Below are positions 1 to 64,000 of a stretch of DNA of 64,000 bases, piece by piece. Each line of letters begins with the position of its first letter. Within the stretch, counting starts at the first letter, position 1. Under the pieces are notes generated by a model. The model worked only from the letters and a program-made list of their open reading frames with translations. It ran no database searches and was not told the origin of the DNA. Origin of the DNA: Anaerolineae bacterium. Its GTDB lineage: Bacteria > Chloroflexota > Anaerolineae > VGOG01. Location of the stretch: contig JBAWAP010000280.1 of assembly GCA_049589355.1 (NCBI GenBank), positions 32 to 64,031 on the forward strand. The letters run 5' to 3'. A program made the position numbers and the translations under genes.

Positions 1-957
1 AGGCGGAGATACAGCGGAGGCTGGGCCGACGTTGCAGCCCATTCGATCCGACACAGGATACTGAAAGGGCATTGCGGCTGCCGACCGGGGCTCAAGAGAG
101 GAAGTTGCAGCCCATTCGATCCGACACAGGATACTGAAAGAGCACATCGGCGAAGGCGTCGTTACATCGCTTCAAGTTGCAGCCCATTCGATCCGACACA
201 GGATACTGAAAGTTATGTGCAAATCTATTTCATCCAAGTCCACCGTGGTTGCAGCCCATTCGATCCGACACAGGATACTGAAAGGCCGAGTGCGAGCCTC
301 CTTAATGCGTGAAATTATTTGTTGCAGCCCATTCGATCCGACACAGGATACTGAAAGCAACAGGGAGGTATTGGGATTCTTGTAGAGTTAGGGCTGTTGC
401 AGCCCATTCGATCCGACACAGGATACTGAAAGTACATCGGCATCTGGTGGTAGCACACCCAGTTTTTCAAGTTGCAGCCCATTCGATCCGACACAGGATA
501 CTGAAAGGCTCATCGCGTGCGACTGAGAGCAGGCGGGAGCGGTGCAAGTTGCAGCCCATTCGATCCGACACAGGATACTGAAAGCCTGGGACAAGGCGGA
601 GATACAGCGGAGGCTGGGCCGACGTTGCAGCCCATTCGATCCGACACAGGATACTGAAAGGACGTCCGGCCGTTCTATCAGTCATCCAGTACGCCGTCGT
701 TGCAGCCCATTCGATCCGACACAGGATACTGAAAGAGCAGCGCGGCCGCCTTCTTGATCGCGTCCGTGATCGGTTGCAGCCCATTCGATCCGACACAGGA
801 TACTGAAAGTCTCCACCTGTTCCTGGTGACGTTGCGTCTCCTCAGGTTGCAGCCCATTCGATCCGACACAGGATACTGAAAGCGGCAACGCTTAGGCGAC
901 CGGACACCCGACTCGCTGACGTTGCAGCCCATTCGATCCGATATAAGAATCCGACTG
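1..957 (+). CRISPR. CRISPR array, distal end: 12 intact 37-bp repeats (first at 31-67, then every ~72-77 bp) plus a degenerate terminal repeat at 921-957; spacers 35-40 bp; array continues beyond the left window edge
   Basis: Direct reading: exact repeat GTTGCAGCCCATTCGATCCGACACAGGATACTGAAAG at 31,104,176,248,321,396,471,548,624,699,773,846. Copy at 921 has a diverged 3' half (..GATCCGATATAAGAATCCGACTG). Spacers are unique except one duplicate. Degenerate repeat at the right end implies the leader and cas genes lie upstream, off-window. Confidence 0.95.
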
Positions 958-1022
958 AGGGATTGAAATTCAATCGGGTGCGGTGATCACTACACAGGTA
1001 GTACAAAAGCCACCTACGTCAA

Positions 1023-1042
1023 CCGCACAGGCGGCTTTTTTG
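1023..1042 (+). terminator. Hairpin (CCGCACAGGCGG) plus T-run immediately after the CRISPR array; candidate rho-independent terminator
   Basis: Sequence ccgcacaggcggcttttttgtg seen directly. Confidence 0.5.
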
Positions 1043-1126
1043 TGTCACCACATCTTGCGCCCAAGACAAGTTCTGGCGCAAGGCGTGGAATCGTGGTATA
1101 CTTGAGGCGCAATTATAGGAGGGGCT

Positions 1127-1382
1127 ATGGTGGGAAAGTTGATCATTGGCGTAGACCTGGGCGGTACTCAGATCCGAGCAGCCCTGGCCGATGGGGAGGG
1201 GAGGATTCTCCTTAGACCCTATCCTAAAATCCCTCTGGGCTTCCATTTTCACGCTTGTTTTTGAGCGCGCGGGGTAATTTTAGGATAGGCTCTTAGTACC
1301 CGCTACCCTCGGCGACGACGTGGGCCTCTTGGGTGCTGTCGCCCTGGTGCTCTTGCGAAATACTACAGCGAATTGGGAATAA
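1127..1382 (+). pseudogene. ROK-family sugar kinase (glucokinase-like) remnant: N-terminal 46 codons (MVGKLIIGVDLGGTQIRAALADGEG..) and a C-terminal tail (..LGDDVGLLGAVALVLLR) in different frames; the middle of the gene is missing
   Basis: Translation from ATG 1127 gives the ROK N-terminal GVDLGGT motif and then a stop. Frame 3 from ~1308 gives a typical ROK C-terminus (LGDDxGLLGAA). A 13-bp inverted repeat (cctatcctaaaat / attttaggatagg) at 1217-1290 sits at the junction. Confidence 0.6.
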
Positions 1383-1472
1383 AACGAATCAAGGGCGAGG
1401 AAATTCGTTTACTTCGACAGGCTCAGTACAGGCCTTTCTCAATTCGATGTAGTTCTATAGGGGGACGCAAAG

Positions 1473-1871
1473 ATGATTGCTCAGTTGGAGATAAACACCA
1501 AGTCGGCTGCAGAGTTGGTGGATATCACGGGAGTAGTGCAGCAAACCGTGAAGGAGAAGGGGATGCAGAGTGGCGTCTGCCACGTCTTCGTGCCGCACAC
1601 TACGGCTGGCCTGACCCTCAATGAAAACTGGGATCCTAGCGTGCGCGGAGATATGTTGATGGAGCTCGATAAGATCGTGCCCTGGCGCGACAACTACCGT
1701 CATGCGGAGGGCAACTCTGCTGCGCACATCAAAGCCAGCCTGATGGGATTTTCCCAAACCCTCCTGGTGGAGGATGGCCGCCTGGTGCTAGGCACCTGGC
1801 AGGGGATCTATCTGGCCGAGTTCGATGGGCCGCGCCGCCGCCGCGTCCTGGCTAAATTGGTGAGTGATTAG
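1473..1871 (+). CDS. yjbQ: YjbQ/UPF0047 family protein (secondary thiamine-phosphate synthase-like)
   Basis: 132-aa ORF; strong family resemblance (..HTTAGLTLNENWDPSVRGDM.., GTWQGIYLAEFDGPR). Confidence 0.8.
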   Translation: MIAQLEINTKSAAELVDITGVVQQTVKEKGMQSGVCHVFVPHTTAGLTLNENWDPSVRGDMLMELDKIVPWRDNYRHAEGNSAAHIKASLMGFSQTLLVEDGRLVLGTWQGIYLAEFDGPRRRRVLAKLVSD

Positions 1872-1872
1872 A

Positions 1873-3726
1873 ATGGACATAACCCAGCGAGTTTTGGATG
1901 GCATTCTACCAAAAGTAGCCAAGCCTGCCCGCTACACCGGCCACGAGTGGAACAGCGTGATCAAGGATTGGGACGAGGTTGATGTCAAGGTGGCCCTGGC
2001 CTATCCGGACATCTACGAAGTGGGCATGTCCAACCTGGGCCTGATGGTCCTCTACGACATCCTGAACAGGGAAGAGGGCGTCCTGGCCGAGCGAGTCTAT
2101 GCACCCTGGATAGACATGGAAGAGGCCATGCGGCGCGCTGGCATCCCCCTCTACAGCCTGGAGTCGCGACGATCCCTGGGCGAATTTGACATAATTGGCT
2201 TCTCGCTGCAGTATGAGCTGAACTACACCAACGTGCTGAACATGCTGGATCTGGCCGGCCTCTCGCCCCTGGCGGCGGAGCGAGGCGACGCGGATCCACT
2301 GATCATTGGAGGGGGTAGTTGTACTTACAACGCCGAGCCTCTGGCCGACTTCTTTGACCTCTTCGCGATCGGGGAGGGGGAAGAAGTACTGTTAGAGTTG
2401 GTACGAGCTTATCGCCGATTGCGGATTGCGGATTGCGGATTGCGGATTGCGAAGGCGGATTTTCTGCGGGAGGCGGCGAAGATAGAGGGCATCTATGTGC
2501 CTAGTCTGTACGATGTTCGCTATCACGACGACGGCACGGTGGCTGCCGTGGAGCCCTTGGTCCCTGAAGCCAAGGTTCGGGTCCGAAAGCGCATCGTGGG
2601 GACTCTGCCCCCTGCGCCAACCAGGCTGGTCGTGCCCTACGTTGGGGTGATACACGACCGTGGCATGATCGAGATCCAGCGGGGCTGTACCCAGGGCTGC
2701 CGCTTCTGCCAGGCGGGCTTCATCTATCGGCCTTTGCGGGAGCGCCCTCTGGAGGAGGTGCTGGAAACGGTGGGTGACATCGTGCAAGAGACGGGCTACG
2801 AGGAGGTGGCCCTGGTTTCCCTGAGCTCCAGCGACCACAGCCAGATCGAGCCCCTGGTGCGACAACTGACCACGCACTATCAGCACCCGCCCTTGGCTGT
2901 TTCCTTGCCCTCCTTGCGCATTGATTCTTTCTCCGTTGAGTTGGCGGAGATGTTCCAGGGGCAGCGCAAGACCGGCCTGACCTTCGCCCCAGAGGCAGGC
3001 AGCCAGCGCCTGCGCGCCGTAATCAACAAGAACGTTACTGAAGAGGACCTGTTGCGCACGGCTGAGGCGGCCTATTCCAGTGGCTGGCGGCGGATCAAGC
3101 TTTACTTCATGGTGGGCCTGCCCACGGAGACTCTGGAGGACGTGGCGGCCATCGTGGATTTGGTGAAGAAGGCGCGGGCTATTGGTCGGCGGCACCAGGG
3201 CAAGAAGGCTCAGGTCAATGTCAGCCTCGGCACCTTTGTGCCCAAGGCTTTCACCCCTTTCCAGTGGCTGCCCCTGGCCGCTGAGGGGAGCCTGGAAGAG
3301 AAACAGGAGCTATTGCGGCGGGGGCTCAGGATGCCCGGCATCAGCTTCAGTTGGCAGGACCCTCGCACCACCTTGCTGGAGGCAGCCCTCTCCCGCGGCG
3401 ACCGGCGGCTGGGCCGGGTCATCCACCGCGCCTGGCAACTAGGGGCCAAATTCGATGCCTGGGACGAGCTTTTCGACGAGGGCCTTTGGTGGCGAGCCTT
3501 CACCGAGGCTGGCCTCGACCCCAACTTCTATGCTCGGAGGGAACGCTCCCTCGACGAGGTGCTCCCCTGGGATCACATTGACGTGGGGGTCAAGAAGGAA
3601 TTCCTGGTCGGAGAGTACCAGCGCAGCCTGTGCGCGGAGGTGAGTCCCGACTGCCGCCAGCATTGCCTCAACTGCGGGATCCTCGATGCCTTCCATTGTT
3701 GCCAGATGAGTAATCAGTTGGGGTAA
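1873..3726 (+). CDS. Radical SAM protein with B12-binding-like N-terminal domain (TIGR03960 family)
   Basis: ORF 1864-3726; ATG at 1873 is the preferred start. Motif CTQGCRFCQAG (CxxxCxxC) and overall TIGR03960-like architecture. Partner TIGR03936 gene at 4824. Confidence 0.8.
   Translation: MDITQRVLDGILPKVAKPARYTGHEWNSVIKDWDEVDVKVALAYPDIYEVGMSNLGLMVLYDILNREEGVLAERVYAPWIDMEEAMRRAGIPLYSLESRRSLGEFDIIGFSLQYELNYTNVLNMLDLAGLSPLAAERGDADPLIIGGGSCTYNAEPLADFFDLFAIGEGEEVLLELVRAYRRLRIADCGLRIAKADFLREAAKIEGIYVPSLYDVRYHDDGTVAAVEPLVPEAKVRVRKRIVGTLPPAPTRLVVPYVGVIHDRGMIEIQRGCTQGCRFCQAGFIYRPLRERPLEEVLETVGDIVQETGYEEVALVSLSSSDHSQIEPLVRQLTTHYQHPPLAVSLPSLRIDSFSVELAEMFQGQRKTGLTFAPEAGSQRLRAVINKNVTEEDLLRTAEAAYSSGWRRIKLYFMVGLPTETLEDVAAIVDLVKKARAIGRRHQGKKAQVNVSLGTFVPKAFTPFQWLPLAAEGSLEEKQELLRRGLRMPGISFSWQDPRTTLLEAALSRGDRRLGRVIHRAWQLGAKFDAWDELFDEGLWWRAFTEAGLDPNFYARRERSLDEVLPWDHIDVGVKKEFLVGEYQRSLCAEVSPDCRQHCLNCGILDAFHCCQMSNQLG
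2417..2451. repeat. Perfect 7-bp tandem repeat (GATTGCG)x5 inside the radical SAM CDS (encodes ..RIADCGLRIAK..)
   Basis: Direct reading; unit length is not a multiple of 3. Confidence 0.9.
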
Positions 3727-3742
3727 CTGCTCAGCCATAAGG

Positions 3743-3832
3743 TGCAACGCACTTGTTCACACGATTTCAATGGCTCGCTTGACCAGATTGCACTTCGAAT
3801 CAGCTTGATTCTGTGGCAAAAGTGCGTTGCAC
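3743..3832. promoter_or_regulatory. 12-bp inverted repeat (GTGCAACGCACT .. AGTGCGTTGCAC) with a nested palindrome GAATCAGCTTGATTC; candidate operator/terminator between the radical SAM and EamA genes
   Basis: Seen directly in the intergenic region 3727-3869. Confidence 0.4.
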
Positions 3833-3869
3833 CTGAGCAGATACCAGTTGGGAATGTAAGAGATCACCT

Positions 3870-4790
3870 ATGCGTAACAGAAAGCTACCTGAGCGCTGGT
3901 TGGGGATCGCTGCCGTGGCCACGGTGATGGTTGTCTTCGGCATCACCTTCGTGGCCATCAAAATAGCCCTGGTGGAAATAGAGCCCCTCACCTTGGCCTT
4001 CGGCCGTTTCCTCATCGCTCTAATCCTCTTTGCTCCTTTCCTGGGGCGGAGGCGAGAAGGGGTGCAGGCCTGGCAACTGGCTGCCATGGGTTTCTTCGGG
4101 GTAACTCTCTTCTTTGCCCTGCAGAACTGGGGATTGGTCTACACTACCGCCGCTGACGCGGCCATCGTTCTGTCGGCCATCCCGGCCCTGACGGCCATCA
4201 TCGGCCGCGTGGCCTTGGGAGAGACCTTAGGGTTTATGCGGGGATCGGGGATTCTCCTCTCCATGGCGGGGGTGGCCGTGGTGGTGACCGGCGGCTTGCC
4301 AGGGGGATCCCACCACGCAGCCGCCGGAGAGTTGGGCTGGAGCAGCACCCTGCTCGGCGATCTGCTGGTGCTGGGAGCTGCCCTCTGCTGGGCGCTGTAC
4401 ACGGTGCTGGGCCGCCGTGTGGTGGCCCGGCTGCCTCATGCTGTAGTCACTGCCCACACCATTGCCTGGGGAACACTGTTCCTGGCACCGTTGGCTTTGT
4501 GGGAGATTTCTTTGCAGGGGGTGTCGTGGCCCTCAGCCAGGGGCTGGGCGGCGCTGCTTTTCCTGGCAGTGGCAGCCTCAGGACTTGCCTTTTTCCTATA
4601 CCTTTTCGCCCTGACCAGGCTGAAAGCTGGAGAGGCATCGGTGTACGTAAATTTGTCGCCGGTGGTAACCCTGGTCGCCGCCCGCTTCGTCCTGGCTGAG
4701 CCAATCGCCTTACTTCAGCTCGTAGGAGCCGCTCTGGTTCTTTCGGGGGTATACTTATCAGAGCGTGGAGCCAGGTCATCAGTCTCCTGA
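3870..4790 (+). CDS. EamA/DMT-superfamily transporter
   Basis: 306 aa, ~10 TM-like hydrophobic segments, duplicated EamA-like halves. Confidence 0.8.
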   Translation: MRNRKLPERWLGIAAVATVMVVFGITFVAIKIALVEIEPLTLAFGRFLIALILFAPFLGRRREGVQAWQLAAMGFFGVTLFFALQNWGLVYTTAADAAIVLSAIPALTAIIGRVALGETLGFMRGSGILLSMAGVAVVVTGGLPGGSHHAAAGELGWSSTLLGDLLVLGAALCWALYTVLGRRVVARLPHAVVTAHTIAWGTLFLAPLALWEISLQGVSWPSARGWAALLFLAVAASGLAFFLYLFALTRLKAGEASVYVNLSPVVTLVAARFVLAEPIALLQLVGAALVLSGVYLSERGARSSVS

Positions 4791-4823
4791 TTCCCCAATC
4801 CCGGAGGTGAGGTAGAGAAAGCA

Positions 4824-5495
4824 ATGGGATCAACGATCCAGCAACGCCTTCGTATCACCTTCGCCAAGGGCGAGGAAATAAAATACATCTCTCACCTGGA
4901 TCTGATACGGCTGTGGGAGAGGGCTTTGCGCCGGGCGCGGGTGCCGCTGGCTTACTCCCGTGGCTTCAACCCCCGGCCCCAAATAGCCTTCGCCGCTCCC
5001 CTGCCGGTGGGCTTCACCAGTCGGGGCGAGGTGATGGACGTCGTCCTGGAGCGCCGCATCTCTCCCTACAACTTCGCCAAGTCCTTGGTGCCCCACCTGC
5101 CGCCGGGCCTGGAGGTGCTGTCCGTGGAGGAGGCTTATCCAAAGTTGCCCTCCCTGCAGTCCCAGGTGCGCTCCGCGGAGTATCGGGTGACGGTGTCCTG
5201 GGATGGGTCACAGGAGGAGATGGAGGGGAAGCTGCAGGAGTTGCTTTCGGCCGAGGGACTGCTGCGCCAGCGCCGGGGTAAAGATTACGATCTGCGTCCG
5301 TTGATCGAGGATCTGTGGGTTGAGGGGGAAGAGGCTGATGGTTGGGTTTTAGGGATGCGCCTTCGGGCCGGGGACGAAGGCGCCGGCCGGCCCGACGAGG
5401 TGTTGGACGCCCTGGGCCTGGCCGAAGAGCCTCATGCTGTGCGAAGGGAGCGGCTCCTATTCGGCCCGGTGGCAAGTCAGGGGGCTAATACATAG
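4824..5495 (+). CDS. Radical SAM-linked protein (TIGR03936 / DUF2344)
   Basis: 223 aa; characteristic N-terminus (RLRITFAKGEEIKYISHLDLIRLWERALRRA..PLAYSRGFNPRP); usual partner of TIGR03960. Confidence 0.75.
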   Translation: MGSTIQQRLRITFAKGEEIKYISHLDLIRLWERALRRARVPLAYSRGFNPRPQIAFAAPLPVGFTSRGEVMDVVLERRISPYNFAKSLVPHLPPGLEVLSVEEAYPKLPSLQSQVRSAEYRVTVSWDGSQEEMEGKLQELLSAEGLLRQRRGKDYDLRPLIEDLWVEGEEADGWVLGMRLRAGDEGAGRPDEVLDALGLAEEPHAVRRERLLFGPVASQGANT

Positions 5496-5520
5496 GGCAA
5501 TCGCAAACTGCGCTAACGTG

Positions 5521-5705
5521 GTCATTGCGAGTCTTCCATGGCGCATCGCGCCATCCGTAGGGGGCAGAAACTGGCGGGCAGACTTCCGAAGTCTCCGAGA
5601 CTTCGGAAGTCTGGTCGCCCCCCGAGTTTCTGAGTAGCCGAAGGCGAAGCAATCTCCAACCTGGTGGGGGATTGCTTCGGCGCAAAAAGCGCGCCTCGCA
5701 ATGAC
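5521..5705. repeat. MITE-like palindromic element with termini GTCATTGCGAG..CTCGCAATGAC and internal GAAGCAATC/GATTGCTTC palindrome; carries an AGACTTCCGAAGTCT palindrome; flanked by outer IR AGGGCAATCGCAAA/TTTGCGATTGCCCT (5494-5752)
   Basis: Seen directly; related copies at 13181-13260, 22612-22843, 31641-31852. Confidence 0.8.
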
Positions 5706-5845
5706 GGAACGTTGGCTGATCTCACCTGCCGAGCGACTTTGCGATTGCCCTACACTTCGCTCATTCGGCCTTGACAAATAAGGGAAAGGCTAGTATAATC
5801 ACATTTGCGAAATTACTGAGATCGTGCAACCGGGAGGCTAGAGCA

Positions 5846-6157
5846 GTGTACGCTGTTGTTGAGGCGGGCGGGAAGCAATACAAAGTTAGCGCGGGCGATA
5901 TCATAGATGTAGAGAAGGTCCTCTGTGAGGTTGGAGAGAGGATAGAGCTGGGCAGGGTGCTCCTGGTGGCCGATGGTGATGAGGTACGTGTGGGGCAGCC
6001 CACCGTCGAAGGGGCCAAGGTATTGGCCACTGTGGTAGGGCACGGGAAGGACAAGAAAGTCATCATCTTCAAGTACATGCCCAAGGAGCGCTATCGTCGC
6101 AAGAAAGGGCATCGGCAGTCCCATACGCAGTTGAAGATCGAGCAGATCATTGTCTAG
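5846..6157 (+). CDS. rplU: 50S ribosomal protein L21
   Basis: VYAVVEAGGKQYKVSAGDIIDVEK..; GTG start at 5846 with GGGAGG RBS. Confidence 0.9.
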   Translation: MYAVVEAGGKQYKVSAGDIIDVEKVLCEVGERIELGRVLLVADGDEVRVGQPTVEGAKVLATVVGHGKDKKVIIFKYMPKERYRRKKGHRQSHTQLKIEQIIV

Positions 6158-6222
6158 CCCAGGAAACCTGACATAAGTAACTCCTGAAAAGTGGCATTTT
6201 TGGTTACAAACCCAGACCCGAT

Positions 6223-6515
6223 GAATAGGGGATTAGACGATTGACGATTACCGATTGTCGAATGCCGATTGGAAACCAGGAATTGGGAATCGGCAATTGA
6301 AAATCGTCAATCGCCAATTGAATAGGGGATTAGACGATTGGTGATTACCGATTGTCGAATGCCGATTGGAGACCGAGAATTGGGAATCGGCAATTGAAAA
6401 TCGTCAATCGCCAATCGAATAGGGGATTAGACGATTGACGATTACCGATTGTCGAATGCCGATTGGAAACCGAGAATTGGGAATCGGCAATCGAAGATCG
6501 GCAATCGAAGATCGG
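6223..6515. repeat. Three tandem ~97-bp repeats (units start 6223, 6320, 6417) filling the rplU-rpmA intergenic region; rich in CGATTG/CAATCG sub-palindromes; 3' end degenerates into GCAATCGAAGATCG x2 and GAAATGG x2 just before the rpmA RBS
   Basis: Direct alignment of the three units (nearly identical). Confidence 0.9.
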
Positions 6516-6541
6516 AAATGGGAAATGGAGGTGTATTATTT

Positions 6542-6802
6542 ATGGCACACAAAAAGGGGGGCGGGAAGACCCACAACAGTCGAGATAGCCAGTCTAAGCG
6601 CCTGGGCGTGAAGAAGTTTGGCGGCCAGAAGGTGCGACCAGGAAACATCATCGTGCGCCAAAGAGGAACCAAATTCAAGCCCGGCAGCAACGTTGGTTTG
6701 GGCAAGGACTATACTATCTTCGCTATCATTGATGGCTTCGTGAAGTTCGAGCACGGACCACGGGGCAAGAAGATGGTTAGCGTGTATCCAGAAACTTCAT
6801 AG
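6542..6802 (+). CDS. rpmA: 50S ribosomal protein L27
   Basis: [31 protein letters not shown].. classic L27; ATG 6542 preferred over the longer ORF. Confidence 0.95.
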
Positions 6803-6814
6803 AGAGGACAACTG

Positions 6815-7246
6815 ATGAAAAAGGATATTCACCCTGAGTACTATCCTGATGCTAAGGTGATATGCAGTTGTGGCAACACTTTTACTGTCGGCTCAACTAA
6901 GAAGATGATCCGCACGGACGTCTGTTCAGCCTGTCATCCCTTCTTCACTGGCGAGCAGCGCCTGGTGGACGCAGGCGGTCAGGTGGAGCGGTTCATCAGG
7001 CGTTTGGAGAAAGGGCAGGAGATCAGGGCCGAGGAGCAGCCTCGCTCGGAGGCTGAGGGGGAAGAGGCGGAGGCTAAGGAGGTCGAACCGAAAGCAGCCA
7101 GGAAAAAAGTCAAGAAACCAGCAGCAGAGAAGAAGGCGGCTGGTAAAGCCTCCGGGGAGAAATCGGCGAAGAAGGCCTCCAAGGAATCATCGGCCGAAAA
7201 ACCCAAGAAGGCCTCCCAAAAGGCATCTCCTGAGTCAGCCGAGTGA
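6815..7246 (+). CDS. rpmE: 50S ribosomal protein L31 (type A, CxxC..CxxC) with ~70-aa Lys/Ala/Glu-rich C-terminal extension
   Basis: [33 protein letters not shown] then low-complexity tail (..[21 protein letters not shown]..). Confidence 0.9.
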
Positions 7247-7364
7247 ACGATCACTTCGACTGGGCTCAGTACAAGGCTTTTTGCTCTGATGGCTCTTGCA
7301 AATTAGTTGATGGTCGGGGGCAGGTCTCTGTATCTGCCCTTCGGTTTTTTGGAGGAGGTAGACT

Positions 7365-7973
7365 ATGTACCAGAGGCAAGGCGGTCCTTCGACAGGCTCA
7401 GGACGCGGTGGCTGGATCGAAGTGATCTGTGGTGGCATGTTCAGCGGCAAGACGGAGGAGTTGATTCGTCGTGTCAGGCGGGCCCAGATAGCCGGGCAGA
7501 AGGTGCAAGTTTTTAAGCCTCGCCTGGACGATCGCTATCTGGTCGAGAAGGTGGCTTCTCACGGTGGCATGCATCTGGATGCTGTCGTCGTGGGGGAGGC
7601 CAGGGATATCCCTCAGTTAGTGGACTCTGACACCACCGTGGTCGCCATAGACGAGGGGCAGTTCTTCGATTGGACTATCGCCGACGTTTGCAGCTTCCTG
7701 GCCGACAATGGTCGGCGAGTGATCATCGCTGGGCTGGATATGGACTTTCGCGGCGAGCCCTTTGGCCCTATGCCTCTGCTGATGGCCCAGGCCGAGATGG
7801 TGGACAAATTACAGGCCATCTGCGTCGTCTGCGGGATGCCGGCCAGCCGCAGCCAACGTCTGATCAACGGCCAGCCCGCTTCCTACGACGACCCCGTGAT
7901 AAGGGTAGGTGCTAGCGAAGTCTACGAAGCTCGCTGCCGCCATTGCCACCAAGTGCCGAAAAAAGATCAATGA
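7365..7973 (+). CDS. tdk: Thymidine kinase
   Basis: ..[19 protein letters not shown].. P-loop, C-terminal Zn-ribbon CxxC; strong RBS GGAGGAGG before ATG 7365. Confidence 0.9.
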
Positions 7974-8005
7974 CCAAATCCCAATGACCAATTGGGTGTT
8001 GTTCA

Positions 8006-8563
8006 TTGGAGGTTGGGATGTTAAACGATGACGTGGGTGAGATCCTCATCACTGAGGAGGAACTGCAGGCCAAGATTGCCGAGTTGGGTAAAGCCATCTC
8101 GGCTGACTATCAAGGCAAGGACCTTCTTGCGCTCTGCATCCTCAGGGGGGGGGTCGTTTTTTTGTCGGATCTTATCAGGCAGCTCACCGTCCCTCATGAG
8201 ATTGATTTTATGGCCGTCTCCAGCTACGGGGGCACCAGCACTGAGTCCAGTGGTGTCGTTCGCATTCTCATGGACCTCAGAACGAACATCGAAAGGCGCG
8301 ATGTGCTCATCGTGGAGGACATCGTAGACACCGGTTTGACTCTGAACTACATCATTGACAACCTCAAGACACGCCGGCCCGCCAGCCTGCGGGCCTGTGT
8401 CCTGTTGAATAAACACGAGCGCCGCAAGGTGCCCGTTCCCCTGGACTACGTAGGCTTCGATATCCCCGACAAGTTCGTAGTTGGCTACGGCCTGGACTAC
8501 GACGAGAAATACCGCAATCTCCCCTTCATCGGCGTGCTGAAGCCGGAGCTTTACAGCGAGTAA
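8006..8563 (+). CDS. hpt: Hypoxanthine-guanine phosphoribosyltransferase
   Basis: ..VLIVEDIVDTGLTL.. PRPP-binding motif; full-length HPRT similarity. Confidence 0.9.
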   Translation: MEVGMLNDDVGEILITEEELQAKIAELGKAISADYQGKDLLALCILRGGVVFLSDLIRQLTVPHEIDFMAVSSYGGTSTESSGVVRILMDLRTNIERRDVLIVEDIVDTGLTLNYIIDNLKTRRPASLRACVLLNKHERRKVPVPLDYVGFDIPDKFVVGYGLDYDEKYRNLPFIGVLKPELYSE

Positions 8564-8763
8564 AAAGTCAACGAGTGATGAGGCATTGCGGTAAAAGTGA
8601 CACGTCGTCGGTTGGTGGTCTAGGATATGTCATTCTGAGCGACCGAAGGGAGCGAAGAATCTCGTTTTGGGAGAACGAGAGTCCTTCGGTGGGCTCAAGG
8701 CAGGCTCTTCGTTTTTCTCATGGCTAGTCCCGAGCCTGACTAAGGAGTGGTAGGGGGAGAGCC

Positions 8764-9051
8764 ATGAAACAGTACTACGTCTACATTATGACCAATCACT
8801 CAGGGACACTCTATGTTGGCGTGACAAATGACCTCCGACGCCACGCCTGGGAGCACAAGCAGAAGTTGATTGAGGGATTCACCAAACGTTGCAACATCAC
8901 GAGGCTAGTCTACTACGAAGAAACTTCTGACGCAGCCGCTGCTATTGCTCGAGAGAAACAAATCAAGGGTTGGCTTCGCAAGAAGAAGATTGCGTTGATT
9001 GAGTCGCTTAACCCTGGTTGGAAAGACCTCAGTGAGGGTTGGTACGGCTAA
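8764..9051 (+). CDS. GIY-YIG nuclease superfamily protein (YhbQ-like)
   Basis: MKQYYVYIMTNHSGTLYVGVTNDLRRHAWEHK.. canonical GIY-YIG. Confidence 0.85.
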   Translation: MKQYYVYIMTNHSGTLYVGVTNDLRRHAWEHKQKLIEGFTKRCNITRLVYYEETSDAAAAIAREKQIKGWLRKKKIALIESLNPGWKDLSEGWYG

Positions 9052-9222
9052 GGAATTCTAGAGGTGAAGCGACGAGAAATCCCGTTCTTGGCAGACGGGT
9101 GATCTGTATGTGAGGAACGAGACCCTTCGCTTCCCCTTCGCTTTGCTCAGGGCAAGGCTCAGGGTGACAAATACAAGTGCGACTTTTTCCTCAATGCGTG
9201 ATGAGGCAACGAGGAAATAGAA

Positions 9223-9265
9223 ACGCCGACTCTGTGGGCTTGTCATGCCTGAGAGTCGGCGTTTT
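9223..9265. terminator. Hairpin ACGCCGACTCT..AGAGTCGGCGT followed by T-run; bidirectional terminator candidate between convergent genes
   Basis: Seen directly. Confidence 0.5.
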
Positions 9266-9449
9266 GTCTAGAGGGAGAGGGTTCTCTGAACTCCCATAAA
9301 CCCTTTGCTCCCCGGATTTTGTGAACCCGCAAAGACGAATGTCTGGGGTCTCTCAGTAGAAACTTGAGTTTCTCGTCCACCCTGCGCTGAATCTTCTCGG
9401 GGAGTGTGTGGTAGTCTTTCTTGGAGCGATCGGTGCGTCGTATCTTCAT
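9243..9449 (-). pseudogene. RelE/ParE-family toxin-like ORF, apparently C-terminally degenerate (68 aa)
   Basis: ..LPEKIQRRVDEKLKFLLRDPRHSSLRVHKIRGAKGLWEFR.. matches the RelE/ParE N-terminal two thirds; the conserved C-terminal (..YRIIY..) segment is absent. Confidence 0.45.
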
Positions 9450-9494
9450 GGCTTTGATGGCCTGGGCTCTTTTAGGCTAGGGAAGCCAAGCGAA

Positions 9495-9737
9495 TTAGCT
9501 CTTTAGCTCCCGAATCAGGTCTTCGACATCCTCGAATTCTTTGTACCTCCCTTGCGCCAGATCCTCTTTTGCCTCGCGGTAGCGCTCTTGCCACCCCTCT
9601 GTCCAGAACCACGACGGGTCTTCCACATCCTTGCTGCGCCACTGCAAGTAACCGATGAAGTCGAGCACTTCTACCATCTGGTCTTCGGATAGCTCATCCA
9701 AAGCTTTGACAACAATGTCTCTGCTGACTACTGCCAT
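9495..9737 (-). CDS. Putative antitoxin / addiction-module component (80 aa, acidic)
   Basis: Small acidic protein directly upstream of the RelE-like ORF (45-bp gap); family assignment uncertain. Confidence 0.4.
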   Translation of the reverse strand: MAVVSRDIVVKALDELSEDQMVEVLDFIGYLQWRSKDVEDPSWFWTEGWQERYREAKEDLAQGRYKEFEDVEDLIRELKS

Positions 9738-9827
9738 CTATACCACCTCCTGTAAGAAGTTCTTCTCGTTATTTTATCACCTGTGCGCTTTCTGGTCAAA
9801 TGAGAGGCTGTGAATCCCTTGCTCTTG

Positions 9828-11303
9828 TCAAGGGAACACCTGTCGCGTCCATTGGAGGGGGTCTACGTAGACGCCACCGACCCTGATCTCCCAGTGCAGG
9901 TGTGATCCGGTTGATAGCCCAGTGCTTCCGACCTTGCCAATAAGATCGCCTCTTTCCACCCTCTGCCCCGCTTTGACCGCGATTTCCGAGAGGTGGTAGT
10001 AGCCACTGTAGACGCCCAGGCCGTGGTCAATGATCACTGCTTTGCCTCGCACGGTCAGGTCCTCAGCCAGGGCTACGCGGCCGGCACCGGCAGCTAGCAC
10101 CGACGTTCCTGTCGCTGCCCCGTAGTCCTGGCCCTCGTGATAGCTTGTAGGTGGCCCGCCGCTGTAGGAACGCCGGGTTCCGAAAGCTGAGGTGACTCGC
10201 ACGTGGTCTCGGAGGGGGACTACAAACAGCCCTTCCCACAATGGTTGGCGACTGGATATCCCCACGATCTGGCTTAGGCGCTCGTTTTCAGCTTTGATCA
10301 GGGCTGGATCGAGCAGCTTGCTCGCCTCTGGCGGGAGGGCTATCTGCTCCGTGACGAAGTCGCCTGCTACTACTTGTACGAGTTCGCTCGCCCTGGTCGT
10401 TTTACCCGTGCCATCGGTGGCTGTGAGTTCCAGTAGGTATGGGCCGACCTGCGCGGTGGCCCGAATGCCCACTAAGGTCCAGTATTGGCCGCCTTCTCCC
10501 ACAAAGACAAGGGGCCTGTTGTCACTTGTACTGAGCCCTGTCGAAGTGAAGGAGCCAGCCAGGTTCAAAGGCACTGTGTCCTGAGCCTGTCGAAGGGCGT
10601 CGGTCTGCACTTTAATAACCAAAGTTTGCCCTTGAATCACCGGGAGGGGCTTTAGCTCCACGGCGATGAAAGGCGAAGGCAGGGGGGTGCTCGGAGTGGA
10701 GCCAGGGATGGCCAGGCGCTGCCCCACGAAGATCAGGGAGGGATTAGCGAGGTCACTAGCCGCGACGATGGCCGAGATGGTCGTCCCATAGCGCAAAGCT
10801 ATTCGAGTCAGCGTCTCCCCTGGCTGCACGACGTGGATTTGAGTCGGCGCAGTGTCCTGAGCTACGTCGCTTGTACTGAGCCCAGTCGAGGTGAAGGGCT
10901 GTCGAAGGGATGGCGCAGAGTCACCAGCGCTGGGGATGATCAATCGCTGGCCCACGTGAATGAGATTGGGGTTGAGGATGCTATTGAGTTCTGCTATGGC
11001 TCGGACCGTGGTGTTGTAACGACGGGCGATGAGGGACAGAGTCTCGCCTAACCGGACGACGTGAACGACAGTGGACTCTGGTGGTGGGGCGGCTTGAACA
11101 GGGGCCACACATAGCGCCACTTGAGCAGCTATCAATATCGCCGCCAGAAGTTGAGTTAGACGAGACTTCGGAAGTCTCAAAAGTGTTCTACCCAGCGGCT
11201 TTTTAGGCGATTTCAAGTCGCTCTTGCCTTCAAAATCCTCGGCTGAAGACTTCCGAAGTCTAACCTCAACCGAAATGAAACGCACCCGATTCAATAGTCC
11301 CAA
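9828..11303 (-). CDS. LysM-repeat (x2) M23 family metallopeptidase, secreted
   Basis: Two LysM motifs (VVHVVRLGETLSLIARRYNTT..; IHVVQPGETLTRIALRYGTT..). C-terminal M23 motifs (HEGQDY.., GSTGLSTGSHLHWEI). The annotated N-terminus overlaps an AGACTTCCGAAGTCT palindromic repeat, so the true start is probably internal (~11.2 kb). Confidence 0.8.
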   Translation of the reverse strand: MGLLNRVRFISVEVRLRKSSAEDFEGKSDLKSPKKPLGRTLLRLPKSRLTQLLAAILIAAQVALCVAPVQAAPPPESTVVHVVRLGETLSLIARRYNTTVRAIAELNSILNPNLIHVGQRLIIPSAGDSAPSLRQPFTSTGLSTSDVAQDTAPTQIHVVQPGETLTRIALRYGTTISAIVAASDLANPSLIFVGQRLAIPGSTPSTPLPSPFIAVELKPLPVIQGQTLVIKVQTDALRQAQDTVPLNLAGSFTSTGLSTSDNRPLVFVGEGGQYWTLVGIRATAQVGPYLLELTATDGTGKTTRASELVQVVAGDFVTEQIALPPEASKLLDPALIKAENERLSQIVGISSRQPLWEGLFVVPLRDHVRVTSAFGTRRSYSGGPPTSYHEGQDYGAATGTSVLAAGAGRVALAEDLTVRGKAVIIDHGLGVYSGYYHLSEIAVKAGQRVERGDLIGKVGSTGLSTGSHLHWEIRVGGVYVDPLQWTRQVFP

Positions 11304-12127
11304 AGCGTGAATGTGCCTCCTTCCTCTGTGAGATAGGTCAGGATACTCTGGTAAGCTGGGTCAGGGCCTATTTCGTTCATGGTCTTTCTCACAGCCTGCT
11401 CCAGGGTCAGTTTTTCCGTAGTTAAGCCGCGCAAAAGGTGTAGGATTGCCTTATCGTTGTGAGATAGGTCCACCCACCCGTTCCAGCCGATGACGGCTGA
11501 GGCTCCCCGTTCGATGAATGCCTGCGCCAGGTCCGGTGTGCCCAGGCTTTGGCATCCACCGATGATGATCAGGGTATCATCGAAACGGCCCACCATGTCC
11601 TGCCTAACGAATCCTGCGACGATGGCGAAGTAGAGAGGAGCGTTGTCGTCGAAGAGAACCCTGGCGCGCCCAATGCGGTTTGCCAGTTGCTCCTTAACGT
11701 ACTTGCCCTTTTCGTAGAGCTCTGAAGTGAAGAGGAACACGGGGCCGCCTGGGAGGGTTTCGTTGAGGATATTCGTGGAGTGAGTGCGAATAAGGATCAG
11801 CTTGTAGCCTTTCGTAGGCAGGGTTCTATAGAACTCAACCGTAATCTCTTCCCCTTCGTAGACATCAACACTGAATCCGGCCTCCTCCAGATAAGCCAGA
11901 GCTTGGTCGGTAAACTCTGGATCTGGATTGGTTAAAGCTATTTGATCCACCAGGGCTGCTTTTCTGACCTCAGGCTCTGGGGTAGGAGTGACCTGCTGCG
12001 GAGAAGAGCAGGTAGTAGCAAAGATGAGCGCGAGAAGGGCCAGGAGCACGGCTATGGGTCCTATCCCAGGGAGGTATGCCCTTCGAGGTTCGGTTTCGTA
12101 GTCTTCTCCTACGCGAGTGTTTCCCAT
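11291..12127 (-). CDS. Hypothetical membrane-anchored protein (N-terminal TM); candidate His/Cys dyad (..IRTHSTN.., ..IIIGGCQSLG..) suggestive of a caspase-fold peptidase; translationally coupled to mvk
   Basis: ATG immediately follows the mvk stop (TAGATG); domain call is inference only. Confidence 0.3.
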   Translation of the reverse strand: MGNTRVGEDYETEPRRAYLPGIGPIAVLLALLALIFATTCSSPQQVTPTPEPEVRKAALVDQIALTNPDPEFTDQALAYLEEAGFSVDVYEGEEITVEFYRTLPTKGYKLILIRTHSTNILNETLPGGPVFLFTSELYEKGKYVKEQLANRIGRARVLFDDNAPLYFAIVAGFVRQDMVGRFDDTLIIIGGCQSLGTPDLAQAFIERGASAVIGWNGWVDLSHNDKAILHLLRGLTTEKLTLEQAVRKTMNEIGPDPAYQSILTYLTEEGGTFTLWDY

Positions 12128-13057
12128 CTAGCTCACCTCGGTGACAATAATGTTCCTAGCCCCGGCCAATCGCAACATCATGTCCACTCGGCTGCGCGTT
12201 TCCGGAGTGACCAGGGCGATGATGTTGCCCCCGCGCCCAGCCCCGGAGAGCTTGGCCCCCAGTGCCCCCCCCCGGCGAGCGGCCTCCACCAGGCCCTCCA
12301 CCTCCGGCGAGGAGACACCAATGAGCCGGAGCAAGCGCTGATTTTCATTCATGAGTTGCCCCACTGTCTCGATCTCTCCCCGTTCAATAGCCTGGCGTCC
12401 CATCTCAGCGATGGTCCCGATCTCATCGAATATCTCCTCGTACTTTTCTCGCTCCCTTTCCCAGGCCCGGCGCACTTGGCCCACGGCTATCTTGGTGGGG
12501 CTGGCTATCCCAGTGTCGGCGATAGCCAGCAGAAAGGGGCTCTTGACCGAAAAGATTTCTATCTTTTGACCCTTGGCGAAATACACTGGCTTCTCGAAAG
12601 CGATGACGGTGTTGTCAATGCCACTGGGCGTGCCGTGGTGGATCTTCTCGGTTTCGTATACCAGATTGGAGATCATCTGGGGGGGCACCAAGCTCTCGAA
12701 GTGCTTGCTGAGGGCGCGGACGATGGCCGTGGAAACCGCCGCCCCGCTGCCCAACCCTCGCGCGATGGGGATGGTGGAGCTGACGGTGATGGTCAGGTCC
12801 GGTTGCGTCCCCACTCCAATGTGCTCCAGGGTGCTGATCACGATGGCTCGCAAAGCATCGTTGGGCGGTGCCTGGTCAAGGGAGTAGTTTTGCTCTAGGT
12901 CTTCGGCGATAATGGTGATGCCTTGGCCTTCAGGACCCGTTTCGACTGTAGCCTTGGCCTTCACCTGAGTTACAGGCACAGCGATGGCGGGCTGGCCGTA
13001 GACTACCGCGTGCTCGCCGAAAAGGATGACCTTTCCTGGGGCGTAGGCGACAGTCAT
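12128..13057 (-). CDS. mvk: Mevalonate kinase (GHMP kinase family)
   Basis: GKVILFGEHAVVYG.., ..GLGSGAAVSTAIV.. GHMP motifs. Confidence 0.8.
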   Translation of the reverse strand: MTVAYAPGKVILFGEHAVVYGQPAIAVPVTQVKAKATVETGPEGQGITIIAEDLEQNYSLDQAPPNDALRAIVISTLEHIGVGTQPDLTITVSSTIPIARGLGSGAAVSTAIVRALSKHFESLVPPQMISNLVYETEKIHHGTPSGIDNTVIAFEKPVYFAKGQKIEIFSVKSPFLLAIADTGIASPTKIAVGQVRRAWEREREKYEEIFDEIGTIAEMGRQAIERGEIETVGQLMNENQRLLRLIGVSSPEVEGLVEAARRGGALGAKLSGAGRGGNIIALVTPETRSRVDMMLRLAGARNIIVTEVS

Positions 13058-13180
13058 CTTTTGCTCCCAGCGGCGTTTTAGTCATCCGCAAATCCAGTAT
13101 ATCACAGGAATGGATTCTACACAAAAAGGCAACCATTCGACGGTCGCCTTTGTTAGGAGCTTCGTAACTGCTCAGCCCGT

Positions 13181-13260
13181 GTCATTGCGAGGAGCGTTTT
13201 TTGCGACGAAGCAATCTCCTCCTTGCGGCTTGGGGATTGCTTCGCTTCGCTCGCAATGAC
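13181..13260. repeat. Short MITE copy (GTCATTGCGAG..GAAGCAATC..GATTGCTTC..CTCGCAATGAC); near-identical (reverse-complement) copy incl. flanks at 22760-22865
   Basis: Direct comparison. Confidence 0.85.
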
Positions 13261-13321
13261 AGCCTGAGTAGTCACGGAACTTCGATCTTTTGGTTGGACA
13301 GGAAGTCACCCAGAAAACGCA

Positions 13322-14746
13322 TTATCCCGACTTGTGGCCGCTATACGCTTTCAGGATGAGTGGCAGGTAGAGTCTGTATGGTGTAGCCGTCGGCGTGGGG
13401 GTGGGCGTGTGAGTGACGGTCGGCGTGGGGGTGGGTGTGTGGGTAGCCGTCGGCTTTGGCGTATCGGTTGGTGTCGGTGTGTTGGTAGGCGTGGGTGTGG
13501 GCGTGGGGGTGACCGTCGGTGTGGGTGTATAAGTTGGCGTTGCTGTTGCAGTGGGCGTGGGTGTAGGGATAGGCAAGCCGTACTTGCTTACCCCACTATA
13601 GGTACCGAACCAAATGTTCCACTCGTTGTCTGTGGCGATGGCACGGACGTCATCATCTGCCAAACCTGAGTTTAAAGTATCATAGGTCGTCCAGGTGACC
13701 CCATCGAACTCGCTCACCCCGTACCCCTGAGTGCCAAACCACTTGTTCCCTCGCCAGTCTATGGCGATAGCGTTGATATCCTTGTCTCCAGGGTTCCAGA
13801 TTGCCCAGCCGCCATCGAATCGGCTCACCACGGCATTGGCGCAGCCTAGGAAGTCACACCACTCATCATATACGCCCTTACACCCTCCAAACCACTTCAC
13901 ATTGGTGCCCTCTATGGCGATGGCCCGGACATGATCACTCTTCAACTCTGGGTCTGGTATATAATAGGTGGTCCATATCTCTCTTGCCACGTCGAATTTG
14001 CTCACCCCGCATCGTTTTTCTGTAACACCTGCACAACAGGCAGAGGTGCCAATCCACACATTGCCGGAGTTGTCTGCAGCGATGGCATTGACAGCGTCAC
14101 ACACTAGCTGTGAGTTCGAGGTATTATAGGTCCTCCAGTTCCCGCTCCCTCTGTCGAACTTGCTCACTCCGTATCCAAATCCATCGCTCACCTTAGTGCC
14201 GACCCACACATTGCCGAAACTGTCTATGGCGATGGCAGAGATACGAGGAGAGGCTAGCCCTGGGGTCGAGGCATCATAGGTGGTCCAGGTGTCATCGCTC
14301 TTGTTATGGGGGGTGCCGTTGTCATCGAGCACACTCACCCCGCCTTGAGTACCAAACCACTTATTACCTTCCTCATCTATGGCTATGGCAGTGACACGTC
14401 CATTCACCAATCCACCGGGGGTCTTCTCATAGGTCGTCCATCTCTCTCCGTCGAATACACTAACCCCTCTATTAGTACCGAACCATTTGTTTCCCCCTTC
14501 TATAGCGATGGACAGGACGACATTAGTCGCCAATCCCGAGTTGGAGGTGTTGTACGTCGTCCAGGTGCCCTCGTCAGTGCGGTGAGAGTTAGCCGCTTGT
14601 GACGAGGAAGCCAGCCTGCTAGGGAGAGCGGAAGGGAGCCCATGCCCAAGGGTGGTCAAAAGGGCTACCAGAAGAGCAGAGGCTGCCATTAAATACAGCA
14701 GTCTGGTGAGTATGGCGGTTATCCACTTGATATTTAGCCTGGTCAT
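13322..14746 (-). CDS. Secreted beta-propeller repeat protein (two-component-regulator-propeller-like W-x-G-T..G-V-S-x-F-D..WTTY repeats) with C-terminal Pro/Thr-rich low-complexity tail
   Basis: ~9 repeats of ..NKWFGTxxGVSxFDGxxWTTY..; signal/TM at N-terminus; PTPTPT.. tail. Confidence 0.7.
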
Positions 14747-14954
14747 AGAAGTTCTCCTTTTGGAACTCTCTCGTTTGGCACGAAGTGTACTAGAGCGAGG
14801 GTTGCTTTTTCAGGCAATGCTTTCCCTGCGATCTATGTTATCATATATTGGGGAACTTGTCAAGGTTCTCGGGGAATTCTTAAGGTTCGTCTTGGGTGCG
14901 ATGGCCACCCCCTCTTTCCCCCCCAACGTTGGGGGGGAGGAAGGGGGGAGGAGG

Positions 14955-15821
14955 TTAGAGGAAGTACAAGACTGCTATCACAGCCAGCCCCCAAAGGCCA
15001 AGAGCTATCATCATGGGCAGATCACTTAGGAATATCTCCTCGGGAGTCCCGCCTTTGTTCTCGATGTGGATCAAGTAGAGATAGCGGAAGAGGCCGTAGA
15101 GGACAAAGGGGATGGTCAGCATCATGGCGTGGTTGGGCGGCAGGTTCGGTGCGGAGAAGGTGTAGAGAGAATAGGCGATAATCGTGGCCGAGGTAACGAC
15201 GGCGGTCATTTGATCCAGTAGAGGGAGGCTATACTCGTTCAGGCTGGCGCGGTGCTCGTTGGCGTTCTCCGCAAGGAGGATCAGCTCGTGGCGTCGCCTG
15301 CTGAACCCGATGAATAGCGCTACTAACGTGGTGCAGACGTAGAGCCAGGGGGAGATGGGGACGGAGATGACCACCGCCCCGGCTACCGCCCTCAAGACAA
15401 AGCCAGCGGCTACCGTCAGCACGTCAAGGATGACGATGTTCTTGAAGACAAAAGAGTAGACGGTCATGGTCAGGAAGTAGGCCAGGGCAACGAAGCCAAA
15501 GTAGAGGTTTAACAAGAAGGAGAGGGGCAGGGTGACGAGAGGGATCAGCACCCCGGCGGCAATAGCTACCGAAGGCTTCAGTTGCCCTGAGGGCAGGGGG
15601 CGCAGGCGCTTGGTCGGGTGCTGGCGGTCCTTTTCGATATCCACCACGTCATTGATGAGATAAACAGCGCTGGACATAAGGCAGAAGAGGACGAAGGCGG
15701 CAATGGTCTTAAGCAGGGGGACCGGCGTGAACAGCTCTTCGACGAACACCAAAGCCGTGAAGATGAACACGTTCTTGGGCCACTGTTTGGGCCGCATGGT
15801 TTTGAGGAGGCTAATTAACAT
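14955..15821 (-). CDS. UbiA-family prenyltransferase (decaprenyl-phosphate phosphoribosyltransferase-like)
   Basis: MLISLLKTMRPKQWPKNVF.., ..YLINDVVDIEKDRQHPTKRLRPLPSG..; preferred start is the internal ATG at 15821, not 16085. Confidence 0.8.
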   Translation of the reverse strand: MLISLLKTMRPKQWPKNVFIFTALVFVEELFTPVPLLKTIAAFVLFCLMSSAVYLINDVVDIEKDRQHPTKRLRPLPSGQLKPSVAIAAGVLIPLVTLPLSFLLNLYFGFVALAYFLTMTVYSFVFKNIVILDVLTVAAGFVLRAVAGAVVISVPISPWLYVCTTLVALFIGFSRRRHELILLAENANEHRASLNEYSLPLLDQMTAVVTSATIIAYSLYTFSAPNLPPNHAMMLTIPFVLYGLFRYLYLIHIENKGGTPEEIFLSDLPMMIALGLWGLAVIAVLYFL

Positions 15822-15825
15822 TTGT

Positions 15826-15859
15826 CCAGTATCCAATATCCAGTATCCAATATCCAGTG
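15826..15859. repeat. 14-bp tandem repeat CCAGTATCCAATAT x2.4 in the divergent ubiA/tlyA promoter region
   Basis: Seen directly. Confidence 0.8.
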
Positions 15860-15953
15860 CACTAGATGATACCAGATTATGGCGATTTGAGCAAATCGGC
15901 CTGTAGCTCGGTCGCAGCTTGACTTTTCGGTAAGTTACGGCTATCCTATAGCC

Positions 15954-16745
15954 GTGAGGAAAAAGCGTTTGGATGTGCTGCTGGTTGAGAGGGGTCTGGT
16001 CGAGAGCCGGGAGCAAGGCAAACGGCTGATCATGGCCGGCCAGGTCCTGGTAAACGGTCAGGTGGTGGACAAGCCGGGGATGCAAGTAGCCAGCGGCGCG
16101 GACATCTGCCTGCGGGCAAAGCTGCCCTACGTCAGCCGGGGTGGGTTAAAGCTGGAGGCGGCGTTAGACAGTTTCGCCGTTCCGGTGGCTGGGGTGGTGG
16201 CCGCTGATGTGGGGGCTTCCACAGGAGGATTCACCGATTGCCTGTTGCAGCGGGGCGCGAGAAAGGTCTATGCCATTGACGTAGGCTACGGCCAACTGGC
16301 CTGGCGTCTGCGCCAGGACCCGCGGGTGGTGGTCATGGAGCGCATGAACGTGCGCTACCTGGAGAGCCTACCAGAGCCCATTGACCTGGCTACCGTTGAC
16401 GTTTCCTTCATCTCTCTGGAGCTGGTGCTGCCCAGCGTCATAGGCTGGCTCAAGCCAGCGGGTGACATCATCGTCCTTATCAAGCCCCAGTTCGAGGCCG
16501 GGCGAGCAGAAGTAGGCAAGGGGGGAGTGGTGAAGGATCCCGAAGTCCACCGTGCTGTCCTGCGCAGAATCCTCGGTTGGGCCCTGGATCATGGCCTAGC
16601 GGTGCGAGGCCTGATCGCATCGCCACTCAAGGGACCGGCTGGCAATGTGGAATGTCTGGCTCACCTGAGCAAGGGCCGCGAGGAGACGAGCATCGAGATC
16701 GAGGAGGCCATAGCTAAGTGCCTTTTAGGTGCCCGGCACTTTTGA
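15954..16745 (+). CDS. tlyA: TlyA-family rRNA 2'-O-methyltransferase (hemolysin A-like)
   Basis: S4 domain N-terminus + FtsJ-like MTase (..[34 protein letters not shown]..); GTG start. Confidence 0.9.
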
Positions 16746-16832
16746 CCGAAACTTCAAAGGCAATGAGGGCTGGAAAGCATCTGAGTGGCTTGCTCCAGGC
16801 GACATCGGCAAGTGCCGGGCACCTCAGCCGCG

Positions 16833-16905
16833 TTTTGACTAACACCTTGGTTGTGGTGTATACTATGTGAAACGTGAAACGCCCAATCACGCTTCACGCA
16901 TCATG
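16833..16905 (+). promoter_or_regulatory. Candidate sigma70 promoter (TTGACT-18-TATACT) followed by GTGAAACGTGAAACG..CGCTTCACG direct/inverted motif, upstream of the C-N hydrolase gene
   Basis: Seen directly; the GTGAAAC repeat motif also recurs at 53575-53600. Confidence 0.4.
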
Positions 16906-16925
16906 TCAAAAGGAGTCAAGTTGCC

Positions 16926-17738
16926 ATGAAAGAGATCAGGGTGGCTGTGGTTCAGATGAACCCTCGTTTGGCCGAGGTCAGTGAGAACCTCGTGCAGATG
17001 TCCAATTTCGTGGAGAAGATTTGCAGCGAGCAAAAGGTGGACCTGGTTGTGTTTCCCGAGCTGGTCACCACCGGCTACGAGTGCGGGATGCGTTTTACCG
17101 AGCTGGCTGAGCGAGTGCCTGGGCCGACGGTTAACTTGTTGGCCCAGCGGGCTGCCGAGTTCAACACCCATATCGCCTTCGGGATGGCGGCCAAGGAAAG
17201 AGTGGAGAGCATCCTCTACAACGTCGCCATCCTGATCGGCCCCGATGGTGATTTGATCGGCCAATACCACAAGGTGCACCTGCGGGGGGAGGAGCGTTTG
17301 GCCTTCCGCCCCGGCTATCGGTATCCTGTCTTGGAGGCAGAGTTTGGCCAGGTAGGATTTCTAATCAGTTGGGACCTGGCCTTTCCCGAGGTGGCGCGCA
17401 GCTTGGCTTTGGATGGGGCAGGGCTATTGATCGTCTGCGCTAACTGGGCCCAGCCGGATGTGGAGGAGTGGCGCACTTATGTGCTAGCCAGGGCGTACGA
17501 GAACTCGCTCTTCGTGGCGGCAGCTAATCGAGTGGGGGAGGAGTACACCTACTCCTTCTTCGGCGAGAGCATGATCGTGGGCCCTCGGGGTGAGCGGTAC
17601 GCCTCCGTTGAGCAGGAGATCGAGGGCTATGGCGTGGCTCGCATTGACCTGGACAACGTCCGGAAATATCGCGAGGAGCTTCAGCTCTTGCAATACCGCC
17701 AACCGCAGACCTACAGGGCTATCGCCAGGAGGTACTAG
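16926..17738 (+). CDS. Carbon-nitrogen hydrolase family protein (nitrilase/amidase superfamily)
   Basis: ..VFPEL.. Glu, ..HKVHL.. Lys, ..CANWA.. Cys catalytic triad context. Confidence 0.85.
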   Translation: MKEIRVAVVQMNPRLAEVSENLVQMSNFVEKICSEQKVDLVVFPELVTTGYECGMRFTELAERVPGPTVNLLAQRAAEFNTHIAFGMAAKERVESILYNVAILIGPDGDLIGQYHKVHLRGEERLAFRPGYRYPVLEAEFGQVGFLISWDLAFPEVARSLALDGAGLLIVCANWAQPDVEEWRTYVLARAYENSLFVAAANRVGEEYTYSFFGESMIVGPRGERYASVEQEIEGYGVARIDLDNVRKYREELQLLQYRQPQTYRAIARRY

Positions 17739-17919
17739 TGGCAGGTACCGAAATCTCGCTATCAGACACTTTCATGAACGGGGCCCAGAAACCAGGTTTT
17801 TGGCTAGAGAAAGCAACTTCTCACAGCGCAGAGAGCCCCAAAAGCAATGGTCTGTCCACTCAAGTAGGGGAAAAACCTGGTTTCTCATTAACACACTTAT
17901 ATCAACACAGGAGGGAAGC

Positions 17920-18960
17920 TTGAAAACCATAGACCTGCGAAGCGACACTGTGACCTTGCCCACACCTGCCATGCGCGAGGCCATGTACCGGGCCGAGGTG
18001 GGCGACGATGTTTTCGGGGAGGACCCGACGGTTAATCAGCTGGAGGAGATGGCGGCCAAGCGCATGGGCAAGGAGGCGGCCCTTTACGTGGCCAGTGGCA
18101 CGATGGGGAACCTCGTCGCCCTGTTGACTCACTGCGGCCGGGGCGACGAGTTCATTGTAGGCCACCTGGCTCATACCTTTCTCTACGAAGCCGGCGGCTC
18201 GGCGGCGCTGGGTGGCATTCACCATCGCACTGTGCTGAACCAGCCCGATGGCACCCTGGACCTGGCCGACGTCGAAGCTGCTATCCGCGCCGAGAACGTC
18301 CATTTTCCCCGCAGCAGGCTGATCTGTCTGGAGAACACCCACAACCGCTGTGGTGGGGCGGTCCTCACGCCTGAGTACACCAAAGCAGTTTGCCAACTGG
18401 CGCAACGTCACGGCTTGGCCGTCCATCTCGATGGAGCCCGTGTCTTCAATGCGGCAGTGGCCTTAGGAGTTGACGTCAAGGAGCTGGTGGAGGACGTGGA
18501 CTCGGTGCAGTTCTGCCTGTCCAAGGGCCTGTCAGCACCTGTGGGCTCGGTCATCTGCGGAGACGAGGAGTTCATCTACGAGGCCCGGCGCAACCGCAAG
18601 ATCGTTGGCGGTGGCATGCGTCAGGCGGGCATCATTGCCGCCGCCGGCATCGTCGCCCTGGAGCAGATGGTAGACCGCTTGGCGGAAGACCACGCCAACG
18701 CTCGCCGCCTGGCCGAGGGCCTGGCCGAGATACCGGGGCTGGCCGTCAATTTGGACCGGGTGCAGACCAACATCGTCATCTTCGAGCTGGCCAGCGAGCG
18801 CCTGACACCGGTGGAGTTCGAGGCCAAGCTGGGCGAGAGGGGGGTGAAACTGCTGGCCATCGGCGGCCGTGGCTTGCGGGCCGTGACCCACTATGGCATT
18901 GAGGCCGACGATATCGAGGTGGCCTTGGCCGTGATGCGAGAGGTGATGGAGCCATTGTGA
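17920..18960 (+). CDS. ltaE: Low-specificity L-threonine aldolase
   Basis: ..[19 protein letters not shown].. PLP fold; TTG start at 17920 after AGGAGGGA RBS preferred over the long upstream ORF. Confidence 0.8.
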
Positions 18961-19595
18961 AGCCCAAGCGCGATGGCGGTGGAAAACTGGACGTCCTGAC
19001 GAACTTCGATCCCTATTTGACCTTCTTGATCTTCGCTGTCATTGGTCTGGGGACCTTGCGGCTAGGGATGGAAGCTCGCTTGCTCATACTTTGGCTGGTG
19101 TTGCTGGGGATCTGCTTGATCTATGCCGAGGGGCAGGCCATAGCCATGCAATACGGGCTGGTCAACCTGGGGCGTGGAGCAGTAGTTGGTCTGGTCATCT
19201 CTTTGCCGCTGCTGTTGTTGGCCAGGGATGCCCTGAAGACTACCTCGGCCAGGCTTTTCCCTTTGACCAGCCAAGCAGCTCTTTTCCAGAGTTTGGTTCT
19301 CCTGGCTGCGCCCATCGAGGAACTGTATTTTCGAGGGTTCCTGCAGCGGGAGCGAGGGCTGGTCAGTGCGGCATTGCTTTACGGCCTGGGCCAGGGTGTC
19401 CTTTTCTTGCCTGGCCTCAGTGGCTTTCCCGCGGTATTGGTTGCCGTGGTAGTGGGTACGGCGCTGTTGGGATTCGTCTACGGTTACGTGTGCCAGCGCT
19501 ATGGCTTGAGCGCCAGCATGAGCTGCCACGCTACGATCAACCTGGTCTTGCTGTTCTTGCCGCTGGCGGTGGGCCAGTGGCTGAGAGCAATTTGA
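18957..19595 (+). CDS. CPBP-family intramembrane metalloprotease (CAAX protease/Abi-like)
   Basis: ..EELYFRGFLQ.. motif, multiple TM segments. Confidence 0.75.
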   Translation: MKPKRDGGGKLDVLTNFDPYLTFLIFAVIGLGTLRLGMEARLLILWLVLLGICLIYAEGQAIAMQYGLVNLGRGAVVGLVISLPLLLLARDALKTTSARLFPLTSQAALFQSLVLLAAPIEELYFRGFLQRERGLVSAALLYGLGQGVLFLPGLSGFPAVLVAVVVGTALLGFVYGYVCQRYGLSASMSCHATINLVLLFLPLAVGQWLRAI

Positions 19596-19630
19596 CGAAA
19601 ACTGATTTCTGTGTTATCATCTATTTGAGT

Positions 19631-19707
19631 GGGGGCGTAGTGTAGTGGCCTAACATATCGGCCTGTCAAGCCGAAGATCGCGGGTCCGAATCCCGTCGCT
19701 CCCGCCA
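19631..19707 (+). tRNA. tRNA-Asp (anticodon GTC)
   Basis: Cloverleaf readable: acceptor GGGGGCG/CGCTCCC, anticodon loop CTGTCAA, T-arm GCGGGTCCGAATCCCGT, 3' GCCA; close to E. coli tRNA-Asp. Confidence 0.9.
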
Positions 19708-19711
19708 GAGG

Positions 19712-19745
19712 ACCGACCTGATCCAAGCAGGTCGGTCTTTGTTGT
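19712..19745 (+). terminator. Hairpin GACCGACCTG..CAGGTCGGTC plus T-run after tRNA-Asp
   Basis: Seen directly; homologous copies at ~21680-21712 and ~28350-28382. Confidence 0.6.
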
Positions 19746-19750
19746 TGGTA

Positions 19751-19779
19751 TTGCAAACCGTGCTCAGGAGTGGTATAAT
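19751..19779 (+). promoter_or_regulatory. Consensus sigma70 promoter TTGCAA-17-TATAAT (copy 1 of 3 of a conserved ~45-bp module)
   Basis: ttgcaaaccgtgctcaggagtggtataat; near-identical at 21719-21747 and 28392-28420. Confidence 0.7.
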
Positions 19780-19799
19780 AGTCGTCAGGGGGAGAGCTA

Positions 19800-20297
19800 A
19801 TGGAGTGGGAGGTGGTCAAACCGTGGGTCAACCGCGTGGGCATAGTGCTCGAATTCCTGTCGTTCTGGCTCGCGGCTCCGGAGATATTGGGAGAGGAGCG
19901 GCTGAGGAAGCTGGAGTGGTGGGCTGAGCAAGGCATAAGAGCGGTGGGGTGTGTGGCACCTTTGGTGATGGCTTTGGGAACGGTGATGTTGCTATCGATG
20001 AAGGACTTGTGGATACGGGGAGCGCAGACAGTGACTCACTTTGTGGAGGCGATAGTTCAGCGTGTAGGGGTGGCGCTGTCGGCAGGCACATTGAGGATAC
20101 TGGCAACAGTGTTGATGCTGGCCTCGTGGGTTCTTCTGCTGTGGATACTGGGGAAGTTGCTGGAGAAGTTCTATGATGCAGTGTCGTTCTTGCTACGGAT
20201 ACTGGCTGACGACGCCCGTGTCCGCCAGCGCTCTCTTGCGGTAGGTGCTGTGCTGTTCGTGGTTGGCTTCTTGTTGCAGTTCATCGCCACGTTCTAG
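19800..20297 (+). CDS. Hypothetical integral membrane protein (165 aa)
   Basis: ORF with 4-5 hydrophobic segments directly downstream of promoter copy 1. Confidence 0.5.
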   Translation: MEWEVVKPWVNRVGIVLEFLSFWLAAPEILGEERLRKLEWWAEQGIRAVGCVAPLVMALGTVMLLSMKDLWIRGAQTVTHFVEAIVQRVGVALSAGTLRILATVLMLASWVLLLWILGKLLEKFYDAVSFLLRILADDARVRQRSLAVGAVLFVVGFLLQFIATF

Positions 20298-20541
20298 GGA
20301 GTGGTGATAGAGGACTGACAATGAGCGAGTACATCAGGGAAGAGATACTGAGGCTAATCGAGGAGAACGGCGGGCCTGAGGGTTTTGCCTTCGTGGCGGG
20401 CAATCGAATTAGGCGGTCGTAGTTTACGGAAGCGAAGTTGTCGGAAGTTCGTTTCGGGGGGTAGCGTAGACGCTGCCATTACCCTGAAAAGCAAACACGC
20501 ACAATGTAAACAGCCTTACTCTAGCAGGGAATTCATCGTTT

Positions 20542-21021
20542 CTACCTTACGCCAATGTTTGATACGATGACAACGATAGCCATTGACGTAGCCAGCACGA
20601 AGACTGTGAAGCCTGCTTTTATGAGCCTGCTTCTGCGCCGAATGACTTTGTTTCTTTCCTGTTCTATTTCATCAACTAGGTCAAGAGAAAAGTGCTTCGT
20701 GACGGGCAGGTAGCCAACGGTGAAAATCACTGAGGCTATGAGGAAAGCAATTGCTGGAAGAGCGACAGTTGCGCCAGCAGCTATTCCGAGAGCATAATTC
20801 TCGGGGAGAATGAAAGCAAGAATACCCAAATAGACAGGTATTGCTCCAGTACTCGTCTTAATCATGAACTGACAGAACTCTCGACCTGTGCTTATCGAGT
20901 CTACAAGCATTGTCTTGCCTGCTTCATAGACTGCTTTGTTATGCGGCGATACTTCTCCGACCTCTACGACCTCGACTTCAGGGGGCTTGTCTAGATTGTC
21001 ATTATGCATTCTCTTGCTCAT
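20542..21021 (-). CDS. Hypothetical membrane protein (159 aa)
   Basis: ORF; AT-richer than surroundings; overlaps upstream Zn-ribbon ORF by 20 bp (operon). Confidence 0.45.
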   Translation of the reverse strand: MSKRMHNDNLDKPPEVEVVEVGEVSPHNKAVYEAGKTMLVDSISTGREFCQFMIKTSTGAIPVYLGILAFILPENYALGIAAGATVALPAIAFLIASVIFTVGYLPVTKHFSLDLVDEIEQERNKVIRRRSRLIKAGFTVFVLATSMAIVVIVSNIGVR

Positions 21022-21307
21022 CGGTTGACTCCGTAACTAGCCCGCTTACTTCTACAGACTCGATTTCTGCGGGGAATCTCTCAGCTATCCAGAAGCGACC
21101 TTGAAAGTCTTCGCCCGTGACAGGACAAGTAAATAGCCTTGTGAAGTATCTTTTGGTCCAACTAGGCTTTTGTGTGCGTTCAGAGTACAGCCCAGACGAA
21201 AGTGTGTTGTAAAGGAAAGCGGAGCGAGTTACCTCTAGCTGATACTCATGAGATTTACCGCATTCAGGACATTCGGTTATTGTCAAGGTGTGACTTCTCG
21301 ATGGCAT
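21002..21307 (-). CDS. Hypothetical zinc-ribbon protein (CPECG..CPVTG)
   Basis: ORF 101 aa with two CxxC/CPxTG pairs. Confidence 0.45.
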   Translation of the reverse strand: MPSRSHTLTITECPECGKSHEYQLEVTRSAFLYNTLSSGLYSERTQKPSWTKRYFTRLFTCPVTGEDFQGRFWIAERFPAEIESVEVSGLVTESTDEQENA

Positions 21308-21646
21308 TTTGGCACACTCCTCCTTGGCACATGGTAAGGGTTTGGAAGCAAGTGCCTACCTATTGAGTCTACGACACGAACTAAGACGCCCGTCTGCCTT
21401 GCGACAGGCCGGCTTCCGTGCTATACCACCCTTTGTCAGGCTGTCGCCACGGTCTGGCCGTGCCTCGATGGTTCCCATCAAACCAGTCGGGGCTTTTCGT
21501 TATTCACCTATTCCTATTGTACTACAGTCCGCGGGTCTGCGCAAGTCCCTCTAGACCCTGGCCTGTCTTTGACTTGTCTGGCGCCCTCCACGCGAAGGAG
21601 CCCTACAGAGGGAATAAGCGCTATCTTGCCTTCATGCGCTTGTCGC

Positions 21647-21686
21647 CGCGGGTTCAAATCCCGTCGCTCCCGCCAGAAGACCGACC
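21647..21686 (+). repeat. Partial duplicate of tRNA-Asp 3' end plus following sequence (direct repeat of 19683-19720, 35/38 identical); att-like site
   Basis: gcgggttcaaatcccgtcgctcccgccagaagaccgacct vs gcgggtccgaatcccgtcgctcccgccagaggaccgacct. Confidence 0.8.
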
Positions 21687-21718
21687 TACTTGAACCAGGC
21701 CGGTTTTTCTTTCTGGGC

Positions 21719-21747
21719 ATTGCAAACTGCGCTCAGGAGTGGTATAA
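21719..21747 (+). promoter_or_regulatory. Consensus sigma70 promoter TTGCAA-17-TATAAT (copy 2)
   Basis: ttgcaaactgcgctcaggagtggtataat. Confidence 0.7.
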
Positions 21748-21914
21748 TAGTCGTGAAATCTTGGTTTTGCAGTTCGGTGAGGGGATTGGGATGGGGGGTG
21801 GGAGAACGCGATTGTCTTTCTCTGGACAAGAGCCGAGTTTTGCAGTATACTAAGCCTCAAATCACTCCCTCCAGCGCACGTTAGCATGGGGGAAAACACG
21901 CGAAGGAGTCAACA

Positions 21915-22565
21915 ATGAAGAAAGCCACATTGCTCGTAGTTCTCATGACACTACTGACTGCTTGTCAGCAGCTTCGGCCGACGCCGGAAATCGTCAGGGT
22001 CACAGTGCTGGTAACCCAACCGCCTCCAAAGCCGATTGAGGTCACGGTGCTTGTGACCCAGCCGCCCCTGCCTACGTATACTCCTTATCCTACTTATACC
22101 CCTTATCCAACTTGCCCACCACCCGCATCCACGCTTCAAGCTACTGAGACGCCAATTCTATCCACGCCCACTTCCCCGCCCACGGGGACACCAGTAGCTA
22201 CTTCCGCTCTTACTTCCACCCTTACTTCCACTCTTACACCCGAATCTCTTGCTGTGCCCATCTGCCCCAATCCTCTAGCCAGGCTCACTTATCCTATGGC
22301 GAACTCCGTTCTGAAGGGGGTTGTGGAAATCAGGGGCTCAGCGCACATTGACAATTTCGACTACTACAAGTTCGAGTTTCGCAGCAAGGGGGCGCTCGAC
22401 TGGGCTTTCGTGCAGAGCTTCAAGGACACGGTGGCTGATGGGCTCCTGGGTGTGTGGGACACTTCGTCTCTTCCCGCCGGCGCTTACAAGTTCCGCCTGG
22501 TCGTGGTGGACAAAATAGGCAATTACCCGAAGCCCTGTGAAGTGGACGTGACCATCGAGCACTGA
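21915..22565 (+). CDS. Hypothetical lipoprotein with Pro/Thr-rich repeats
   Basis: Signal peptide with lipobox LLTAC; internal repeats VTVLVTQPP, PYPTYTPYP. Confidence 0.6.
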   Translation: MKKATLLVVLMTLLTACQQLRPTPEIVRVTVLVTQPPPKPIEVTVLVTQPPLPTYTPYPTYTPYPTCPPPASTLQATETPILSTPTSPPTGTPVATSALTSTLTSTLTPESLAVPICPNPLARLTYPMANSVLKGVVEIRGSAHIDNFDYYKFEFRSKGALDWAFVQSFKDTVADGLLGVWDTSSLPAGAYKFRLVVVDKIGNYPKPCEVDVTIEH

Positions 22566-22611
22566 CCAGCCTCAGTGCCGTCTATTTGATTCTCCAGAAA
22601 GGCTACTCAGG

Positions 22612-22843
22612 CTGTCATTGCGAGTCGGCCATGGCGCGCCCCGCCATTCTAAAGGACAGAAACTTCATCATGTCATTGCGAGGCGACGGTTTTCCGCCGA
22701 AGCAATCCCCAATTAGCTACGTGGAGATTGCTTCGCTCCTGCGGGGCTCGCAATGACAGGTAAGTTTCTGAGTAGCGAAGCGAAGCAATCCCCAAGCCGC
22801 AAGGAGGAGATTGCTTCGTCGCAAAAAACGCTCCTCGCAATGA
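22612..22843. repeat. Composite of three nested/tandem GTCATTGCGAG-type MITE copies
   Basis: GTCATTGCGAG at 22613 and 22670; CTCGCAATGACA at 22747-22758 and 22832-22843. Confidence 0.8.
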
Positions 22844-22881
22844 CACGGGCTGAGCAGTTACCCGGAAAGGAGTGAAAGTAT

Positions 22882-23937
22882 ATGACCCTGGTAGAACGAG
22901 CCGAGGTCGAAGACGCTGTCTTGAAGATGCTCCGCGTTAATATGGGTCTCAAGACCGGTGAGCGGCTGCTCGTCGTCACCGACGTGCCCACCCTGGAACA
23001 ATGGACAACCGGCCCTCAACCCTTCCTGACACTGATGACCCAACGTGCCATGTTGGCCAAAACAGTGGCCGAGGTTGCCCAGGAGCTAATGGCAGGGGTG
23101 GAAGTGGGATTCTTGCCTTTCCCCTCCACGGGGCGCAACGCGGTGGAGCCACCAGCGGAGGTGGCCGAGCGCATGAAGGCTGCCGACGTGGTGATCATCA
23201 TCACCTCGTTCTCCCTCTCGCACACGGATGCTCGGGAAGAGGCGTGTCGCGCCGGGGCGCGCATTGCTTCTATGCCACGCTTTATCCCAGAGATGTTTTA
23301 TCCCGATGGGCCTATGGATGCCGACTACGGCGAGGTCAAACGACTCACCGGGCGCATCGCTGCGGCTCTGACGCCAGCGCGCCAGGTGCATGTCACCTGC
23401 CCGGCCGGGACGGACATCACGTTCAGCATCGAGGGCCGGCCAGGGCAGGTTGACGCCGGGATATACACCCAGCCGGGGATGTGGGGCAATCTGCCCGCGG
23501 GCGAGGCATACTGCGTGCCGCTGGAAGGCACTGGTCAGGGCGTGATCCAGGTCACCCCGGGCTGGCACGCCGATCTCACCGAGCCCATGGCCTTGGTCTT
23601 TGCCAGGGGTGGACTGGTCGAGCTACGGGGTGGCGGGACGGTGGGCGATCAGTTGCGCGACATTCTGCGGCCCGGGAATGATGCCGAGCCTTACAAATCG
23701 CGCCGTAACCTCGGCGAGTTTGGCATCGGCACCAACCCCAATGCCCGGCGGGTGGCCATCACCCTGGAGGCCGAAAAGATCAAGGGCACGGTCCACCTGG
23801 CCACGGGTGACAATGCCCACATGGGCGGCCTAGTCAATGCCGACTATCACCAGGATTTCGTCATCCCCAGGGCGAGTTTCACCCTGGATGGCCAGTTGGC
23901 CATGCAGGATGGGGAGATCGTGCTACGCGATACATGA
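22882..23937 (+). CDS. M29 (aminopeptidase T/S)-like protein, paralog 1
   Basis: ..CPAGTDITFSIEG.., ..LATGDNAHMGG.. resemble M29 family motifs. Confidence 0.5.
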   Translation: MTLVERAEVEDAVLKMLRVNMGLKTGERLLVVTDVPTLEQWTTGPQPFLTLMTQRAMLAKTVAEVAQELMAGVEVGFLPFPSTGRNAVEPPAEVAERMKAADVVIIITSFSLSHTDAREEACRAGARIASMPRFIPEMFYPDGPMDADYGEVKRLTGRIAAALTPARQVHVTCPAGTDITFSIEGRPGQVDAGIYTQPGMWGNLPAGEAYCVPLEGTGQGVIQVTPGWHADLTEPMALVFARGGLVELRGGGTVGDQLRDILRPGNDAEPYKSRRNLGEFGIGTNPNARRVAITLEAEKIKGTVHLATGDNAHMGGLVNADYHQDFVIPRASFTLDGQLAMQDGEIVLRDT

Positions 23938-23988
23938 TGCGTGGTGCATCATGGTACGCAGTGTATGACATTAGAGGGAGGTTATATC

Positions 23989-25053
23989 ATGGAACTGGCA
24001 TTGGGAACCGAACCGACCCGTACCTACCTGGCCTTTGAACTGGCCCGGGGAGCACGCACGTTGATCGAAGACGTTATGCTAACCAAACCCGGCGAGCAGG
24101 TGGTGATTACTGCCGACACGTCCACTGACTGGCGAGTGGTAGAGGCCACGGCTCAAGCGGCCTACGCTGCCAAGGCCACGCCGACCGTGGTGTGGTACGA
24201 GAGCCGGCCTGGACCGGTCATCGAGCCGCCGGGGCCCGTAGCGGGAGCGGTTCGCCAGGCCGACGTGTGGATCGAATACGCTGTGGCCTACTTGCTCCAT
24301 ACCGAGGCCTACAAGCGGGCGCTGGAGCAGGGTTGTCGCTACATCTGTCTGACCGGTATGGATGTAGGAATGATAGTGCGCACTGTTGCCCAGGTGGATT
24401 ATCCGAAGATGATCGAGTTGAGCCATGTGCTGGGAGGCCTGATCGCTCAGGCGGATCACGTCCGGGTCACCAGCCCAGCGGGAACTGACCTGGTGGCCAA
24501 AATGGGCGGACGCAAGATCCGCTACTCCGGCAAGCTGGCCGATACGCCCGGCGAGCCCATCATGCTCGGTGGGCAGATATCGTGGTGTCCACTGGAGGAG
24601 ACCATTGAGGGCACGCTCGTCTTCGATGGGGCGGTCTGGCCGCCCAAGGAACTGGGCCTGCTGCGTTCACCCATCCGGTTGACCCTGGAGAGTGGGCGGG
24701 TGACCAGGGTCGAAGGCAGCAGTGAGGCCAAGGTGCTGGAGCGCTGGCTCGCTTCGATTGGCAATCCCAACATCTGCCGGCTGGCGCACTATTCGCTGGG
24801 CTTTAATCCGGGCGTGACCCGGTGCACCGGTCGCATCGTGGAGGACGAGCGCGTTTTCGGCTGCATCGAGTTCGGCATTGGCAGCCAGGGTGCGCAGATC
24901 GGTGGGTTGACCTGGGACGCGGGCGGGCACACGGATGGCATCGTCCTCAACCCGACGATCTACCTCGATGGCCAGGCTATGGAGGAGGAAGGCCGTTACG
25001 TGCATCCGGGTGTGGTGGCAGCCTGCCGGGAGTTAGGAGTGTCGGGGTATTGA
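23989..25053 (+). CDS. M29 (aminopeptidase T/S)-like protein, paralog 2
   Basis: Parallel motifs (..SPAGTDLVAKMGG.., ..IEFGIGSQG..); ATG 23989 with RBS preferred. Confidence 0.5.
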   Translation: MELALGTEPTRTYLAFELARGARTLIEDVMLTKPGEQVVITADTSTDWRVVEATAQAAYAAKATPTVVWYESRPGPVIEPPGPVAGAVRQADVWIEYAVAYLLHTEAYKRALEQGCRYICLTGMDVGMIVRTVAQVDYPKMIELSHVLGGLIAQADHVRVTSPAGTDLVAKMGGRKIRYSGKLADTPGEPIMLGGQISWCPLEETIEGTLVFDGAVWPPKELGLLRSPIRLTLESGRVTRVEGSSEAKVLERWLASIGNPNICRLAHYSLGFNPGVTRCTGRIVEDERVFGCIEFGIGSQGAQIGGLTWDAGGHTDGIVLNPTIYLDGQAMEEEGRYVHPGVVAACRELGVSGY

Positions 25054-25229
25054 TAAGAGACCGTCGAATGGAATTCGACGTCTGAAGGTGAGAAGGCCCC
25101 TCAGGGCCTGCCCGCCGGCAAGCAGGGCCTGATTTCAGCGCCTGAGGGCGCTTTTCAACTTCAGACGGGGATTTCTAATCCTCGGCTCTGGACGAGATGG
25201 ATGACCGATACATGTTTCCAGCCTGAGGT

Positions 25230-26174
25230 GTGGAGATGGCCTTGAAACAAACCATTGAGGCGTATGAATTGCTGGACAGCGCCACAGTCAGCGGTGAGAC
25301 TGTGGCCGCTGTGCTTCGAGAGCGCGGATTGCGGGTGGAAGTGATCCCCGTCCAGGGTGAGGAGGGAAGCACTGACTTTGTCCGCGCCCTGGTGCCCGGC
25401 ACTTTGGGCAAGCAAGCCAATGGCCAGTCTCCCACGCTGGGCATCATCGGCCAACTGGGAGGCATTGGCGCCAGGCCGGCGGCTATCGGCCTGGTGTCCG
25501 ACGCCGACGGAGCTATCGCGACCATCGCCTGCGCCCTCAAGCTGGCGGACATGGCCAACGCCGGCGACCGGCTGTCCGGAGACGTCATCGTTGCCACTCA
25601 CGTCTGCCCTGATGCCCCCACCATTCCCCACGCCCCCGTGCCCTTCATGGGGTCGCCGGTGGATATAGCCACCATGAACCGGTACGAGGTCCATCCTGAG
25701 ATGGACGCCATCCTGTCGGTGGATACCACCCGAGGCAACTGGGTGATCAACCGGCGGGGCTTCGCCATCTCGCCCACGGTGAAAGAGGGCTACATCCTTA
25801 AAGCCAGTCCTGACCTGCTGCGCATCATGTCCGTGGTGACCGGCCAGGCGCCGGCGGTGTTACCCATCACCACCCAGGACATCACTCCCTACGGCAATGG
25901 CATCCACCACCTCAACAGCATCATGCAGCCGGCCACGGCCACGGATGTCCCGGTGGTGGGCGTGGCCTTGACGGCCGAGACGGCGGTGCCCGGCTGCGCT
26001 TCGGGGGCCAGCCAGGTCATGGACATCGAGATGGCAGTGCGCTTCTGCCTGGAGGTGGCCAAGGCTCTCGGCCGGGGTGAGTGCGCCTTCTACGATGCTG
26101 AGGAATTCGGCCAACTGGTGGCTCTATATGGCTCGATGAAACACCTGCAGACTTTGGGGAAAGGGGAGGAATGA
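25230..26174 (+). CDS. DUF1177-family protein
   Basis: Family resemblance; typical neighbour of AroM. Confidence 0.5.
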   Translation: MEMALKQTIEAYELLDSATVSGETVAAVLRERGLRVEVIPVQGEEGSTDFVRALVPGTLGKQANGQSPTLGIIGQLGGIGARPAAIGLVSDADGAIATIACALKLADMANAGDRLSGDVIVATHVCPDAPTIPHAPVPFMGSPVDIATMNRYEVHPEMDAILSVDTTRGNWVINRRGFAISPTVKEGYILKASPDLLRIMSVVTGQAPAVLPITTQDITPYGNGIHHLNSIMQPATATDVPVVGVALTAETAVPGCASGASQVMDIEMAVRFCLEVAKALGRGECAFYDAEEFGQLVALYGSMKHLQTLGKGEE

Positions 26175-26878
26175 TGCCTGGCTCCCCAATCCTTCGACCA
26201 AGCTCAGGACAAGAGCGTGTGTTGGGCCTGGTGACCATTGGTCAATCGCCCCGGGATGACGTCGTGTCCCAGATGTTACCGCTTTTGCCGGCCGTCCTGG
26301 ATATCCGGCAGGTGGGTGCGCTGGATGGTCTGACCCCCGAGCAGATTGCTGAGCTGGCCCCTGGCCCGCAGGACTACGTCCTCCACACCCGACTGCAGGA
26401 TGGCTCGGCGGCCACCGTAGGCCGCGAACGGATCACGGCGCTTCTGCAGGATTGCCTGAAGCAACTGCAGGGCGAAGGAGCCAACCCCATCGTGCTGTTG
26501 TGCACCGGGGAGTTCCCCGGGTTGCGGAGCGATGCGTTGCTGATCGAGCCGGATCGGCTGCTGGTCAACGTGGTCCGTGGGCTGAGACCACGTCGAGCGG
26601 GCGTGCTGGTGCCGTTGCCCTCGCAGATCGAATCTGCGGCCGCGAAATGGAGGGTGCTGGAAGCCGAGGTGGTGTTCGTGGCCGCATCGCCCTATGGGGA
26701 ACAGATCGAGCTCACCCGGGCGGCGGAGGAGTTGGAGGGGCACCCTCTGGATCTGGTGGTTATGGATTGCATGGGCTACACGTTGGCTCACAGACGGGTG
26801 GTCACGCAGGCGACCGGCAGGCCGGTTATCCTGGCTTCCAGGGTGGTGGCACGTATAGTCGGGGAGTTGGTGGAGTAG
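26171..26878 (+). CDS. AroM-family protein
   Basis: ..VTIGQSPRDDV.. conserved AroM motif; overlaps upstream gene by 4 bp. Confidence 0.6.
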   Translation: MMPGSPILRPSSGQERVLGLVTIGQSPRDDVVSQMLPLLPAVLDIRQVGALDGLTPEQIAELAPGPQDYVLHTRLQDGSAATVGRERITALLQDCLKQLQGEGANPIVLLCTGEFPGLRSDALLIEPDRLLVNVVRGLRPRRAGVLVPLPSQIESAAAKWRVLEAEVVFVAASPYGEQIELTRAAEELEGHPLDLVVMDCMGYTLAHRRVVTQATGRPVILASRVVARIVGELVE

Positions 26879-26958
26879 AAAGGCGCGCATAGCAGGTTTG
26901 CCAAACCCGTCAGGTCTCCAAAATGGAAGAAGGGCCAACGCAGGAGGCGTAGACGCAA

Positions 26959-27879
26959 ATGAAGGGAGCATTCTCGATGACCAAGCCTACCATCGGTTTC
27001 ATCGGTCTAGGGGTCATGGGCAAGCCCATGGCCAGGAACTTGCTCAAAGCGGGCTATCCGCTGGTGGTCCACAATCGCAGCCGTGATCCAGTGGAGGAGC
27101 TGGCCGCCGAGGGAGCCAAGCCGGCGTTTTCCCCTGCAGAGGTGGCGTCCAGGACCGAGTTGATCATCACCATGCTCCCTGATTCGCCCGACGTGGAGCT
27201 GGTCGCCCTGGGCGAGGGTGGCCTCATAGAGGGGGTAAGCGAGGGCGATGTCTATGTGGATATGAGCACCATTGTGCCAACTGTGGCGGTGAAGGTGGCT
27301 GAGGCGATGGCCGAAAAAGGGGTGCGCTGCCTTGATGCGCCGGTCAGCGGCGGTGATGTGGGCGCCCGGGAGGGTACCCTGTCTATCATGGTCGGCGGTG
27401 ACGAGGAGGTCTTCAACGAGGTGCTGCCCATTTTCGAGGTGATGGGTAAGACCATCGTGCGTTGTGGCCCGAATGGTGCCGGGCAGACGGTTAAAGCCTG
27501 TAACCAGATCCAGGTCGCTTTGACCCTGATCGGCATGGCCGAGGCGCTGGTTCTGGGGGCCAAGGCTGGAGTGGACCCAGCAATCGTGGTCAAGGTCCTC
27601 AGTGGTGGTTTTGCTCAGTCACGAGTCATGGATGTGCGCGGGCCGAGGGTTATCAGGCGCATCTTCGAGCCGGGGTTCAGAAGTAAGCTGCATTACAAAG
27701 ATCTCAACATCGTCCGTGAGACGGCGCGGGCCTATGGCATCTCGTTGCCAGCATCGGCCCTGGCTCATGAGCTATTCGGCGCCATGCAGGCCCAGGGGTG
27801 GGGAGACCTCGATCACTCTGCGGTGATGCGGGTCATTGAGCTGCTCTCTGATGTCGAGGTTCGCACGGCGGAAGGATAA
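26959..27879 (+). CDS. NAD(P)-dependent 3-hydroxyisobutyrate / tartronate-semialdehyde reductase family dehydrogenase
   Basis: ..IGFIGLGVMGKPMARNL.. Rossmann, 6PGDH-like C-terminal domain. Confidence 0.85.
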   Translation: MKGAFSMTKPTIGFIGLGVMGKPMARNLLKAGYPLVVHNRSRDPVEELAAEGAKPAFSPAEVASRTELIITMLPDSPDVELVALGEGGLIEGVSEGDVYVDMSTIVPTVAVKVAEAMAEKGVRCLDAPVSGGDVGAREGTLSIMVGGDEEVFNEVLPIFEVMGKTIVRCGPNGAGQTVKACNQIQVALTLIGMAEALVLGAKAGVDPAIVVKVLSGGFAQSRVMDVRGPRVIRRIFEPGFRSKLHYKDLNIVRETARAYGISLPASALAHELFGAMQAQGWGDLDHSAVMRVIELLSDVEVRTAEG

Positions 27880-27923
27880 TGGTATAATATACACATGATG
27901 CGTGAACGGCAAGGAGGTGACTG

Positions 27924-28160
27924 ATGACACACGACCGCATTGAGGTAAATCCAGCAATCATGTTCGGCAAGCCGGTGATCAAAGGCACGCGCATCACCGT
28001 GGAGCATATCTTGCGCAAACTGGCCGGAGGGATGATGATTGACGAGATTCTGGCCGACCATCCGCACCTTACACCAGATGACATATATGCTGCCGCTGCC
28101 TTCGCGGCCGATTATCTGGCTCAGGAAGAGATCGTCTTCGCCGGTGGAGAGCGACTGTGA
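27924..28160 (+). CDS. DUF433-family protein (antitoxin-like partner of DUF5615)
   Basis: ..MFGKPVIKGTRITVEHIL.. typical DUF433. Confidence 0.7.
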   Translation: MTHDRIEVNPAIMFGKPVIKGTRITVEHILRKLAGGMMIDEILADHPHLTPDDIYAAAAFAADYLAQEEIVFAGGERL

Positions 28161-28300
28161 GATTCTTGGCCGACGAATGTTGCGATGCTGCTCTAGTGTA
28201 TGCCCTTCGCAGTGATGGTCACGACGTCTATGCTATCGAATCGCTGCGTGGCGCAACCGATGACGAACTCCTGGCTCGATCCTTATTTAGATTGAAATCA
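28157..28300 (+). pseudogene. DUF5615 (PIN-like) gene truncated after ~47 codons
   Basis: VRFLADECCDAALVYALRSDGHDVYAIESL.. matches the DUF5615 N-terminus, then a premature stop where the downstream terminator/promoter module begins. Confidence 0.6.
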
Positions 28301-28339
28301 TAAAAAAGCTAGAAATCATGAGAAATGCATGATCTTTCC

Positions 28340-28420
28340 ACCTATCAGAAGACCGACTTGGTTGAACCAGGTCGGTCTTTTGGTGTGGGTATTGCAAATC
28401 GCGCTCAGGCGTGGTATAAT
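28340..28420 (+). promoter_or_regulatory. Third copy of terminator-like hairpin + consensus promoter TTGCAA-17-TATAAT module, upstream of the DUF499 gene
   Basis: cagaagaccgacttggttgaaccaggtcggtctttt..ttgcaaatcgcgctcaggcgtggtataat. Confidence 0.7.
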
Positions 28421-28537
28421 ATGCATATAAGACAACCTGCCCGGTAGAGAGATGGGAAGCCAGCGGTAGGGATAGTCATAGGAAGTTGCCAAGGTAGAAC
28501 CCTGGGTGGGCTTTTGGGCTGAGAAGGGAGGGGTTCC

Positions 28538-31500
28538 ATGAGGACAATCTTCGACAGTTGTGAACCGCGATCCGAGGTTCTGAAAGGCGAGCTGCGAGAC
28601 GAAATCTTCGCGGCCCGGTTGAGAGATGTGATCATCGGCAAGGCCGATCCTGTCTATCAGGACCCTGTTATCTTCTTTGACAACACTTATCCCACCGAGG
28701 GCCTCAAGCTGCTGCTGGACGAAGGGCTGGGACGGCTGACTGGCCTCAAACCGGCCAGTAACGCCATCATCCGCCTAGAGACGGCCTTTGGCGGCGGCAA
28801 GACCCACAATCTAATCGCTCTCTACCATGCAACGATGGGCTATCGGCCCAGCGCCTCGCTGGTGGACACGGCACTCATTCCAATGCCGGGCTCCATCCAG
28901 GTGGTGGGCGTTGTTGGCTCGGACCTGCAGCCCTCGACGGGACTGGCTCACAACGGGTTCAGAACCTACACCCTCTGGGGTGAGATCGTTGCTCAGTTGA
29001 CCGATGACCAGGACCCCGCTCTGGTAGAACAAAGTGAGCGGGACAAGGTCGCCCCGGGCACCGGGCTGTGGGAGGAGTTGATCGGCGACGAACCCATGCT
29101 GATCATGCTGGACGAGATAGCCCGCCACCTGCGGGCAGCCAAGGCAGTGCCTACCACTACTGGCAAGTCGGACCTGGCTGAGCAGACGGTGGCCTTCCTC
29201 ATGTCCCTCTTCGAGTTCGCGGCCAGCAAGGAGCGAGTGGTGGTAGTCTACACCCTGGCCGATCCTCAAGATGCCTTCGGCAAGGAGACCGAGGAGCTGC
29301 GCCAGGAGCTGGCCGAAGCCAGGCGCGTCTCGGCGCGTCAGGAGCGTGTCATCACTCCTACAGGCGAGACCGAGATCTCGGCCATTGTCACCCACCGCCT
29401 GTTCCGACGCATAGATCACGCTGCTGGCCAGGCCACGGCTGCCGCCTACGCTGCCTACCTCAAGATGGCCCTGGATCAGAGCGCCGATCTACCCTCTCGG
29501 GCCGCCAGGGCCGAGTACGCCCAGGAGATGGTCAACGACTATCCCTTCCACCCCGAGCTACTGACTACCCTCAACCGCAAGACCTCGACCATTCCCAACT
29601 TTCAGAAGACCCGTGGCGCGCTGCGGCTGCTGGCCAGGGTGATCCGCCGCCTGTGGGAGAGGCGCCCGCCGGACGCTTACCTGATTCATCCCTATCACCT
29701 CGATCTGGCGGTGGAGGATATCGCTGGTGACTTGACCAGTCGCCTGGAGCGGCCGGCCTTTAAACAGGTGATCGAAGCGGACATCGTCAGTCCCAAGGCT
29801 GGCTCGCCAGCCCATGCCCAGTTGATTGACGTCTCCTGGCTGGAGGCCGGCAAACCGCCTTATGCTCGCCGCATCGCCACCACCGCCTTCTTGCACAGCC
29901 TGACCCAGGGCATCGCCACCGGAGTGGACCCGGCCGACCTGGCTCTGGCCGTGCTCCAGCCTGACGACGACCCCACCATGGTGGCCAAGGCTGCCGAGCG
30001 ACTGTACGACATCGGCTGGTTCTTCGAGTGGGATGGGCGCCGCTACCGCTTCAAGACCGAGCCGTCACTCAACAAGATTGTGACCGATGAGATGGGGTTG
30101 GTGGGACGTACCAAGGCCAAGGCTGAACTGGATGGGCGTATCCGTCAGGTGTGGAAAACGGGTTATTTCAAGCCGGCCTATTTCCCCAGCGAAGCCGGTG
30201 ACGTGGACGACGACGCCGACAAGCCCAAGTTGGTGGTCATCCACTACGACGCCGCCACCAGCAACGCTGGGGCAGCGGCTCCACCCGACCTGGTGCGCAA
30301 GATCTTCGACCACGCCGGGGCACTGCAGGGTTACCGTATCTATAAGAACAACGTCTTGTTCCTGGTGGCCGACGAAGACCAGGTGGAGAACATGGTGCAG
30401 GTAGCGCAGCGGTATCTGGCTATCGGGCGCATCACTGGCGACGCCGAGCGGATGGGGGAGTTCCACGAGGAGCAGCGCAAGAAGCTGAAGAAGATGGGCG
30501 AGGCCGCCGAGTTGGACGTGCGAGTGGCTATCACCAAAGCCTGTAAGTACCTCTACTATCCCAGTGCCGACGCCCCGCAGAAACACAGCAACCTGGCTCG
30601 CGAGACGCTACCCGCCCAGGATCAGGGTGAAGTCAACCAGGACCAGAGCAACGTGGTGCTGCGGGTGCTGAAGCAGTTGCAGAAGGTCCTGACAGCCGAC
30701 GATTCAACCCTGCCAGCCGCCTTTGTCAAGGCCAAAGCCTGGGATACGGGTCAGGCGAGCATGTCCACCGAGGATATGCGCCGTGCCTTCGCCCGCCGCA
30801 TGGGACTGCGCATCCTATTGGACCTGAACCAGCTCAAGAAGACCGTCCGCAACGGCATCAGCCAGGGCATCTGGGTCTACTACGACACGCCCGAACAGAT
30901 TGGCTACGGGCCGGAATCCCCAAGTCCCATGGTGCAGATCAGCGAGGATGTTCTCCTGTACACGCTGGAGGAAGCCAGACGGCTGGGGCTACGTATCAAA
31001 GGGGAGCGGGAAGAGGGCATTGGCCTTGAGGAGACTTGCCCTATCTGCCACCGGCCCGTCAGCCAGTGCATCTGTGGCCAGGCCTGTCCGGTGTGCGGGC
31101 AGGACCCGTGTGTCTGCGGAGTGAGGATCCGACTCCACGCCGATGGCGCGCCAGCCCAGGCTTTCCAGGGACTTCTCGATCAGTGTCACGACCAGGGTGT
31201 GACCAGCTTGGGCCGCCTCTTCGTGCGCATTGAGGGGAGGGACAGAGAGGGAGCGATGGAGGCCCGGGCCATGGGGCTGGCCATCCCCCAGTTGGGCAAG
31301 GGGCAATTCCGTGTAGAGCAGTCCTTCAACGCCGAGTTCGGCGAGGCCGAGTCACTGAGCCTGGTCTTTAACGGTGCTTGGGACCGCTACAAGCGGGTCA
31401 AGCAATTGACTGACGCCTTCGGCCACGAGGCCAGCAAGCTGTTGGCCAGGACCACTCTGCGGGCCGATTTCCCCGATGGCCTGGCCGTGGACTCAGACCA

Positions 31501-31588
31501 GTTCCAGACCATCCACGAGGTGTTCATCACGCTTGGCTTCGGGCACATGGTACTGGATGCGGAGCCGTGGATAGAAGAACACTCGTAG
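28538..31588 (+). CDS. DUF499-family P-loop ATPase (1016 aa), defence-island type
   Basis: N-terminus MRTIFDSCEPRSEVLKGELRDEIFAA.. and ..ETAFGGGKTHNL.. Walker A typical of DUF499; Cys-rich insert CPICHRPVSQCICGQACPVCGQDPCVCG near C-terminus. Confidence 0.7.
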   Translation: MRTIFDSCEPRSEVLKGELRDEIFAARLRDVIIGKADPVYQDPVIFFDNTYPTEGLKLLLDEGLGRLTGLKPASNAIIRLETAFGGGKTHNLIALYHATMGYRPSASLVDTALIPMPGSIQVVGVVGSDLQPSTGLAHNGFRTYTLWGEIVAQLTDDQDPALVEQSERDKVAPGTGLWEELIGDEPMLIMLDEIARHLRAAKAVPTTTGKSDLAEQTVAFLMSLFEFAASKERVVVVYTLADPQDAFGKETEELRQELAEARRVSARQERVITPTGETEISAIVTHRLFRRIDHAAGQATAAAYAAYLKMALDQSADLPSRAARAEYAQEMVNDYPFHPELLTTLNRKTSTIPNFQKTRGALRLLARVIRRLWERRPPDAYLIHPYHLDLAVEDIAGDLTSRLERPAFKQVIEADIVSPKAGSPAHAQLIDVSWLEAGKPPYARRIATTAFLHSLTQGIATGVDPADLALAVLQPDDDPTMVAKAAERLYDIGWFFEWDGRRYRFKTEPSLNKIVTDEMGLVGRTKAKAELDGRIRQVWKTGYFKPAYFPSEAGDVDDDADKPKLVVIHYDAATSNAGAAAPPDLVRKIFDHAGALQGYRIYKNNVLFLVADEDQVENMVQVAQRYLAIGRITGDAERMGEFHEEQRKKLKKMGEAAELDVRVAITKACKYLYYPSADAPQKHSNLARETLPAQDQGEVNQDQSNVVLRVLKQLQKVLTADDSTLPAAFVKAKAWDTGQASMSTEDMRRAFARRMGLRILLDLNQLKKTVRNGISQGIWVYYDTPEQIGYGPESPSPMVQISEDVLLYTLEEARRLGLRIKGEREEGIGLEETCPICHRPVSQCICGQACPVCGQDPCVCGVRIRLHADGAPAQAFQGLLDQCHDQGVTSLGRLFVRIEGRDREGAMEARAMGLAIPQLGKGQFRVEQSFNAEFGEAESLSLVFNGAWDRYKRVKQLTDAFGHEASKLLARTTLRADFPDGLAVDSDQFQTIHEVFITLGFGHMVLDAEPWIEEHS

Positions 31589-31640
31589 TAACGACTTTAG
31601 CTCGACATTGTTAAATTCGCTGTCGTAGCCAACAAAGGAT

Positions 31641-31852
31641 GTCATTGCGAGTCTTCCATGGCGCGGTGCGCCATCCGTAGGGGGCAGAAACTTGGGCGAG
31701 GTTCGTAGTAACAGCTTTAGCTGTCGTTTGGCAGCAAAGGCGACTAAAGTCGTCTACGAACCAAGTTTCTGAGTAGCGCAGCGAAGCAATCTCCCGCCTT
31801 CAAATGCAAGCAACGGTGGAGATTGCTTCGTCGCTGCGCTCCTCGCAATGAC
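31641..31852. repeat. GTCATTGCGAG-type MITE copy carrying an internal GTTCGTAGTAACAGCTTTAGC/GACTAAAGTCGTCTACGAAC palindrome; surrounded by further GTAGTAACGACTTTAGTC-type repeats (31592, 31893, 31935)
   Basis: Seen directly. Confidence 0.8.
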
Positions 31853-31968
31853 ACTTGGCCTGGAATCTAACAATGTCAAGTTAGTCGTTAATTGTGAACG
31901 ACTGAAGTCGTTACTACGGCGTTGCTACAACTTGTAGTAATGACTTTAGTCGTTCAAGGAGACCAAAT

Positions 31969-32898
31969 GTGAAGGCGCTTTCCATCCGCCAACCCTGGGC
32001 TGAGTTGATCCTCCAGGGACGCAAGACTATCGAACTGCGCACCTGGCCGACGAGCTACCGCGGCCGCATCGCCATCCATGCCAGCCAGACAGTTCGAGAG
32101 GAGGCTTGCATTGCCTATGGTCTGGATCCGGCCAGAATGGTGCGCGGCGCGCTGGTGGGCACGGTGGAACTGGTGGACGTTTTGCCGCTGGACGAGGCGG
32201 CATGGGAGGCTCTGCGCGATCAGCACCTGTCGTTGAGTGACTTCCCCGGCCCGATGTTCGGCTGGCGGCTGGAGGCCCCCCAACGCCTGCCCCAGCCGAT
32301 CCCCATGCGCGGCCGCATGAGCCTGTTTAATGTGGCCGATGAGGTGATAGCGGGAAAAGCACCACATTCCCCCCTCTCCCAGGGTTGGGAGAGGGGGCTA
32401 GGGGGTGAGGGCTTTGCGCCGCCCAAGGTGACCTATAACACGCGGGCCGATGCGCCGGCCTACGACCCTGAAAAACCCTTCGAGCTGTGGGTGGTTCCCT
32501 GCGATGGCGGCGACTATGGCCTGGCGTTGTATCAGTGGCCCGTGGCGGCCAATCGTGAGATCCCAAAGCCCCAGCGACTGGTGGAGCTGGCTGGCGATTC
32601 GCTGCGGGCTGTGGCCGACCACGTGCTGGAAGCGTTGCGCAAGAGTGACTATAAGGTGACCGACCTGTCTCACAACCGCCAAAAGCCCTTCCGCCTGGAC
32701 GAAGAGACGGGCTTGCGCCTGGGCCTGCTCTTTCTGGCTGTCAAACCATTGACCCGCATGGATCGCGTCGAGGCCATCTCTAGCGGCTTACGCACCATGC
32801 CGTCCGAGGAAGCCTACTATTGGTTCAGCAAGTGCACCGCTGAGGCGAGCGCTGTCAATGCCCAGCGGGCGCTGCGAATTTTGTTGGCTGGAGAGTGA
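31969..32898 (+). CDS. ASCH (PUA-like) domain protein with ~190-aa uncharacterized C-terminal region
   Basis: ..LSIRQPWAELILQGRKTIELRTW.. ASCH signature; GTG start with AAGGAGA RBS. Confidence 0.7.
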   Translation: MKALSIRQPWAELILQGRKTIELRTWPTSYRGRIAIHASQTVREEACIAYGLDPARMVRGALVGTVELVDVLPLDEAAWEALRDQHLSLSDFPGPMFGWRLEAPQRLPQPIPMRGRMSLFNVADEVIAGKAPHSPLSQGWERGLGGEGFAPPKVTYNTRADAPAYDPEKPFELWVVPCDGGDYGLALYQWPVAANREIPKPQRLVELAGDSLRAVADHVLEALRKSDYKVTDLSHNRQKPFRLDEETGLRLGLLFLAVKPLTRMDRVEAISSGLRTMPSEEAYYWFSKCTAEASAVNAQRALRILLAGE

Positions 32899-32969
32899 AG
32901 TGAAGGGAATGACCTGTCCGCTCCCCTGGAGTGTGAGTAGTGAAGTGTTGTTAAATTAAGGAGGATGAT

Positions 32970-33221
32970 ATGTCTGAGCTTTATTCTGTAACCGGCACCC
33001 TGTCGGATGAGCAAACAGTCATACTGGACAGACCTATTCCTCTGCCCATTGGTCGCGTGCGCTTGACCGTTGAAACGTTGCCCGCTGCCAAGCCTGATAG
33101 AACATTCCTCAGCAAGCTGCAGGCAATTCGCCAGGCTCTGCGCGCTAGCGGCTATCGCCCCTGCACCAGAGAAGAAATTGATGCGCAGACTACGCGCCCG
33201 CTATCGCTTCAGAACCCCTGA
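32970..33221 (+). CDS. Hypothetical small protein (83 aa)
   Basis: ORF with RBS GGAGGA; no family recognised. Confidence 0.4.
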   Translation: MSELYSVTGTLSDEQTVILDRPIPLPIGRVRLTVETLPAAKPDRTFLSKLQAIRQALRASGYRPCTREEIDAQTTRPLSLQNP

Positions 33222-33235
33222 CGCAGGAGGCGCAG

Positions 33236-36200
33236 ATGAACCCACCCCCCACCCTCATCGAATCCTGGCTGCCCTTCGAAGCCATTGGCGCGGAGAGCCA
33301 GCGCGAGCGGGGCGCCAGCAGCGCCTTGCCGCCGCTGTACTTCTTGCACGTCTGGTGGGCGCGCCGCCCGCTGACGGTGAGCCGTGCCGCAGTGCTGGCT
33401 GGCCTCTTGCCAGACTTCCGAAGTCTTGGAGACTTCGGAAGTCTCGACCTGCGCCAGAAGTTCCCTACCGAAGAGGCGTACCGCGCCTGGTTCACCCGCC
33501 TGCTGGGCATCCTGGGTGACCCGGTGACTGGCCGCAAGCTGCTTGCGCGTGCCCGTCAGGTCGGAAAGAAGATCCCCAACCCCTACGAGCACGGCCGGGC
33601 GTTCACGTACAATCCCCCGGCTGAGGAACTGGAAACAATGCTCGACCTGCTGGAGCAGGCATGGGGCACCCGCGAGATCACGGTCATGGATCCCATGGCC
33701 GGCGGAGGCTCCATCCCCTTCGAAGCCCTACGCTATGGCTTCACCGTGCTGGCTGGCGAATTGAACCCGGTCGCCGCGGTTATCCTCAAAGCCACCCTGG
33801 ACTACCCGGCTCGCTTCGGCCCGGCCCTGGCCGACGACATCCGCAGGTGGGGCAAGCGTTGGTACGAGTTGGTCAAACCCAGGCTGGAACCCTACTTCAC
33901 GCCGTTGCCACCAGGGGCTGAAGGCGCTGCCTACCTATGGGCGCGCACCGTCGCCTGCCCGACGACCGGCAAGCTGGTGCCTCTTTCCCCCAACTGGTGG
34001 CTGAGCAAGGGCAGCGACCTCGTGGCTGTGCGCCTGCTCACCAACCCCGCCTGGGACGAGCCACGCTTCGAGATCGTGCGCGGCTCTCCCCTCTCCCTGC
34101 CAGGGAGAGGGGCCGGGGGTGAGGGTTGGACCTTCGACCCCGACGAGGGCACAGTTAGCCGAGGGGTGGGACGCTCTCCCTGGACGGGCGAAGCCATTGA
34201 CGGCGACTACATCAAACGAGAGGCTCAGGCCGGCCGCATGGGGCAGATGCTGTACGCCGTGGCGGTGAAGAAGCCTGGTGGTTTCGACTTCCGCCCACAC
34301 ACAGAGGAGGACCTGGCCGCCGTCCGTCGCGCCGAGGCCGCCTTGGCCGAGAACCTGCCCCGCTGGGAGGCGGCCGGGTTGGTGCCGCGAGAGCCGTTCC
34401 CCGGCGGCAACGACCCCCGCCCACTGCTCTACGGCATGCCCACCTGGGCCGACTTCTTCTCTCCCCGCCAACTCCTCTCCCTGGTCACCTTCCTGGGGGC
34501 GCTGCGGGAGGTGGGTGCGGAGATGCGGCGGGAGATGGATGAGGAGCGGGCCGAGGCGGTGGAGACGTATTTGGCCTTTGCGCTGAACAAATGCCCAAAC
34601 TATAGCTCACGAATGTCGGTATGGCATCCGCTGCGTACCTCAATGGCAAATACCTTCAACCGCCATGACTTTAGCTTTGCTTGGAGTCATGGCGAGTTTG
34701 ATGCTGCTCACAACTTGCTACCCTGGGCTGTCAGCCAGATAGAGGATGCCTACAAAGGCCTGGCCATACTGACTGTTTCTGCCCAGATCCCTCTGTGGGG
34801 CAGTGATGGCGGCTCGCCCGTCGAGCGACTGCAAATCTGGCAGGGCTCAGCCACTGACCTCAGCCAAGTTGAGAGCTGCTCCGTCCACCACATCTGCGTG
34901 GACCCGCCCTACTATGACAACGTCATGTACGCTGAGCTCAGCGACTTCTTCTACGTCTGGCTCAAACGCAGTGTGGGCCACCTGTACCCCGAATTCTTCC
35001 GCGATACTTTGACCAATAAGGACGACGAAGCAGTGGCCAACCCCGCCCGCTTCAAGGCCCTCGCTTCCCCCTCTCCCGCTTCCCCCCTAAGGTTGGGGGG
35101 GACCGTGGGGGGGCGGAGAGGGGGGCAGGGGGTGAGGGACCTGGCCAAACGGGACTACGAACGCAAGATGGCCGCTTGCTTCCGCGAGATGCACCGCACC
35201 TTGCGCGACGACGGCGTGTTGACCGTCATGTTCACCCACAAGCAGGTGGAGGCCTGGGATACCCTGGCCACCGCGCTCATCGGCGCCGGCTTCACCATCA
35301 AAGCCTCCTGGCCTGTCCACACCGAGTCCGAGCACTCCCTGCACCAGGCCCAGAAGAACGCCGCTGCCAGTACCATCCTGCTGGTCTGCCGCAAACGAGC
35401 AGACAAGGAGACAAGGGGACAAGGAGACAGAGAGACAATCTCCGTGTCTCCCCCTCACCTTGTCTCCCCCTCTCAAGTGTGGTGGGATGACATCAAGGGC
35501 CGGGTGCGGCAGGTGGCACGGGAGAAGGCGGCTGAGTTCGCTGAACAGGGTGTCAGCGGGGTGGACCTGTACATCAGCACCTTCGGCCCTGTCCTGTCTG
35601 TCATCTCCGAGCGCTGGCCGGTGCTGACCAGCGAGGTGGATGAAAAGACAGGCCAGCCTAAGCCCCTACGCCCCGAAACCGCCCTTGACCTGGCCCGCGA
35701 GGAGGTCATCGCCCTGCGCAAGCGAGGACTGCTGCTGGGACGGGATATCCAGTTCGACCCCGTCACCGACTGGTACCTGATGGCCTGGGATGCCTTCAAA
35801 GCCGAGGAGTTCCCCGCCGACGAGGCGCGCAAGCTGGCCATCGCCCTGGGGTTGGACATCGAGGAGGACCTGGTGCGGCGCAAGCGGGTCATCGGCAAGA
35901 AGGGCAGCTTTGTGGTGCTGCAACAGCCCAAACACCGCCGCCGCAAGCACCTGGCCGACCCTGAGGCTGTGGTCTTCGACACCCTCCTGGACGCCGCCCA
36001 CGCCGCCATGCTCATCTACCACGAAGATGGGCCACTGGCCTGTGAAAGCTTCCTCAAGCGCACTGGCCTGCTGACCGACAGCACCTTCAAGGCCTGCCTC
36101 CAGGCCCTGCTCAACGCCATCCCCCGCACCCAGATCAAGGGCAGATTCGTCCGCCCCGAAGCCGACCTCCTGGAGCGTCTGCGAATGGCCTTCTTTGAGG

Positions 36201-36265
36201 ATTTGGAGGTGCCGGTGGAGGAGGAGGCGGGGGCGGTCATACAACAGCTAGGGTTGGACATCTAG
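33236..36265 (+). CDS. DUF1156-family adenine-specific DNA methyltransferase-like protein (1009 aa)
   Basis: N-terminus ..LIESWLPFEAIGAESQRER..LHVWWARRPL.. (DUF1156 hallmark); DPPY motif (..HHICVDPPYYDNVMY..) at ~34901. Confidence 0.75.
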   Translation: MNPPPTLIESWLPFEAIGAESQRERGASSALPPLYFLHVWWARRPLTVSRAAVLAGLLPDFRSLGDFGSLDLRQKFPTEEAYRAWFTRLLGILGDPVTGRKLLARARQVGKKIPNPYEHGRAFTYNPPAEELETMLDLLEQAWGTREITVMDPMAGGGSIPFEALRYGFTVLAGELNPVAAVILKATLDYPARFGPALADDIRRWGKRWYELVKPRLEPYFTPLPPGAEGAAYLWARTVACPTTGKLVPLSPNWWLSKGSDLVAVRLLTNPAWDEPRFEIVRGSPLSLPGRGAGGEGWTFDPDEGTVSRGVGRSPWTGEAIDGDYIKREAQAGRMGQMLYAVAVKKPGGFDFRPHTEEDLAAVRRAEAALAENLPRWEAAGLVPREPFPGGNDPRPLLYGMPTWADFFSPRQLLSLVTFLGALREVGAEMRREMDEERAEAVETYLAFALNKCPNYSSRMSVWHPLRTSMANTFNRHDFSFAWSHGEFDAAHNLLPWAVSQIEDAYKGLAILTVSAQIPLWGSDGGSPVERLQIWQGSATDLSQVESCSVHHICVDPPYYDNVMYAELSDFFYVWLKRSVGHLYPEFFRDTLTNKDDEAVANPARFKALASPSPASPLRLGGTVGGRRGGQGVRDLAKRDYERKMAACFREMHRTLRDDGVLTVMFTHKQVEAWDTLATALIGAGFTIKASWPVHTESEHSLHQAQKNAAASTILLVCRKRADKETRGQGDRETISVSPPHLVSPSQVWWDDIKGRVRQVAREKAAEFAEQGVSGVDLYISTFGPVLSVISERWPVLTSEVDEKTGQPKPLRPETALDLAREEVIALRKRGLLLGRDIQFDPVTDWYLMAWDAFKAEEFPADEARKLAIALGLDIEEDLVRRKRVIGKKGSFVVLQQPKHRRRKHLADPEAVVFDTLLDAAHAAMLIYHEDGPLACESFLKRTGLLTDSTFKACLQALLNAIPRTQIKGRFVRPEADLLERLRMAFFEDLEVPVEEEAGAVIQQLGLDI

Positions 36266-36292
36266 ATCGAACCGAGAAAGGAGTTCACACTG

Positions 36293-36667
36293 ATGACAGA
36301 GCATAAGGTGTTGATACCGGACCAGATGTTTGCTGAATTGATGCCGATATCGGAGCAGGAAGACAAAGAAATCAGCGATCTGGTTATAGAAGCATTGCAG
36401 CGGTATCTTTGGGAGGCCAAAGAACGCAAGATTGACCGGGAAATGGAGGCGTACCGTATGATGCACGCCGAACTGAAAGGACGTTTCCTAGGCGAGTACG
36501 TAGCTATTCACAATGGCGAGTTGGTGGATCACGACACTGATCGCCGTGCCCTGTCTCGACGGGTGCGACGAGAATACGGGAACACGGTAGTGCTCATCAC
36601 CCCCGTCGAGGATGAGCCAGAACGGGAGTTCTTGATGCTGAGTCCTCGATTTGAACGAGGTGTATGA
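36293..36667 (+). CDS. Small protein, DUF5678-like C-terminal domain (124 aa)
   Basis: ..YVAIHNGELVDHDTDRRALSRRVRREYGNTVVLI..; overlaps next gene by 4 bp. Confidence 0.45.
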   Translation: MTEHKVLIPDQMFAELMPISEQEDKEISDLVIEALQRYLWEAKERKIDREMEAYRMMHAELKGRFLGEYVAIHNGELVDHDTDRRALSRRVRREYGNTVVLITPVEDEPEREFLMLSPRFERGV

Positions 36668-37050
36668 TGCGATATCCTTACGACAGTCGTTACCATCCTC
36701 CGATGCCGGTTGTTGAGGTTGCTTTAGGCGTATCAGAGGGCGATTTCCCGTTGGAGCCGCTTCCTAGCATCATAGATACCGGCGCAGACATCACGATCGT
36801 GCCCAGGGAATACCTAATGCGCCTGGATGCACCGGTTGTTGCCAGTGGGTATCTGCGCAGCCCGTGGGGAGGCCGATCCAGTGTCAAGATATACGAAGTC
36901 AACGTGCGTGTCGGGGAACATGACCTGTATGGTGTTGAAGTTGCGGGTGAACCAGGCGGGCGCGAAGTGTTGTTGGGACGTAACTTGTTGAACCAGTTGG
37001 ATCTACGACTGGATGGGCCGAATGAGACCGTGGTTGTATTGTCAGGTTAG
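36664..37050 (+). CDS. Retropepsin-like (clan AA) aspartic protease, 128 aa
   Basis: ..SIIDTGADITIVP.. D-T/S-G-A active-site motif. Confidence 0.65.
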   Translation: MMRYPYDSRYHPPMPVVEVALGVSEGDFPLEPLPSIIDTGADITIVPREYLMRLDAPVVASGYLRSPWGGRSSVKIYEVNVRVGEHDLYGVEVAGEPGGREVLLGRNLLNQLDLRLDGPNETVVVLSG

Positions 37051-37078
37051 CTAGAGTATCTGTCCAAGAAGACCAACG

Positions 37079-40000
37079 ATGAGACTTCGCGATCATGACT
37101 TCCAGATTTCTTATGGCCCGGCCGATGACCGGCTCCACGACTTCTACATTCCGGCCCTGTCGTGCAGTCTGCGCTACGACCGCACGGCTGGCTTCTTTAG
37201 TAGCAGTGCCTTGGCCGTGGCGGCCGCTGGCGTGGCCCGGCTCATCGCCCAGGGCGGTACCATGCGCCTGCTGGTCGGTGCCCAACTGAGCGAAGCCGAC
37301 GTCCGTGCCATCGAGCGAGGACAGGCGTTGGACGAGGTCGTGGCCGAGCGACTGATCGCAGCCCTCAGCGAGCCCGAGGAAGAAGTCATGCAGCGCCGCC
37401 TGGAGGTGCTGGCCTGGATGGTCGCCGCAGGCAGGCTCCAAATCCGCGTCGTGCTCCCAAAAGGACCCGATGGTCACCCCCTTCCTGCATCCGAGGCCCA
37501 GGACTACTATCACCCCAAAGAGGGCCTCTTCACCGACCACTACGGCGACCAAATTGCCTTCAGCGGCAGCATTAACGAATCGGCCATTGGTTGGCAGCGC
37601 AATTATGAGCAGTTCTCCGTCTACTTCTCGTGGAACGCCACGGCTCCATACCTGGCCCAGGTGCGCTATCGGTTCGAGCATCTGTGGAATGGGCAGGAGC
37701 CGGACTGGATTGCGATGGACGTTCCCGAAGCGGCGCGGCAGCAGTTGCTTCGCTATCGCCCGGCCACGGCTCCTACCTGCGACCCGCTGGAGCGCGAACC
37801 GAAACCCAAGGTGGTCGAGCGTCCGGGCGTTTTCGTGCCTGAATTGCAGCATGAGCGTGTCCTCTTCCAGTTCCTGCGCGATGCTCCCCGTCTCCTCAAC
37901 GCCCGATGGCTGGGCGCGGCAACCAGCGCTGTCACTCCGTGGCCCCACCAGGCGCGCATTGCCGATACCATCGTCACCCGTTTCCCGGAGCGCTTCCTGC
38001 TTTGCGACGAGGTCGGCCTCGGAAAAACCATCGAGGCTGGCCTGGTGCTGCGTCAGCTCCTCTTGTCGGGCTACGTTCGCCGTTGCCTGATCCTGGCCCC
38101 TAAATCCGTCTGCCGCCAATGGCAGGAGGAACTCTACGAGAAGTTCGCCCTCAACGTCCCCTTCTTCGATGGCCACACCTTCCGTGACGTGTTCGGCCAG
38201 GAGCATACGCCGGACGTTCCTAACCCCTGGGACGCCGAGGACGTATTCATCGCCTCCAGCCAACTGGCTAAACGGCGCGAGCGCCAGCCGGATCTGTTGG
38301 CAGCTCGCCCGTGGGATCTGATCATCGTGGACGAGGCGCACCACGCCCGTCGCAAGGACTTTCTGGTTCCCCGCTACCGGCCCAACCGTCTGCTGGAGTT
38401 GCTGATGGGACAGGATGAACAGCCCGGGCTGAAAGATCGCACACTGAGCTTGCTCTTGATGACTGCTACTCCCATGCAGATCCATCCGGTGGAAGTGTGG
38501 GACCTGTTGCGGGTCCTCGGCCTGGGCGGTCGTTGGGGTGCTGACGATAGCAACTTCCTGCGCTTCTTCCAGGAGCTGCGTCGGCCTTTCGACGACGCGG
38601 ATTGGGATTTCGTCTTCGGCATGGTGCGCGATTTCCTGGATACGGGCGGGGAACTCGATCCGACATTTGCCAGTCAGGCCGAGGCCAAACTTGGCCTGGT
38701 GGATTGGCAGCGGTTCAAGATGCTGATATCACCTCAGGAACACGAAGCCAGACCCAAGCAGTTGTTGGCTAAGAATCGTGCCCTGGTGATAGAAATGACC
38801 CGCCGGCATACTCCACTGCGCCGGTATCTCTTTCGCAGCACCCGCCGCCTGCTCCGGGAGTACGTGCAGCGGGGCATTCTCAAGGCCAACGTGCCCCATC
38901 GGGACCCTGAGCCAGTCTGGATTGCGATGCGTGCTGACGAGCAGGATCTCTACCACCGGATCGAGGAGTACATCACCCATTTCTACCGAAAGTATGAGGC
39001 GGAGCGCAAGGGGTTGGGCTTCATTATGACCGTTTACCGGCGCCGGTTGACCAGCAGCTTCTATGCGGTGCGCCGCAGCCTGGAGCGGCGATTGGACTTC
39101 TTACGTGGCCAGACTGCCCCTGGCACGATAGCAGGCTTTGATGAAGACGACCTGGAGCAGGAAGACCTGACCCAGGACATCAGCGAGGAACTGGAAGCAG
39201 AGGAAAGGTCCCGCTTCCGTGGCGAGATCGAATACGTTGAGGATTTCCTGGCCGCGCTGCGCAGCTTGAGTGGCAACGATTCCAAGGTCGAGCAGTTGTT
39301 GGCTGACCTGGAGGAAATCTTCAAACGGCGCGAGACGGTCCTCATTTTCACCCACTACACCGACACGATGGACTTCCTACGCGAACAACTGCGGCAGGCA
39401 TACGGCAGCCAGGTGGCTTGCTATAGCGGACGGGGGGGCGAGGTGTGGAACGGCATCGCCTGGGTGCCGACGACCAAGGAGGAAATCAAGAACGCTTTTC
39501 GCCAAGGCGAGGCGATCAAGATTCTCCTTGGCACCGAGGCGGCCAGCGAGGGGTTGAACCTGCAAACCTGTGGTGTGTTGATCAACTACGACATGCCCTG
39601 GAACCCCATGCGGGTCGAGCAACGGATCGGCCGCATTGACCGCATCGGCCAGATGCACAAAAGGGTCTGGATTCGCCACTATTTCTACGAGGACACGGTG
39701 GAGGCCAGGGTCTACCGAGCGTTGGAGGATCGGATCGGTTGGTTTGAAGAAGTCGTCGGTGAGTTGCAGCCGATCCTTGCTCGAATAGGACAAGCCATCC
39801 AGAGCGCGGCCATGACGCCAGTGGCCGAGCGGGAGCAGGTGTTGACGCGAGAGTTGGAACAGCTACGGGAAGGGGCAGACACCCGACAGGCCGAGGGCCT
39901 TGACTTGGAGCAGTACCTGATCGCTGATGAGCCGTTGCTGGAGTCCACTTCTCCCGTCACCCTGAGCGACCTGGAGCGGGTGCTCACGCGGACATCGTCC

Positions 40001-40819
40001 CTGGTGGATCGTTTCCAACCGCATCCAAAATTCAAGCGGGCCTACTGGCTACGAACCGATGAGGGTGGCGCGGCTGTGACCTTCGACGTGGCCTTGTTTG
40101 ATGCCCACCCCAACACCTTGCGGTTGCTCACGTACGGAAGTGAGCTGCTGACGGCCCTGCTGAAGGCTGTGTCGGAGCCGGCTTCTGGCCCTGAGGGGCG
40201 TGTGCTACGCTGTTGGACGGAAGGCCCCCTGCCTCTTTGCGGCTACTACACCCTTGGCGCCAAGGGTCGCCCGCAGCGGATTGAGCGCCTGGCGGACCTC
40301 GAAGTACTCTATGCTGCGGACCCACATGCGCATTGGTCGGAAGAAGCCATAGCAACAGCGCGCGCCGACTTTCGGCGAGAGGTGGAGACACTGGTGCAGC
40401 GACGGGCGCAGGTGATCGCAGGCCGGCGGCGAGCAGAGCGTCTGGCGCTGGAGGAGCAAGCGCGCCAGACGCTGCTCCAGGCAGCGCTGGTAGAGCTGGC
40501 CATGGGGCAGCAACTCCAACTGTTCGCGGAAGAAGCACTGCCTGTGGCCTTCACCGAGGAAGCGATCACCGGCCTCAAGCGCCATGGTTATCCCTTTGCA
40601 CCATTGCTCAGGCTAGTCAATGTGGATGGCTTGCGGCCCAGCCCCACCGACCCGTTTTACACCGCGGTGCAGGGTAAATCACGAGAAGCCCTCAGGGGCC
40701 ACTTCAACGCGCTGCGGGACGAAGCAGTCCGGCTCTTGGGCCTGCTGGCAAGTGCTCCGGATCAGGAGGAGTCCTCCCAGGACATACAGGATGTCGTTGT
40801 GCAGACATTAGTAGTTTGA
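37079..40819 (+). CDS. PLD-like nuclease domain fused to SNF2-family helicase (1246 aa) with ~370-aa uncharacterized C-terminal region
   Basis: N-terminal HxK(x4)D (..HPKEGLFTD..), ATPase motif I ..LCDEVGLGKTIEAG.., motif II ..IIVDEAHHARR.., helicase-C ..LNLQTCGVLINYDMPWNP..QRIGRIDRIGQ.. Confidence 0.8.
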   Translation: MRLRDHDFQISYGPADDRLHDFYIPALSCSLRYDRTAGFFSSSALAVAAAGVARLIAQGGTMRLLVGAQLSEADVRAIERGQALDEVVAERLIAALSEPEEEVMQRRLEVLAWMVAAGRLQIRVVLPKGPDGHPLPASEAQDYYHPKEGLFTDHYGDQIAFSGSINESAIGWQRNYEQFSVYFSWNATAPYLAQVRYRFEHLWNGQEPDWIAMDVPEAARQQLLRYRPATAPTCDPLEREPKPKVVERPGVFVPELQHERVLFQFLRDAPRLLNARWLGAATSAVTPWPHQARIADTIVTRFPERFLLCDEVGLGKTIEAGLVLRQLLLSGYVRRCLILAPKSVCRQWQEELYEKFALNVPFFDGHTFRDVFGQEHTPDVPNPWDAEDVFIASSQLAKRRERQPDLLAARPWDLIIVDEAHHARRKDFLVPRYRPNRLLELLMGQDEQPGLKDRTLSLLLMTATPMQIHPVEVWDLLRVLGLGGRWGADDSNFLRFFQELRRPFDDADWDFVFGMVRDFLDTGGELDPTFASQAEAKLGLVDWQRFKMLISPQEHEARPKQLLAKNRALVIEMTRRHTPLRRYLFRSTRRLLREYVQRGILKANVPHRDPEPVWIAMRADEQDLYHRIEEYITHFYRKYEAERKGLGFIMTVYRRRLTSSFYAVRRSLERRLDFLRGQTAPGTIAGFDEDDLEQEDLTQDISEELEAEERSRFRGEIEYVEDFLAALRSLSGNDSKVEQLLADLEEIFKRRETVLIFTHYTDTMDFLREQLRQAYGSQVACYSGRGGEVWNGIAWVPTTKEEIKNAFRQGEAIKILLGTEAASEGLNLQTCGVLINYDMPWNPMRVEQRIGRIDRIGQMHKRVWIRHYFYEDTVEARVYRALEDRIGWFEEVVGELQPILARIGQAIQSAAMTPVAEREQVLTRELEQLREGADTRQAEGLDLEQYLIADEPLLESTSPVTLSDLERVLTRTSSLVDRFQPHPKFKRAYWLRTDEGGAAVTFDVALFDAHPNTLRLLTYGSELLTALLKAVSEPASGPEGRVLRCWTEGPLPLCGYYTLGAKGRPQRIERLADLEVLYAADPHAHWSEEAIATARADFRREVETLVQRRAQVIAGRRRAERLALEEQARQTLLQAALVELAMGQQLQLFAEEALPVAFTEEAITGLKRHGYPFAPLLRLVNVDGLRPSPTDPFYTAVQGKSREALRGHFNALRDEAVRLLGLLASAPDQEESSQDIQDVVVQTLVV

Positions 40820-40902
40820 CAGCGATAAATCAGTAGAAACGAGTAGAATTCAACTGAAATAGTCAGAATCAAGCAGAAACATGAGGGACAAAGAGAGGGG
40901 AG

Positions 40903-42165
40903 ATGAAGCAGGAGGTCAAGATGATCAGCGTGGATGAGGCCCTGGAGTATGTTTTGAAGCACTTCGAGCCACTGGAGCCGGAGGAGGTGGAGATCCTCGA
41001 CACTCTGGATCGGGTTTTGGCTGAGGACGTTTACTCCGATATGGACATCCCGCCTTTTGATAATTCGGCGATGGACGGGTATGCTGTACGGGCGGCGGAT
41101 ACGGTTGGGGCTGGCCCTGAAGCTTCTATCACGCTGCGAGTGATCGCCGACCTCGCCGCAGGCTACACCACAGACCTGGTCGTGGAGGCAGGCACAGCCA
41201 TCCGTATCATGACTGGAGCACCGCTTCCCGCCGGCGCTGATGCGGTGGTACGGTTCGAGGAAACTAGCGAGGGATTGTCAGCGGGCGAGAGAAGGGGGGA
41301 TCGGATTGAGGTTTTTAGACAGGTTGTCGTCGGGGAGAATGTCCGGCCAGAGGGGGAGGACATTCGTAAAGGGGAGCTGGTTCTGGCTGAAGGCACAGTT
41401 CTGCGTCCTCAAGAGATCGGCGTGCTGGCTTCGCTGGGGAGGGCCAGGGTTCGGGTGATCCGCCGGCCACGGGTGGCTATTTTGGCCACCGGCGACGAGC
41501 TCATCGCCATTGACGAGCCGCTGGCTCCAGGCAAGATTCGTAACTCCAATGAGTACTCCAACGCCGCGCTTGTCCAGCGCTATGGTGGTATCCCTATTCG
41601 CTTGGGGATAGCGCGCGATGACGTGGAGGAACTGACAGCCAAGATCCGTGAAGGTTTGACCCAAAAGGTTGATCTCTTCATCACTTCGGCTGGTGTATCG
41701 GTGGGAGACTACGATGTGGTCAAGGACGTCCTTGGTACCGAGGGAGAGATGCACTTTTGGCAGGTGCGTATGAAACCCGGCAAACCTTTAGCCTTCGGCG
41801 AGATCCAAGGTGTGCCGCTCCTGGGCTTGCCCGGTAACCCCGTGTCGGCCATGGTTTCTTTTGAACAGTTCGCCCGGCCGGCTATCCTCAAGATGCTGGG
41901 CAAAAGGCGCCTGCGCAAGCCCACGGTAGAGGCCATTCTGGAGGAGGATGTCAAGAGCAGCGGGCGACGCAATTTCAAGCGGGCGGTGATAACAGAACGC
42001 GATGGCGAGTACTATGCCTCGGTCACCGGCCCGCAGGGCTCTGGCATCCTCACTTCCATGGTGAAAGCTAATGGCCTGGCCATAATCCCTGAGGGCATCA
42101 GGCAGATGAAGGCGGGCGAGCGGGTCACAGTCCAGATGCTGGATTGGCCAGAAGACGTTGAGTGA
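40903..42165 (+). CDS. moeA: Molybdopterin molybdenumtransferase MoeA
   Basis: Full-length MoeA similarity (..PFDNSAMDGYAV.., ..GGVSVGDYD..). Confidence 0.9.
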   Translation: MKQEVKMISVDEALEYVLKHFEPLEPEEVEILDTLDRVLAEDVYSDMDIPPFDNSAMDGYAVRAADTVGAGPEASITLRVIADLAAGYTTDLVVEAGTAIRIMTGAPLPAGADAVVRFEETSEGLSAGERRGDRIEVFRQVVVGENVRPEGEDIRKGELVLAEGTVLRPQEIGVLASLGRARVRVIRRPRVAILATGDELIAIDEPLAPGKIRNSNEYSNAALVQRYGGIPIRLGIARDDVEELTAKIREGLTQKVDLFITSAGVSVGDYDVVKDVLGTEGEMHFWQVRMKPGKPLAFGEIQGVPLLGLPGNPVSAMVSFEQFARPAILKMLGKRRLRKPTVEAILEEDVKSSGRRNFKRAVITERDGEYYASVTGPQGSGILTSMVKANGLAIIPEGIRQMKAGERVTVQMLDWPEDVE

Positions 42166-42685
42166 GGCCCTGTTGGTGATACCCATAATCTCTGTGGTCG
42201 GCAAGTCCGGGGTTGGCAAAACGACTTTGTTGGAGAAGTTGATCGCTGAGCTGAAGCAGCGGGGTTATCGTGTGGCTACTGTCAAGCACGATATTTACGG
42301 CTTCGAAATAGACCAACCTGGCAAGGACAGTTGGCGTCTCGCCCAGGCGGGCAGTGACAGCGTGGTTATCGCCTCGCCTAAAAGGTTGGCTCTTATCAAG
42401 CGCCTCGATAGGGAGATGGCCCTGAGCGAGATTGCTGCCTTTCTAACCGATATTGACATAATCCTCACCGAGGGATATAAGCGAGGAAATGCACCCAAAA
42501 TTGAGGTCTCGCGTCGGGAGAAGGGGAGGGAGCTTCTGTGCACCCCAGATGAGCTGGTAGCCATTATCTCTGACCAGCCGTTTGATCTGGACGTCCCTCA
42601 GTTTGGCCTTGATGATACGATGGGAATCGTTGGTTGGCTGGAGAGGAGATTCCTCTCAGGTAGGGGACAGGTGCTTGCTGGGTGA
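42158..42685 (+). CDS. mobB: Molybdopterin-guanine dinucleotide biosynthesis protein MobB
   Basis: ..ISVVGKSGVGKTTLLEKLI.. P-loop, MobB length. Confidence 0.85.
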   Translation: MSEALLVIPIISVVGKSGVGKTTLLEKLIAELKQRGYRVATVKHDIYGFEIDQPGKDSWRLAQAGSDSVVIASPKRLALIKRLDREMALSEIAAFLTDIDIILTEGYKRGNAPKIEVSRREKGRELLCTPDELVAIISDQPFDLDVPQFGLDDTMGIVGWLERRFLSGRGQVLAG

Positions 42686-42725
42686 GGCCAGGGCGGCTCA
42701 TTAAGCTAACCGAGGAGGGTGGACC

Positions 42726-42920
42726 ATGACACGAGTACGGTGTCTGTTGGACGAGTGTGTCTTTTGGTATGAGGGCTTCTGTCGTGCTGAGGAGATTGAA
42801 ATAGATCCTGAGCTGGGTTGTTTAGCCCTTATGGGGAGCGACGATCAGATGAGGAAGAGGGATGGAGCGATGAGGAGCTCTTCGGCCCGGATGAGTGGGA
42901 GGAGGATTTCTAATTCATGA
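42726..42920 (+). CDS. Small Cys-containing hypothetical protein (DUF1540-like?)
   Basis: ORF 64 aa, overlaps start of next gene. Confidence 0.3.
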   Translation: MTRVRCLLDECVFWYEGFCRAEEIEIDPELGCLALMGSDDQMRKRDGAMRSSSARMSGRRISNS

Positions 42921-43729
42921 CCAGCGAGAGAGGAAGTACTGCCTCTATCCGCGGATACGTTCGCTCCGAGGTCTTCCCTACGCCCTTTTGTGCGGGTTGT
43001 GGGCATGGCATCCTGTTAGGAGCCATCCTTCGGGCCATTGATGAGCTTGGCTGGAACATGGAGGAGGTGCTGTTCGTTTCAGGGATAGGCTGTGGGGGTT
43101 GGATACCTAGTCCCCATTTCGTCGCCGATACCCTGCATACCACCCATGGCCGGCCGGTGGCTTTTGCCACGGGTGCCAAGCTCTTTAACTCCAAGCTCCG
43201 GGTAGTGGTCATTGGAGGCGATGGGGATATAGCCTCCATCGGGGGCAACCATCTCATTCACGCTGCCCGGCGGGATATTGATCTCACGGTCATCTGCGCC
43301 AACAATGGGGTCTATGGCATGACCGGTGGCCAGGTAACGCCTACTACGCCTTTGGGGGCCAGCACGGCGACCACGCCAGCAGGCAATCCTGATAGACCCT
43401 TCGACCTTTGTCGCTTGGTGGAGGCAGCCGGAGCTACCTACGTGGCCCGCTATTCGGTCTACCAGGTGCGCCTGCTGATCCGAGCTCTAAAGCGGGCCTT
43501 GGAGCATCGGGGTTTCGCCTTTGTGGAGGTTCTCAGCACCTGTCCGACGCAATATGGGCGGCGCAACGATCTGGCTGATCCGGTGGCGATGTTGCGCGAT
43601 TTGAAAGAGCGTTGCTTGACCTTGAGCCAGGCTGCAAAGATCAGCCCTGAAGAGCTGAAGGACAAGATAATAGTTGGTGAGTTTGTCGGGGGGGATAAGG
43701 AAACGAGATTAATTTCTGTGACTACGTAG
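42917..43729 (+). CDS. 2-oxoacid:ferredoxin oxidoreductase beta (TPP-binding) subunit-like protein; no alpha subunit adjacent
   Basis: ..FCAGCGHGILLGA.., ..GIGCGGW.., ..GGDGD.. TPP motifs. Confidence 0.75.
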   Translation: MTSERGSTASIRGYVRSEVFPTPFCAGCGHGILLGAILRAIDELGWNMEEVLFVSGIGCGGWIPSPHFVADTLHTTHGRPVAFATGAKLFNSKLRVVVIGGDGDIASIGGNHLIHAARRDIDLTVICANNGVYGMTGGQVTPTTPLGASTATTPAGNPDRPFDLCRLVEAAGATYVARYSVYQVRLLIRALKRALEHRGFAFVEVLSTCPTQYGRRNDLADPVAMLRDLKERCLTLSQAAKISPEELKDKIIVGEFVGGDKETRLISVTT

Positions 43730-44455
43730 CGTCCTGGTGATGATGTCGTTTTGTTCGCTCCGGGGAGGTCTCTTCTCGCCCCTCTTTGCCTTCTTCCCTC
43801 TGTTGTTTCTTTGCTGATCGAAGGCTTCTTGGATCGCCAATTCCATGATTGTGGGGAGGGGCTCCTCTCCTTCGATTTCTTCTAGGGGGATTTCTTTCAT
43901 ACTCAACTCGATCTGGCGCTTTCCGCGGTTGACGTTTAGCACTTTTACTTCCACCTCTTCGCCCACTGATACTATTTCAGATGGATCCTCAACGTAGCCC
44001 GGGGCCAACTCACTAACGTGTACTAATCCGTCGCGGCCAATACCAATATCTACGAAGGCGCCGAACGGAGCCAGGCGCGTCACTTTGCCTTCGATAATCA
44101 TGCCTGGCTTCAAGTCATGGAGGGTTCTCTTGGGTGGTTCTATCATGGTTAGGCTGATGCGTCCCCTCCTGCGATCCACTTTCCTTACCCAGACTGTTAC
44201 CTCACTGCCTTCCTTTACGACCTCTGTGACCTTGTTGATTGGATCCTGGCTCAGTTGGGAGATGTGGACCCACCCATCTTGGCTCAAGCCGATGTCCACG
44301 AAAGCCCCCGAGAGCCCTACCTTGGTTACCTTGCCTCTCAGCCTCATACGCGGCTTTAGATCTTTGATGCTAGTTGGCTGCTTTTCATGAGCATCCTCAG
44401 CCTGATTGTGTTGCTCTGTCGTCGCTAACCTTTCTGTGTTGTCAGGCATAGTCAT
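43709..44455 (-). CDS. S1 RNA-binding domain protein (two S1 repeats)
   Basis: ..GKVTKVGLSGAFVDIG..; ..GKVTRLAPFGAFVDIG..; start at ATG 44455 (MTMPDN) 1 nt after the upstream ORF stop preferred over the 44599 start. Confidence 0.75.
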   Translation of the reverse strand: MTMPDNTERLATTEQHNQAEDAHEKQPTSIKDLKPRMRLRGKVTKVGLSGAFVDIGLSQDGWVHISQLSQDPINKVTEVVKEGSEVTVWVRKVDRRRGRISLTMIEPPKRTLHDLKPGMIIEGKVTRLAPFGAFVDIGIGRDGLVHVSELAPGYVEDPSEIVSVGEEVEVKVLNVNRGKRQIELSMKEIPLEEIEGEEPLPTIMELAIQEAFDQQRNNRGKKAKRGEKRPPRSEQNDIITRTLRSHRN

Positions 44456-44456
44456 C

Positions 44457-44756
44457 TTAATCCCATTCTTCCTCAAGGTCTTCTTCGTCGAGATAATCGA
44501 GGTCGTAGGTTTCCTCCGTTTTCTCTTCGTAGGCTTCGATGATTTCCTCGTATGTTTCCTCGCTACAAGGGTTGTATTTATCGAAGCTAGCCGGTTCACC
44601 GCAGATAGGGCAGGGGATGTCCCTGGCTGTGCTGTCGTCCATTTCTTCCTGAGTTACGGCATAGTCGAAAGTGAGATTACATTCTGGGCATTGAGCCGTG
44701 GTTTTGAAGTAGTTCACGTCTTGTTCCTCCTTAACTAGCCAGATAGCGCGATACAT
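44457..44756 (-). CDS. Small acidic zinc-ribbon protein (99 aa)
   Basis: CPECN..CPICG; highly acidic C-terminus. Confidence 0.5.
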   Translation of the reverse strand: MYRAIWLVKEEQDVNYFKTTAQCPECNLTFDYAVTQEEMDDSTARDIPCPICGEPASFDKYNPCSEETYEEIIEAYEEKTEETYDLDYLDEEDLEEEWD

Positions 44757-44995
44757 TATACCACTAATGTAGATTTTTCACAAGGTCAGCCTTGACGTTT
44801 GCTAAAGTTCGTGGTAGTATTAAAGGAGTATGGCTCGCTGCCTCCTTCGCGTAGCCAGACATCCTGGATTTCCAAAAACGTTTATGGTCTGATACAGAGC
44901 TAAACTACGCGAAGTTGAGGAGCATGGGAAGAGAAACTTATGCATCTGACCGGGCCAGACAGGGAAAGGGGTGGGAGGGTCATCGGTAGGGGAGT

Positions 44996-45646
44996 ATGGC
45001 TAGAGAAGCGAATGGGGCAGTGATTTTTGATATGGATGGGGTAATGGTATATACTGCACTACAGCATTTCGCTGCCTGGAGGCAGGTTTTCGCTGAGATG
45101 GGGCGGGAGCTCAGTGAAGAGGAATTTCGAGCCACCTTTGGCTGGCGCAATCAGGAGGTATTGCAGCATATGCTGGGAGACAGGGTCTCAGAAGTCCAGG
45201 TAGAGGAGTTGGGGCGCAGGAAGGAGGAATACTATCGTGCTTTACTACGGGGAGGGGTGGAGGCTACGCCGGGCTTCATGCGTTTGCTTACAGCACTCAG
45301 GGATAATGGTTTCAAGATAGCTGTTGGTACCTCGGCGCCTCGACAGAATGTAGGGTTGATACTAGATGTGTTGAGTATTAGGGAACAGCTAGATGCTGTG
45401 GTTACCGGGGAAGACGTGGATAGAGGCAAGCCTGATCCCAAAACCTTCCTGCTTGCAGCTCAGCGATGCAATGTAGAGCCGAGGAGGTGCTTGGTCTTTG
45501 AGGACGCGGCGGCTGGCATCCAGGCGGCCAAAGCAGCGGGCATGAGGTGCATTGGAGTCGGAAGAATGGATATGGCCCAGGCAGATCTCACGGTGGATAG
45601 TCTGACGAAGGTAACAATTCAAGTCATAAGATCGTTATTAGATTAA
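44996..45646 (+). CDS. HAD-IA hydrolase (beta-phosphoglucomutase-like)
   Basis: ..VIFDMDGVM.., ..GKPDP.., ..FEDAAAGIQAAKAAGM.. Confidence 0.85.
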   Translation: MAREANGAVIFDMDGVMVYTALQHFAAWRQVFAEMGRELSEEEFRATFGWRNQEVLQHMLGDRVSEVQVEELGRRKEEYYRALLRGGVEATPGFMRLLTALRDNGFKIAVGTSAPRQNVGLILDVLSIREQLDAVVTGEDVDRGKPDPKTFLLAAQRCNVEPRRCLVFEDAAAGIQAAKAAGMRCIGVGRMDMAQADLTVDSLTKVTIQVIRSLLD

Positions 45647-45709
45647 GGAGGGATAGCTATCGCTAAGGAAGCAGTATTTACTAACTCGGGTCTCGAGCGA
45701 GGGCTCCTC

Positions 45710-46963
45710 GTGGGGGCGAAGCTAAAAAACGAGCGTGACGGCTGGTCGGTTGAGGACTCGCTGGCGGAGTTGGCTCAGTTGGCCCGTACGGCCGGCGTGG
45801 AGGTGGGCGGCCAGACCTTCCAGAAACTGGATGCCATCAACCCGGCTACCTATATTGGTAAAGGCAAAGTAGAGGAAATTGGGACGCTCAAAGAGGAGCT
45901 AGACTGTGATCTAGTCATCTTCGATGACGAGCTGGCGCCACGCCAGCAACGCGAGTTGGAGGAAGCCTGGGGTGTGAAAGTCTTGGATCGCACGTCTTTG
46001 ATCCTGGACATCTTTGCCCAGCATGCGCATACCAAGGAGGGCCAGCTACAGGTAGAACTTGCTCAATATGAGTACCGCCTGCCGCGGCTGACGCGCATGT
46101 GGACACACTTGGCCCGTCAGGCAGGGGGTGGAGTAGCTCGGGGTGGTGCAGGGGGGGTGGGTCTGCGGGGTCCGGGCGAAAGGCAGCTTGAGATTGACCG
46201 TCGCCGCATTAGAGAGCGCATCTCGCAGCTCAAACAAGAGCTGGAGCAGGTGCGTGTTCACCGGCGCCTTTATCGCCGACGGCGCCATCAAGCAGCCATA
46301 CCCGTGATAGCGATTGTGGGTTATACGAATGCGGGTAAATCAACTTTGCTTAACGCAATTTCTGGAGCTGAGGTGTTGGTAGAGGATAAGCTTTTTGCCA
46401 CCCTGGATCCTATAACAAGGCGGGTGCTGCTGCCACAGGGACAGGTGGCCCTTTTCACCGACACTGTGGGCTTCATCCAAAAGCTGCCCACTCAACTGAT
46501 AGCTGCCTTTCGCGCTACCTTGGAGGAGATTAATGATGCAGCCCTTCTCCTGCATGTAATTGACATAACACATCCCAGCGTGTTGCTGCAAAGTCGGGTA
46601 GTGGAGGACACACTGAAGGACTTAGGCGCTACAGATGTGCCTGTAGTGGTAGCCCTCAACAAAGTTGACCAGTTAGACAGCCCAGATGGGGTTCAACGCA
46701 TGATGCGGGAGTTTCCCAACAGCTTAGCTATTTCGGCCAAAGAAAGAATTGGTTTGGACGAGCTGTTGGCTCACAGTGAAGCTGTTCTCAATGGGAGCTT
46801 GGTGCGTATCAAGGCTTGCATCCCTTACCGGGAAGGCGAGCTGGTCTCGCTTTTCCATCGGCAGGGCTTGGTGGAACGAGAGGAGTACGATCCCGAAGGA
46901 ACCATTTTGGAGGGCCGCCTGCCAGCTCGGTTTCTGAAGGCTTTCCGGCATTGCTTGATCTGA
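45710..46963 (+). CDS. hflX: GTPase HflX
   Basis: ..[13 protein letters not shown].. G1, ..DTVGF.. G3, HflX N-domain. Upstream in-frame codons (..ERGLLVG..) still look HflX-like, so the N-terminus may extend from a non-canonical start near 45656. Confidence 0.85.
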
Positions 46964-47349
46964 TGCCTACCTGACTTTATGAGGTCATCTGAAGTTCAGA
47001 CTATATATGTTATGTACATAAACGGCGCATCAGAGGCTCAATCTTGATTGATAATTCAACGCATCTGGACGTTTGCTGAGATACTCCCCTGAAAGGCTCT
47101 CTAAAAGCCCTTGGAATTGGACCTCAATGATCTTCCTTTTTCTAATTGGTGCTGAGTCCTAAATGGATCTCCGCTAATGGTGGCTCCTTGGGTGTCCTAT
47201 TCATGTTTCCCAATTGTTGAACTTGCCTACACCCATGATATGTGCTAGAATAATCTTAAGTTTGGGCTAATTGCTTGTGGGAGAGCCTGTCCCTTGCAAT
47301 TCCCCAGTATATAGTTATGTCAAATCAAACAGAGGGGGAGTGAGTTTAC

Positions 47350-48570
47350 ATGTCGAAGCTGTTGCACGGTTGTCTCAGATTGACTGTTGTGGCTTTGCTG
47401 GTGGCTTTGATTACCAGTGTGGCTTTTCTAGCGGGCTTTGTAGCAAGGGCTTCCCTACCACCCACCCTTACTGCTGTAGCTGTGGGGCCTGATAGCAGCG
47501 AGGAAGAAGCCTTTCGCATCTTTTGGGAGGCCTGGGATATTCTGGAGCGCGATTTCTACGGTGACTTGCCGGATGCCCAGGAGATGGCCTATAGCGCTAT
47601 CCGTGGAGTGATAGATGGCCTCGATGATAAATACACCGCTTTCCTAGATCCCAAGATAGCTTCCATCATCAGAGAGGATATGTCAGGCGCGTTCGATGGC
47701 ATCGGCGCTGTGATTGACATGAATGACGAGGGCAAGCTGGTGATCGTCCAGACCTTCGATGGCAAGCCAGCAGCACGGGCTGGCCTTAAGCCCGGTGACA
47801 TAGTCCTTGCTGTAGATGATACGATCATTGAAAAAATGAGTATCTTCGAAGCCGTGGGTCTAATCCGAGGACCGGCAGGCAGCGTAGCTCGCCTGACGAT
47901 AAAACGGCAGGGCCTCGAAGATCCCTTCGTTGTCGAAGTAGTCCGGCAGAGAATCGAGGTTCCCGTCGTGGAATCGAGGATGCTGGATGGTGACATCGCC
48001 TATCTCAAGCTTTCCGAGTTCAATAGTCAGGCTACGAGTGAGCTCAAAGCGGGCTTGCGGTCTCTGCTGGCTGAAGAACCGAGGGCCCTGGTCCTCGATC
48101 TGCGCAACAATCCAGGGGGCTTCTTGGATGTGGCCGTAGAGGTGGGCAGTCAATTCGTTAGCGAGGGATCTATCCTCGTGGAGACATTCAAGGATGGCCA
48201 AAGTAGGGATTATCCTGTCCAAGGGGGCGGGCTCGCTACCAATATACCTTTAGCAGTGTTGGTTAATGGTGGTACTGCCAGCGCCTCGGAGATTGTGGCT
48301 GGCGCCATTCAAGACACTAGCCGGGGTCTACTGATTGGTGAGGAGACCTTTGGCAAGGGATCAGTCCAGCTCTCCCATCAGCTTAGTGATAACTCCGAGT
48401 TGCGGGTTACCTATGCATATTGGCTTACGCCCAGCGGACGTGCCATTCACGATAAGGGTCTTGTTCCCGACATCCAGGTGGACATGACCGAGGAGGACAT
48501 TGAGGCTGGCCGTGATCCACAATTGCAACGCGCGGTTGAGTATTTGCGAGGATTAACAAGTGAAGGGTAA
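47350..48570 (+). CDS. ctpA: Carboxyl-terminal processing protease (S41) with PDZ domain
   Basis: PDZ (..[13 protein letters not shown]..), S41 (..[12 protein letters not shown]..). Confidence 0.9.
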
Positions 48571-49030
48571 ACAGAAATTAGTTGCTACCAACCGCAAGGC
48601 ACGCCACGATTACTTTATCGACGAGACCTATGAGGCTGGGATTGTTCTCACCGGCACGGAGATCAAGTCAGCGCGAGTTGGTCGTGTCAATTTGCGAGAT
48701 AGTTATGTCCAGGTGAAAAACGGCGAGCTTTGGCTAATAGATACCCACATCGCTCCCTACGAACAGGCCGGGCACAGCAGCCATGAGCCCAAGCGCCCCC
48801 GCAAGCTGCTGATGCGTCGCCGCGAGATCAACTGGCTAGAGGGCAAAGTGCAAGAGAAGGGCTACACTCTCGTTCCTCTACGTCTTTACCTTAAAGACAA
48901 CAAATGGGCCAAGGTAGAGATCGCCTTGGCCCGGGGCAAGAAGCTCTACGACAAGCGCCAAGCCATCCGTGAGCGCGATGCCCAGCGGGAGATGGAGCGT
49001 GGGCTAGTTAGACGGAGTAAGAGATTATGA
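48560..49030 (+). CDS. smpB: SsrA-binding protein
   Basis: ..[23 protein letters not shown].. canonical SmpB. Confidence 0.95.
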
Positions 49031-49060
49031 CAATACAGGCTGAGGTCTTGGGAGTCCCAG

Positions 49061-49089
49061 TTGCCGAGAATCCAGAAGTGTGCTATAAT
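49061..49089 (+). promoter_or_regulatory. Candidate promoter TTGCCG-17-TATAAT (extended -10 TGtGcTATAAT) for ssrA
   Basis: Seen directly ~14 nt upstream of tmRNA 5' end. Confidence 0.55.
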
Positions 49090-49102
49090 CTAATTGTAAT
49101 TT

Positions 49103-49468
49103 GGGGATGAAAGGTTTCGACAGGGAAGGCTGGCCAGGGATTGCAAGCCGAGGTGCCCTACCCTCGCGAAACAAGGGCAACTAAAAATAACTGGCGAACC
49201 TCAACTCGCTCTGGCTGCCTAAGAGTGGCCACGTCTGTCCAGGTCTTCCCCGATAGACCTGGATCAGATGTCACAGAAAATCAGGGTGCGATGCTCTGGA
49301 TGGCGATAAGGAGCACCAAAGCCAAGCTAACAAGCTTGAATCGCCTAGTTTGAGCCAGACCCTGTCGGTCGGGGCTGACTTGAGCGAAAAGCAAAAGACT
49401 GACTAAGCTTGTAGTACATCCCAGGTCGAGCTCTCTGGACGCGGGTTCGATTCCCGCCATCTCCACCA
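49103..49468 (+). ncRNA. ssrA: tmRNA (SsrA); tag reading frame ends ..ALAA-stop (..gaacctcaactcgctctggctgcctaa)
   Basis: 5' GGGGATGAAAGGTTTCGACAGGG.., 3' tRNA-like end GGACGCGGGTTCGATTCCCGCCATCTCCACCA; located immediately after smpB. Confidence 0.9.
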
Positions 49469-49482
49469 AATACTCCACGAAA

Positions 49483-49540
49483 TAGAATGTCTGTAGGGAT
49501 CCCCTACCCCTACAGACATTCTATTTTCCCCCCTTCTTCC
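49483..49540 (+). terminator. Long hairpin AATAGAATGTCTGTAGGG..CCCTACAGACATTCTATT after ssrA
   Basis: Seen directly. Confidence 0.6.
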
Positions 49541-49657
49541 CTTACTACTATCCTGCCGACCAACCGCTCGTTTCGCATAGTATAATTTACCCCTTTCAGA
49601 ACTTTCAGCGAAGTGAATTTCGTAAAGACCTTGACTACGCGAACCACGCTGCTTCAA

Positions 49658-51625
49658 CTAAGCGCCCACATAGTCCCGCTTCAGAAGGCTACCGCGATCA
49701 ACGCCAAATACACCCAATAACTCCCCTATCAGCAATGCTTTCTGCTCAGCATCTCTTTTGGACCAGGTACGGCTCTTGATCTCTAAAAAGATTCCTTCGT
49801 AAGCTGGCTTAGTTAACCTATCAAGATTAACAGCAAAATGCACCCCCTTGTACCTGATGTGCCAGCGTTGCCGATGCTTATGAATTTCCTTCACAGTGTC
49901 CGGCTCAAAATACTCACAATAGAAGCGCAAAGTCCGATCGGCTTGGGAAGTGAAACGCGAGCGGGAGAGAAGGACTGAATTGTCAAATTCTCGCTCACTA
50001 CCTGACTCAACTAAGGTCAGAGTGTGTATGGACTCAGGCATCTCCTCCTCTTCCCTTACCACGTTATCCTCACGATGGCGGATGTACCCCTGGCTCTTGT
50101 CGGCGAAAAGCAAATAGGTATCATATTGATCCCGAACCGAGGGCCTCCACACCGCAGTAATATCTGGATGAGCCAGCCCTTCCCTGACGGCGGCTTCGCT
50201 TTCCACACGTCCTTTGACTTGCACTTCAAACGTTTCCTTCCACTCCAAACCACCAATAGCCACTAGTTTGTCCAGAAGGCTCTCCTCCCTTCGCATCATG
50301 AAAACGTTTACCCTATCAGCAATGCGTTGGACCTCGGCCATGATCATCTCTACGTCCATAGTAACAAGCTCTCTATCCTTCATCAATAACCGCCCATTCA
50401 CCAGGACATGACGCACATCAGCGCTCTTACCAGCATAAACCAATTGAGAATAGATATTGTCGGCCGATAGATTAAATTTCGGCGTGACGTGAAGGACATT
50501 CAGATCTACGACAGCCAAATCTGCCTGTTTGCCCACCTCAATCGAACCTGTGATATGATCCAGGTACAGGGCCCGCGCTCCCCCGATGGTAGCCATGTTC
50601 AAAGCAATTCGCGCTGGGACAGCCTTAGGGTCACGCGCCAGGCCCTTAGCTAAGAGGGCAGCCAAGCGCGTCTCCTCGAACATATCTTGGTCATTATTGC
50701 TAGCAGCGCCATCAGTGCCAATACCTACGTTCACGCCGAGATCCAACATGCGAGCCACCTTCGCCACACCACTTGCAAGCTTCAAATTGCTCGTCGGGGC
50801 ATGAGCTACGCTGATGCCTCTCTGTCCCAATAGCTTCATCTCTTCCTCAGTCAGGTACACACCATGAATAGCCAAAGCCTTGCTATCCAAGATACCGAAG
50901 CTGTCAAGACAAAATACCGGCGCGCAGCCGTAGAGCTGTTGTGTGCCCTCCACGTCCCCCTCCGTCTCCGAGATATGGATGAGTAGAGGTACATCGTATT
51001 CCTGGGCTAGTCGCGCCGTCTCCCTCAAGATCTCCGGTGTGCATGTATACGGTGAGTGCGGACCGACAGCAGGCACGATCAGGTCATGTCCCTTCCACCC
51101 GGCAACGAATCGCCGACAGTATTCCAAGCTCTCGTCGTAACTAGCCGCATCAGGGGTGGGCAACTTCATGACCGTTTCAGCACAGACCGCCCGCATGCCC
51201 GCTTCCTGTGCCGCCCTAGCCACCTCGTCCTCGAAATAATACATATCGGCAAAGCAAGTCACGCCTGAACGGATCATCTCTGCACAAGACAACAAGGTAC
51301 CGTAATAACAGGACTCCTCGTTGACGAATTCCCTCTCCACTGGCAGCATATAGCCATAAAGCCAGACATCGAGGCGCAAATCGTCCGCCAGACCCCTGAG
51401 CAGGCTCATGGGCGCGTGAGTGTGAGCGTTGATCAAGCCAGGCATAACCACCTGCCCAGCGCAATCTAACATCTGCTCAGTCTCGTACCTTCCAGCTAAA
51501 TCGGCCACTGGCCCTACAGCGACTATCTTGCCATCCCTTATGGCCACTACCCCCTGAGGAAAAACCTCCATGCCCTCATTCATAGTAACCACGGTGCCAT
51601 TTACCAAGATCATATCCGCTTTCAT
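49658..51625 (-). CDS. mtaD: 5-methylthioadenosine/S-adenosylhomocysteine deaminase (amidohydrolase, MtaD-like) fused to a ~215-aa C-terminal domain of unknown function
   Basis: N-terminal 440 aa: ..MPGLINAHTHAPMSLLRG.. metal-dependent amidohydrolase; the C-terminal third (..WKETFEVQVKG..FLEIKSRTW..) has no deaminase counterpart. Confidence 0.7.
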   Translation of the reverse strand: MKADMILVNGTVVTMNEGMEVFPQGVVAIRDGKIVAVGPVADLAGRYETEQMLDCAGQVVMPGLINAHTHAPMSLLRGLADDLRLDVWLYGYMLPVEREFVNEESCYYGTLLSCAEMIRSGVTCFADMYYFEDEVARAAQEAGMRAVCAETVMKLPTPDAASYDESLEYCRRFVAGWKGHDLIVPAVGPHSPYTCTPEILRETARLAQEYDVPLLIHISETEGDVEGTQQLYGCAPVFCLDSFGILDSKALAIHGVYLTEEEMKLLGQRGISVAHAPTSNLKLASGVAKVARMLDLGVNVGIGTDGAASNNDQDMFEETRLAALLAKGLARDPKAVPARIALNMATIGGARALYLDHITGSIEVGKQADLAVVDLNVLHVTPKFNLSADNIYSQLVYAGKSADVRHVLVNGRLLMKDRELVTMDVEMIMAEVQRIADRVNVFMMRREESLLDKLVAIGGLEWKETFEVQVKGRVESEAAVREGLAHPDITAVWRPSVRDQYDTYLLFADKSQGYIRHREDNVVREEEEMPESIHTLTLVESGSEREFDNSVLLSRSRFTSQADRTLRFYCEYFEPDTVKEIHKHRQRWHIRYKGVHFAVNLDRLTKPAYEGIFLEIKSRTWSKRDAEQKALLIGELLGVFGVDRGSLLKRDYVGA

Positions 51626-51781
51626 GTCGCCACCCTTTGTCAGCTATTGCCTTTCATTATAAATGCTTTCGCCAGAATTGACAAGCTTTGACAAGTTTCT
51701 CATAAATACGCAGGTGTGCTATAATATTGGATGTTTTTCAACCAACTATCATCGCCGATGCCAGATCAAGGAGATCCCTAG

Positions 51782-53131
51782 ATGCGCGCTATTGACATCA
51801 TCGCCAAAAAAAGAGACGGCCATCACCTTACCGCCGAAGAGATTGACTTCTTCGTCCAGGGTTTCTCTCGTGGAGAGATACCCGATTACCAGGCAGCATC
51901 TCTGCTGATGGCCATTTATCTAAAAGGTATGGACGTGCAGGAAACCGCACACCTTACTATGTCCATAGCTCACTCAGGTCGGATGTTGGATCTCTCACCA
52001 ATAGCACCCCTCGTGGTAGATAAACATTCCAGCGGCGGTGTGGGCGACAAGACCACTTTGGTAGTCGCCCCTCTGGTAGCAGCCACCGGATTACCAGTAG
52101 GAAAGATATCGGGGCGTGGCCTAGGCTTTACTGGCGGGACGCTGGATAAGTTGGAGTCCATTCCTGGCTTCAAAGCTGACCTCTCTGCCGACGAATTCAT
52201 AGCCACGCTACGCGATTGTGGTATCGTCGTCGTCGGGCAAACGGCCGACATGGTCCCGGCCGATGGCAAGTTTTACGCCCTGCGCGATGTGACGGCCACA
52301 GTAAGCAACATCTCCCTCATCGCTAGCTCCATTATGAGCAAAAAGATAGCCAGCGGTGCTAACGCCATCGTCCTAGACGTCAAAGTGGGCCTCGGAGCTT
52401 TCATACACACCAGGAAAGAAGCGATGGCGCTGGCTCACACGATGGTAAACATCGGCCAGGCGCTGGGCCGCCGTGTGACGGCCGTCATATCCGATATGGA
52501 CCAACCCCTCGGTCGGGCTGTGGGCAACGCCCTGGAGCTTAAGGAGGCCATAGACACCTTACACGGCCATGGTCCCGCCGATTTTCTCGAACACTGCCTG
52601 GTCATCGCCAGCCAGATGCTAATCTTGGCCGAGCGAGTGCGAGGCACCCAGGAGGCCCGCAAGCTGCTGCTGCACGAACTGGACAGCGGCCATGCTTGGC
52701 GTAAATTCCACGATTGGATAGCAGGCCAGGGAGGCGACGAGGCTTTCATTACCGACCCCACCCTACTACCACAGGCCACATTTATTGAGCATCTGTCATC
52801 CCCCCGCTCCGGCTACATAGTTGGGCTCAATGCCATGGAAGTTGGCCTGGCGACGGTCCTTATCGGCGGTGGTCGAACCCGCAAGGGAGATCGAATTGAC
52901 CACGCCGTGGGCGTAGTTCTCGCTAACAAGATCGGCGATTATGTCAAAAAGGGCGAGCCGCTGCTAACTATCCACGCCAACGATGAACAAAAGCTAACCG
53001 AGGCCAAACGAAGACTCCTAGACGCTTACTCCTGGAGCGATGAACCTGTCGAGCGTCCACTCCTCATACACGAGATCATAAGCGACGAAAGTCAAAGCTC
53101 AAAATCCAAAATTCAAAGTTCAATGCGGTAA
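51782..53131 (+). CDS. pdp: Pyrimidine-nucleoside (thymidine) phosphorylase
   Basis: ..IIAKKRDGHHLT.., ..DKHSSGGVGDKT.. canonical. Confidence 0.9.
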   Translation: MRAIDIIAKKRDGHHLTAEEIDFFVQGFSRGEIPDYQAASLLMAIYLKGMDVQETAHLTMSIAHSGRMLDLSPIAPLVVDKHSSGGVGDKTTLVVAPLVAATGLPVGKISGRGLGFTGGTLDKLESIPGFKADLSADEFIATLRDCGIVVVGQTADMVPADGKFYALRDVTATVSNISLIASSIMSKKIASGANAIVLDVKVGLGAFIHTRKEAMALAHTMVNIGQALGRRVTAVISDMDQPLGRAVGNALELKEAIDTLHGHGPADFLEHCLVIASQMLILAERVRGTQEARKLLLHELDSGHAWRKFHDWIAGQGGDEAFITDPTLLPQATFIEHLSSPRSGYIVGLNAMEVGLATVLIGGGRTRKGDRIDHAVGVVLANKIGDYVKKGEPLLTIHANDEQKLTEAKRRLLDAYSWSDEPVERPLLIHEIISDESQSSKSKIQSSMR

Positions 53132-54222
53132 ACGTACGTCTCTGGCTCCACCAAGTCGCCTTTGTCATTAAAAGTGATGGCACCGATCAGGCCTGGATAG
53201 TCTTGGAGAGCGCTCAACTCAGCGACAACACCATCCCTAGTAGGTCTTCCCTGGCACCCGATGGCCCTAGCTAAAGCCTCCAGGAGAACGCGAGTGGCAT
53301 CGTAGGCCATAATCGCCTGGGGGCCAGGCAAGCGCCCAGCTAAGGCCTGGTAGTCAGTCACAAAATCCCCAGAATTGACCAGCTCTTCAATTCTCGGCGC
53401 AGCAGTAATATAGAGGGTTCCTCTAACAGCCTCCCCTCCGATCTGTGCCACGTAGGGGCTGTCCAACCCACTACCTCCCATGAATATCGCCTCAATACCA
53501 GCCTCTCGCGCCTGGGTTATCAACTCCGCTCCCTCAACCGCTCCCCCGCTAAAGAAGACCAGCTCAGCAGACGTGAAACGCGAAACGTGAAACGTGAAAT
53601 CCACGTCAGTGTCTAGCATGATCGTAGCTCCCAACTGCTCAGCCATCAGAGCAAAGGCATCGGCCAGGTCATCGCGGCCGCGCAGGACAGCGAGGCGGCG
53701 CATTCCCAACTCCTTCACAACATGGCGAGCAGCCTCCATTCCCAGAAGCTCGTTGCGAGCATAGAGGCGAAAGACCTCAGGGTAGCCCCGCTCCGTCACG
53801 GCGTCCGCTGCAACTTGAGTAATCAGCGCCAGGCCAACCCGATGATATTCGTCCAGGGCAGCCAGAGCTGCCTCGTCGGAGAAATGGCCGATGACGCCCA
53901 TGACGTCAGGGTCAACGATCATCTTCTTGGCCTGCAATGGCGCCTGGGCCGGATCGTTGCCGTCGTCCAGGGCCACCAACTCAACCTTATGGCCACTTAC
54001 GCCGCCGGCTGCGTTGCGCTCTCGAACCGCCAGCTTCACCGCGTAGAGCACATCGTAGCCCAGGTGCCGATAGAGGCCCTCGAAAGGGGCCACCAGGCCG
54101 ATCTTGACCACAGGTTTGGTGCTGCCAAGCCCGGCGCAACTACAAATCAGCCACCCCAAAATGAAAAGCACGCCAAGCGACAACGCCTGCGTGCACTTCC
54201 CTTTGCTCATACGCCCCATCAC
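53113..54222 (-). CDS. ABC transporter substrate-binding protein (LivJ/branched-chain amino acid type, PBP family)
   Basis: Type-1 periplasmic-binding fold similarity; signal/TM at N-terminus; contains a GTGAAAC tandem repeat in the CDS. Confidence 0.75.
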   Translation of the reverse strand: MMGRMSKGKCTQALSLGVLFILGWLICSCAGLGSTKPVVKIGLVAPFEGLYRHLGYDVLYAVKLAVRERNAAGGVSGHKVELVALDDGNDPAQAPLQAKKMIVDPDVMGVIGHFSDEAALAALDEYHRVGLALITQVAADAVTERGYPEVFRLYARNELLGMEAARHVVKELGMRRLAVLRGRDDLADAFALMAEQLGATIMLDTDVDFTFHVSRFTSAELVFFSGGAVEGAELITQAREAGIEAIFMGGSGLDSPYVAQIGGEAVRGTLYITAAPRIEELVNSGDFVTDYQALAGRLPGPQAIMAYDATRVLLEALARAIGCQGRPTRDGVVAELSALQDYPGLIGAITFNDKGDLVEPETYVYRIEL

Positions 54223-54237
54223 CTTTGGATTTCGGAC

Positions 54238-55335
54238 CTACCGTTGATACTTCTGCTGGTTTTGAAGGTGTTCCTCGAAGGTTCTAGCGAAGGCATGAGA
54301 ACCATCGCCCTTAGCCATGAAGTACAGATAATCGCTCTCCACAGGCTCCAGGACAGCCCGAATCGAAGCCAGCCCTGGATTGCAAATAGGCCCAGGGGGC
54401 AGCCCTCGGTGGAGGTAAGTATTGTAGGGAGAGTTAACGCGGGCGACCTCTTCCAGCGCCAACGGCGTTTTCCACCATTGGCCCGTATCCTCCTGATAGC
54501 CCAAAGCGTACTGCACCGTGGGGCAAGCGTCCAAGGTCATGCCCGCCGTCAGCCGATTCAAGAAGACGCCAGCTATAACAGGGCGCTCCTCTGCCACCAC
54601 CGCTTCTCGCTCCACGATGGAGGCCAGAGTCACCACTTGATGGATAGTCATCTCTCGCTCCAAGGCTACCTGACGCAACTCGGATGTGAAGCGTTGATCG
54701 AAATTGGCCAACATGCGCTCAATTATGTCGAAAGCTGTGGGTTGGACTGGAAGGTAATAGGTATCAGGAAAGAGAAAGCCCTCCACAGTAGCCCCCGGTG
54801 GCCGCCCCTGTAGGAACCCGTAATCGAAATCCCCGCCTTGCACAAGAGCCAAAAACTCCTGGCTGTCCATGCCCATTTCTTCTGTCAACATCTCGGCGAT
54901 CTGCTCGGCTCGCCAGCCCTCGGGGACAGTCACCGCGATCTCCTCGAGGCGCCCGTGCTGCAGAGACTCAATGATCTCCTCCATAGTCATGTCTGGTCGC
55001 AGCTCATACCTGCCAGCCTCCAGCTTGCTATCGGCTTTATGGTAACGAGCTAACTGGCGGAAGAGCTCAGCGTCATTGATTAAGCCCAACTGCTTCAGCC
55101 GCAGAGCAATGTCACCCGCCGTCTCGCCCGGCTCTACGACAAAGACAATCGAAGTGGGATCATCGCTGGCTGGTTTGGAGATATCGCCCTGGTGAAAGGC
55201 CAGGTAGACCCTCAAGAGGAAGTCGTCCAGCGCCTCAGCAGCCGTGCCCCCTCCCTGGCTCAGACCACAACACCCCACCCCTACCAGCATGAGCATCGTG
55301 AGGCCAAGAACCAGCATCGAGGTCCTCTTTTTCAT
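54238..55335 (-). CDS. mltG: Endolytic murein transglycosylase MltG (YceG family)
   Basis: ..[13 protein letters not shown].., ..FPDTYY.., ..LASIVEREA.. YceG motifs. Confidence 0.85.
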
Positions 55336-55350
55336 AACAGGCTTCCCTCT

Positions 55351-55773
55351 CTATTGATTACTATAGTGTGAATCCAGGTAATCTTGCAGGATCACCGCCG
55401 CAGCTACGGCGTCAACTCTCTCCTGTTTCTTCTCGCCTCTCAGGCCCGCTTCCTTCATCAGCCTTTCAGCACTGACCGTGGAAAAGCGCTCATCCCATAA
55501 TAGCACCGGTACAGTAAGAGCCTTAGCCAAATCTGCGGCATAGCGCTCTACCCTCTCGGCCTGCGCCCCAGCCATCCCGTCCAGACTCCTAGGGTAGCCA
55601 ACTACAACCTTCTCTACCTCGTACTCCTCTATCAATCGAGCCACGATAGCAAAACCTTCCTGACGAGAGCCCCCCTGGATAACTTTTAAGCTACGAGCAA
55701 GAGTCTGACTCAAATCGCTGATGGCCACGCCAATGCGCTTCTCCCCAACATCCAAGGCCAAAACACGCATCAT
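55351..55773 (-). CDS. ruvX: Putative pre-16S rRNA nuclease / Holliday junction resolvase-like YqgF
   Basis: MRVLALDVGEKRIGVAISD.., ..LWDERFSTVSAERL..; the start at MMRV (55773) abuts the upstream gene end. Confidence 0.85.
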   Translation of the reverse strand: MMRVLALDVGEKRIGVAISDLSQTLARSLKVIQGGSRQEGFAIVARLIEEYEVEKVVVGYPRSLDGMAGAQAERVERYAADLAKALTVPVLLWDERFSTVSAERLMKEAGLRGEKKQERVDAVAAAVILQDYLDSHYSNQ

Positions 55774-57215
55774 TCCTCCTGGACCAAGACACTGATACGG
55801 AAGCCAAGCCACGGCATCCGTCCTGGCCAAGTGGGTGTGACCTCAATGATAGGGGCTTCCTCCAGGCGCAAGTTCTGACTCAGATAGTCCTCGGCCCAGT
55901 CCAAAGGTCGGCCCCGGATGGACTCTTTGACGGCACTCACATCAATCTGGGCCACTGTTGAGCCAGATCCTCTTACAACGAAGGATACTTTCCCATCCTC
56001 AATGCTGGTGATCTCGCCTCTCTGATATTCCAAGCCTTGGCTCGCCAATGCGAAACCATCTCGCATCTCAGCTTTGAGGGCTGCCTCGATCAGGGCATTA
56101 GCATCCTCCTCCTCAATGGCTATCCCGCCAAACATCACTTCCATCTCCAGGGTGAGAATGTCGGCCTGCTCCTCGACGAACTTGTCATACATTTCAGTCA
56201 CAATATGATCCACAGCCACGGACTCGGAGGACAAAAACTCCCCTTCCCCGAGCTGCTCGCTCAGCCGAGTCTGGACTCCCTGCTGTAATTGCTGCAAGAG
56301 TACGGCTTTGAGACGCTCCTGATCGGCAGTAGTGACCATCCCCACCTGCTTGACGCTGCCTCCCCGCATTTGCTCGGGATTGGTGACCTTAACTTGCAGG
56401 GAGAGAGGCCCCTCAACACTATTAATCAAGTTGGCCCCGACGTTGCCGCTGGGGCCCGGATCAATAGCGACCACCTCCCCCTCAACTGTGCCCCCTACTG
56501 TCTCTGGCAAAGTAACGTCCTCAACGGTAGTAAACCTGATAGTAGATCCGGTTGAGGTAGCGACCACAGTCCCTTTGGGAACGGTAACTGGCTGGTTTAT
56601 CTTGTTCACGAAAAGGACTTTCCCTCCAGCCGGCTCATCAGGGGCATCTTTTGTTCCAGTAGTAGGAATCTGAGCGGTTCCCTCGATCTGAGCTTTTACC
56701 ACCCGGGCTGGGATCTGGCCTGTCTCATAGTTGATCCTTTCCAACTCAGGGTCGGCTTGAACCTGCAGTGTTGCATTAACCGCCTCACCAGCCGGGACCA
56801 GAATGACCTCAGCGCTAGGCACGATCAAAAGAGCACTCGCCAATAGAGCCGAGAGGGCTACGACAAAGACAAAAGCAGCAAATATGCGCTCCCCCCAGCT
56901 CAAGCGCCTCCCCTCCCTCGGAATTGCCTTCGGTCTGCGCCACTTGGCTTTCTGGCCCCGCGTCGCCGAAATGAAGACCGAGAAGCCCAACTGACGAGCC
57001 AGAACCCGTGTCTTGCTGGCCTTGGTGACAAGAGCTACCTCCAAGGCCAGAGACTCCGCGTAACGTTGAAGCAGCTTCAAATCGAGCAAGCTGTCGAAGG
57101 CTTGACATCCTGGCGGCACGACCAGAAGCACCCGTGGGGCCTCGGCCTTTTCTAGACGGGCGCGCAGGGTAGTGATATCGTCGTCAACTTCCAGGTGAAT
57201 AACCTGTGTCATCAA
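55770..57215 (-). CDS. Hypothetical membrane-anchored protein (481 aa) between alaS and ruvX
   Basis: ORF with a single TM (~aa 115-140); no family recognised. Confidence 0.4.
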   Translation of the reverse strand: MMTQVIHLEVDDDITTLRARLEKAEAPRVLLVVPPGCQAFDSLLDLKLLQRYAESLALEVALVTKASKTRVLARQLGFSVFISATRGQKAKWRRPKAIPREGRRLSWGERIFAAFVFVVALSALLASALLIVPSAEVILVPAGEAVNATLQVQADPELERINYETGQIPARVVKAQIEGTAQIPTTGTKDAPDEPAGGKVLFVNKINQPVTVPKGTVVATSTGSTIRFTTVEDVTLPETVGGTVEGEVVAIDPGPSGNVGANLINSVEGPLSLQVKVTNPEQMRGGSVKQVGMVTTADQERLKAVLLQQLQQGVQTRLSEQLGEGEFLSSESVAVDHIVTEMYDKFVEEQADILTLEMEVMFGGIAIEEEDANALIEAALKAEMRDGFALASQGLEYQRGEITSIEDGKVSFVVRGSGSTVAQIDVSAVKESIRGRPLDWAEDYLSQNLRLEEAPIIEVTPTWPGRMPWLGFRISVLVQEE

Positions 57216-59956
57216 CTGAGACCCTCCGCAACCAGATCGGGCACCAGGCGCAGGGCCTCCCCGATGCGACCCGTGTCCCGGCCGCCAGCCTGGGCCAAAG
57301 TGGGCTTGCCTCCCCCACTGCCACCAACTACCTGAGCAACCTGCTTTACGAGCTGACCGGCATGGAGGCCCCGCTCCACCAAATCGGAGGTGATAGCAGC
57401 CACAAAACTGGGCTTAGAAGCCATCACCGCCCCCAAGACAATAACTCCAGACCCCATACGGTTGCGGAACCAGTCACTCATCTCCCGCAAGGTATCCATG
57501 TCGGCCACTTCAACCTGAGCAGCTAAGACCTTTACACCACCCACATCCTGCACCCGAGAGAGCAGTCCCTCAAAATCCCGGTGGGCGATCTCCCGACGTA
57601 GGCTGGCAACCTCCTTGCTCCGTTCCTGAAGTTCATCCAGAAGCGCCAACAGCTTTCGATCAACCTCATCGGGAGAACAGCTAAGGAATGCCGCGCTGGA
57701 TTCCAAGACCCTCATCCGTTCCTGTACCAACTTTTGGGCAGCCCGGCCCGTAAACGCTTCGATTCGACGAAGGCCCGCTCCGATACTCGATTCTGATGCA
57801 ATATGGAAGGACCCAATCTCGCTGGTCCGCTTAACATGGGTGCCACCGCAGAGCTCCTGGCTGAAAGGCTCACTGGGATCACCGATTTTGAGCACCCGCA
57901 CCCGCTCACTGTACTTCTCGCCAAACAGAGCGATGGCCCCTTCGGCGATGGCCTCCTTGTAGCCACTATGGATTACCTCCACGGGGTAGTTGGCCAGGAT
58001 AGCCTCGTTGACCAACCGCTCGACTTCGCTCAGTTCGTCCTGGGTGAGCATGGCCGAATGGGTGAAGTCAAAGCGCAGGCCACCTGGACCCACCAGGGAG
58101 CCAGCCTGCTGGACGTGCTCGCCCAGGACACAGCGCAGAGCATTGTGCAAGAGGTGGGTGGCAGTGTGGTTGCGGGCAATGTCCATGCGCCGTTCGGAGT
58201 CCACCACGGCCTGGGCGCTGTCGCCCACCTGGGGCGTGCCCAACCGCACCTCCCCGATGTGGACGATGAGTCCTGGGAGCGGCTGTCGGACATCGCTGAC
58301 TGCAACCTCCCACCCAGGCTCTCCTTCCCCATCCTGAACGATCCGGCCGGTATCACTAACCTGACCGCCACTCTCCACGTAGAAGGGAGTCGCAGTCAAC
58401 ACCAACTCGACTTCATCGCCCTCCCGCGCCGAGGCAACTACCTGCCCAGCCCGTACTATGGCCGCTACCTTCGCCTTGGCCCCTGTCCTCTCCCCGTAGA
58501 CATGCTCCACCCCAGCCTCAGGCAGCCTTCCTGCCCGCTTCAATTCATCCAGAAGATCGCTGTAGACTTCTAGCTCCTTTCCCTCTTCAAAGGCAAATTG
58601 CTGAGCTGCCCGAGCCAGTTCCCGCTGTTTCTCTAGTGCCGCCGCGAAGCCCGCTTCGTCCACGGTGAGTCCGCGCTCTTTGGCTACATCCCTCGTCAAG
58701 TCCAACGGGAAGCCATAGGTATCGTAGAGCCTAAAAGCCTGGTCACCCGGAATCACGGCCTCCCCCTGCTGGCTCAGCTCAGCAACCAGCTCATCTAGCA
58801 AAGTAAGCCCCACATCCAGCGTGCGCTGAAAGCGTTCTTCCTCCTGGGTGATAGTCTGCAGGATGAACTCCCGCCTGGCCTCTAGCTCGGTGAAGTAGGG
58901 TCCCATAGTTTCGATAACCACCTTGGCGATCTCGCCCAAGAACGGGCCTGTGAAACCGATCTTCCGGCCGAAACGGGCAGCGCGACGCAGGATCATCCGT
59001 AGCACGTAGTTGCGCCCCTCGTTGCCTGGCAGCACCCCATCGCCCACCAAAAAGGTCACTGCCCGCCCATGGTCCGCGATGACCCGATAGCCAACGATGT
59101 CCGCCTCGCGCTCAGCGTCACTGTGACCAAGCATTTCCTGAATACGAGCCATGACGGGAGCAAACAAATCAGTGTCGTAATTGGAAACGACGCCCTGCAA
59201 AACGGACACCAGTCGCTCAAAGCCCATGCCCGTATCAACGTGCTTGGCAGGCAGTTCGTACAGGGTCCCCCTATTATCCTTGTTGTACTGGATGAAGACC
59301 AGGTTCCACAGCTCAAAAAAGCGCCTACAGTCGCCGTTCACACCGCAAACGTGATTGGGATCATCTCGGCAATCACATGCCTCCTCTCCCCTGTCGAGGT
59401 GGATTTCACTGCAGGGCCCGCAGGGGCCGGTATCACCCATTTCCCAGAAATTATCCTTGCGTCCGAAGTAGAGGATGTGCTCAGGGATTATGTCTGTCAC
59501 CTGGGCCCAATAGCGAGCCGCCTCCTCATCGGTTTCCAACTCGCCTTTTTCGTCCTTGAACACCGTGGCCCAGAGCCGGTCCTTGGGCAACCCCCACACC
59601 TCGGTGAGCAGCTCCCAAGCCCAGGCGATGGCCTCCTTCTTGTAATAATCACCGAAGGACCAATTGCCAAGCATCTCAAAGAAGGTGTGGTGATAAGTAT
59701 CGTATCCTACATCCTCCAGGTCATTATGTTTACCGGAAACCCGCAAGCATTTCTGACTGTCTGCCGCCCGCCTGTACTCTCGCTTCTCTAAGCCCAGGAA
59801 GATATTCTTAAATTGATTCATTCCAGCGTTTGTGAACAGCAGCGTAGGATCATCGCCGGGCACCAGCGAGGCGCTGGGCACTATAGCGTGCCCCTTGCTG
59901 GCGAAAAAATCCAAAAAGCATTGCCTGATCTCCGTGCCGGTCATAGACATAGCCAA
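57212..59956 (-). CDS. alaS: Alanine--tRNA ligase
   Basis: ..FTNAGMNQFK.., ..HHTFFEMLGNWSFGDYYK.. class II AlaRS; 914 aa. Confidence 0.95.
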   Translation of the reverse strand: MAMSMTGTEIRQCFLDFFASKGHAIVPSASLVPGDDPTLLFTNAGMNQFKNIFLGLEKREYRRAADSQKCLRVSGKHNDLEDVGYDTYHHTFFEMLGNWSFGDYYKKEAIAWAWELLTEVWGLPKDRLWATVFKDEKGELETDEEAARYWAQVTDIIPEHILYFGRKDNFWEMGDTGPCGPCSEIHLDRGEEACDCRDDPNHVCGVNGDCRRFFELWNLVFIQYNKDNRGTLYELPAKHVDTGMGFERLVSVLQGVVSNYDTDLFAPVMARIQEMLGHSDAEREADIVGYRVIADHGRAVTFLVGDGVLPGNEGRNYVLRMILRRAARFGRKIGFTGPFLGEIAKVVIETMGPYFTELEARREFILQTITQEEERFQRTLDVGLTLLDELVAELSQQGEAVIPGDQAFRLYDTYGFPLDLTRDVAKERGLTVDEAGFAAALEKQRELARAAQQFAFEEGKELEVYSDLLDELKRAGRLPEAGVEHVYGERTGAKAKVAAIVRAGQVVASAREGDEVELVLTATPFYVESGGQVSDTGRIVQDGEGEPGWEVAVSDVRQPLPGLIVHIGEVRLGTPQVGDSAQAVVDSERRMDIARNHTATHLLHNALRCVLGEHVQQAGSLVGPGGLRFDFTHSAMLTQDELSEVERLVNEAILANYPVEVIHSGYKEAIAEGAIALFGEKYSERVRVLKIGDPSEPFSQELCGGTHVKRTSEIGSFHIASESSIGAGLRRIEAFTGRAAQKLVQERMRVLESSAAFLSCSPDEVDRKLLALLDELQERSKEVASLRREIAHRDFEGLLSRVQDVGGVKVLAAQVEVADMDTLREMSDWFRNRMGSGVIVLGAVMASKPSFVAAITSDLVERGLHAGQLVKQVAQVVGGSGGGKPTLAQAGGRDTGRIGEALRLVPDLVAEGLS

Positions 59957-60427
59957 TTCCCCCCTGCAAACTTCAATTACGCTAATACCGTCATTTTAGC
60001 CCAAGTTAGCCATAATGTCAAACCAATTCGCTCTCTACTTCCCGCTAAGCTGAGCTTCTGAGCCATTTTGAACTGCTTTGTGGCGCATACTATACTACAT
60101 ATAGTAGCTTAAATGACGATTGAGCCACTACATACTGTAGTACATGAGCAGACTAGCAGAGACCAGAGTTTGCTCGATTCTCTGTAAAATTGGCTCTTGT
60201 CATTTTAGCTATTTTATGGTATAATTATGTTGATTTGTACGACCTCAATGAGATTGTGCCGGTTTGCTTGCACTCCTGAGAAATTTAGAGAATGGCTGCA
60301 AAACATGGCCGTGCCATTGCGTTTAGGATGAGTAACGAGCAACAAGTGACGAGTGACAAGTATGCCCCGTTCCTCGTTGCAACGTTGACTCGTTAACCCA
60401 TCACTTCCTACTTGAGGTTTTGCTGAG

Positions 60428-63400
60428 ATGAGATACGATGACTTCGAACTGCTAGTAACGAAGGACGGCGCCGACCAGTATTCCACGCGAGTGATATCGG
60501 CGAGCGCAGGTGAGGCGAAGGGGACCCTCGCCTTCAACTCCACCTACGACGACATTCAGCGTGCTCTGGCAAGGATCAAGGCCGAGGAGACCGATGAGGA
60601 ACTCTTCGTTAACCTTGGCCGTACGCTCTTCCAGCACCTATTTAGTGACGAGATAGAGAGCATCTACAGAGCTAGTCTGGGACACGCTAGAGCTCAAGGA
60701 AAAGGTCTGCGTATCAGGCTCAGAATTGAACCGCCCGAACTTAGCGCCATCCCCTGGGAATATCTCTACGATGAACTGAACGATCTCTTCTTGGGTGTCT
60801 CACCGGAAACGCCCGTCACTAGGTACATCCAAGTGGCTGAGCCTCCCCGCTCTATCACCATCCATCCTATACTTAAAGTGCTAGTGGTCATTTCTAACCC
60901 TGTCAACCTGGCTGAATATGGTCTGCGGGAGCTGAATGCCGAGAAAGAGAAACAAGTCCTGAGTCAGGCCTTGGAGGAATGGCAAGAGGAGGGCCTGGTG
61001 GAGTTGGAATTCCTCGATCATGCCATCGCCAGCGAAATCCGGGAGAAACTGCGTCGGTATCAACCGCACATTTTCCACTTTATCGGGCACGGTGCCTTCA
61101 GGGACGATACAGGGTACCTGGTTATTGAGGACGATGATCGCCGATGTCGCTTGATCAACGACAGAACCTTCCGCAAGTTCTTCCTTGGCAGCGACTTCAC
61201 CAAGCTCGTAGTTCTCAACGCTTGCCAGAGTGCGACCACGTCATCAACACAACCCATGGTTGGGCTAGCCCACAATCTAGTGCGCCGAGGGCTGCCTGCC
61301 GTGGTAGCTATGCAATACAGCATCTATGATGACACAGCCATCAAGTTCTCCAGGGAGTTCTATCGTGCCCTGGCCCTGGGTTTTCCCGTGGATACCGCCA
61401 TATCTGAGGCTCGCAGGGGAATCTACATCGACTGTGGGGCGGAAAGACGAGACTGGGGCATCCCTGTGCTCTTCATGAGATCGCCAGATGGGGTTATCTT
61501 GAAGCTACCCAAACCCATCTCCAGGCCCTTGCGATTGGAATCCATCCCCAGGAGTGGCAAGTTCATTGGGAGGAAGAGAGAACTCGATGAGTGCCAAGCG
61601 AAGCTTGATTCTCAGAACATACTTGTCATTGGGGGTACGGCGGGTGTCGGCAAAACCATGCTGGGCGCTCAGATAGCGATTCAGCACCCCCAAAGGAGAG
61701 TCTTCTGGCATACCTTCCATAGAAGCTTGAACGATAACTTGGAGTCGGTCATCTGGGCTCTAGGAGGATTCCTAACGACAGGCGGGGATGACACGCTGCA
61801 GAGATTTCTCGATCTCAATATCGAACAACTGAAGGAGGAGGGATATCAGCTAAGTGAGGCCCTCAACCTCCTCATCTACAGCCTAGAACAGGGCCTTTAC
61901 CTGCTGTGCTTCGATGACTTTCAGGTAGCTGATGAGGACGAGAAGATCAATTCCTTGTTTGAGATATTCAATGACCGACTGCAAAATACCAAAGTCATAG
62001 TGATGAGCCGCCAGGCACCTCGCTTCGCCGATGCACTCGGCCTAGACTATGAACCTCTAACAGGTCTCAATGAAGAGGACGCCAAAGCATTGCTCAACAG
62101 AGATGGTATCCATCTGAATCCAGAGCTTTTCGCCAAACTCTACGCTCAGACCCTAGGAAACCCTAAGCTCCTAGAGTTATTCATCACCTGGATGCAGAAT
62201 AGAGAATGGAAGAGCGATGAGATCAGCGAGTTTATAGACCGAACACTTGGGGAAAGGGTGGAAGAGCATCTGATCAGGAACGTTTACGAAGCCCTGTCAG
62301 CAGAAGAACAGAAACTACTAAAAGCAATCTCTATCTTCAGAGCCCCCGTGGACAAAGAGGCAATTGGGGAAATATTGATTGAGGAAGACATGGAGAACAT
62401 TGATGATCTCCTGGACGCTCTTGTACACAAGTATGTGGTACAAGAATCTGACTACGGGGAGAAATTCCTCCATTCCCTTCTGGTAGAGTTCTGCTATGAC
62501 AGGCTCAGGGCAGATGCGCCCTTTAGAACAAGATTACACAGGAATGCAGGACGATATTACCATGGCCAAGAAGACTATCTTGAGGCAGCACACCACTATT
62601 TCGAAGCAAGGGAATACCAGAAATCGGCCGAAGTCATCATTGATAACTCAGAGCAACTGATCTACGCTGGTCAATCCAGTGCGATAATGGGACAACTGGG
62701 AAAACTCGACTCCGAACTGCTAGATGCAGAAACCTGGGCATCAGTCTGCATAGCTATGGGTGATGCTTGTATGATAGCAGGTGAATACGATGACGCTGTA
62801 GAAAGCTACCAGGCCATTCTGGAAATCGAGCCGCGTCTGCTGGGTCCCCGAAAAGCAGCAGATGTCCGACGAAAGATTGGCGAAGGCTATGACAGAAAAG
62901 GACAATATGATCAAGCCCTAAAGCACTACAATGAAGGAATCCAAATATTGGGTGAGAATGTGTCAGTCGAGTTGGCAAGAATCTATGGGCGACTCAGCCG
63001 GATTTATGCCCATCAAGGAGAATACGAAAAAGCGATCGAAAGTGCCCGGCAGGGCCTCAAAATAGTCAAAGGAACGGGGTATGAAAAGGAGATCTCAGAT
63101 TGCTACGATGCTATCGGGCTGGTCTATTTGCGAAAGGGTGACTACGATAAAGCTATTCAGCATTATAGGAAAGCCCTCAAGGCAAGGGAAAGGATTGGAG
63201 ACAAGCTTGGGCTGGCGCGATCTTACATTCAACTTGGAATCGCGTGCAAATTCAAGGGTCAATATGATAAGGCACTCAAGTACTACACGGACAGCCTGAC
63301 AACCTCTGAAGAAATCGGCGATCTAATGCGCATTGCTGTCTCCCACGGCGAACTAGGCTTTATCCAAGATATCAAGAGCACCTATGACGAAGCAATCTGG

Positions 63401-63970
63401 CACTACAATAAGGGTCTTACATTGTTCAATAGGCTAGGGAACAAACCTCTGGCCGCAATTACACATAACAACTTAGGAGAGGCTTACAGAGGCAAAGGTG
63501 AATATGACAAGGCAATTGAACATCTTAAGATGGCGTTGAAAATGTACACTGATTTCGAGGATAAAGAGGGTTTGTCTGATGTGTATAGAATCCTCAGCGA
63601 AATCAATCTACGCCAAGGCGATATACACCAAGCACAAGAATATGCCCAAGAAGCGCTCCAATTGGCGGCTGAGATCGACTCCAAACCCTACAAGGGTTGT
63701 GCCTACAGAGCACTTGGAAAAATCCAGGCAGCGACGAAGAATACCGACGAGGCTAGAAGGTATCTGGATCTATCTCTAGACATGTTCAGGCAACTTGGTG
63801 ACAAAGCGGAGATAGCGTACACGCTAAACGACATAGCGAACTTTGAGTACGATGCGGGAGACACCAAAACGGCAAGGGAGGTATGCACTGAGGCCCTCAA
63901 GACGGCCGAGGCGTTAGGGATAAGTAAGATCATTGAGCAGATGACCGAACTGAAGCAAAAGTTGGCTTAG
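60428..63970 (+). CDS. CHAT (caspase-like) domain - STAND/NB-ARC-like P-loop NTPase - TPR repeat protein (1180 aa)
   Basis: CHAT His/Cys (..HFIGHG.., ..VVLNACQSA..), P-loop ..LVIGGTAGVGKTML.., >10 TPR-like repeats in the C-terminal 500 aa; locus is markedly AT-richer than neighbours. Confidence 0.7.
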   Translation: MRYDDFELLVTKDGADQYSTRVISASAGEAKGTLAFNSTYDDIQRALARIKAEETDEELFVNLGRTLFQHLFSDEIESIYRASLGHARAQGKGLRIRLRIEPPELSAIPWEYLYDELNDLFLGVSPETPVTRYIQVAEPPRSITIHPILKVLVVISNPVNLAEYGLRELNAEKEKQVLSQALEEWQEEGLVELEFLDHAIASEIREKLRRYQPHIFHFIGHGAFRDDTGYLVIEDDDRRCRLINDRTFRKFFLGSDFTKLVVLNACQSATTSSTQPMVGLAHNLVRRGLPAVVAMQYSIYDDTAIKFSREFYRALALGFPVDTAISEARRGIYIDCGAERRDWGIPVLFMRSPDGVILKLPKPISRPLRLESIPRSGKFIGRKRELDECQAKLDSQNILVIGGTAGVGKTMLGAQIAIQHPQRRVFWHTFHRSLNDNLESVIWALGGFLTTGGDDTLQRFLDLNIEQLKEEGYQLSEALNLLIYSLEQGLYLLCFDDFQVADEDEKINSLFEIFNDRLQNTKVIVMSRQAPRFADALGLDYEPLTGLNEEDAKALLNRDGIHLNPELFAKLYAQTLGNPKLLELFITWMQNREWKSDEISEFIDRTLGERVEEHLIRNVYEALSAEEQKLLKAISIFRAPVDKEAIGEILIEEDMENIDDLLDALVHKYVVQESDYGEKFLHSLLVEFCYDRLRADAPFRTRLHRNAGRYYHGQEDYLEAAHHYFEAREYQKSAEVIIDNSEQLIYAGQSSAIMGQLGKLDSELLDAETWASVCIAMGDACMIAGEYDDAVESYQAILEIEPRLLGPRKAADVRRKIGEGYDRKGQYDQALKHYNEGIQILGENVSVELARIYGRLSRIYAHQGEYEKAIESARQGLKIVKGTGYEKEISDCYDAIGLVYLRKGDYDKAIQHYRKALKARERIGDKLGLARSYIQLGIACKFKGQYDKALKYYTDSLTTSEEIGDLMRIAVSHGELGFIQDIKSTYDEAIWHYNKGLTLFNRLGNKPLAAITHNNLGEAYRGKGEYDKAIEHLKMALKMYTDFEDKEGLSDVYRILSEINLRQGDIHQAQEYAQEALQLAAEIDSKPYKGCAYRALGKIQAATKNTDEARRYLDLSLDMFRQLGDKAEIAYTLNDIANFEYDAGDTKTAREVCTEALKTAEALGISKIIEQMTELKQKLA

Positions 63971-63990
63971 AAACAGCCTGCTGTTTCTAA
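63966..63990 (+). terminator. Perfect 10-bp palindrome TTAGAAACAG-CCTG-CTGTTTCTAA overlapping the stop of the CHAT gene
   Basis: Seen directly. Confidence 0.5.
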
Positions 63991-64000
63991 GCCAGCACAT

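Follow-up and report, generated by a model that had tools for sequence, protein, structure and literature searches.

A degenerate CRISPR array as the best explanation of 97-bp tandem repeats between rplU and rpmA in an Anaerolineae bacterium

In the window, by which we mean the whole 64-kb stretch of an Anaerolineae contig analyzed here, the ribosomal protein genes rplU and rpmA are separated by a block of 97-bp tandem repeats that is best explained by two known kinds of element together, a degenerate CRISPR array and a heptamer simple-sequence repeat. The block probably represents what is left, after decay, of a CRISPR array located inside the rplU-rpmA-rpmE unit; it would be co-transcribed with the unit, largely neutral, and tolerated rather than required. 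Set beside the intact arrays found at the same site in related lineages, the window keeps only the junction that follows rplU, one CRISPR repeat with a terminal-repeat polymorphism, and the array trailer; the leader and all of the spacers are gone. The original prediction for this locus had offered a structured leader, an autoregulatory protein-binding array, or a recently amplified repeat. Its recent amplification and its hairpins have held up, but the CRISPR origin was missed: the units start with what reads as the 3′ half of a CRISPR repeat and correspond to the trailer of an array that is intact in relatives.

The block is as regular as had been predicted. Over positions 6222 to 6507, Tandem Repeats Finder (TRF) reported a period of 97, 2.9 copies, 93% matches, 0 indels, and a score of 509, in agreement with the three near-identical 97-bp units that had been claimed, and a repeat search placed copies in register at 6223, 6320, and 6417 that were 89 to 94% identical to the first. 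The three units are 94 to 96% alike (mean column identity, 96%), at a copy number that rests on short-read metagenome assembly. As a whole, the rplU-rpmA spacer spans 384 nt (6158 to 6541), made up of ~291 nt of repeat and a nonrepeat stretch at 6158 to 6221. The median rplU-rpmA gap in 76 relatives is 28 nt, which bears out the claim that this spacer is unusually long. Long rplU-rpmA "gaps" outside the clade and in other phyla were rejected as independent cases, being Lys/Ala-rich C-terminal tails of L21. A small open reading frame (ORF) in the spacer was also rejected, as both strands give only repeat-derived frames of 35 to 58 amino acids, and a 117-amino-acid frame proved to be a spurious 5′ extension of rpmA.

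Table 1. Features of the rplU-rpmA-rpmE region, in window coordinates
Feature	Position	Strand	Description
rplU operon promoter	5771..5799	+	Perfect TTGACA-17 nt-TATAAT; consensus scan
rplU (ribosomal protein L21)	5846..6157	+	GTG start; product 100% identical to P0001, "MAG: 50S ribosomal protein L21 [Anaerolineae bacterium]"
Junction, 45 nt	6158..6202	+	Near-identical in L082, L089, L098, and L099, where the leader is next; first 28-31 nt kept in L091 and L097
Lone relic CRISPR repeat, 36 nt, GTTACAAACCCAGACCCGATGAATAGGGGATTAGAC	6203..6238	+	Homology to relatives' repeats
Unit 1	6222..6318	+	17-nt 3′ part of relic repeat (6222-6238) plus 80-nt heptamer-built hairpin (6239-6318); -37.7 kcal/mol, z = -5.8
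Unit 2	6319..6415	+	17-nt partial repeat (6319-6335) followed by 80-nt hairpin (6336-6415); ortholog of trailer unit 1 in L082, L089, and L097
Unit 3	6416..6514	+	17-nt partial repeat (6416-6432) plus hairpin (6433-~6514); -39.3 kcal/mol
rpmA ribosome-binding site, GGAGG	6527..6531	+	Read from sequence; 10 nt upstream of ATG 6542
rpmA (L27)	6542..6802	+	ATG at 6542
rpmE (L31)	6815..7246	+	Final gene of the transcription unit
Terminator-like hairpin plus T-run	7316..7341	+	First one downstream of the rplU promoter; consensus scan

Each unit opens with 17 unpaired nucleotides, TGAATAGGGGATTAGAC, upstream of a hairpin whose arms consist of 7-nt subrepeats, five of NNCGATT on the left and five of AATCGNN on the right. 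This 7-nt periodicity is dominant, with self-match values of 0.58, 0.55, and 0.47 at lags of 7, 14, and 21 compared to ~0.15 to 0.2 at the lags between, and TRF at a low threshold recovered period-7 and period-14 sub-arrays within each unit. Of the 40 CGATTG/CAATCG sites in the 64-kb window, 14 fall within 6238 to 6507, so the units are indeed rich in these hexamers as originally described; CGATTG is not self-complementary, however, and it is the left-arm CGATTG that pairs with the right-arm CAATCG. The sequence CGATTNNCGATT occurs eight times in the window, always in the spacer, against 0.13 occurrences expected. The predicted potential to form hairpins was likewise confirmed: the spacer RNA (388 nt) folds at -148.6 kcal/mol (z = -10.1, with 0 of 100 shuffles as stable), and a unit on its own gives an imperfect hairpin of 29 bp at -37 to -39 kcal/mol (z of about -5). 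The rpmA ribosome-binding site is unpaired in the centroid structure of unit 3, and this last unit, whose right arm is the AATCGNN run adjoining the rpmA ribosome-binding site in L082, L097, and L091, stops ~13 nt short of the GGAGG.

Heptamer repeats were also seen at other places. Five copies of GATTGCG lie at 2417 to 2451 inside a radical-SAM ORF, adding 7 residues relative to L100, and further period-7 arrays begin at 15825, 53088, 53571, and 60330 of the window. In L090, L092, and L100, TTGGACN heptamers stand ahead of the rpmA ribosome-binding site; L100 carries a CGATT/AATCG heptamer hairpin at another locus (8085 to 8155), and generic CGATT-type heptamer inverted arrays occur in the unrelated contigs L083 to L088.

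The evidence for a CRISPR origin begins with the lone repeat at the end of the junction. Its 24-nt core is an exact match to the repeat of the relatives and occurs once in the window, with no occurrence expected by chance. Compared to the repeat of L098, GTTGCAAACCCAGACCCGATGAATAGGGGATTGAAAC, the relic differs at position 4 and in its last 9 nt (GATTGAAAC to GATTAGAC, one base shorter), so that its 3′ end carries the change from ATTGAAAC to ATTAGAC. The terminal repeats of the window, L082, L089, and L097 all show this kind of polymorphism, from ATTGAAAC to AT(T/G)AGAC and one base shorter: the repeat ends in ...GGGGATTAGAC in the window, in ...GGGGATGAGAC in the terminal repeat of L082 and L089, and in ...GGGATTAGAC in L097, compared to ...GGGGATTGAAAC in internal repeats. 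Judged from its sequence, the 17-nt start of each 97-bp unit is the 3′ half of this terminal repeat. A weak match to Rfam CRISPR-DR32 coincides with the relic at 6203 to 6238 (18 bits, below the gathering score).

We infer that the block cannot work as a CRISPR array. An array is expected to hold at least three near-identical repeats of 23 to 55 nt, and the window has one near-full repeat and two 17-nt fragments; in place of unique spacers, the sequence between the fragments is three copies of the same 80-nt hairpin; and the 220-nt leader is absent, with the junction directly adjoining the repeat. The window does show the characteristics of a collapsed array, namely, repeat homology, conserved flanks and position, and the terminal-repeat polymorphism. 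No Cas family was found among 36 window ORFs in a Pfam scan, nor was any cas gene found in the 64 kb. The contig edge (31 to 957) carries a second array that is intact and uses another repeat (GTTGCAGCCC...CTGAAAG), which suggests that cas genes lie beyond the contig.

With this second array in the genome, Cas proteins may be present, and the lone repeat and the two partial repeats might act as CRISPR-derived regulatory or decoy RNAs, either as cr-like RNAs or as solitary repeat units that bind Cas, comparable to mini-array crlRNAs, CreA, and repeat-mimicking RNAs. Regulatory roles of stand-alone and degenerate repeats are documented (bioRxiv 10.1101/2023.03.03.530964, available as PMC10120712; PMC10651486). 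However, the array at 31 to 957 uses a different repeat, merely 17 nt of the relic repeat are reiterated, the 80-nt "spacers" are identical and self-complementary and would thus make poor guides, there are no cas genes or toxin-like ORFs nearby, and the known cr-like elements sit in cas loci rather than in ribosomal operons. We regard this reading as highly improbable. Solitary repeat units (Racr), CreA, and crlRNAs are, like the relic, CRISPR repeats that stand isolated or degenerate apart from a normal array (10.1101/2023.03.03.530964; PMC10651486), but they lie in cas loci or phages and have a short, partially complementary pseudo-spacer or none, whereas the window has an 80-nt self-complementary hairpin and no cas gene near it.

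Intact counterparts of the relic exist in relatives. One of them, L082, was found by scanning metagenome contigs with an invariant 21-mer of the unit, a scan that returned eight contigs; the other relatives were reached through L21-related proteins and the contigs encoding them. The relatives with an array at the rplU-rpmA site have rplU genes 84 to 96% identical to that of the window at the nucleotide level, and their arrays are co-oriented with the operon. L082 is 96% identical to the window over rplU and 91% over rpmA-rpmE, and its order is rplU stop codon, 45-nt junction, 221-nt purine-rich leader, array, hairpin units, and rpmA ribosome-binding site. Its array comprises five perfect 37-nt repeats, GTTAACAACCCAGACCCGATGAATAGGGGATTGAAAC, one degenerate last repeat ending in ...GGGGATGAGAC, and five unique spacers of 36 to 39 nt; its trailer has two hairpin units that differ in their loops and, between them, a 17-nt partial repeat. 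An independent ENA assembly, L089, contains the same array, again with five perfect repeats and one degenerate repeat.

Two contigs from other JGI metagenomes, L098 and L099, have rplU genes with 87 to 88% nucleotide identity, the same junction, and a 220-nt leader that is 68% identical to that of L082. Both contigs end inside the array, in which L098 has at least nine repeats of GTTGCAAACCCAGACCCGATGAATAGGGGATTGAAAC and spacers wholly different from those of L082. Across the relatives, spacers are 35 to 39 nt long, all different, and lineage specific, with none shared between L082 and L098. Three cues place the arrays on the + strand: the leader is on the rplU side, the degenerate repeat is on the rpmA side, and the repeats end in ATTGAAAC. 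This end corresponds to the usual 8-nt 5′ handle of crRNAs processed by Cas6. Exact matching of five spacer-derived 22-mers to IMG/VR contigs gave no protospacers, a scan with the repeat core was also negative, and BLAST of 24 spacers against a collection of cultured phages returned nothing; the viruses of these uncultured Anaerolineae are probably poorly sampled. The embedded arrays of the sister lineages appear to be active.

Other relatives show further states of the same site. L097 represents an independent state of decay, with a single degenerate repeat, an unusual insert of 72 nt, a partial repeat, and a pair of hairpin units. In relatives, the heptamer runs (NNCGATT)n and (AATCGNN)n form one or two hairpins reaching the rpmA ribosome-binding site. 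L091, whose rplU is 93% identical to that of the window, has a spacer of only 75 nt, in which the initial 28 nt of the junction and the final AATCGNN heptamers survive; it looks like a deletion derivative of the CRISPR cassette. The spacer of L001, a more distant relative, is 26 nt long. A HEAT-repeat gene takes the place of the array in L090, L092, and L096, and the more distant L100 to L105 carry a retropepsin-like (Asp) protease gene in the rplU-rpmA spacer; both of these groups have unrelated sequence ahead of the same rpmA ribosome-binding site. The rplU-rpmA spacer thus behaves as a recombination hot spot with exchangeable cargo and core genes on either side.

In a neighbor-joining (NJ) tree of rplU nucleotide sequences, which is short and of low resolution, the lineages that bear an array or a relic (the window, L082/L089, L098/L099, and L097) are spread over the clade, and the HEAT-gene lineages and L091 are nested among them. 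Since array and relic lineages extend across the clade with other cargo nested among them, the array is old in the clade. The units in the window share the derived ATTACC and ...ATTAGAC (in TGAATAGGGGATTAGAC), where L082 has ATTGCC and ...ATGAGAC, and the orthologous units of L082 and L097 lack the derived bases; as these bases are common to all three window units, the copies were made or homogenized after the lineages split. The copy-number comparison between lineages proposed in the original prediction points the same way, with three units in the window and two in both L082 and L097, and alignment A2 equates window units 2 and 3 with units 1 and 2 of L082 and L097, leaving window unit 1 as the extra. 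Both the derived bases and the difference in unit number favor the original suggestion of a recently amplified repeat.

As to mechanism, the array would have collapsed by repeat-repeat recombination, together with loss of the leader; unequal crossing-over or replication slippage would then have brought the module made of the 3′ half of the terminal repeat and the hairpin to three copies. The literature describes both arrays that have collapsed to a single terminal repeat and terminal repeats that are polymorphic at the 3′ end (PMC8047081). Loss of the leader needs a second deletion beyond repeat-repeat recombination, which we count against the relic reading; the TTTTTG microhomology at both ends of the leader is only suggestive as a trace of such a deletion. 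The window lineage is prone to heptamer slippage, and slippage-prone heptanucleotide repeats are known from many bacteria (PMC4679880, PMC2700814).

A mobile palindromic element of the MITE or REP type, inserted at this site and unrelated to CRISPR, would be another way to place palindromes between the two genes. The genome does contain a dispersed nested-palindrome element, with copies at 5636 to 5715, 13181 to 13260, 22672 to 22757, and 22776 to 22844, and the CGATTG-type inverted arrays of L083 to L088 occur in unrelated contigs. Against such an insertion, the 97-nt unit has no second copy across the 64 kb or among the first 80 related loci (L001 to L080), terminal inverted repeats or a target duplication are not evident, and the units both are orthologous to the array trailer of L082, L089, and L097 and start with terminal-repeat sequence. 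We think an insertion of this kind very improbable, and a trailer origin from a collapsed array remains our reading of the block.

The scan of the + strand found no second promoter-like site and no terminator-like site before 7316 in the window, and such consensus scans, which are not proof, are compatible with one transcript spanning the array or, in the window, the relic. The perfect rplU promoter recurs upstream of rplU in L098 and is conserved in L001, L082, L089, and L091, and a GGAGGTG ribosome-binding site is common to L001, L082, L091, and L097. The relic would accordingly be read from the promoter at 5771 to 5799 as an untranslated internal spacer of the operon mRNA, and its stem-loops would leave the rpmA ribosome-binding site free. 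Pairing of the junction (TAACTCC) with this site as a long-range anti-Shine-Dalgarno for rpmA was rejected, given that duplex energies were no better than those of shuffled junctions (P of ~0.06 in the window and 0.28 to 0.82 in relatives).

The repeats are dispensable in relatives, as L091 (75 nt) and L001 (26 nt) are without them yet have the same promoter, ribosome-binding site, and gene order. Absence of the repeats with operon structure unchanged is the very pattern that the original prediction had associated with neutral amplification rather than function. The covariation check that it had proposed covered five closely related sequences: over 29 pairs, 97.7% of cells were paired, no two-sided compensatory base-pair change was seen, and the covariation score did not exceed that of shuffles. 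Four of the seven variant hairpin cells stay paired via G-U, which is compatible with weak selection at the RNA level, and the loop of hairpin unit 2 is identical at 28 of 30 positions between L082 and L097, which hints at constraint. At the gathering score, Rfam assigned no family to the spacer, the L21 leader included, and matched only the transfer-messenger RNA (tmRNA) and one tRNA in the window; at an E value of ≤10, the spacer gave sub-threshold hairpin- and microRNA-like noise (best score, 26 bits against a threshold of 60) and weak CRISPR-DR matches. With no Rfam family, no compensatory changes, and L091 and L001 lacking the repeats, neither the structured leader nor the autoregulatory protein-binding array of the original prediction is supported.

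The second of these proposals can be put more specifically as ribosomal-protein autoregulation, in which L21, L27, or another protein would bind the repeated hairpins or the heptamer DNA to control rpmA. Its appeal lies in a repeated, ordered structure directly upstream of the rpmA ribosome-binding site, and for other bacteria a regulatory role as protein or RNA sites has been suggested for direct repeats of heptamers (PMC4679880, PMC2700814). Nevertheless, in addition to the lack of an Rfam match at the gathering score, the element is missing from nearly all relatives, including L091 at 93% rplU nucleotide identity, the junction pairs with the ribosome-binding site no better than shuffled controls do, and an origin from a CRISPR trailer accounts for the element without regulation. 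We consider autoregulation extremely improbable.

A selected RNA module is a less improbable proposal. Here, the partial repeat and hairpin would form a functional end of the embedded array and would protect the new 5′ end of the rpmA-rpmE mRNA after a cut by Cas6 or another RNase within or close to the terminal repeat, or would block 3′-exonucleases on behalf of the upstream RNA in the manner of Escherichia coli REP/BIME sequences, and the unit would have been kept and multiplied in the window as a stabilizer or insulator. Trailer hairpins are indeed retained downstream of the terminal repeat in four lineages, namely, the window, L082/L089, L097, and, as a remnant, L091, although rplU nucleotide identity among these lineages falls to ~84 to 86% (L097 versus the others), and full hairpin units stand beside the terminal repeat in the window, L082, L089, and L097. 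In every lineage, the hairpin ends 15 to 25 nt ahead of a free ribosome-binding site. Moreover, the arms of L082 and L097 differ by whole heptamers on both sides with pairing kept, an AC-to-GT change in window unit 2 gives two G-U pairs that exist only in RNA of the + strand, and with no terminator in the rplU-rpmA interval the RNA is probably made. However, inverted heptamer runs pair automatically, double compensatory changes are absent with covariation scores at or below those of shuffles, and the hairpins are lacking in L091 and L001 and replaced by unrelated sequence in the HEAT-gene and Asp-protease lineages. The terminal repeat is, furthermore, mutated exactly at the expected Cas6 cut, and the window genome has no known cas6 gene. 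On balance, we find selection for such a module unlikely.

A broader form of this idea would make the array an integral, co-oriented part of the rplU-rpmA-rpmE operon, expressed by read-through from the perfect consensus promoter, which would couple the supply of crRNA to ribosome synthesis. Cleavage of the pre-crRNA would then separate rplU from the rpmA-rpmE mRNA, and the unit of terminal-repeat half and heptamer hairpin would be under selection to set and shield the 5′ end of the mRNA downstream, kept and multiplied in the window. Taken together as one claim, this seems to us rather unlikely. For the decayed remnant that we favor, we infer that the block probably has no function in the window; at most, it may play a passive role as stable RNA hairpins.

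The block can be compared with several known systems. Like a collapsed or orphan CRISPR array, it has one surviving repeat with 3′-end substitutions and a 1-nt deletion, along with intact orthologous arrays in relatives. Unlike such arrays, it has also lost its leader, it lies between two co-transcribed ribosomal protein genes, and the 3′ half of its terminal repeat has been re-amplified with an 80-nt hairpin into a period-97 pseudo-array with identical "spacers." Bacterial heptanucleotide repeats (cyanobacterial STRR-type repeats, TAACTGA of Beggiatoaceae, and Geobacter elements) share the period of 7 and an intergenic location, often just upstream of start codons, and they too vary in length between relatives, with shorter intergenic regions in relatives that lack them (PMC4679880, PMC2700814). 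In contrast to these, the opposed runs of the window (NNCGATT and AATCGNN) make a long hairpin that is itself the unit of a 97-bp repeat seeded on a CRISPR fragment.

Enterobacterial operons contain REP/BIME sequences, which are transcribed tandem intercistronic imperfect palindromes that could stabilize adjacent mRNA segments. The window block is similarly composed of tandem imperfect palindromes between genes of one operon, but its unit is not dispersed (no other copy in 64 kb), and its CRISPR-trailer origin is traceable; we know of no REP consensus or RAYT association for it. Extra sequence associated with the rplU-rpmA operon is also familiar from the L21 leader (Rfam) and from the ysxB/prp gene between rplU and rpmA in Bacillota. 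The window spacer differs from these cases in having neither an Rfam match at or near the gathering score nor a credible ORF, and the window L27, which begins MAHKKGGG, is without a cleavable N-terminal extension.

Altogether, the window serves as a probable example of a CRISPR array that collapsed and whose trailer was then re-amplified, and it illustrates how a terminal repeat can give rise to a pseudo-array whose "spacers" are identical. By itself, the window feature is of moderate interest, and the main follow-up interest lies in the embedded array of the sister lineages. At least three lineages, from independent assemblies, have an intact, sense-oriented array that separates two genes of an essential and highly expressed ribosomal-protein operon, and neither a terminator nor a second promoter is predicted there; literature searches for a CRISPR array within or beside rplU-rpmA turned up nothing relevant. 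Such an arrangement raises the questions of whether pre-crRNA is made as part of a ribosomal-protein mRNA, how rpmA is expressed downstream of an array that is cut, and whether the placement carries a benefit for defense in these Anaerolineae.

Sister and more distant relatives carry different sequence between rplU and rpmA. One cargo consists of genes for HEAT-repeat proteins of 146 or 233 aa, the 233-aa form being accompanied by a 61-aa ORF; the other pairs a retropepsin-like Asp protease of 119 aa with a 40-aa ORF. Since the distribution of this cargo is discordant with the rplU tree, our results suggest that the rplU-rpmA spacer is a hot spot of cassette exchange. In two relatives with CRISPR arrays in this spacer (L082 and L098), the motif GAGATGCTCGGAA occurs twice per leader, its copies falling inside two leader blocks conserved between lineages; this motif is a possible site of binding or processing.

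The window has at least four copies of a dispersed element with the nested palindromes GTCATTGCGAG...CGAAGCAATC...GATTGCTTCG...CTCGCAATGAC. The copy immediately upstream of the rplU promoter is shared with the close relatives L082 and L089. Next to it, the window has an insertion relative to both relatives that contains a near-perfect 23-bp palindrome.

A second CRISPR array, built on the repeat GTTGCAGCCCATTCGATCCGACACAGGATACTGAAAG, reaches the contig start. The window opens with 30 nt that duplicate one of the array's spacers, reflecting either spacer duplication or an assembly loop, and the array's trailer includes the small palindrome GATTGAA-A-TTCAATC. No cas genes were found within the 64-kb window. 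Elsewhere, a probable defence island combines large DUF and helicase proteins with small ORFs, and a run of five consecutive ORFs (101 to 370 aa) returned zero Pfam matches, one of them having tandem repeats rich in Pro/Thr.

Features of the window and of related or matching contigs (L numbers)
Feature	Sequence	Position	Strand	Details
Second CRISPR array	window	31-957	+	12 perfect 37-nt repeats; spacers 35-40 nt
Degenerate terminal repeat	window	921-957	+	
Duplicated spacer	window	594-623		
Trailer	window	957-985		
Radical-SAM/B12-binding ORF	window	1864-3726		
GATTGCG x5, perfect	window	2417-2451		in radical-SAM/B12-binding ORF
Insertion, 104 nt	window	5532-5635		between DUF2344 gene and nested-palindrome element
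23-bp palindrome	window	5573-5619		in insertion
Nested-palindrome element, ~80 nt	window	5636-5715, 13181-13260, 22672-22757, 22776-22844		
Period-7 tandem arrays	window	15825-15858, 53088-53123, 53571-53599, 60330-60362		TCCAATA, AAAGTTC, ACGTGAA, GAGTAAC
Pfam-negative ORFs	window	20542-25053		
Pro/Thr-rich ORF	window	21915-22565		
Probable defence island	window	28538-40819		DUF499 (1016 aa); ASCH/DUF7680; DUF1156 (1009 aa); a pair of small ORFs, of which one is retropepsin-like; SNF2/ResIII helicase (1246 aa)
rplU-rpmA cargo	L090	429-950		
rplU-rpmA cargo	L092	743-1742		
rplU-rpmA cargo	L096	482-1464		
rplU-rpmA cargo	L100	10313-11076		
CRISPR leader	L098	2495-2713		
CGATT/AATCG heptamer hairpin	L100	8085-8155		downstream of radical-SAM gene
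Four ~120-bp tandem copies	L100	8190-8600		after hairpin; include 5' end of DUF2344 gene
Inverted heptamer array	L084	1630-1720		
Inverted heptamer array	L088	4450-4580		

Heptamer repeats also occur within the window, where two exact arrays of at least 2.5 copies were observed versus 0.0 expected from Markov shuffles. The GATTGCG array encodes the peptide ...RLRIADCGLRIAK; at this site the orthologue in L100, a relative with other sequence in the spacer, has seven residues fewer, and the version in L089 is diverged. Here a coding sequence tolerates a heptamer repeat, in multiples of three units.

Beyond the window, L100 has a heptamer hairpin of its own, and the exact 21-mer CGATTGTCGAATGCCGATTGG, an invariant part of the 97-bp unit, is common to six unrelated high-GC metagenome contigs (L083-L088). 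There it sits in intergenic inverted arrays of heptamers, (NNCGATT)n ... (AATCGNN)n; the array in L084 is flanked by two microcompartment shell genes. The heptamer family seems to be widespread outside Chloroflexota as well.

Follow-up and report, generated by a model that had tools for sequence, protein, structure and literature searches.

Copies of the tRNA-Asp 3' flank head different gene modules in a gene-turnover hot spot of an Anaerolineae lineage

The window analysed here is a 64,000-nucleotide stretch of the genome of an uncultured Anaerolineae bacterium (Chloroflexota; contig JBAWAP010000280.1), in which an intact tRNA-Asp(GTC) gene is followed, as far as moeA, by a series of gene modules and by recurring copies of a unit of about 80 nt, composed of a hairpin with a T-run and the promoter-like sequence TTGCAA-17-TGgTATAAT. 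The features of this interval are given below in window coordinates; for comparison we used about 35 related Anaerolineae loci, designated by L-numbers.

19592..19620, plus strand: promoter-like site of tRNA-Asp, TTGACG-17-TATCAT with TG (pattern scan)
19631..19707, plus: tRNA-Asp(GTC), unusual T-loop TCCGAAT, C at position 55
19705..19788, plus: unit 1; hairpin 19708-19740 and T-run, -35 at 19751-19756, TGg and -10 at 19774-19779
19800..20297, plus: 165-aa membrane protein, no Pfam family
20321..20422, plus: pentapeptide-repeat gene remnant, 33 aa, N-terminus joined to the last codons, interior deleted
20433..21632, minus: low-GC insert of 1.2 kb with two minus-strand ORFs
20542-21021, minus: 159-aa membrane protein ORF in the insert
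21002-21307, minus: 101-aa zinc-ribbon-like ORF in the insert
21633..21676, plus: tRNA-Asp 3' fragment, type A; left junction from 21633, T-arm to CCA at 21647-21676
21674..21756, plus: unit 2; weakened hairpin 21680-21705, -35 at 21720-21725, -10 at 21743-21748
21915..22565, plus: 216-aa lipoprotein, no Pfam family
22882..27879, plus: two M29-like peptidase genes, DUF1177, AroM and HIBDH (3-hydroxyisobutyrate dehydrogenase)
27880..27897, plus: partial unit 4, TGGTATAATATACACATG, abutting the HIBDH stop codon
27924-28160, plus: DUF433 antitoxin-like gene
28157-28303, plus: truncated DUF5615/PIN-like gene, profile positions 1-43 of 110, homology up to about 28278
28281..28344, no strand: AT-rich junction DNA between truncated DUF5615 and unit 3
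28345..28428, plus: unit 3; hairpin 28345-28383, -35 at 28392-28397, -10 at 28415-28420
28538..40819, plus: Hma-type defence system
28538-31588, plus: HmaC/DUF499 ATPase
31969-32898, plus: ASCH-DUF7680
33236-36265, plus: HmaB/DUF1156 methylase
36293-36667, plus: DUF5678
36664-37050, plus: aspartyl protease
37079-40819, plus: PLD-SNF2 helicase (HmaA-like)
40809..40902, plus: right junction, GTAGTTTGACAG, then AT-rich moeA leader as in L030
40903..42165, plus: moeA, conserved right flank of the hot spot, with mobB next

The tRNA-Asp gene of the preliminary description is intact and is recovered by both ARAGORN and Rfam (64.9 bits). Its TCCGAAT T-loop variant also occurs in L002, L016, L020, L031 and L033, and the promoter-like sequence upstream is kept in relatives. 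The direct repeat of the 3' end of the gene, likewise claimed earlier, is present at 21647-21676, where the last 30 nt of the tRNA are copied with 28/30 identities. Both mismatches lie in the T-loop, which reads TTCAAAT in the fragment and TCCGAAT in the intact gene; most relatives have TTCAAAT in their intact tRNA-Asp as well. In this type A fragment Rfam detects a T-arm and nothing more, and the conserved left junction of the fragment, CTTGTCGC, recurs in L004/L007, L006 and L013. Four independent fragment types (A to D) begin in the T-arm, and three secondary copies (window unit 3, L004 unit 1 and L002) begin at the CCA end. The T-arm and the CCA end are both crossover positions of integrases that target tRNA genes.

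The recurrence of one hairpin and promoter at three sites was also confirmed. The TTGCAAANNGNGCTCAGGNGTGGTATAAT pattern occurs three times in the window (19751, 21720 and 28392), always on the plus strand, with no occurrence in 100 shuffles (0 expected by chance), and a repeat search placed 19705-19780, 21674-21749 and 28346-28421 in a single family. RNA folding places a hairpin followed by a T-run in every full unit (-21.7, -11.0 and -27.9 kcal/mol for copies 1 to 3, copy 2 having a stem mismatch), and a pattern scanner called all three promoters, with a TG-extended -10, and the first hairpin as a terminator. Promoter and terminator activity are predicted from sequence. The promoter had been described as perfect, which it is not, because TTGCAA agrees with the -35 consensus, TTGACA, at only 4/6 positions; any strength would derive from the 17-nt spacer and TGgTATAAT. 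Unit 1, the native 3' flank of tRNA-Asp, is predicted to drive the 165-aa membrane protein gene, and the unit 2 promoter is oriented toward the lipoprotein gene. Unit 3, the predicted promoter of the Hma operon, carries no tRNA fragment, its homology beginning at CAGAAG, directly 3' of the CCA position. Partial unit 4 consists of TGGTATAAT and the transcription-start region, with a -10 box only (the scanner reads TTCGCA-17-TATAAT), and corresponds to the -10/start region of the full unit 5' of DUF433 in L016, L012 and L013. The three full units are 79-82% identical to one another, and for each a closer counterpart exists in another genome (93%, 89% and 83%); over the stretch from hairpin to -10, unit 2 shares 89% identity with the unit beside tRNA-Asp in L025 and only 80% with unit 1. 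Since the window units are closer to foreign copies than to each other, they were not made recently in this genome.

A unit lies directly 3' of the intact tRNA-Asp gene in 18 related loci, 13 obtained from pattern scans and five from an independent set of seven informative loci located by their CAAX-protease neighbour (L029, L030, L031, L033 and L035; of the two exceptions, L032 has the hairpin only and L034 another terminator). Across 185,579 genomes, the exact pattern was found in five Chloroflexota/Anaerolineae MAGs, one match each, and in one Ruminococcus promoter, and all matches in related contigs are located at tRNA-Asp or close to it. A dispersed or ubiquitous promoter element, an outcome considered beforehand as contradicting the mobile-DNA proposal, was rejected on this confinement to the tRNA-Asp vicinity. 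These comparisons establish the unit as the ordinary 3' flank of tRNA-Asp(GTC) in this Anaerolineae lineage, with the sequence of an intrinsic terminator and an extended -10 promoter.

The region 3' of tRNA-Asp had been regarded as accessory, and comparison across the lineage identifies the interval up to moeA as a gene-turnover hot spot, its content differing in every relative examined. The distance from tRNA-Asp to moeA is 2.2 kb in L030, the leanest relative, where a pentapeptide-repeat gene and the small membrane protein are the sole occupants; it reaches 5.2 kb in L029 and 21 kb in the window; in L003, MoeA directly follows AroM and there is no Hma system. The first gene behind the promoter encodes, depending on the genome, the membrane protein, a pentapeptide protein, DUF433, an MqsA-like protein, DUF4258, a C39-like peptidase, HIBDH, PIG-L or HmaC. 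Most genomes have one unit only; the window has three full units and one partial unit, each heading a different module, and no recombinase gene.

The membrane protein gene comes first behind the tRNA unit in the window, L014, L017 and L030. Together with the pentapeptide gene it adjoins tRNA-Asp in L010, L025, L026 and L030 with no direct repeat present, at odds with the view of this pair as a first integrated cargo. Nor did comparison with relatives reveal a precise empty site for the 19.7-21.6 kb segment. Full pentapeptide-repeat genes (397-517 aa) are found in L004, L025, L026 and L030, and window positions 20310-20382 and 20389-20432 match their two ends. The low-GC insert that follows has no counterpart in relatives, and neither of its ORFs matches an entry of Pfam or PADLOC; in L004 the tRNA fragment lies 36 nt from the end of the pentapeptide gene. 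In L024 another kind of tRNA fragment, with a unit, comes after the 3' end of the lipoprotein gene.

Module order is permuted between genomes. HIBDH, DUF1177 and AroM adjoin moeA in L003, where, as in L023, the order is unit-HIBDH-DUF1177-AroM-MoeA, differing from that of the window, which keeps the HIBDH 5'UTR at 26887-26958 with its unit missing; their divergence from the window copies is about that of core genes. DUF433 precedes HIBDH in L013 and the membrane protein in L020, and lies 8 kb after the latter in the window. Several breakpoints lie within units or at their margins (27880, 26887 and 21755). DUF5615 is indeed truncated in the window, because a full-length version of 117 aa exists in L016; its homology stops at about 28275-28280, and about 65 nt of AT-rich DNA, with no match among the related loci, separate it from unit 3, where the truncation had been placed exactly. 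The DUF499 operon is a defence operon, as noted earlier, and can now be specified as an Hma-type system. A unit precedes HmaC in L002 and in L018/L022 as well, giving three genomic contexts with the window, and HmaC is 84-87% identical in nucleotides to its relatives, compared with 84% for the CAAX/lyase region in L002. The cargo, with toxin-antitoxin pairs and a defence system, is of kinds usual in islands, and GC content is distinctive only at 20-22 kb. On the right the 20.4-kb extra DNA ends at about 40809 without a unit, in a GTAGTTT microhomology that marks its left end too; GTAGTTTGACAG at this junction repeats the sequence 3' of the pentapeptide stop (20415-20425).

The tested ORFs yielded no domain of a tyrosine recombinase, serine recombinase or transposase, either in the window, as previously stated, or 3' of tRNA-Asp in the approximately 35 related loci, so that the simple loss of an integrase here is an insufficient explanation. 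No phage, plasmid or viral contig carrying the fragment and unit was found. The proposal of serial integration at a tRNA gene gains from the T-arm and CCA left ends and from the variability of the region. A simple ordered series fails on the permuted order, the breakpoints in units, the right end without a unit, the lack of an integrase across these loci, the repeat-free first cargo and the core-like divergence of HIBDH, DUF1177 and AroM.

We tentatively favour, with slightly less than even confidence, the reading that the secondary units are relic att-like junctions from recombination at the 3' end of tRNA-Asp, which were later reshuffled and would now act as insulated promoters for modules. 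Imported DNA blocks, each bringing its own tRNA 3' end, terminator and promoter, would have joined the locus through recombination in the T-arm or at the CCA end of tRNA-Asp, and the secondary copies would be the duplicated junctions, comparable to attL/attR, left by their entry. The recombinase was most likely a tRNA-targeting enzyme encoded elsewhere or since lost, and the blocks would resemble cis-mobilizable remnants. Homologous recombination between units and illegitimate joins may then have deleted, permuted and truncated modules; in this way the pentapeptide gene would have lost its interior, DUF5615 its 3' part, HIBDH its unit and the DUF433 unit its -35 half. Every unit that survives is predicted to halt upstream read-through and to start transcription about 7 nt after TATAAT, and would thereby express the membrane protein, the lipoprotein (perhaps with the peptidase cluster), the DUF433/DUF5615' pair and the Hma operon. 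The identification of the unit as native tRNA-Asp flank, the hot-spot character of the interval and the age of the window copies are consistent with this reading, as are the relatives' T-loop form in the fragment, the retention of the unit by Hma in three contexts and the island-type cargo; the clustered left ends and the parallel of the Dehalococcoides ssrA islands also point to it. Against it stand the absence of a recombinase from the tested ORFs and of any carrier found, and a repeat that continues for about 80 nt beyond the tRNA, which att sites do not typically do. The repeat-free membrane-protein/pentapeptide pair, the missing empty site, the core-like cargo divergence, the ordinary GC outside 20-22 kb and the unit-free right end also weigh against it.

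Turnover without an integrase, which we consider rather unlikely, would use tRNA-Asp and its unit as a homology anchor of about 190 bp, with 85-93% identity between relatives: DNA from relatives would enter by homologous recombination at the anchor and be joined at its far end through further homology or through microhomology, extra units arising when an imported piece is added rather than exchanged, and RecA-dependent unit-unit recombination deleting or permuting modules. It accommodates the absence of an integrase from some 35 loci, the variable cargo of single-unit loci, the breakpoints in or beside units, the flanking GTAGTTT microhomology, the core-like divergence of the cargo and swap points that can be a start codon behind a common 5'UTR (MqsA-like in L029 versus DUF433 in the window, L012 and L016). 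It also has precedent in many bacterial hot spots that lack mobile-element genes and recombine at flanking core genes (PMC5635113). What it does not predict is the confinement of seven independent left ends to the T-arm or CCA end or the absence of a whole second tRNA from every copy, and double-crossover exchange does not usually yield additive insertions with direct repeats.

It is improbable that the tRNA fragment or hairpin, promoter and cargo together form integrase-less mobile cassettes, each with its own promoter, in an array anchored at tRNA-Asp, the palindromic hairpin (9-13-bp arms, 7-nt spacer) serving as core site for a recombinase supplied in trans. Units do lie at module boundaries in many genomes, an L004/L007/L009 module is flanked by two hairpin copies away from any intact tRNA, the Hma operon retains its unit in three contexts, and the stem is nearly invariant around a variable loop that occurs in both orientations. 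However, a conserved stem and an inverting loop would be expected of an ordinary terminator hairpin too, no recombinase candidate emerged, a single unit is what most genomes have, and many module junctions have none; moreover, copies within one genome differ in their loop, or spacer, and a tyrosine recombinase would be unable to recombine them. A purely vertical history, in which tRNA-Asp and its flank were tandemly duplicated in an ancestor, the extra tRNAs decayed and an originally large region then underwent differential loss with no import, seems to us equally doubtful. Core-like cargo divergence, ordinary GC, the tendency of direct repeats to favour deletions and a weak residual anticodon-arm similarity upstream of fragment type A fit such a history. 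The modules, however, are permuted and not merely thinned (window versus L003, L020 and L013), the four fragment types have different left junctions, each window copy is nearer to copies in other genomes than to its neighbours, and Rfam detects a T-arm alone, with no decayed whole tRNA.

Integron cassettes mostly lack promoters and have attC sites at their borders. Like integron arrays and CALINs, the window has small modules, often toxin-antitoxin, separated by a repeated hairpin-forming site; unlike them, it has no integron integrase, its repeat is a terminator and promoter derived from a tRNA flank, and most genomes of the lineage have one unit only. The hot-spot turnover model shares with the window a rapid gene turnover between conserved flanks (here CAAX protease/tRNA-Asp and moeA/mobB), defence cargo and the lack of mobility genes, but not internal tRNA-flank direct repeats, which in the window mark module boundaries and carry promoters. 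A CIME is a segment between att-type direct repeats without recombination or transfer genes, and its definition requires a cognate integrase-bearing element using the same site. The window resembles CIMEs in its repeat-bounded segments without such genes, in tandem at a tRNA-type site; unlike for CIMEs, no cognate integrase-bearing element is known and mobility is only putative. Both CIMEs and the site-specific accretion of integrative elements are named in earlier work (PMC3146451, PMC5704250). Within Chloroflexota, the Dehalococcoides ssrA-GIs form tandem arrays of genomic islands at the tmRNA gene, with insertion in the T-loop region; 16 have a serine recombinase (DsiB) module beside attL, and 15, about half, have no integration module and are proposed to be cis-mobilizable (McMurdie et al. 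2011, PMC3146451). They share with the window a single-copy small-RNA gene as anchor, the recurrence of the 3' end of that gene in several downstream direct repeats, and a highly variable region with strain-specific cargo. Their repeat, however, is 20 bp and ends with the gene, whereas that of the window runs about 80 nt into terminator and promoter; the DsiB module of 16 islands contrasts with the lack of any recombinase found in our approximately 35 loci, and the window lineage differs further in its permuted order and ragged junctions. The phenomenon is already known, and the locus described here represents a modest variation on it.

The tRNA-Asp(GTC) gene of the window, identified by both ARAGORN and Rfam at 19631-19707, is followed by a unit of about 80 nt that recurs twice downstream. 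The preliminary description had placed a hairpin and a promoter at three sites near this gene; these sites are real and were essentially correctly positioned. A degenerate 29-nt pattern spanning the -35 to -10 region has exactly three matches in the window (19751, 21720 and 28392, all on the plus strand) and none in 100 shuffles. A repeat search of the window recovered three copies of about 76 nt as a single family, and an nhmmer profile returned no further copy in the window.

Genes and repeats along the tRNA-Asp locus of the window
Left of 19631: core genes, the last a beta-eliminating lyase and a CAAX/Rce1-like protease
19631-19707: tRNA-Asp(GTC)
19705-19788, plus strand: unit 1; behind it a 165-aa membrane protein, a 33-aa pentapeptide-repeat gene remnant and a 1.2-kb low-GC insert with two minus-strand ORFs (159 aa and 101 aa; no Pfam or PADLOC match)
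21647-21676: fragment, a copy of the tRNA-Asp 3' end
21674-21756, plus strand: unit 2; behind it a lipoprotein, palindromic MITE-like repeats, two M29-like peptidases, DUF1177, AroM and 3-hydroxyisobutyrate dehydrogenase (HIBDH)
27880-27897: partial unit; behind it DUF433 and a truncated DUF5615
28345-28428, plus strand: unit 3; behind it an Hma-type defence system, among whose genes stand ASCH-DUF7680 and a DUF5678/aspartyl-protease pair
From 40903: moeA and mobB

Every copy opens with a GC-rich hairpin, with ACCGACCTG-N7-CAGGTCGGT as its core, and a T-run (folding at -21.7, -11.0 and -27.9 kcal/mol in units 1, 2 and 3), and closes with TTGCAA, a 17-nt spacer and TGgTATAAT. This combination of GC-rich hairpin, T-run and hexamers 17 nt apart is predicted to form an intrinsic terminator and a sigma-70-type promoter. 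The promoter had been called perfect, which overstates the -35 hexamer: TTGCAA agrees with the consensus at only four of six positions. Across 18 copies 94% of stem cells are paired, with a single compensatory change, the stem being almost invariant; covariation support for the hairpin is weak. The 7-nt loop (window 19720-19726 and 21690-21696; related loci L002, L025, L026, L031 and others) occurs in two exact reverse-complement states, ATCCAAG versus CTTGGAT and ATTCAAG versus CTTGAAT, on a nearly invariant stem, and has flipped repeatedly through minute inversions inside the hairpin. The fourth, partial unit, TGGTATAATATACACATG, abuts the HIBDH stop codon and matches the -10/start part of the complete unit found ahead of DUF433 in relatives.

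The copy of the tRNA-Asp 3' end reported at 21647 holds for 30 nt, of which 28 are identical to the last 30 nt of the gene, with both mismatches in the T-loop; copy 3, however, carries no tRNA fragment. The intact tRNA-Asp and the downstream copy of its 3' part are placed like the direct repeats that flank a tRNA-targeted island. Rfam recognises only the T-arm in fragments of this type (site 2 and L004), which does not support a decayed whole tRNA or a structured RNA, and when 19-29 kb was scanned with Rfam by E-value for riboswitches or small RNAs in the leaders, the tRNA was the sole match. The three units are 79-82% identical to one another, and 93%, 89% and 83% identical to copies in other genomes. 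Because they are closer to copies elsewhere, and because the T-loop of the fragment matches the form in the intact tRNA-Asp of most relatives, the window's copies are old or imported rather than recent local duplications. The T-loop of the intact gene (19684-19690) reads TCCGAAT, with a C at the normally invariant U55, as it does in L002, L016, L020, L031 and L033; the form is TTCAAAT or TTCGAAT in the displaced fragment and in other relatives.

About 35 related loci were compared. A scan of 185,579 species genomes with the promoter pattern yielded six loci, five in Chloroflexota/Anaerolineae MAGs (one match each) and one Ruminococcus promoter; 21 metagenome contigs also matched, and homologues of the CAAX protease gave seven informative loci by a route independent of the unit. 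Hairpin and promoter lie directly 3' of an intact tRNA-Asp in 13 pattern-derived loci and in five of the seven independent ones (L029, L030, L031, L033 and L035); L032 keeps the hairpin alone, and L034 has a different terminator starting right behind the tRNA. Small insertions, two of them MITEs, separate hairpin from promoter in L012, L020 and L015/L027. The presence of the unit behind intact tRNA-Asp genes across these loci shows that it is the native 3' flank of tRNA-Asp in this lineage and not a dispersed element.

A ubiquitous promoter element, the objection that the preliminary description raised against its own reading, is rejected, as among the 185,579 genomes the exact pattern is confined to tRNA-Asp-linked sites in the five Anaerolineae MAGs, plus the Ruminococcus promoter. 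A MITE or dispersed promoter-bearing repeat, for which many scattered copies with terminal inverted repeats and target-site duplications would be expected, was likewise set aside: each matching MAG has one exact copy, always at or near tRNA-Asp. The Ruminococcus match (L005 7524-7555, R. flavefaciens SAb67) is a lipoprotein-gene promoter resembling that of the unit almost base for base, spacer included (TATTGCAAATATTGCTCAGGCGTGGTATAAT); about 0.004 matches are expected for random sequence, and convergence on a strong extended -10 promoter may account for it.

MITE-like elements are also present. Palindromic repeats (GTCATTGCGAG...GAAGCAATC...CTCGCAATGAC) occur in the window at 5521-5705, 13180-13275, 22614-22860 and 31641-31853, and the same family is found at L001 1-65, L012 5205-5318 and L017 3122-3204, inserted exactly between the tRNA-Asp hairpin and promoter in L012 and behind the unit in the other two. 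These repeats may cause assembly breaks at the locus. L020 carries another insertion of about 155 nt between hairpin and promoter (~970-1135, minus strand) which, bounded by the terminal inverted repeats GTGAGCGTAT/ATACGCTCAC and flanked by a duplicated TTGTTTTGT, is a second MITE type in this gap.

Across relatives the order ribosomal protein genes, CAAX protease, tRNA-Asp is kept on the left, whereas the right side, up to moeA, is not conserved.

Gene order behind tRNA-Asp in related loci
L030: unit, small membrane protein, pentapeptide gene, moeA-mobB; 2.2 kb
L029: unit, MqsA-like gene and others, HIBDH, moeA; 5.2 kb
L003: unit, convergent 731-aa hydrolase-like lipoprotein gene, M29-like gene, fragment and unit, HIBDH-DUF1177-AroM-moeA; no Hma
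L002: hairpin, convergent 705-aa gene, unit, HmaC
L016: unit, DUF433, full-length 117-aa DUF5615
L035: unit, HIBDH, oligopeptide ABC transporter
L031: sugar-metabolism genes behind HIBDH

Alignment of the window with L030, the leanest relative, places the junctions at the 3' end of the pentapeptide gene (20380-20425) and in the moeA leader (~40809-40902), with GTAGTTT at both, and on these positions the window has about 20.4 kb extra. As to a precise empty site, L002 passes from the tRNA hairpin to the convergent 705-aa gene and L030 from the unit through the membrane-protein and pentapeptide genes to moeA; no related locus lacks exactly 19708-21646 or exactly 21677-28344. Nor is DUF5615 cut exactly at the third copy, as had been proposed, since similarity stops at ~28275-28280, about 65 nt ahead of it.

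Behind unit 3, an HmaA helicase, an HmaB DUF1156 methylase and an HmaC DUF499 ATPase occur together, as in an Hma system (PADLOC: HmaC 3.3e-96, HmaB 2.8e-74, PLD-SNF2 helicase as HmaA 1.2e-61), and the helicase scores higher on the BrxH, PbeA and DrmD models than on HmaA. The operon holds additional genes, ASCH-DUF7680 (31969-32898) behind HmaC and DUF5678 with a retropepsin-like aspartyl protease (36293-37050) in the gap between HmaB and the helicase. Because L018/L022 (L018 1863-3394) and L002 have one or two different genes (228-290 aa) behind ASCH-DUF7680, the Hma system itself is modular. Cargo elsewhere at this site includes a TIR-like protein (PADLOC 1.4e-07) and a secreted SNase-LTD nuclease (L006 3760-4584 and 2270-3514), as well as a DUF4258/MqsA-like toxin-antitoxin pair (L024 1103-1759) and a C39-like peptidase (L015 1048-1572).

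Other parts of the window have features of their own. A CRISPR array (1-959; 13 repeats, GTTGCAGCCCATTCGATCCGACACAGGATACTGAAAG, 72-77-nt period) runs off the left end and contains the same spacer at 1-30 and at 594-623; the few kb that follow, with a radical SAM gene and an EamA transporter, show no evident cas gene. The genes for ribosomal proteins L21 and L27 are separated by three 97-nt repeats in tandem (6223-6523), which are 89-94% identical. A 1.9-kb segment (13060-14955), bordered by the MITE-like repeat at 13180-13275, encodes a 474-aa Reg_prop beta-propeller repeat protein with internal DNA repeats at 13.6-14.6 kb and is missing from the interval that separates GHMP kinase and UbiA in the relatives L001, L008, L012 and L015. 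Cumulative GC skew peaks at ~49 kb (~49000-50000), beside smpB and the tmRNA gene (49103-49468), where gene orientation passes from mostly plus to mostly minus; this could be a replication terminus, some 30 kb away from the tRNA-Asp-moeA interval, or a mere gene-strand switch.

Unit copies without an attached intact tRNA are found in several genomes. Four fragment types precede them, with differing left junctions that all fall within the T-arm.

Fragment types
Type A: window, L004/L007, L006 and L013; common junction CTTGTCGC
Type B: L024
Type C: L003/L023
Type D: L018/L022

Three further copies (window unit 3, L004 unit 1 and the L002 Hma unit) start at the CCA end. The Hma operon has its unit in three left contexts, the truncated DUF5615 (window), the 705-aa gene (L002) and araD (L018/L022).

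Serial integration at the tRNA, as initially proposed, is partly supported; against it in its simple form, module order is permuted, units are cut and no integrase was found downstream of tRNA-Asp in about 35 loci. HIBDH precedes DUF1177-AroM in L003 and follows both in the window, and DUF433 stands ahead of the membrane protein in L020 and ahead of HIBDH in L013. The membrane-protein/pentapeptide pair, the supposed first cargo, adjoins the tRNA in L010, L025, L026 and L030, where no repeat is present. Breakpoints cut units or their 3' edge: a -10 remnant persists at 27880, the leader of HIBDH (~26887) no longer has a unit, unit 2 and the membrane-protein leader have only AGTCGT in common before diverging, and in L029 the DUF433 leader is fused to the MqsA-like gene. 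In addition, cargo genes are about as similar to those of relatives as core genes are, and only the 20-22 kb region has low GC (0.51-0.52), the remainder being core-like (0.55-0.65). The window, as already noted, has no integrase; its ORFs hold no Phage_integrase, Resolvase, Recombinase or transposase domain. The search further afield was also negative, with no recombinase in the cargo ORFs or Pfam annotation downstream of tRNA-Asp and no integrase-bearing element at the same site in about 35 related loci. An attP of phage or plasmid origin finds no evidence either: viral contigs scanned with the promoter and with the tRNA end plus hairpin gave no match, the tRNA end alone matched only the tRNA arrays of two large viral contigs, and blastn against phage and plasmid records did not match the site.

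The comparison shows that tRNA-Asp has a native terminator-plus-promoter flank, the tRNA-Asp-moeA interval is a turnover hot spot, and extra copies of the flank stand at module boundaries. As a whole, the best account, which we hold tentatively, is that the extra units are att-like junction duplicates produced by recombination at the tRNA T-arm or CCA end. A recombinase not encoded in the locus would most likely have made these junctions, as proposed for the integrase-less ones among the Dehalococcoides ssrA islands (PMC3146451); homologous and illegitimate recombination would have reshuffled the modules afterwards, and each unit is predicted to serve now as the insulated promoter of its module. 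The main rival, to which we give appreciably less weight, dispenses with an integrase: DNA from relatives would be exchanged and added at homology anchors, as in described integrase-free hot spots (PMC5635113); it accounts better for single-unit loci and ragged junctions but worse for the clustering of fragment ends.

Two other readings seem improbable. A purely vertical history of duplication and loss is unlikely. Equally doubtful is a dedicated cassette system, in which each integrase-less cassette would carry a tRNA-Asp-derived terminator hairpin, the palindromic core site for a recombinase encoded elsewhere, together with a strong promoter of its own; if so, defence and toxin-antitoxin modules could shuffle in and out of a tRNA-Asp-anchored array and be expressed wherever they landed.

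Integron cassettes are bounded by attC sites and are mostly promoterless. The present locus differs from integrons and CALINs in that the window has no integron integrase and the repeat holds a promoter and derives from a tRNA flank. Islands targeted to tRNA genes contain a gene for a tyrosine or serine recombinase, which in most cases lies beside the tRNA. The T-arm fragments, found also in L003, L004, L006, L013, L018/L022 and L024, resemble those of such islands, but the window and related loci have no such recombinase gene. With cis-mobilizable elements and accretion arrays the locus shares att-type repeats as bounds and a window free of recombination or transfer genes; unlike them, it has no cognate integrase-bearing element at the site among about 35 loci. 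Tandem islands anchored at tRNA or tmRNA genes, cis-mobilizable remnants and integrase-free hot spots are already described, and on present evidence this is not a new kind of system; it stands between tRNA-anchored islands and integrase-free hot spots, both well known. What sets it apart is that the duplicated junction reaches about 80 nt past the tRNA and makes up a whole unit of terminator and promoter, which each module retains. Should the copies be functional, a block landing there would be shielded from transcription coming from upstream and would be active on arrival, which would help to explain the exchange and expression of Hma and toxin-antitoxin modules in uncultured Anaerolineae. 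With about 35 public variants, the locus is a compact natural test case, relevant to defence-island turnover in Chloroflexota, for whether turnover at hot spots depends on a site-specific recombinase or on homologous recombination alone.

Follow-up and report, generated by a model that had tools for sequence, protein, structure and literature searches.

A probable Type-2 BR defence operon with an ASCH–DUF7680 protein and an embedded, mobile DUF5678/retropepsin gene pair

Results

Identity of the locus

The locus described here, part of a 64-kb window (the whole stretch of Anaerolineae DNA that was analysed), is in our assessment, at a probability of roughly three in four, a DUF499-centred Type-2 BR (BREX-related, also called Hma-like) defence operon of restriction-modification-like (RM-like) character with an ASCH–DUF7680 protein, to which a DUF5678/retropepsin gene pair, the one unusual feature, has been added as mobile cargo resembling a type II toxin–antitoxin (TA) or abortive-infection module. 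Its clade, mostly of Chloroflexota, has a small protein that joins DUF7680 to ASCH. An ORF check of 28538-40819 returned six genes, all on the + strand and with exactly the boundaries of the first-pass annotation (Table 1). That annotation had seen in them a novel unit of five to six genes with the helicase–methylase–ATPase logic of Hma and BREX; the operon and its logic stand, but its novelty and its extent of five to six genes do not.

Table 1. Features of the locus and its left flank (window coordinates)
Feature	Coordinates	Strand	Remarks
Left flank: DUF433 antitoxin-like gene and cut DUF5615 PIN-like toxin gene	27924..28303	+	
Terminator-like hairpin and TTGCAA-N17-TGGTATAAT promoter element	28346..28421	+	5' of operon
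DUF499 ORC/Cdc6-like AAA+ ATPase (HmaC / BR ATPase)	28538..31588	+	1016 aa
MITE/REP-like repeat nest	31584..31918	.	between DUF499 and ASCH-DUF7680 genes
ASCH, disordered linker and DUF7680 fusion protein	31969..32898	+	309 aa, GTG start
DUF1156 N6-adenine DNA methyltransferase (HmaB / BR MTase)	33236..36265	+	1009 aa
DUF5678 small protein, putative antitoxin/regulator	36293..36667	+	124 aa, cassette gene 1
Retropepsin-like (clan AA) aspartic protease, putative toxin/effector	36664..37050	+	128 aa, cassette gene 2
HKD (PLD-family)-SNF2 helicase fusion, predicted restriction effector	37079..40819	+	1246 aa

Domains and motifs of the core proteins

Searches against Pfam, PADLOC and NCBIfam models bore out the DUF499, ASCH, DUF1156, DUF5678, retropepsin and SNF2 calls that had been made from the letters of the DNA, and the WWARRP, DPPY, GGGKT (Walker A), DEAH and DTGA motifs are all present. 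The ATPase matched Pfam DUF499 (2.6e-35), PADLOC HmaC (3.3e-96) and DUF499 (3e-58), and NCBIfam DUF499_antiphage (1.2e-78); its Walker A and Walker B (LIMLDE) motifs lie at residues 85-89 and 188-193, and Pfam found no N-terminal HEPN domain on it. The methylase carries DUF1156 at residues 11-62 (Pfam 3.6e-16) and matched PADLOC HmaB (2.8e-74) and DUF1156_MTase (8.6e-45) as well as NCBIfam DUF1156_antiphage (8.9e-65, under the cut-off), with WWARRP at 40-45, motif I (DPMAGGGS) at 152-159 and motif IV (DPPY) at 556-559. The helicase consists of an N-terminal HKD nuclease, a complete SNF2 core (Pfam SNF2-rel_dom 2.6e-14, Helicase_C 1.4e-18) with the full set of motifs (GLGKT 313, DEAH 418, TATP 462, QRIGRIDRIGQ 848), and a C-terminal extension. 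Its PLD region matched Pfam PLDc_2 only weakly (0.0056, below the cut-off). The PLD call is nevertheless backed by NCBIfam phospholipD_antiphage (3.1e-113) and by PADLOC PbeA and PLD_Helicase, all three of which take in the N-terminus, and by the motif HPKEGLFTD (145-153) followed by GSIN (163), within 145-166. The other PADLOC matches were BrxHI, DrmD and HmaA.

The equivalog cut-offs of the NCBIfam anti-phage trio NF042962, NF042963 and NF042964 were missed by the ATPase (265 versus 1200 bits), the methylase (219 versus 1000) and the helicase (380 versus 1100). The core proteins are homologues of the trio from a divergent sister clade. Neither PglZ nor NOV_C (PF13020, at E<=0.01) was matched by Pfam on the locus proteins, PglZ was absent from the locus and its flanks by Pfam and PADLOC, and with the same two libraries neither the six proteins nor those encoded next to them matched iSTAND or an N-terminal HEPN. 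The earlier statement that the locus has no PglZ or BrxL holds.

The ASCH–DUF7680 protein

The protein between ATPase and methylase combines ASCH (5e-9), a PUA-like modified-base reader fold, with DUF7680 (2.6e-39), a domain that the first-pass annotation had missed. DUF7680 is the component of this operon in the DUF3780 position: comparison with locus L021 places both domains at a common point of the operon. The AF2 models of the two share an identical order of secondary-structure elements (b1-b2-b3-a1-b4-a2-a3-a4-a5), and their profile–profile comparison was non-significant (probability 0.07-0.2%). DUF7680 looks like the functional equivalent of DUF3780, and probably its structural equivalent too, and annotation pipelines could therefore label its clade BR/Hma-like. 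This clade is large, with members in Chloroflexota and Planctomycetota and on plasmids of Rhodococcus, Sinorhizobium and Nostoc. In Type-2 BR, a standalone DUF3780 protein is found within the locus in 98% of taxa, and a subset is fused to ASCH/PUA or RAMA (PMC12839542); a reader of this kind joined to a DUF3780-type component had thus already been mentioned, contrary to the claim that the ASCH protein belongs to no described version.

Comparison with known systems

The closest match is Type-2 BR as described by Rakesh & Krishnan (NAR 2026, PMC12839542). The likeness extends to a DUF499 ATPase that lacks HEPN, a DUF1156-type N6-methylase, a SNF2 helicase with an N-terminal HKD endonuclease (instead of TUDOR), a small alpha+beta protein between ATPase and methylase that is ASCH/PUA-fused in a subset, the lack of PglZ, and auxiliary genes embedded in the locus. 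The differences are the Pfam assignment of the small protein (DUF3780 there, DUF7680 here) and the scores of the present proteins, well under the thresholds of the DUF3780-type NCBIfam trio. In the same classification, PglZ and iSTAND define Type 3 BR, and an N-terminal HEPN on the ATPase is common in Type 1 (PMC12839542).

Hma (PADLOC, Payne et al. 2021; HmaA tested in Halomonas, PMC11232893), the equivalent of Type-1 BR, shares the helicase, methylase and DUF499 ATPase, with HmaA, HmaB and HmaC all matching here, and likewise has other defence genes placed inside the operon (PMC11232893). In HmaA, however, the nuclease is a NOV_C PD-(D/E)xK nickase at the C-terminus, and HKD is missing, whereas the present helicase has the HKD domain at its N-terminus and no NOV_C match, which sets the locus apart from Hma and Type-1 BR; Hma also lacks the DUF3780/DUF7680 gene. 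The COG1743-DUF499-SWI2/SNF2-nuclease operon of Bell, Wolf & Koonin (2020, PMC7641849) has the same three enzymes, with a PD-(D/E)xK or PLDc nuclease, and an associated PUA-like modified-base reader. There, mostly in archaea, an EVE protein encoded on its own serves as the reader, in contrast to the ASCH–DUF7680 fusion of Chloroflexota. Type 3 BREX (BrxC, PglXI, BrxHII, PglZ) has ATPase, methylase and helicase modules homologous to those found here, and in PADLOC the locus matches PglXI weakly and BrxHI/BrxHII strongly, but it lacks PglZ, BrxA and BrxB/F, its ATPase is of the DUF499 type and its effector is an HKD–helicase fusion. BREX types 1-6, which are recognised by PglZ together with a BrxC/PglY ATPase, were rejected for the missing PglZ. 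DISARM, which requires DrmA (a DUF1998 helicase) and DrmB with DrmC (PLD) or DrmD/E, was also rejected: by PADLOC, only the SNF2 core matches DrmD models, and there is no DrmA- or DrmB-specific partner gene.

These comparisons bear on the idea that all six genes together make up a defence system not described before and separate from BREX, DISARM and Hma. The missed equivalog cut-offs speak for it, as do the finding of DUF7680 in no paper of the literature searched and the silence of the BR survey and its supplements (PMC12839542) on the DUF5678/retropepsin pair. Yet the four-gene core agrees point by point with the Type-2 BR architecture as published, the ASCH fusion is on record, and conservation of the core does not extend to the pair (see below). 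The PLD–SNF2 fusion, also put forward as new, is a described core component (NF042964; PADLOC PLD_Helicase; Type-2 BR, PMC12839542), known in COG1743/DUF499 operons since 2020 (PMC7641849). With the subtype described and its components annotated, the novelty of the four-gene core falls, and the new-system reading is largely refuted and now very improbable. The core is one more example of the widespread Type-2 BR and introduces no new principle.

Conserved gene order and cargo slots

We surveyed 80 genome loci found via the DUF7680 protein. DUF499 lies upstream of the DUF7680 gene in 78 of the 80; downstream, DUF1156 was seen in 64/80 and the helicase in 48/80, the remainder being lost to contig ends, and the gene order was constant in all 80. 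Co-localisation of the core genes, as had been proposed, is thus far above chance, and a conserved unit exists; it comprises four genes, not five to six. Plasmids of Rhodococcus, Sinorhizobium and Nostoc carry the four genes in this order too, there with DUF7680 as a protein of its own. Both intergenic slots are cargo hotspots in the DUF7680 clade. Slot 1 is filled in 49/64 loci, and slot 2, between methylase and helicase, exceeds 300 bp in 28/47, with contents that include PhdYefM, PIN, DUF4258, OLD-type ATPases, UvrD, IS200, Schlafen, GmrSD and a C39-like peptidase; on the Nostoc plasmid pTCL26-01_C, slot 2 holds an antitoxin and VapC pair. At these filling rates, the slots are search sites for new accessory defence genes.

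Proposed working of the operon

The protein families present, together with published work, lead us to infer the following scheme. The DUF1156 methylase would place m6A at a specific motif of the host's DNA, the DUF499 ATPase, which is ORC/Cdc6-like, would assemble and scan on DNA, the ASCH–DUF7680 protein would read the modification status, and the HKD–SNF2 protein would translocate along unmarked invading DNA and cut it. The DUF5678/retropepsin cassette would have landed in the methylase–helicase slot, which in relatives accommodates other TA pairs, auxiliary nucleases and IS elements.

Alternatively, the operon might serve as an epigenetic or chromatin-type module that regulates host genes through orphan-like methylation and a SNF2 remodeller, with defence not its primary role. 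No experiment on any Type-2 BR system, and no direct phage-defence data for this type, turned up in the literature searched, and over-expression of HmaB left T4 susceptibility unchanged in the Hma study (PMC11232893). We nonetheless give this alternative very little credence: the helicase carries a fused and intact HKD nuclease motif, the system is plasmid-borne in some organisms with a genomic neighbourhood that differs from relative to relative, its slots hold embedded defence and TA cargo, and the Type-1 homologue HmaA, the only helicase–nuclease of this family with a demonstrated anti-phage role, restricts T4 (PMC11232893).

The DUF5678/retropepsin pair

The two cassette genes overlap by 4 nt. 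The 124-aa protein ends in DUF5678 (Pfam 2e-5, just over the gathering score) and has 943 cluster representatives at E<=1e-3; its residues 2-50, a possible RHH-like segment, weakly match the RHH antitoxin EndoAI (4me7, E 0.16), and Pfam matched no RHH domain in it. Its partner matched Pfam RVP (6.4e-5, over the gathering score) and gag-asp_proteas (3.5e-6), and NCBIfam TIGR03698 below the cut-off (2.7e-5). DTGA (38-41) and GRN (105-107) align to HIV-1 protease, and DTGA is kept in every intact copy; the catalytic motif of the present protein is intact. Both genes are strongly conserved.

The first-pass annotation counted the pair into the unit, but the pair does not vary together with the core. 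It occurs in 0/80 survey loci and was found in seven further contexts. Intact copies lie in another BR locus (L105), in two operons of Type III-like RM systems and in two metabolic operons (one for sugar metabolism, the other beside ParE); in an AbiE/OLD island the cassette is recombined with a DUF433-DUF5615 TA pair. The cassettes are 77-82% identical in nucleotides across contexts, and homology ends at the gene borders. The pair is thus self-contained, horizontally mobile cargo outside the core machine. By context and gene organisation it behaves like a type II TA or abortive-infection module: in common with TA cassettes of defence operons (e.g. the Nostoc antitoxin/VapC pair), it consists of two small, co-oriented, overlapping genes that move as a unit between unrelated loci, occupy the methylase–helicase slot and recombine with the DUF433-DUF5615 pair. 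It differs in its putative toxin, a retropepsin-like aspartic protease being no documented TA toxin class in the literature searched. The cassette is accordingly a small, clean candidate for a protease-based TA/Abi module. It is possible, at well under even odds, that it represents a new mobile module in which a homodimeric retroviral-type aspartic protease is checked by the small partner, and which settles preferentially in RM-like operons (BR, Type III RM) and in TA/Abi islands, where it would provide a backup through abortive infection.

Defence or TA loci make up five of the seven further contexts, and the pair occupies one and the same slot in two BR loci, so that some functional link with RM-like systems is conceivable. 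The pair could then be an accessory of such systems, acting as a C-protein-like controller that postpones expression of the nuclease encoded downstream, or as a reserve effector of abortive infection for when a phage blocks the main system. It stands directly upstream of the restriction-side gene in the two BR loci (the present locus, L106, and the second, L105), and in the two Type III-like RM operons it lies directly upstream of the methylase and overlaps it; the BR survey argues that auxiliary or backup effectors embedded in the locus are a repeated trait of BR/BREX (NAR 2026, PMC12839542), small retropepsin proteins are reported beside Type III CRISPR loci in Sulfolobales, and the conservation of both genes agrees with such a role. 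Its absence from all 80 related BR loci surveyed, its presence among metabolic genes, its recombination with another TA pair, and the fact that relatives carry unrelated TA pairs and IS200 elements at this position make this unlikely, and we favour mobile cargo.

Repeats and left flank

In relatives the DUF499 and ASCH–DUF7680 genes abut or overlap (median gap 14 bp, n=75). The MITE/REP-like nest that parts them here is a secondary insertion outside the defence system, bounded by a 17-nt inverted repeat (31584-31600 / 31902-31918) and with inner segments 79-100% identical to 22600-22850. The promoter 5' of the operon (score 10/12 in a promoter scan, extended -10) had been taken for a transplanted cassette. 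It lies in one of three copies of a 76-nt hairpin-and-promoter repeat in the window (19705-19780, 21674-21749 and 28346-28421, the latter two at 83% identity), and the TGGTATAAT-type motif occurs six times against 0.2 expected; the element is a dispersed host repeat, not specific to the island. The tRNA anchoring proposed for the region was not confirmed: the tRNA-Asp gene is 9 kb away on the upstream side, and metabolic genes intervene. The truncated gene reported next to the island is real: behind a DUF433 gene (27924-28160, Pfam 3.5e-25), a DUF5615 toxin gene (28157-28300, then a stop; Pfam 2.2e-6) covers profile positions 1-43 of 110 and is cut after about 41, at about 28282, which marks the island's left edge.

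Composition of the operon and its place among described systems

The island (28340-40819) lies on a contig from an Anaerolineae (Chloroflexota) metagenome-assembled genome, and its six co-oriented ORFs sit exactly where the first-pass annotation had placed them. Searches with Pfam, PADLOC and NCBIfam bore out the domain assignments of all six proteins (see the table), and added the C-terminal DUF7680 domain of the 309-residue ASCH protein, which had gone unrecognised. The PLD match of the helicase is weak in Pfam; this part of the protein is backed by the NCBIfam model phospholipD_antiphage (3.1e-113) and by PADLOC PbeA/PLD_Helicase. The catalytic motifs of the ATPase, methylase, helicase and protease are all intact.

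Features of the operon, its surroundings and related loci (window positions unless a locus is named)
Feature	Position	Matches or content	Motifs or elements
DUF499 ATPase, 1016 aa		Pfam DUF499, 2.6e-35; PADLOC HmaC, 3.3e-96	Walker A GGGKT; Walker B LIMLDE
ASCH-DUF7680 protein, 309 aa		ASCH, N-terminal, 5e-9; Pfam DUF7680, C-terminal, 2.6e-39	
Methylase, 1009 aa		DUF1156 at start; PADLOC HmaB, DUF1156_MTase	DPMAGGGS; DPPY
Small protein, 124 aa	36293-37050 (with protease)	DUF5678, 2e-5	
Protease, 128 aa	36293-37050 (with small protein)	retroviral and gag aspartyl protease models	DTGA; GRN
Helicase, 1246 aa		SNF2, Helicase_C	nuclease part HPKEGLFTD...GSIN; SNF2 part GLGKT, DEAH, TATP, QRIGRIDRIGQ
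76-nt repeat, three copies	19705-19780; 21674-21749; 28346-28421	61-83% identical to reference copy	hairpin + TTGCAA-N17-TGGTATAAT
DUF433-DUF5615 pair	27924-28303	toxin-antitoxin (TA) pair cut by left edge of island	
MITE/REP-like nest	31584-31918	380-bp DUF499-ASCH gap	hairpins GTAGTAACGACTTTAG; arms TGTCATTGCGAG...CTCGCAATGACA
Further MITE/REP-like copy	22600-22850	9 kb upstream	
Long imperfect inverted repeat	22671-22845		
83-aa ORF in slot 1	32970-33221		
tRNA-Asp to metabolic genes	19800-23937	five ORFs, 101-351 aa	
tmRNA gene	49103-49468	tag peptide GEPQLALAA	
Slot-1 insert, 7.7 kb	L003 10985-18625	HTH_GRAD/GrpE-like protein, HSP70, pentapeptide-repeat protein, three uncharacterised proteins	
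Slot-2 pair	L001 10531-11308; L081 15467-16319	121 aa + 151 aa, C39-like cysteine peptidase	
Repeats in slot 2	L024 14330-14560	related to MITE/REP-like nest	
Chimeric ORF (protein P0161)	L107 7001-7450	first ~80 retropepsin residues joined to C-terminal part of DUF433 protein; DUF5615 next	DTGA included

A COG1743 - DUF499 - SWI2/SNF2-nuclease operon was described by Bell, Wolf and Koonin in 2020 (PMC7641849), its nuclease being of the PD-(D/E)xK or PLDc type and PUA-like EVE readers being associated with it. PADLOC uses the name Hma (helicase-methylase-ATPase) for the PD-(D/E)xK version and includes separate DUF499, DUF1156_MTase and PLD_Helicase models too, and NCBIfam covers the trio of DUF499, DUF1156 and PLD-helicase proteins with three consecutive models labelled "anti-phage". 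The HmaA protein of Halomonas restricts T4 via a NOV_C nickase (PMC11232893). Such operons are classed by Rakesh and Krishnan (NAR 2026, PMC12839542) as BREX-Related (BR) systems, in which Type 1 has a helicase with a C-terminal REase and an ATPase often with HEPN, Type 2 has a helicase with an N-terminal HKD and a standalone DUF3780 gene (fused in a subset to ASCH/PUA or RAMA), and Type 3 has PglZ and iSTAND and is devoid of a nuclease; auxiliary effectors embedded in BR loci are reported there as well. The window core matches every feature of Type 2, the sole difference being that Pfam labels the small protein DUF7680 and not DUF3780. We read the locus, with a probability of roughly three in four, as a Type-2 BR or Hma-like system of an ASCH-DUF7680 clade, its cargo being an uncharacterised cassette built around a retropepsin. 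The earlier observation is thereby confirmed, and the interpretation given to it is supported in part.

DUF7680 is probably a divergent DUF3780-like domain. The two domains hold the same position in the operon (locus L021 is the canonical example of the DUF3780 arrangement), and the order of secondary-structure elements in their AlphaFold models is identical (three strands, then a helix, one more strand and four helices). There is no Pfam cross-match between them, and hhalign was not significant (0.07% and 0.2% probability) in runs with a single sequence and then with profiles of 67 and 119 sequences. The weak alignment is collinear with the secondary-structure elements and pairs the conserved motifs LGLLFLAV/LVLLAWAI, EEAYYW/EERWWL and RALRiLLA/KAVRFALT. 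The NAR 2026 supplements contain no DUF7680, ASCH, retropepsin or DUF5678 entries and no EEAYYW motif, and our literature search on DUF7680 found nothing relevant.

A four-gene core with two cargo slots

The six proteins of the window were used to score six-frame translations of 80 genome loci with ASCH-DUF7680 relatives. In 78 of the 80 loci a DUF499 homolog is encoded upstream of the DUF7680 gene, and a DUF1156 homolog (64/80) and an HKD-SNF2 helicase (48/80) follow downstream; where either is missing a contig end intervenes, and the gene order is invariant throughout. Neither the DUF5678 protein nor the retropepsin has a homolog in any of these loci (phmmer, E<=1e-3). Since the other four genes are kept, the conserved unit comprises four genes and not six: the five to six genes taken for one unit in the first-pass annotation are indeed co-oriented, but the small-gene/protease pair does not co-vary with the core. 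The ASCH fusion is present in 64 loci; the remaining 16, from Planctomycetota, Dehalococcoidia and deltaproteobacterial MAGs, have DUF7680 alone. On annotated Rhodococcus, Sinorhizobium and Nostoc plasmids the four genes recur, the DUF7680 protein there being standalone and 160 aa long. The system is thus mobile, the operons of relatives lying in differing neighbourhoods and on plasmids.

The DUF499 and DUF7680 genes usually abut (median gap 14 bp, n=75). The next two junctions are cargo slots. Slot 1, between DUF7680 and DUF1156, has a median gap of 1546 bp and exceeds 300 bp in 49/64 loci; slot 2, between DUF1156 and the helicase, has a median of 680 bp and exceeds 300 bp in 28/47. In the window they measure 337 and 813 bp, slot 1 being essentially empty and slot 2 being occupied by the DUF5678/retropepsin pair. 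Among the 42 ORFs of slot-2 cargo in relatives are PhdYefM antitoxins, PIN and PIN_3 toxins, DUF4258, OLD-type ABC ATPases with UvrD helicase, IS200 transposases, a Schlafen/AlbA_2 protein, GmrSD and a C39-like peptidase, and a Nostoc plasmid has an annotated antitoxin and VapC pair in exactly this slot. Slot-1 cargo is as heterogeneous (116 ORFs, 51 of them singletons; recognisable members are OLD-TOPRIM, GmrSD and HNH). A hidden core component in this cargo was ruled out, as the largest family occurs in only 7 of 49 loci. The slot-1 insert of the related BR operon in L003 (Anaerolineae MAG JAHDWA010000032.1) amounts to a chaperone-type module inside a defence operon. Slot 1 of the window contains an 83-aa ORF with no Pfam match and without homologs among the loci fetched; it is probably an orphan or does not code for protein. 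In its N-terminal half it may loosely resemble short antitoxin sequences of the AF2212/DUF104 type.

The DUF5678/retropepsin cassette

The two genes travel together as a mobile cassette. The window retropepsin has 48 close homologs, and their contigs carry the same pair of genes (124 aa and 127-136 aa), overlapping in every case. Besides a sister strain of the window genome (L106; 7.4 kb aligned at 99.96% nucleotide identity), the pair is found in slot 2 of a second BR locus, where an IS200 gene follows it (L104/L105), directly upstream of the methylase in two different Type III-like restriction-modification (RM) operons (L013-L017), next to a ParE pair in metabolic surroundings (L011), within a sugar-metabolism operon (L103), and in an AbiE/OLD-ATPase island (L107), where recombination between the protease gene and a DUF433-DUF5615 TA pair has produced a chimeric ORF. 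The L107 island also has AbiEi/AbiEii and an OLD-like ATPase. Among the cassettes, the nucleotide sequences are similar (77-82%) from a point about 15-28 bp ahead of the first gene up to the stop codon of the second gene. Both proteins show good conservation, and no intact copy lacks the catalytic DTGA.

The small protein is a member of a sizeable family with 943 representatives of 50%-identity clusters (E<=1e-3), mostly of 120-130 aa, and its N-terminus weakly resembles an RHH antitoxin (E 0.16). Literature searches on DUF5678 function and on retropepsin-like toxin-antitoxin modules found nothing relevant. In its distribution and gene organisation the pair behaves like a type II TA-like or Abi-like module. 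A functional, if looser, link of the pair to RM-like systems is possible, because defence or TA loci account for five of the seven further contexts. As cargo of the BR operon, the retropepsin cassette is the sole element of the locus that might repay experimental work.

Another small-protein and small-peptidase pair occupies slot 2 in L001 and L081, which are close relatives of the window operon. The L001 proteins are not homologs of the window pair, and the presence of two unrelated pairs of this kind in one slot is a curious parallel.

Proposed mechanism

From what is known of these families and from the papers cited here, the DUF1156 methylase would mark self DNA with m6A and the ORC/Cdc6-like ATPase would scan DNA or assemble the complex. 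ASCH-DUF7680 would read the modification status, and the helicase, translocating at the expense of ATP, would cleave unmarked DNA with its HKD nuclease. The pair could have a TA-like or abortive role, with a putative toxic activity in the retropepsin dimer and the small protein as putative inhibitor or autoregulator.

Surroundings, repeats and mobility

The truncated gene reported beside the island proved to be a DUF5615 (PIN-like) toxin, which follows a DUF433 antitoxin-like gene and is truncated after about 41 of 110 profile positions (about residue 42), exactly at the left edge. The presence of DUF433-DUF5615 there, together with recombination of this TA type with the retropepsin cassette in L107, points to TA cassettes as sites of recombination. 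On the right, 84 bp separate the helicase stop from moeA and mobB. The island had also been called tRNA-anchored, which does not hold: tRNA-Asp is 9 kb away, with the metabolic genes DUF1177, AroM and a 3-hydroxyisobutyrate-dehydrogenase-like gene in between. The five ORFs between tRNA-Asp and these genes have no Pfam match (E<=0.001), no integrase or att-like repeat was found at the window locus, and a compositional anomaly was rejected, the GC content of the island (0.59-0.64) being that of the upstream flank.

The promoter cassette described ahead of the operon is real but not special, being one of three copies of a 76-nt terminator/promoter repeat in the window, the first of which abuts tRNA-Asp. 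The extended -10 motif occurs 6 times in the window against 0.2 expected. In this genome the repeat appears to be a promoter element that is mobile or recombinogenic. A nest of MITE/REP-like repeats makes up the unusual spacing that separates the DUF499 gene from the ASCH gene, and slot 2 of L024, a related Anaerolineae locus, is occupied by repeats akin to these. Elsewhere in the window, the GC skew changes sign near 50 kb.
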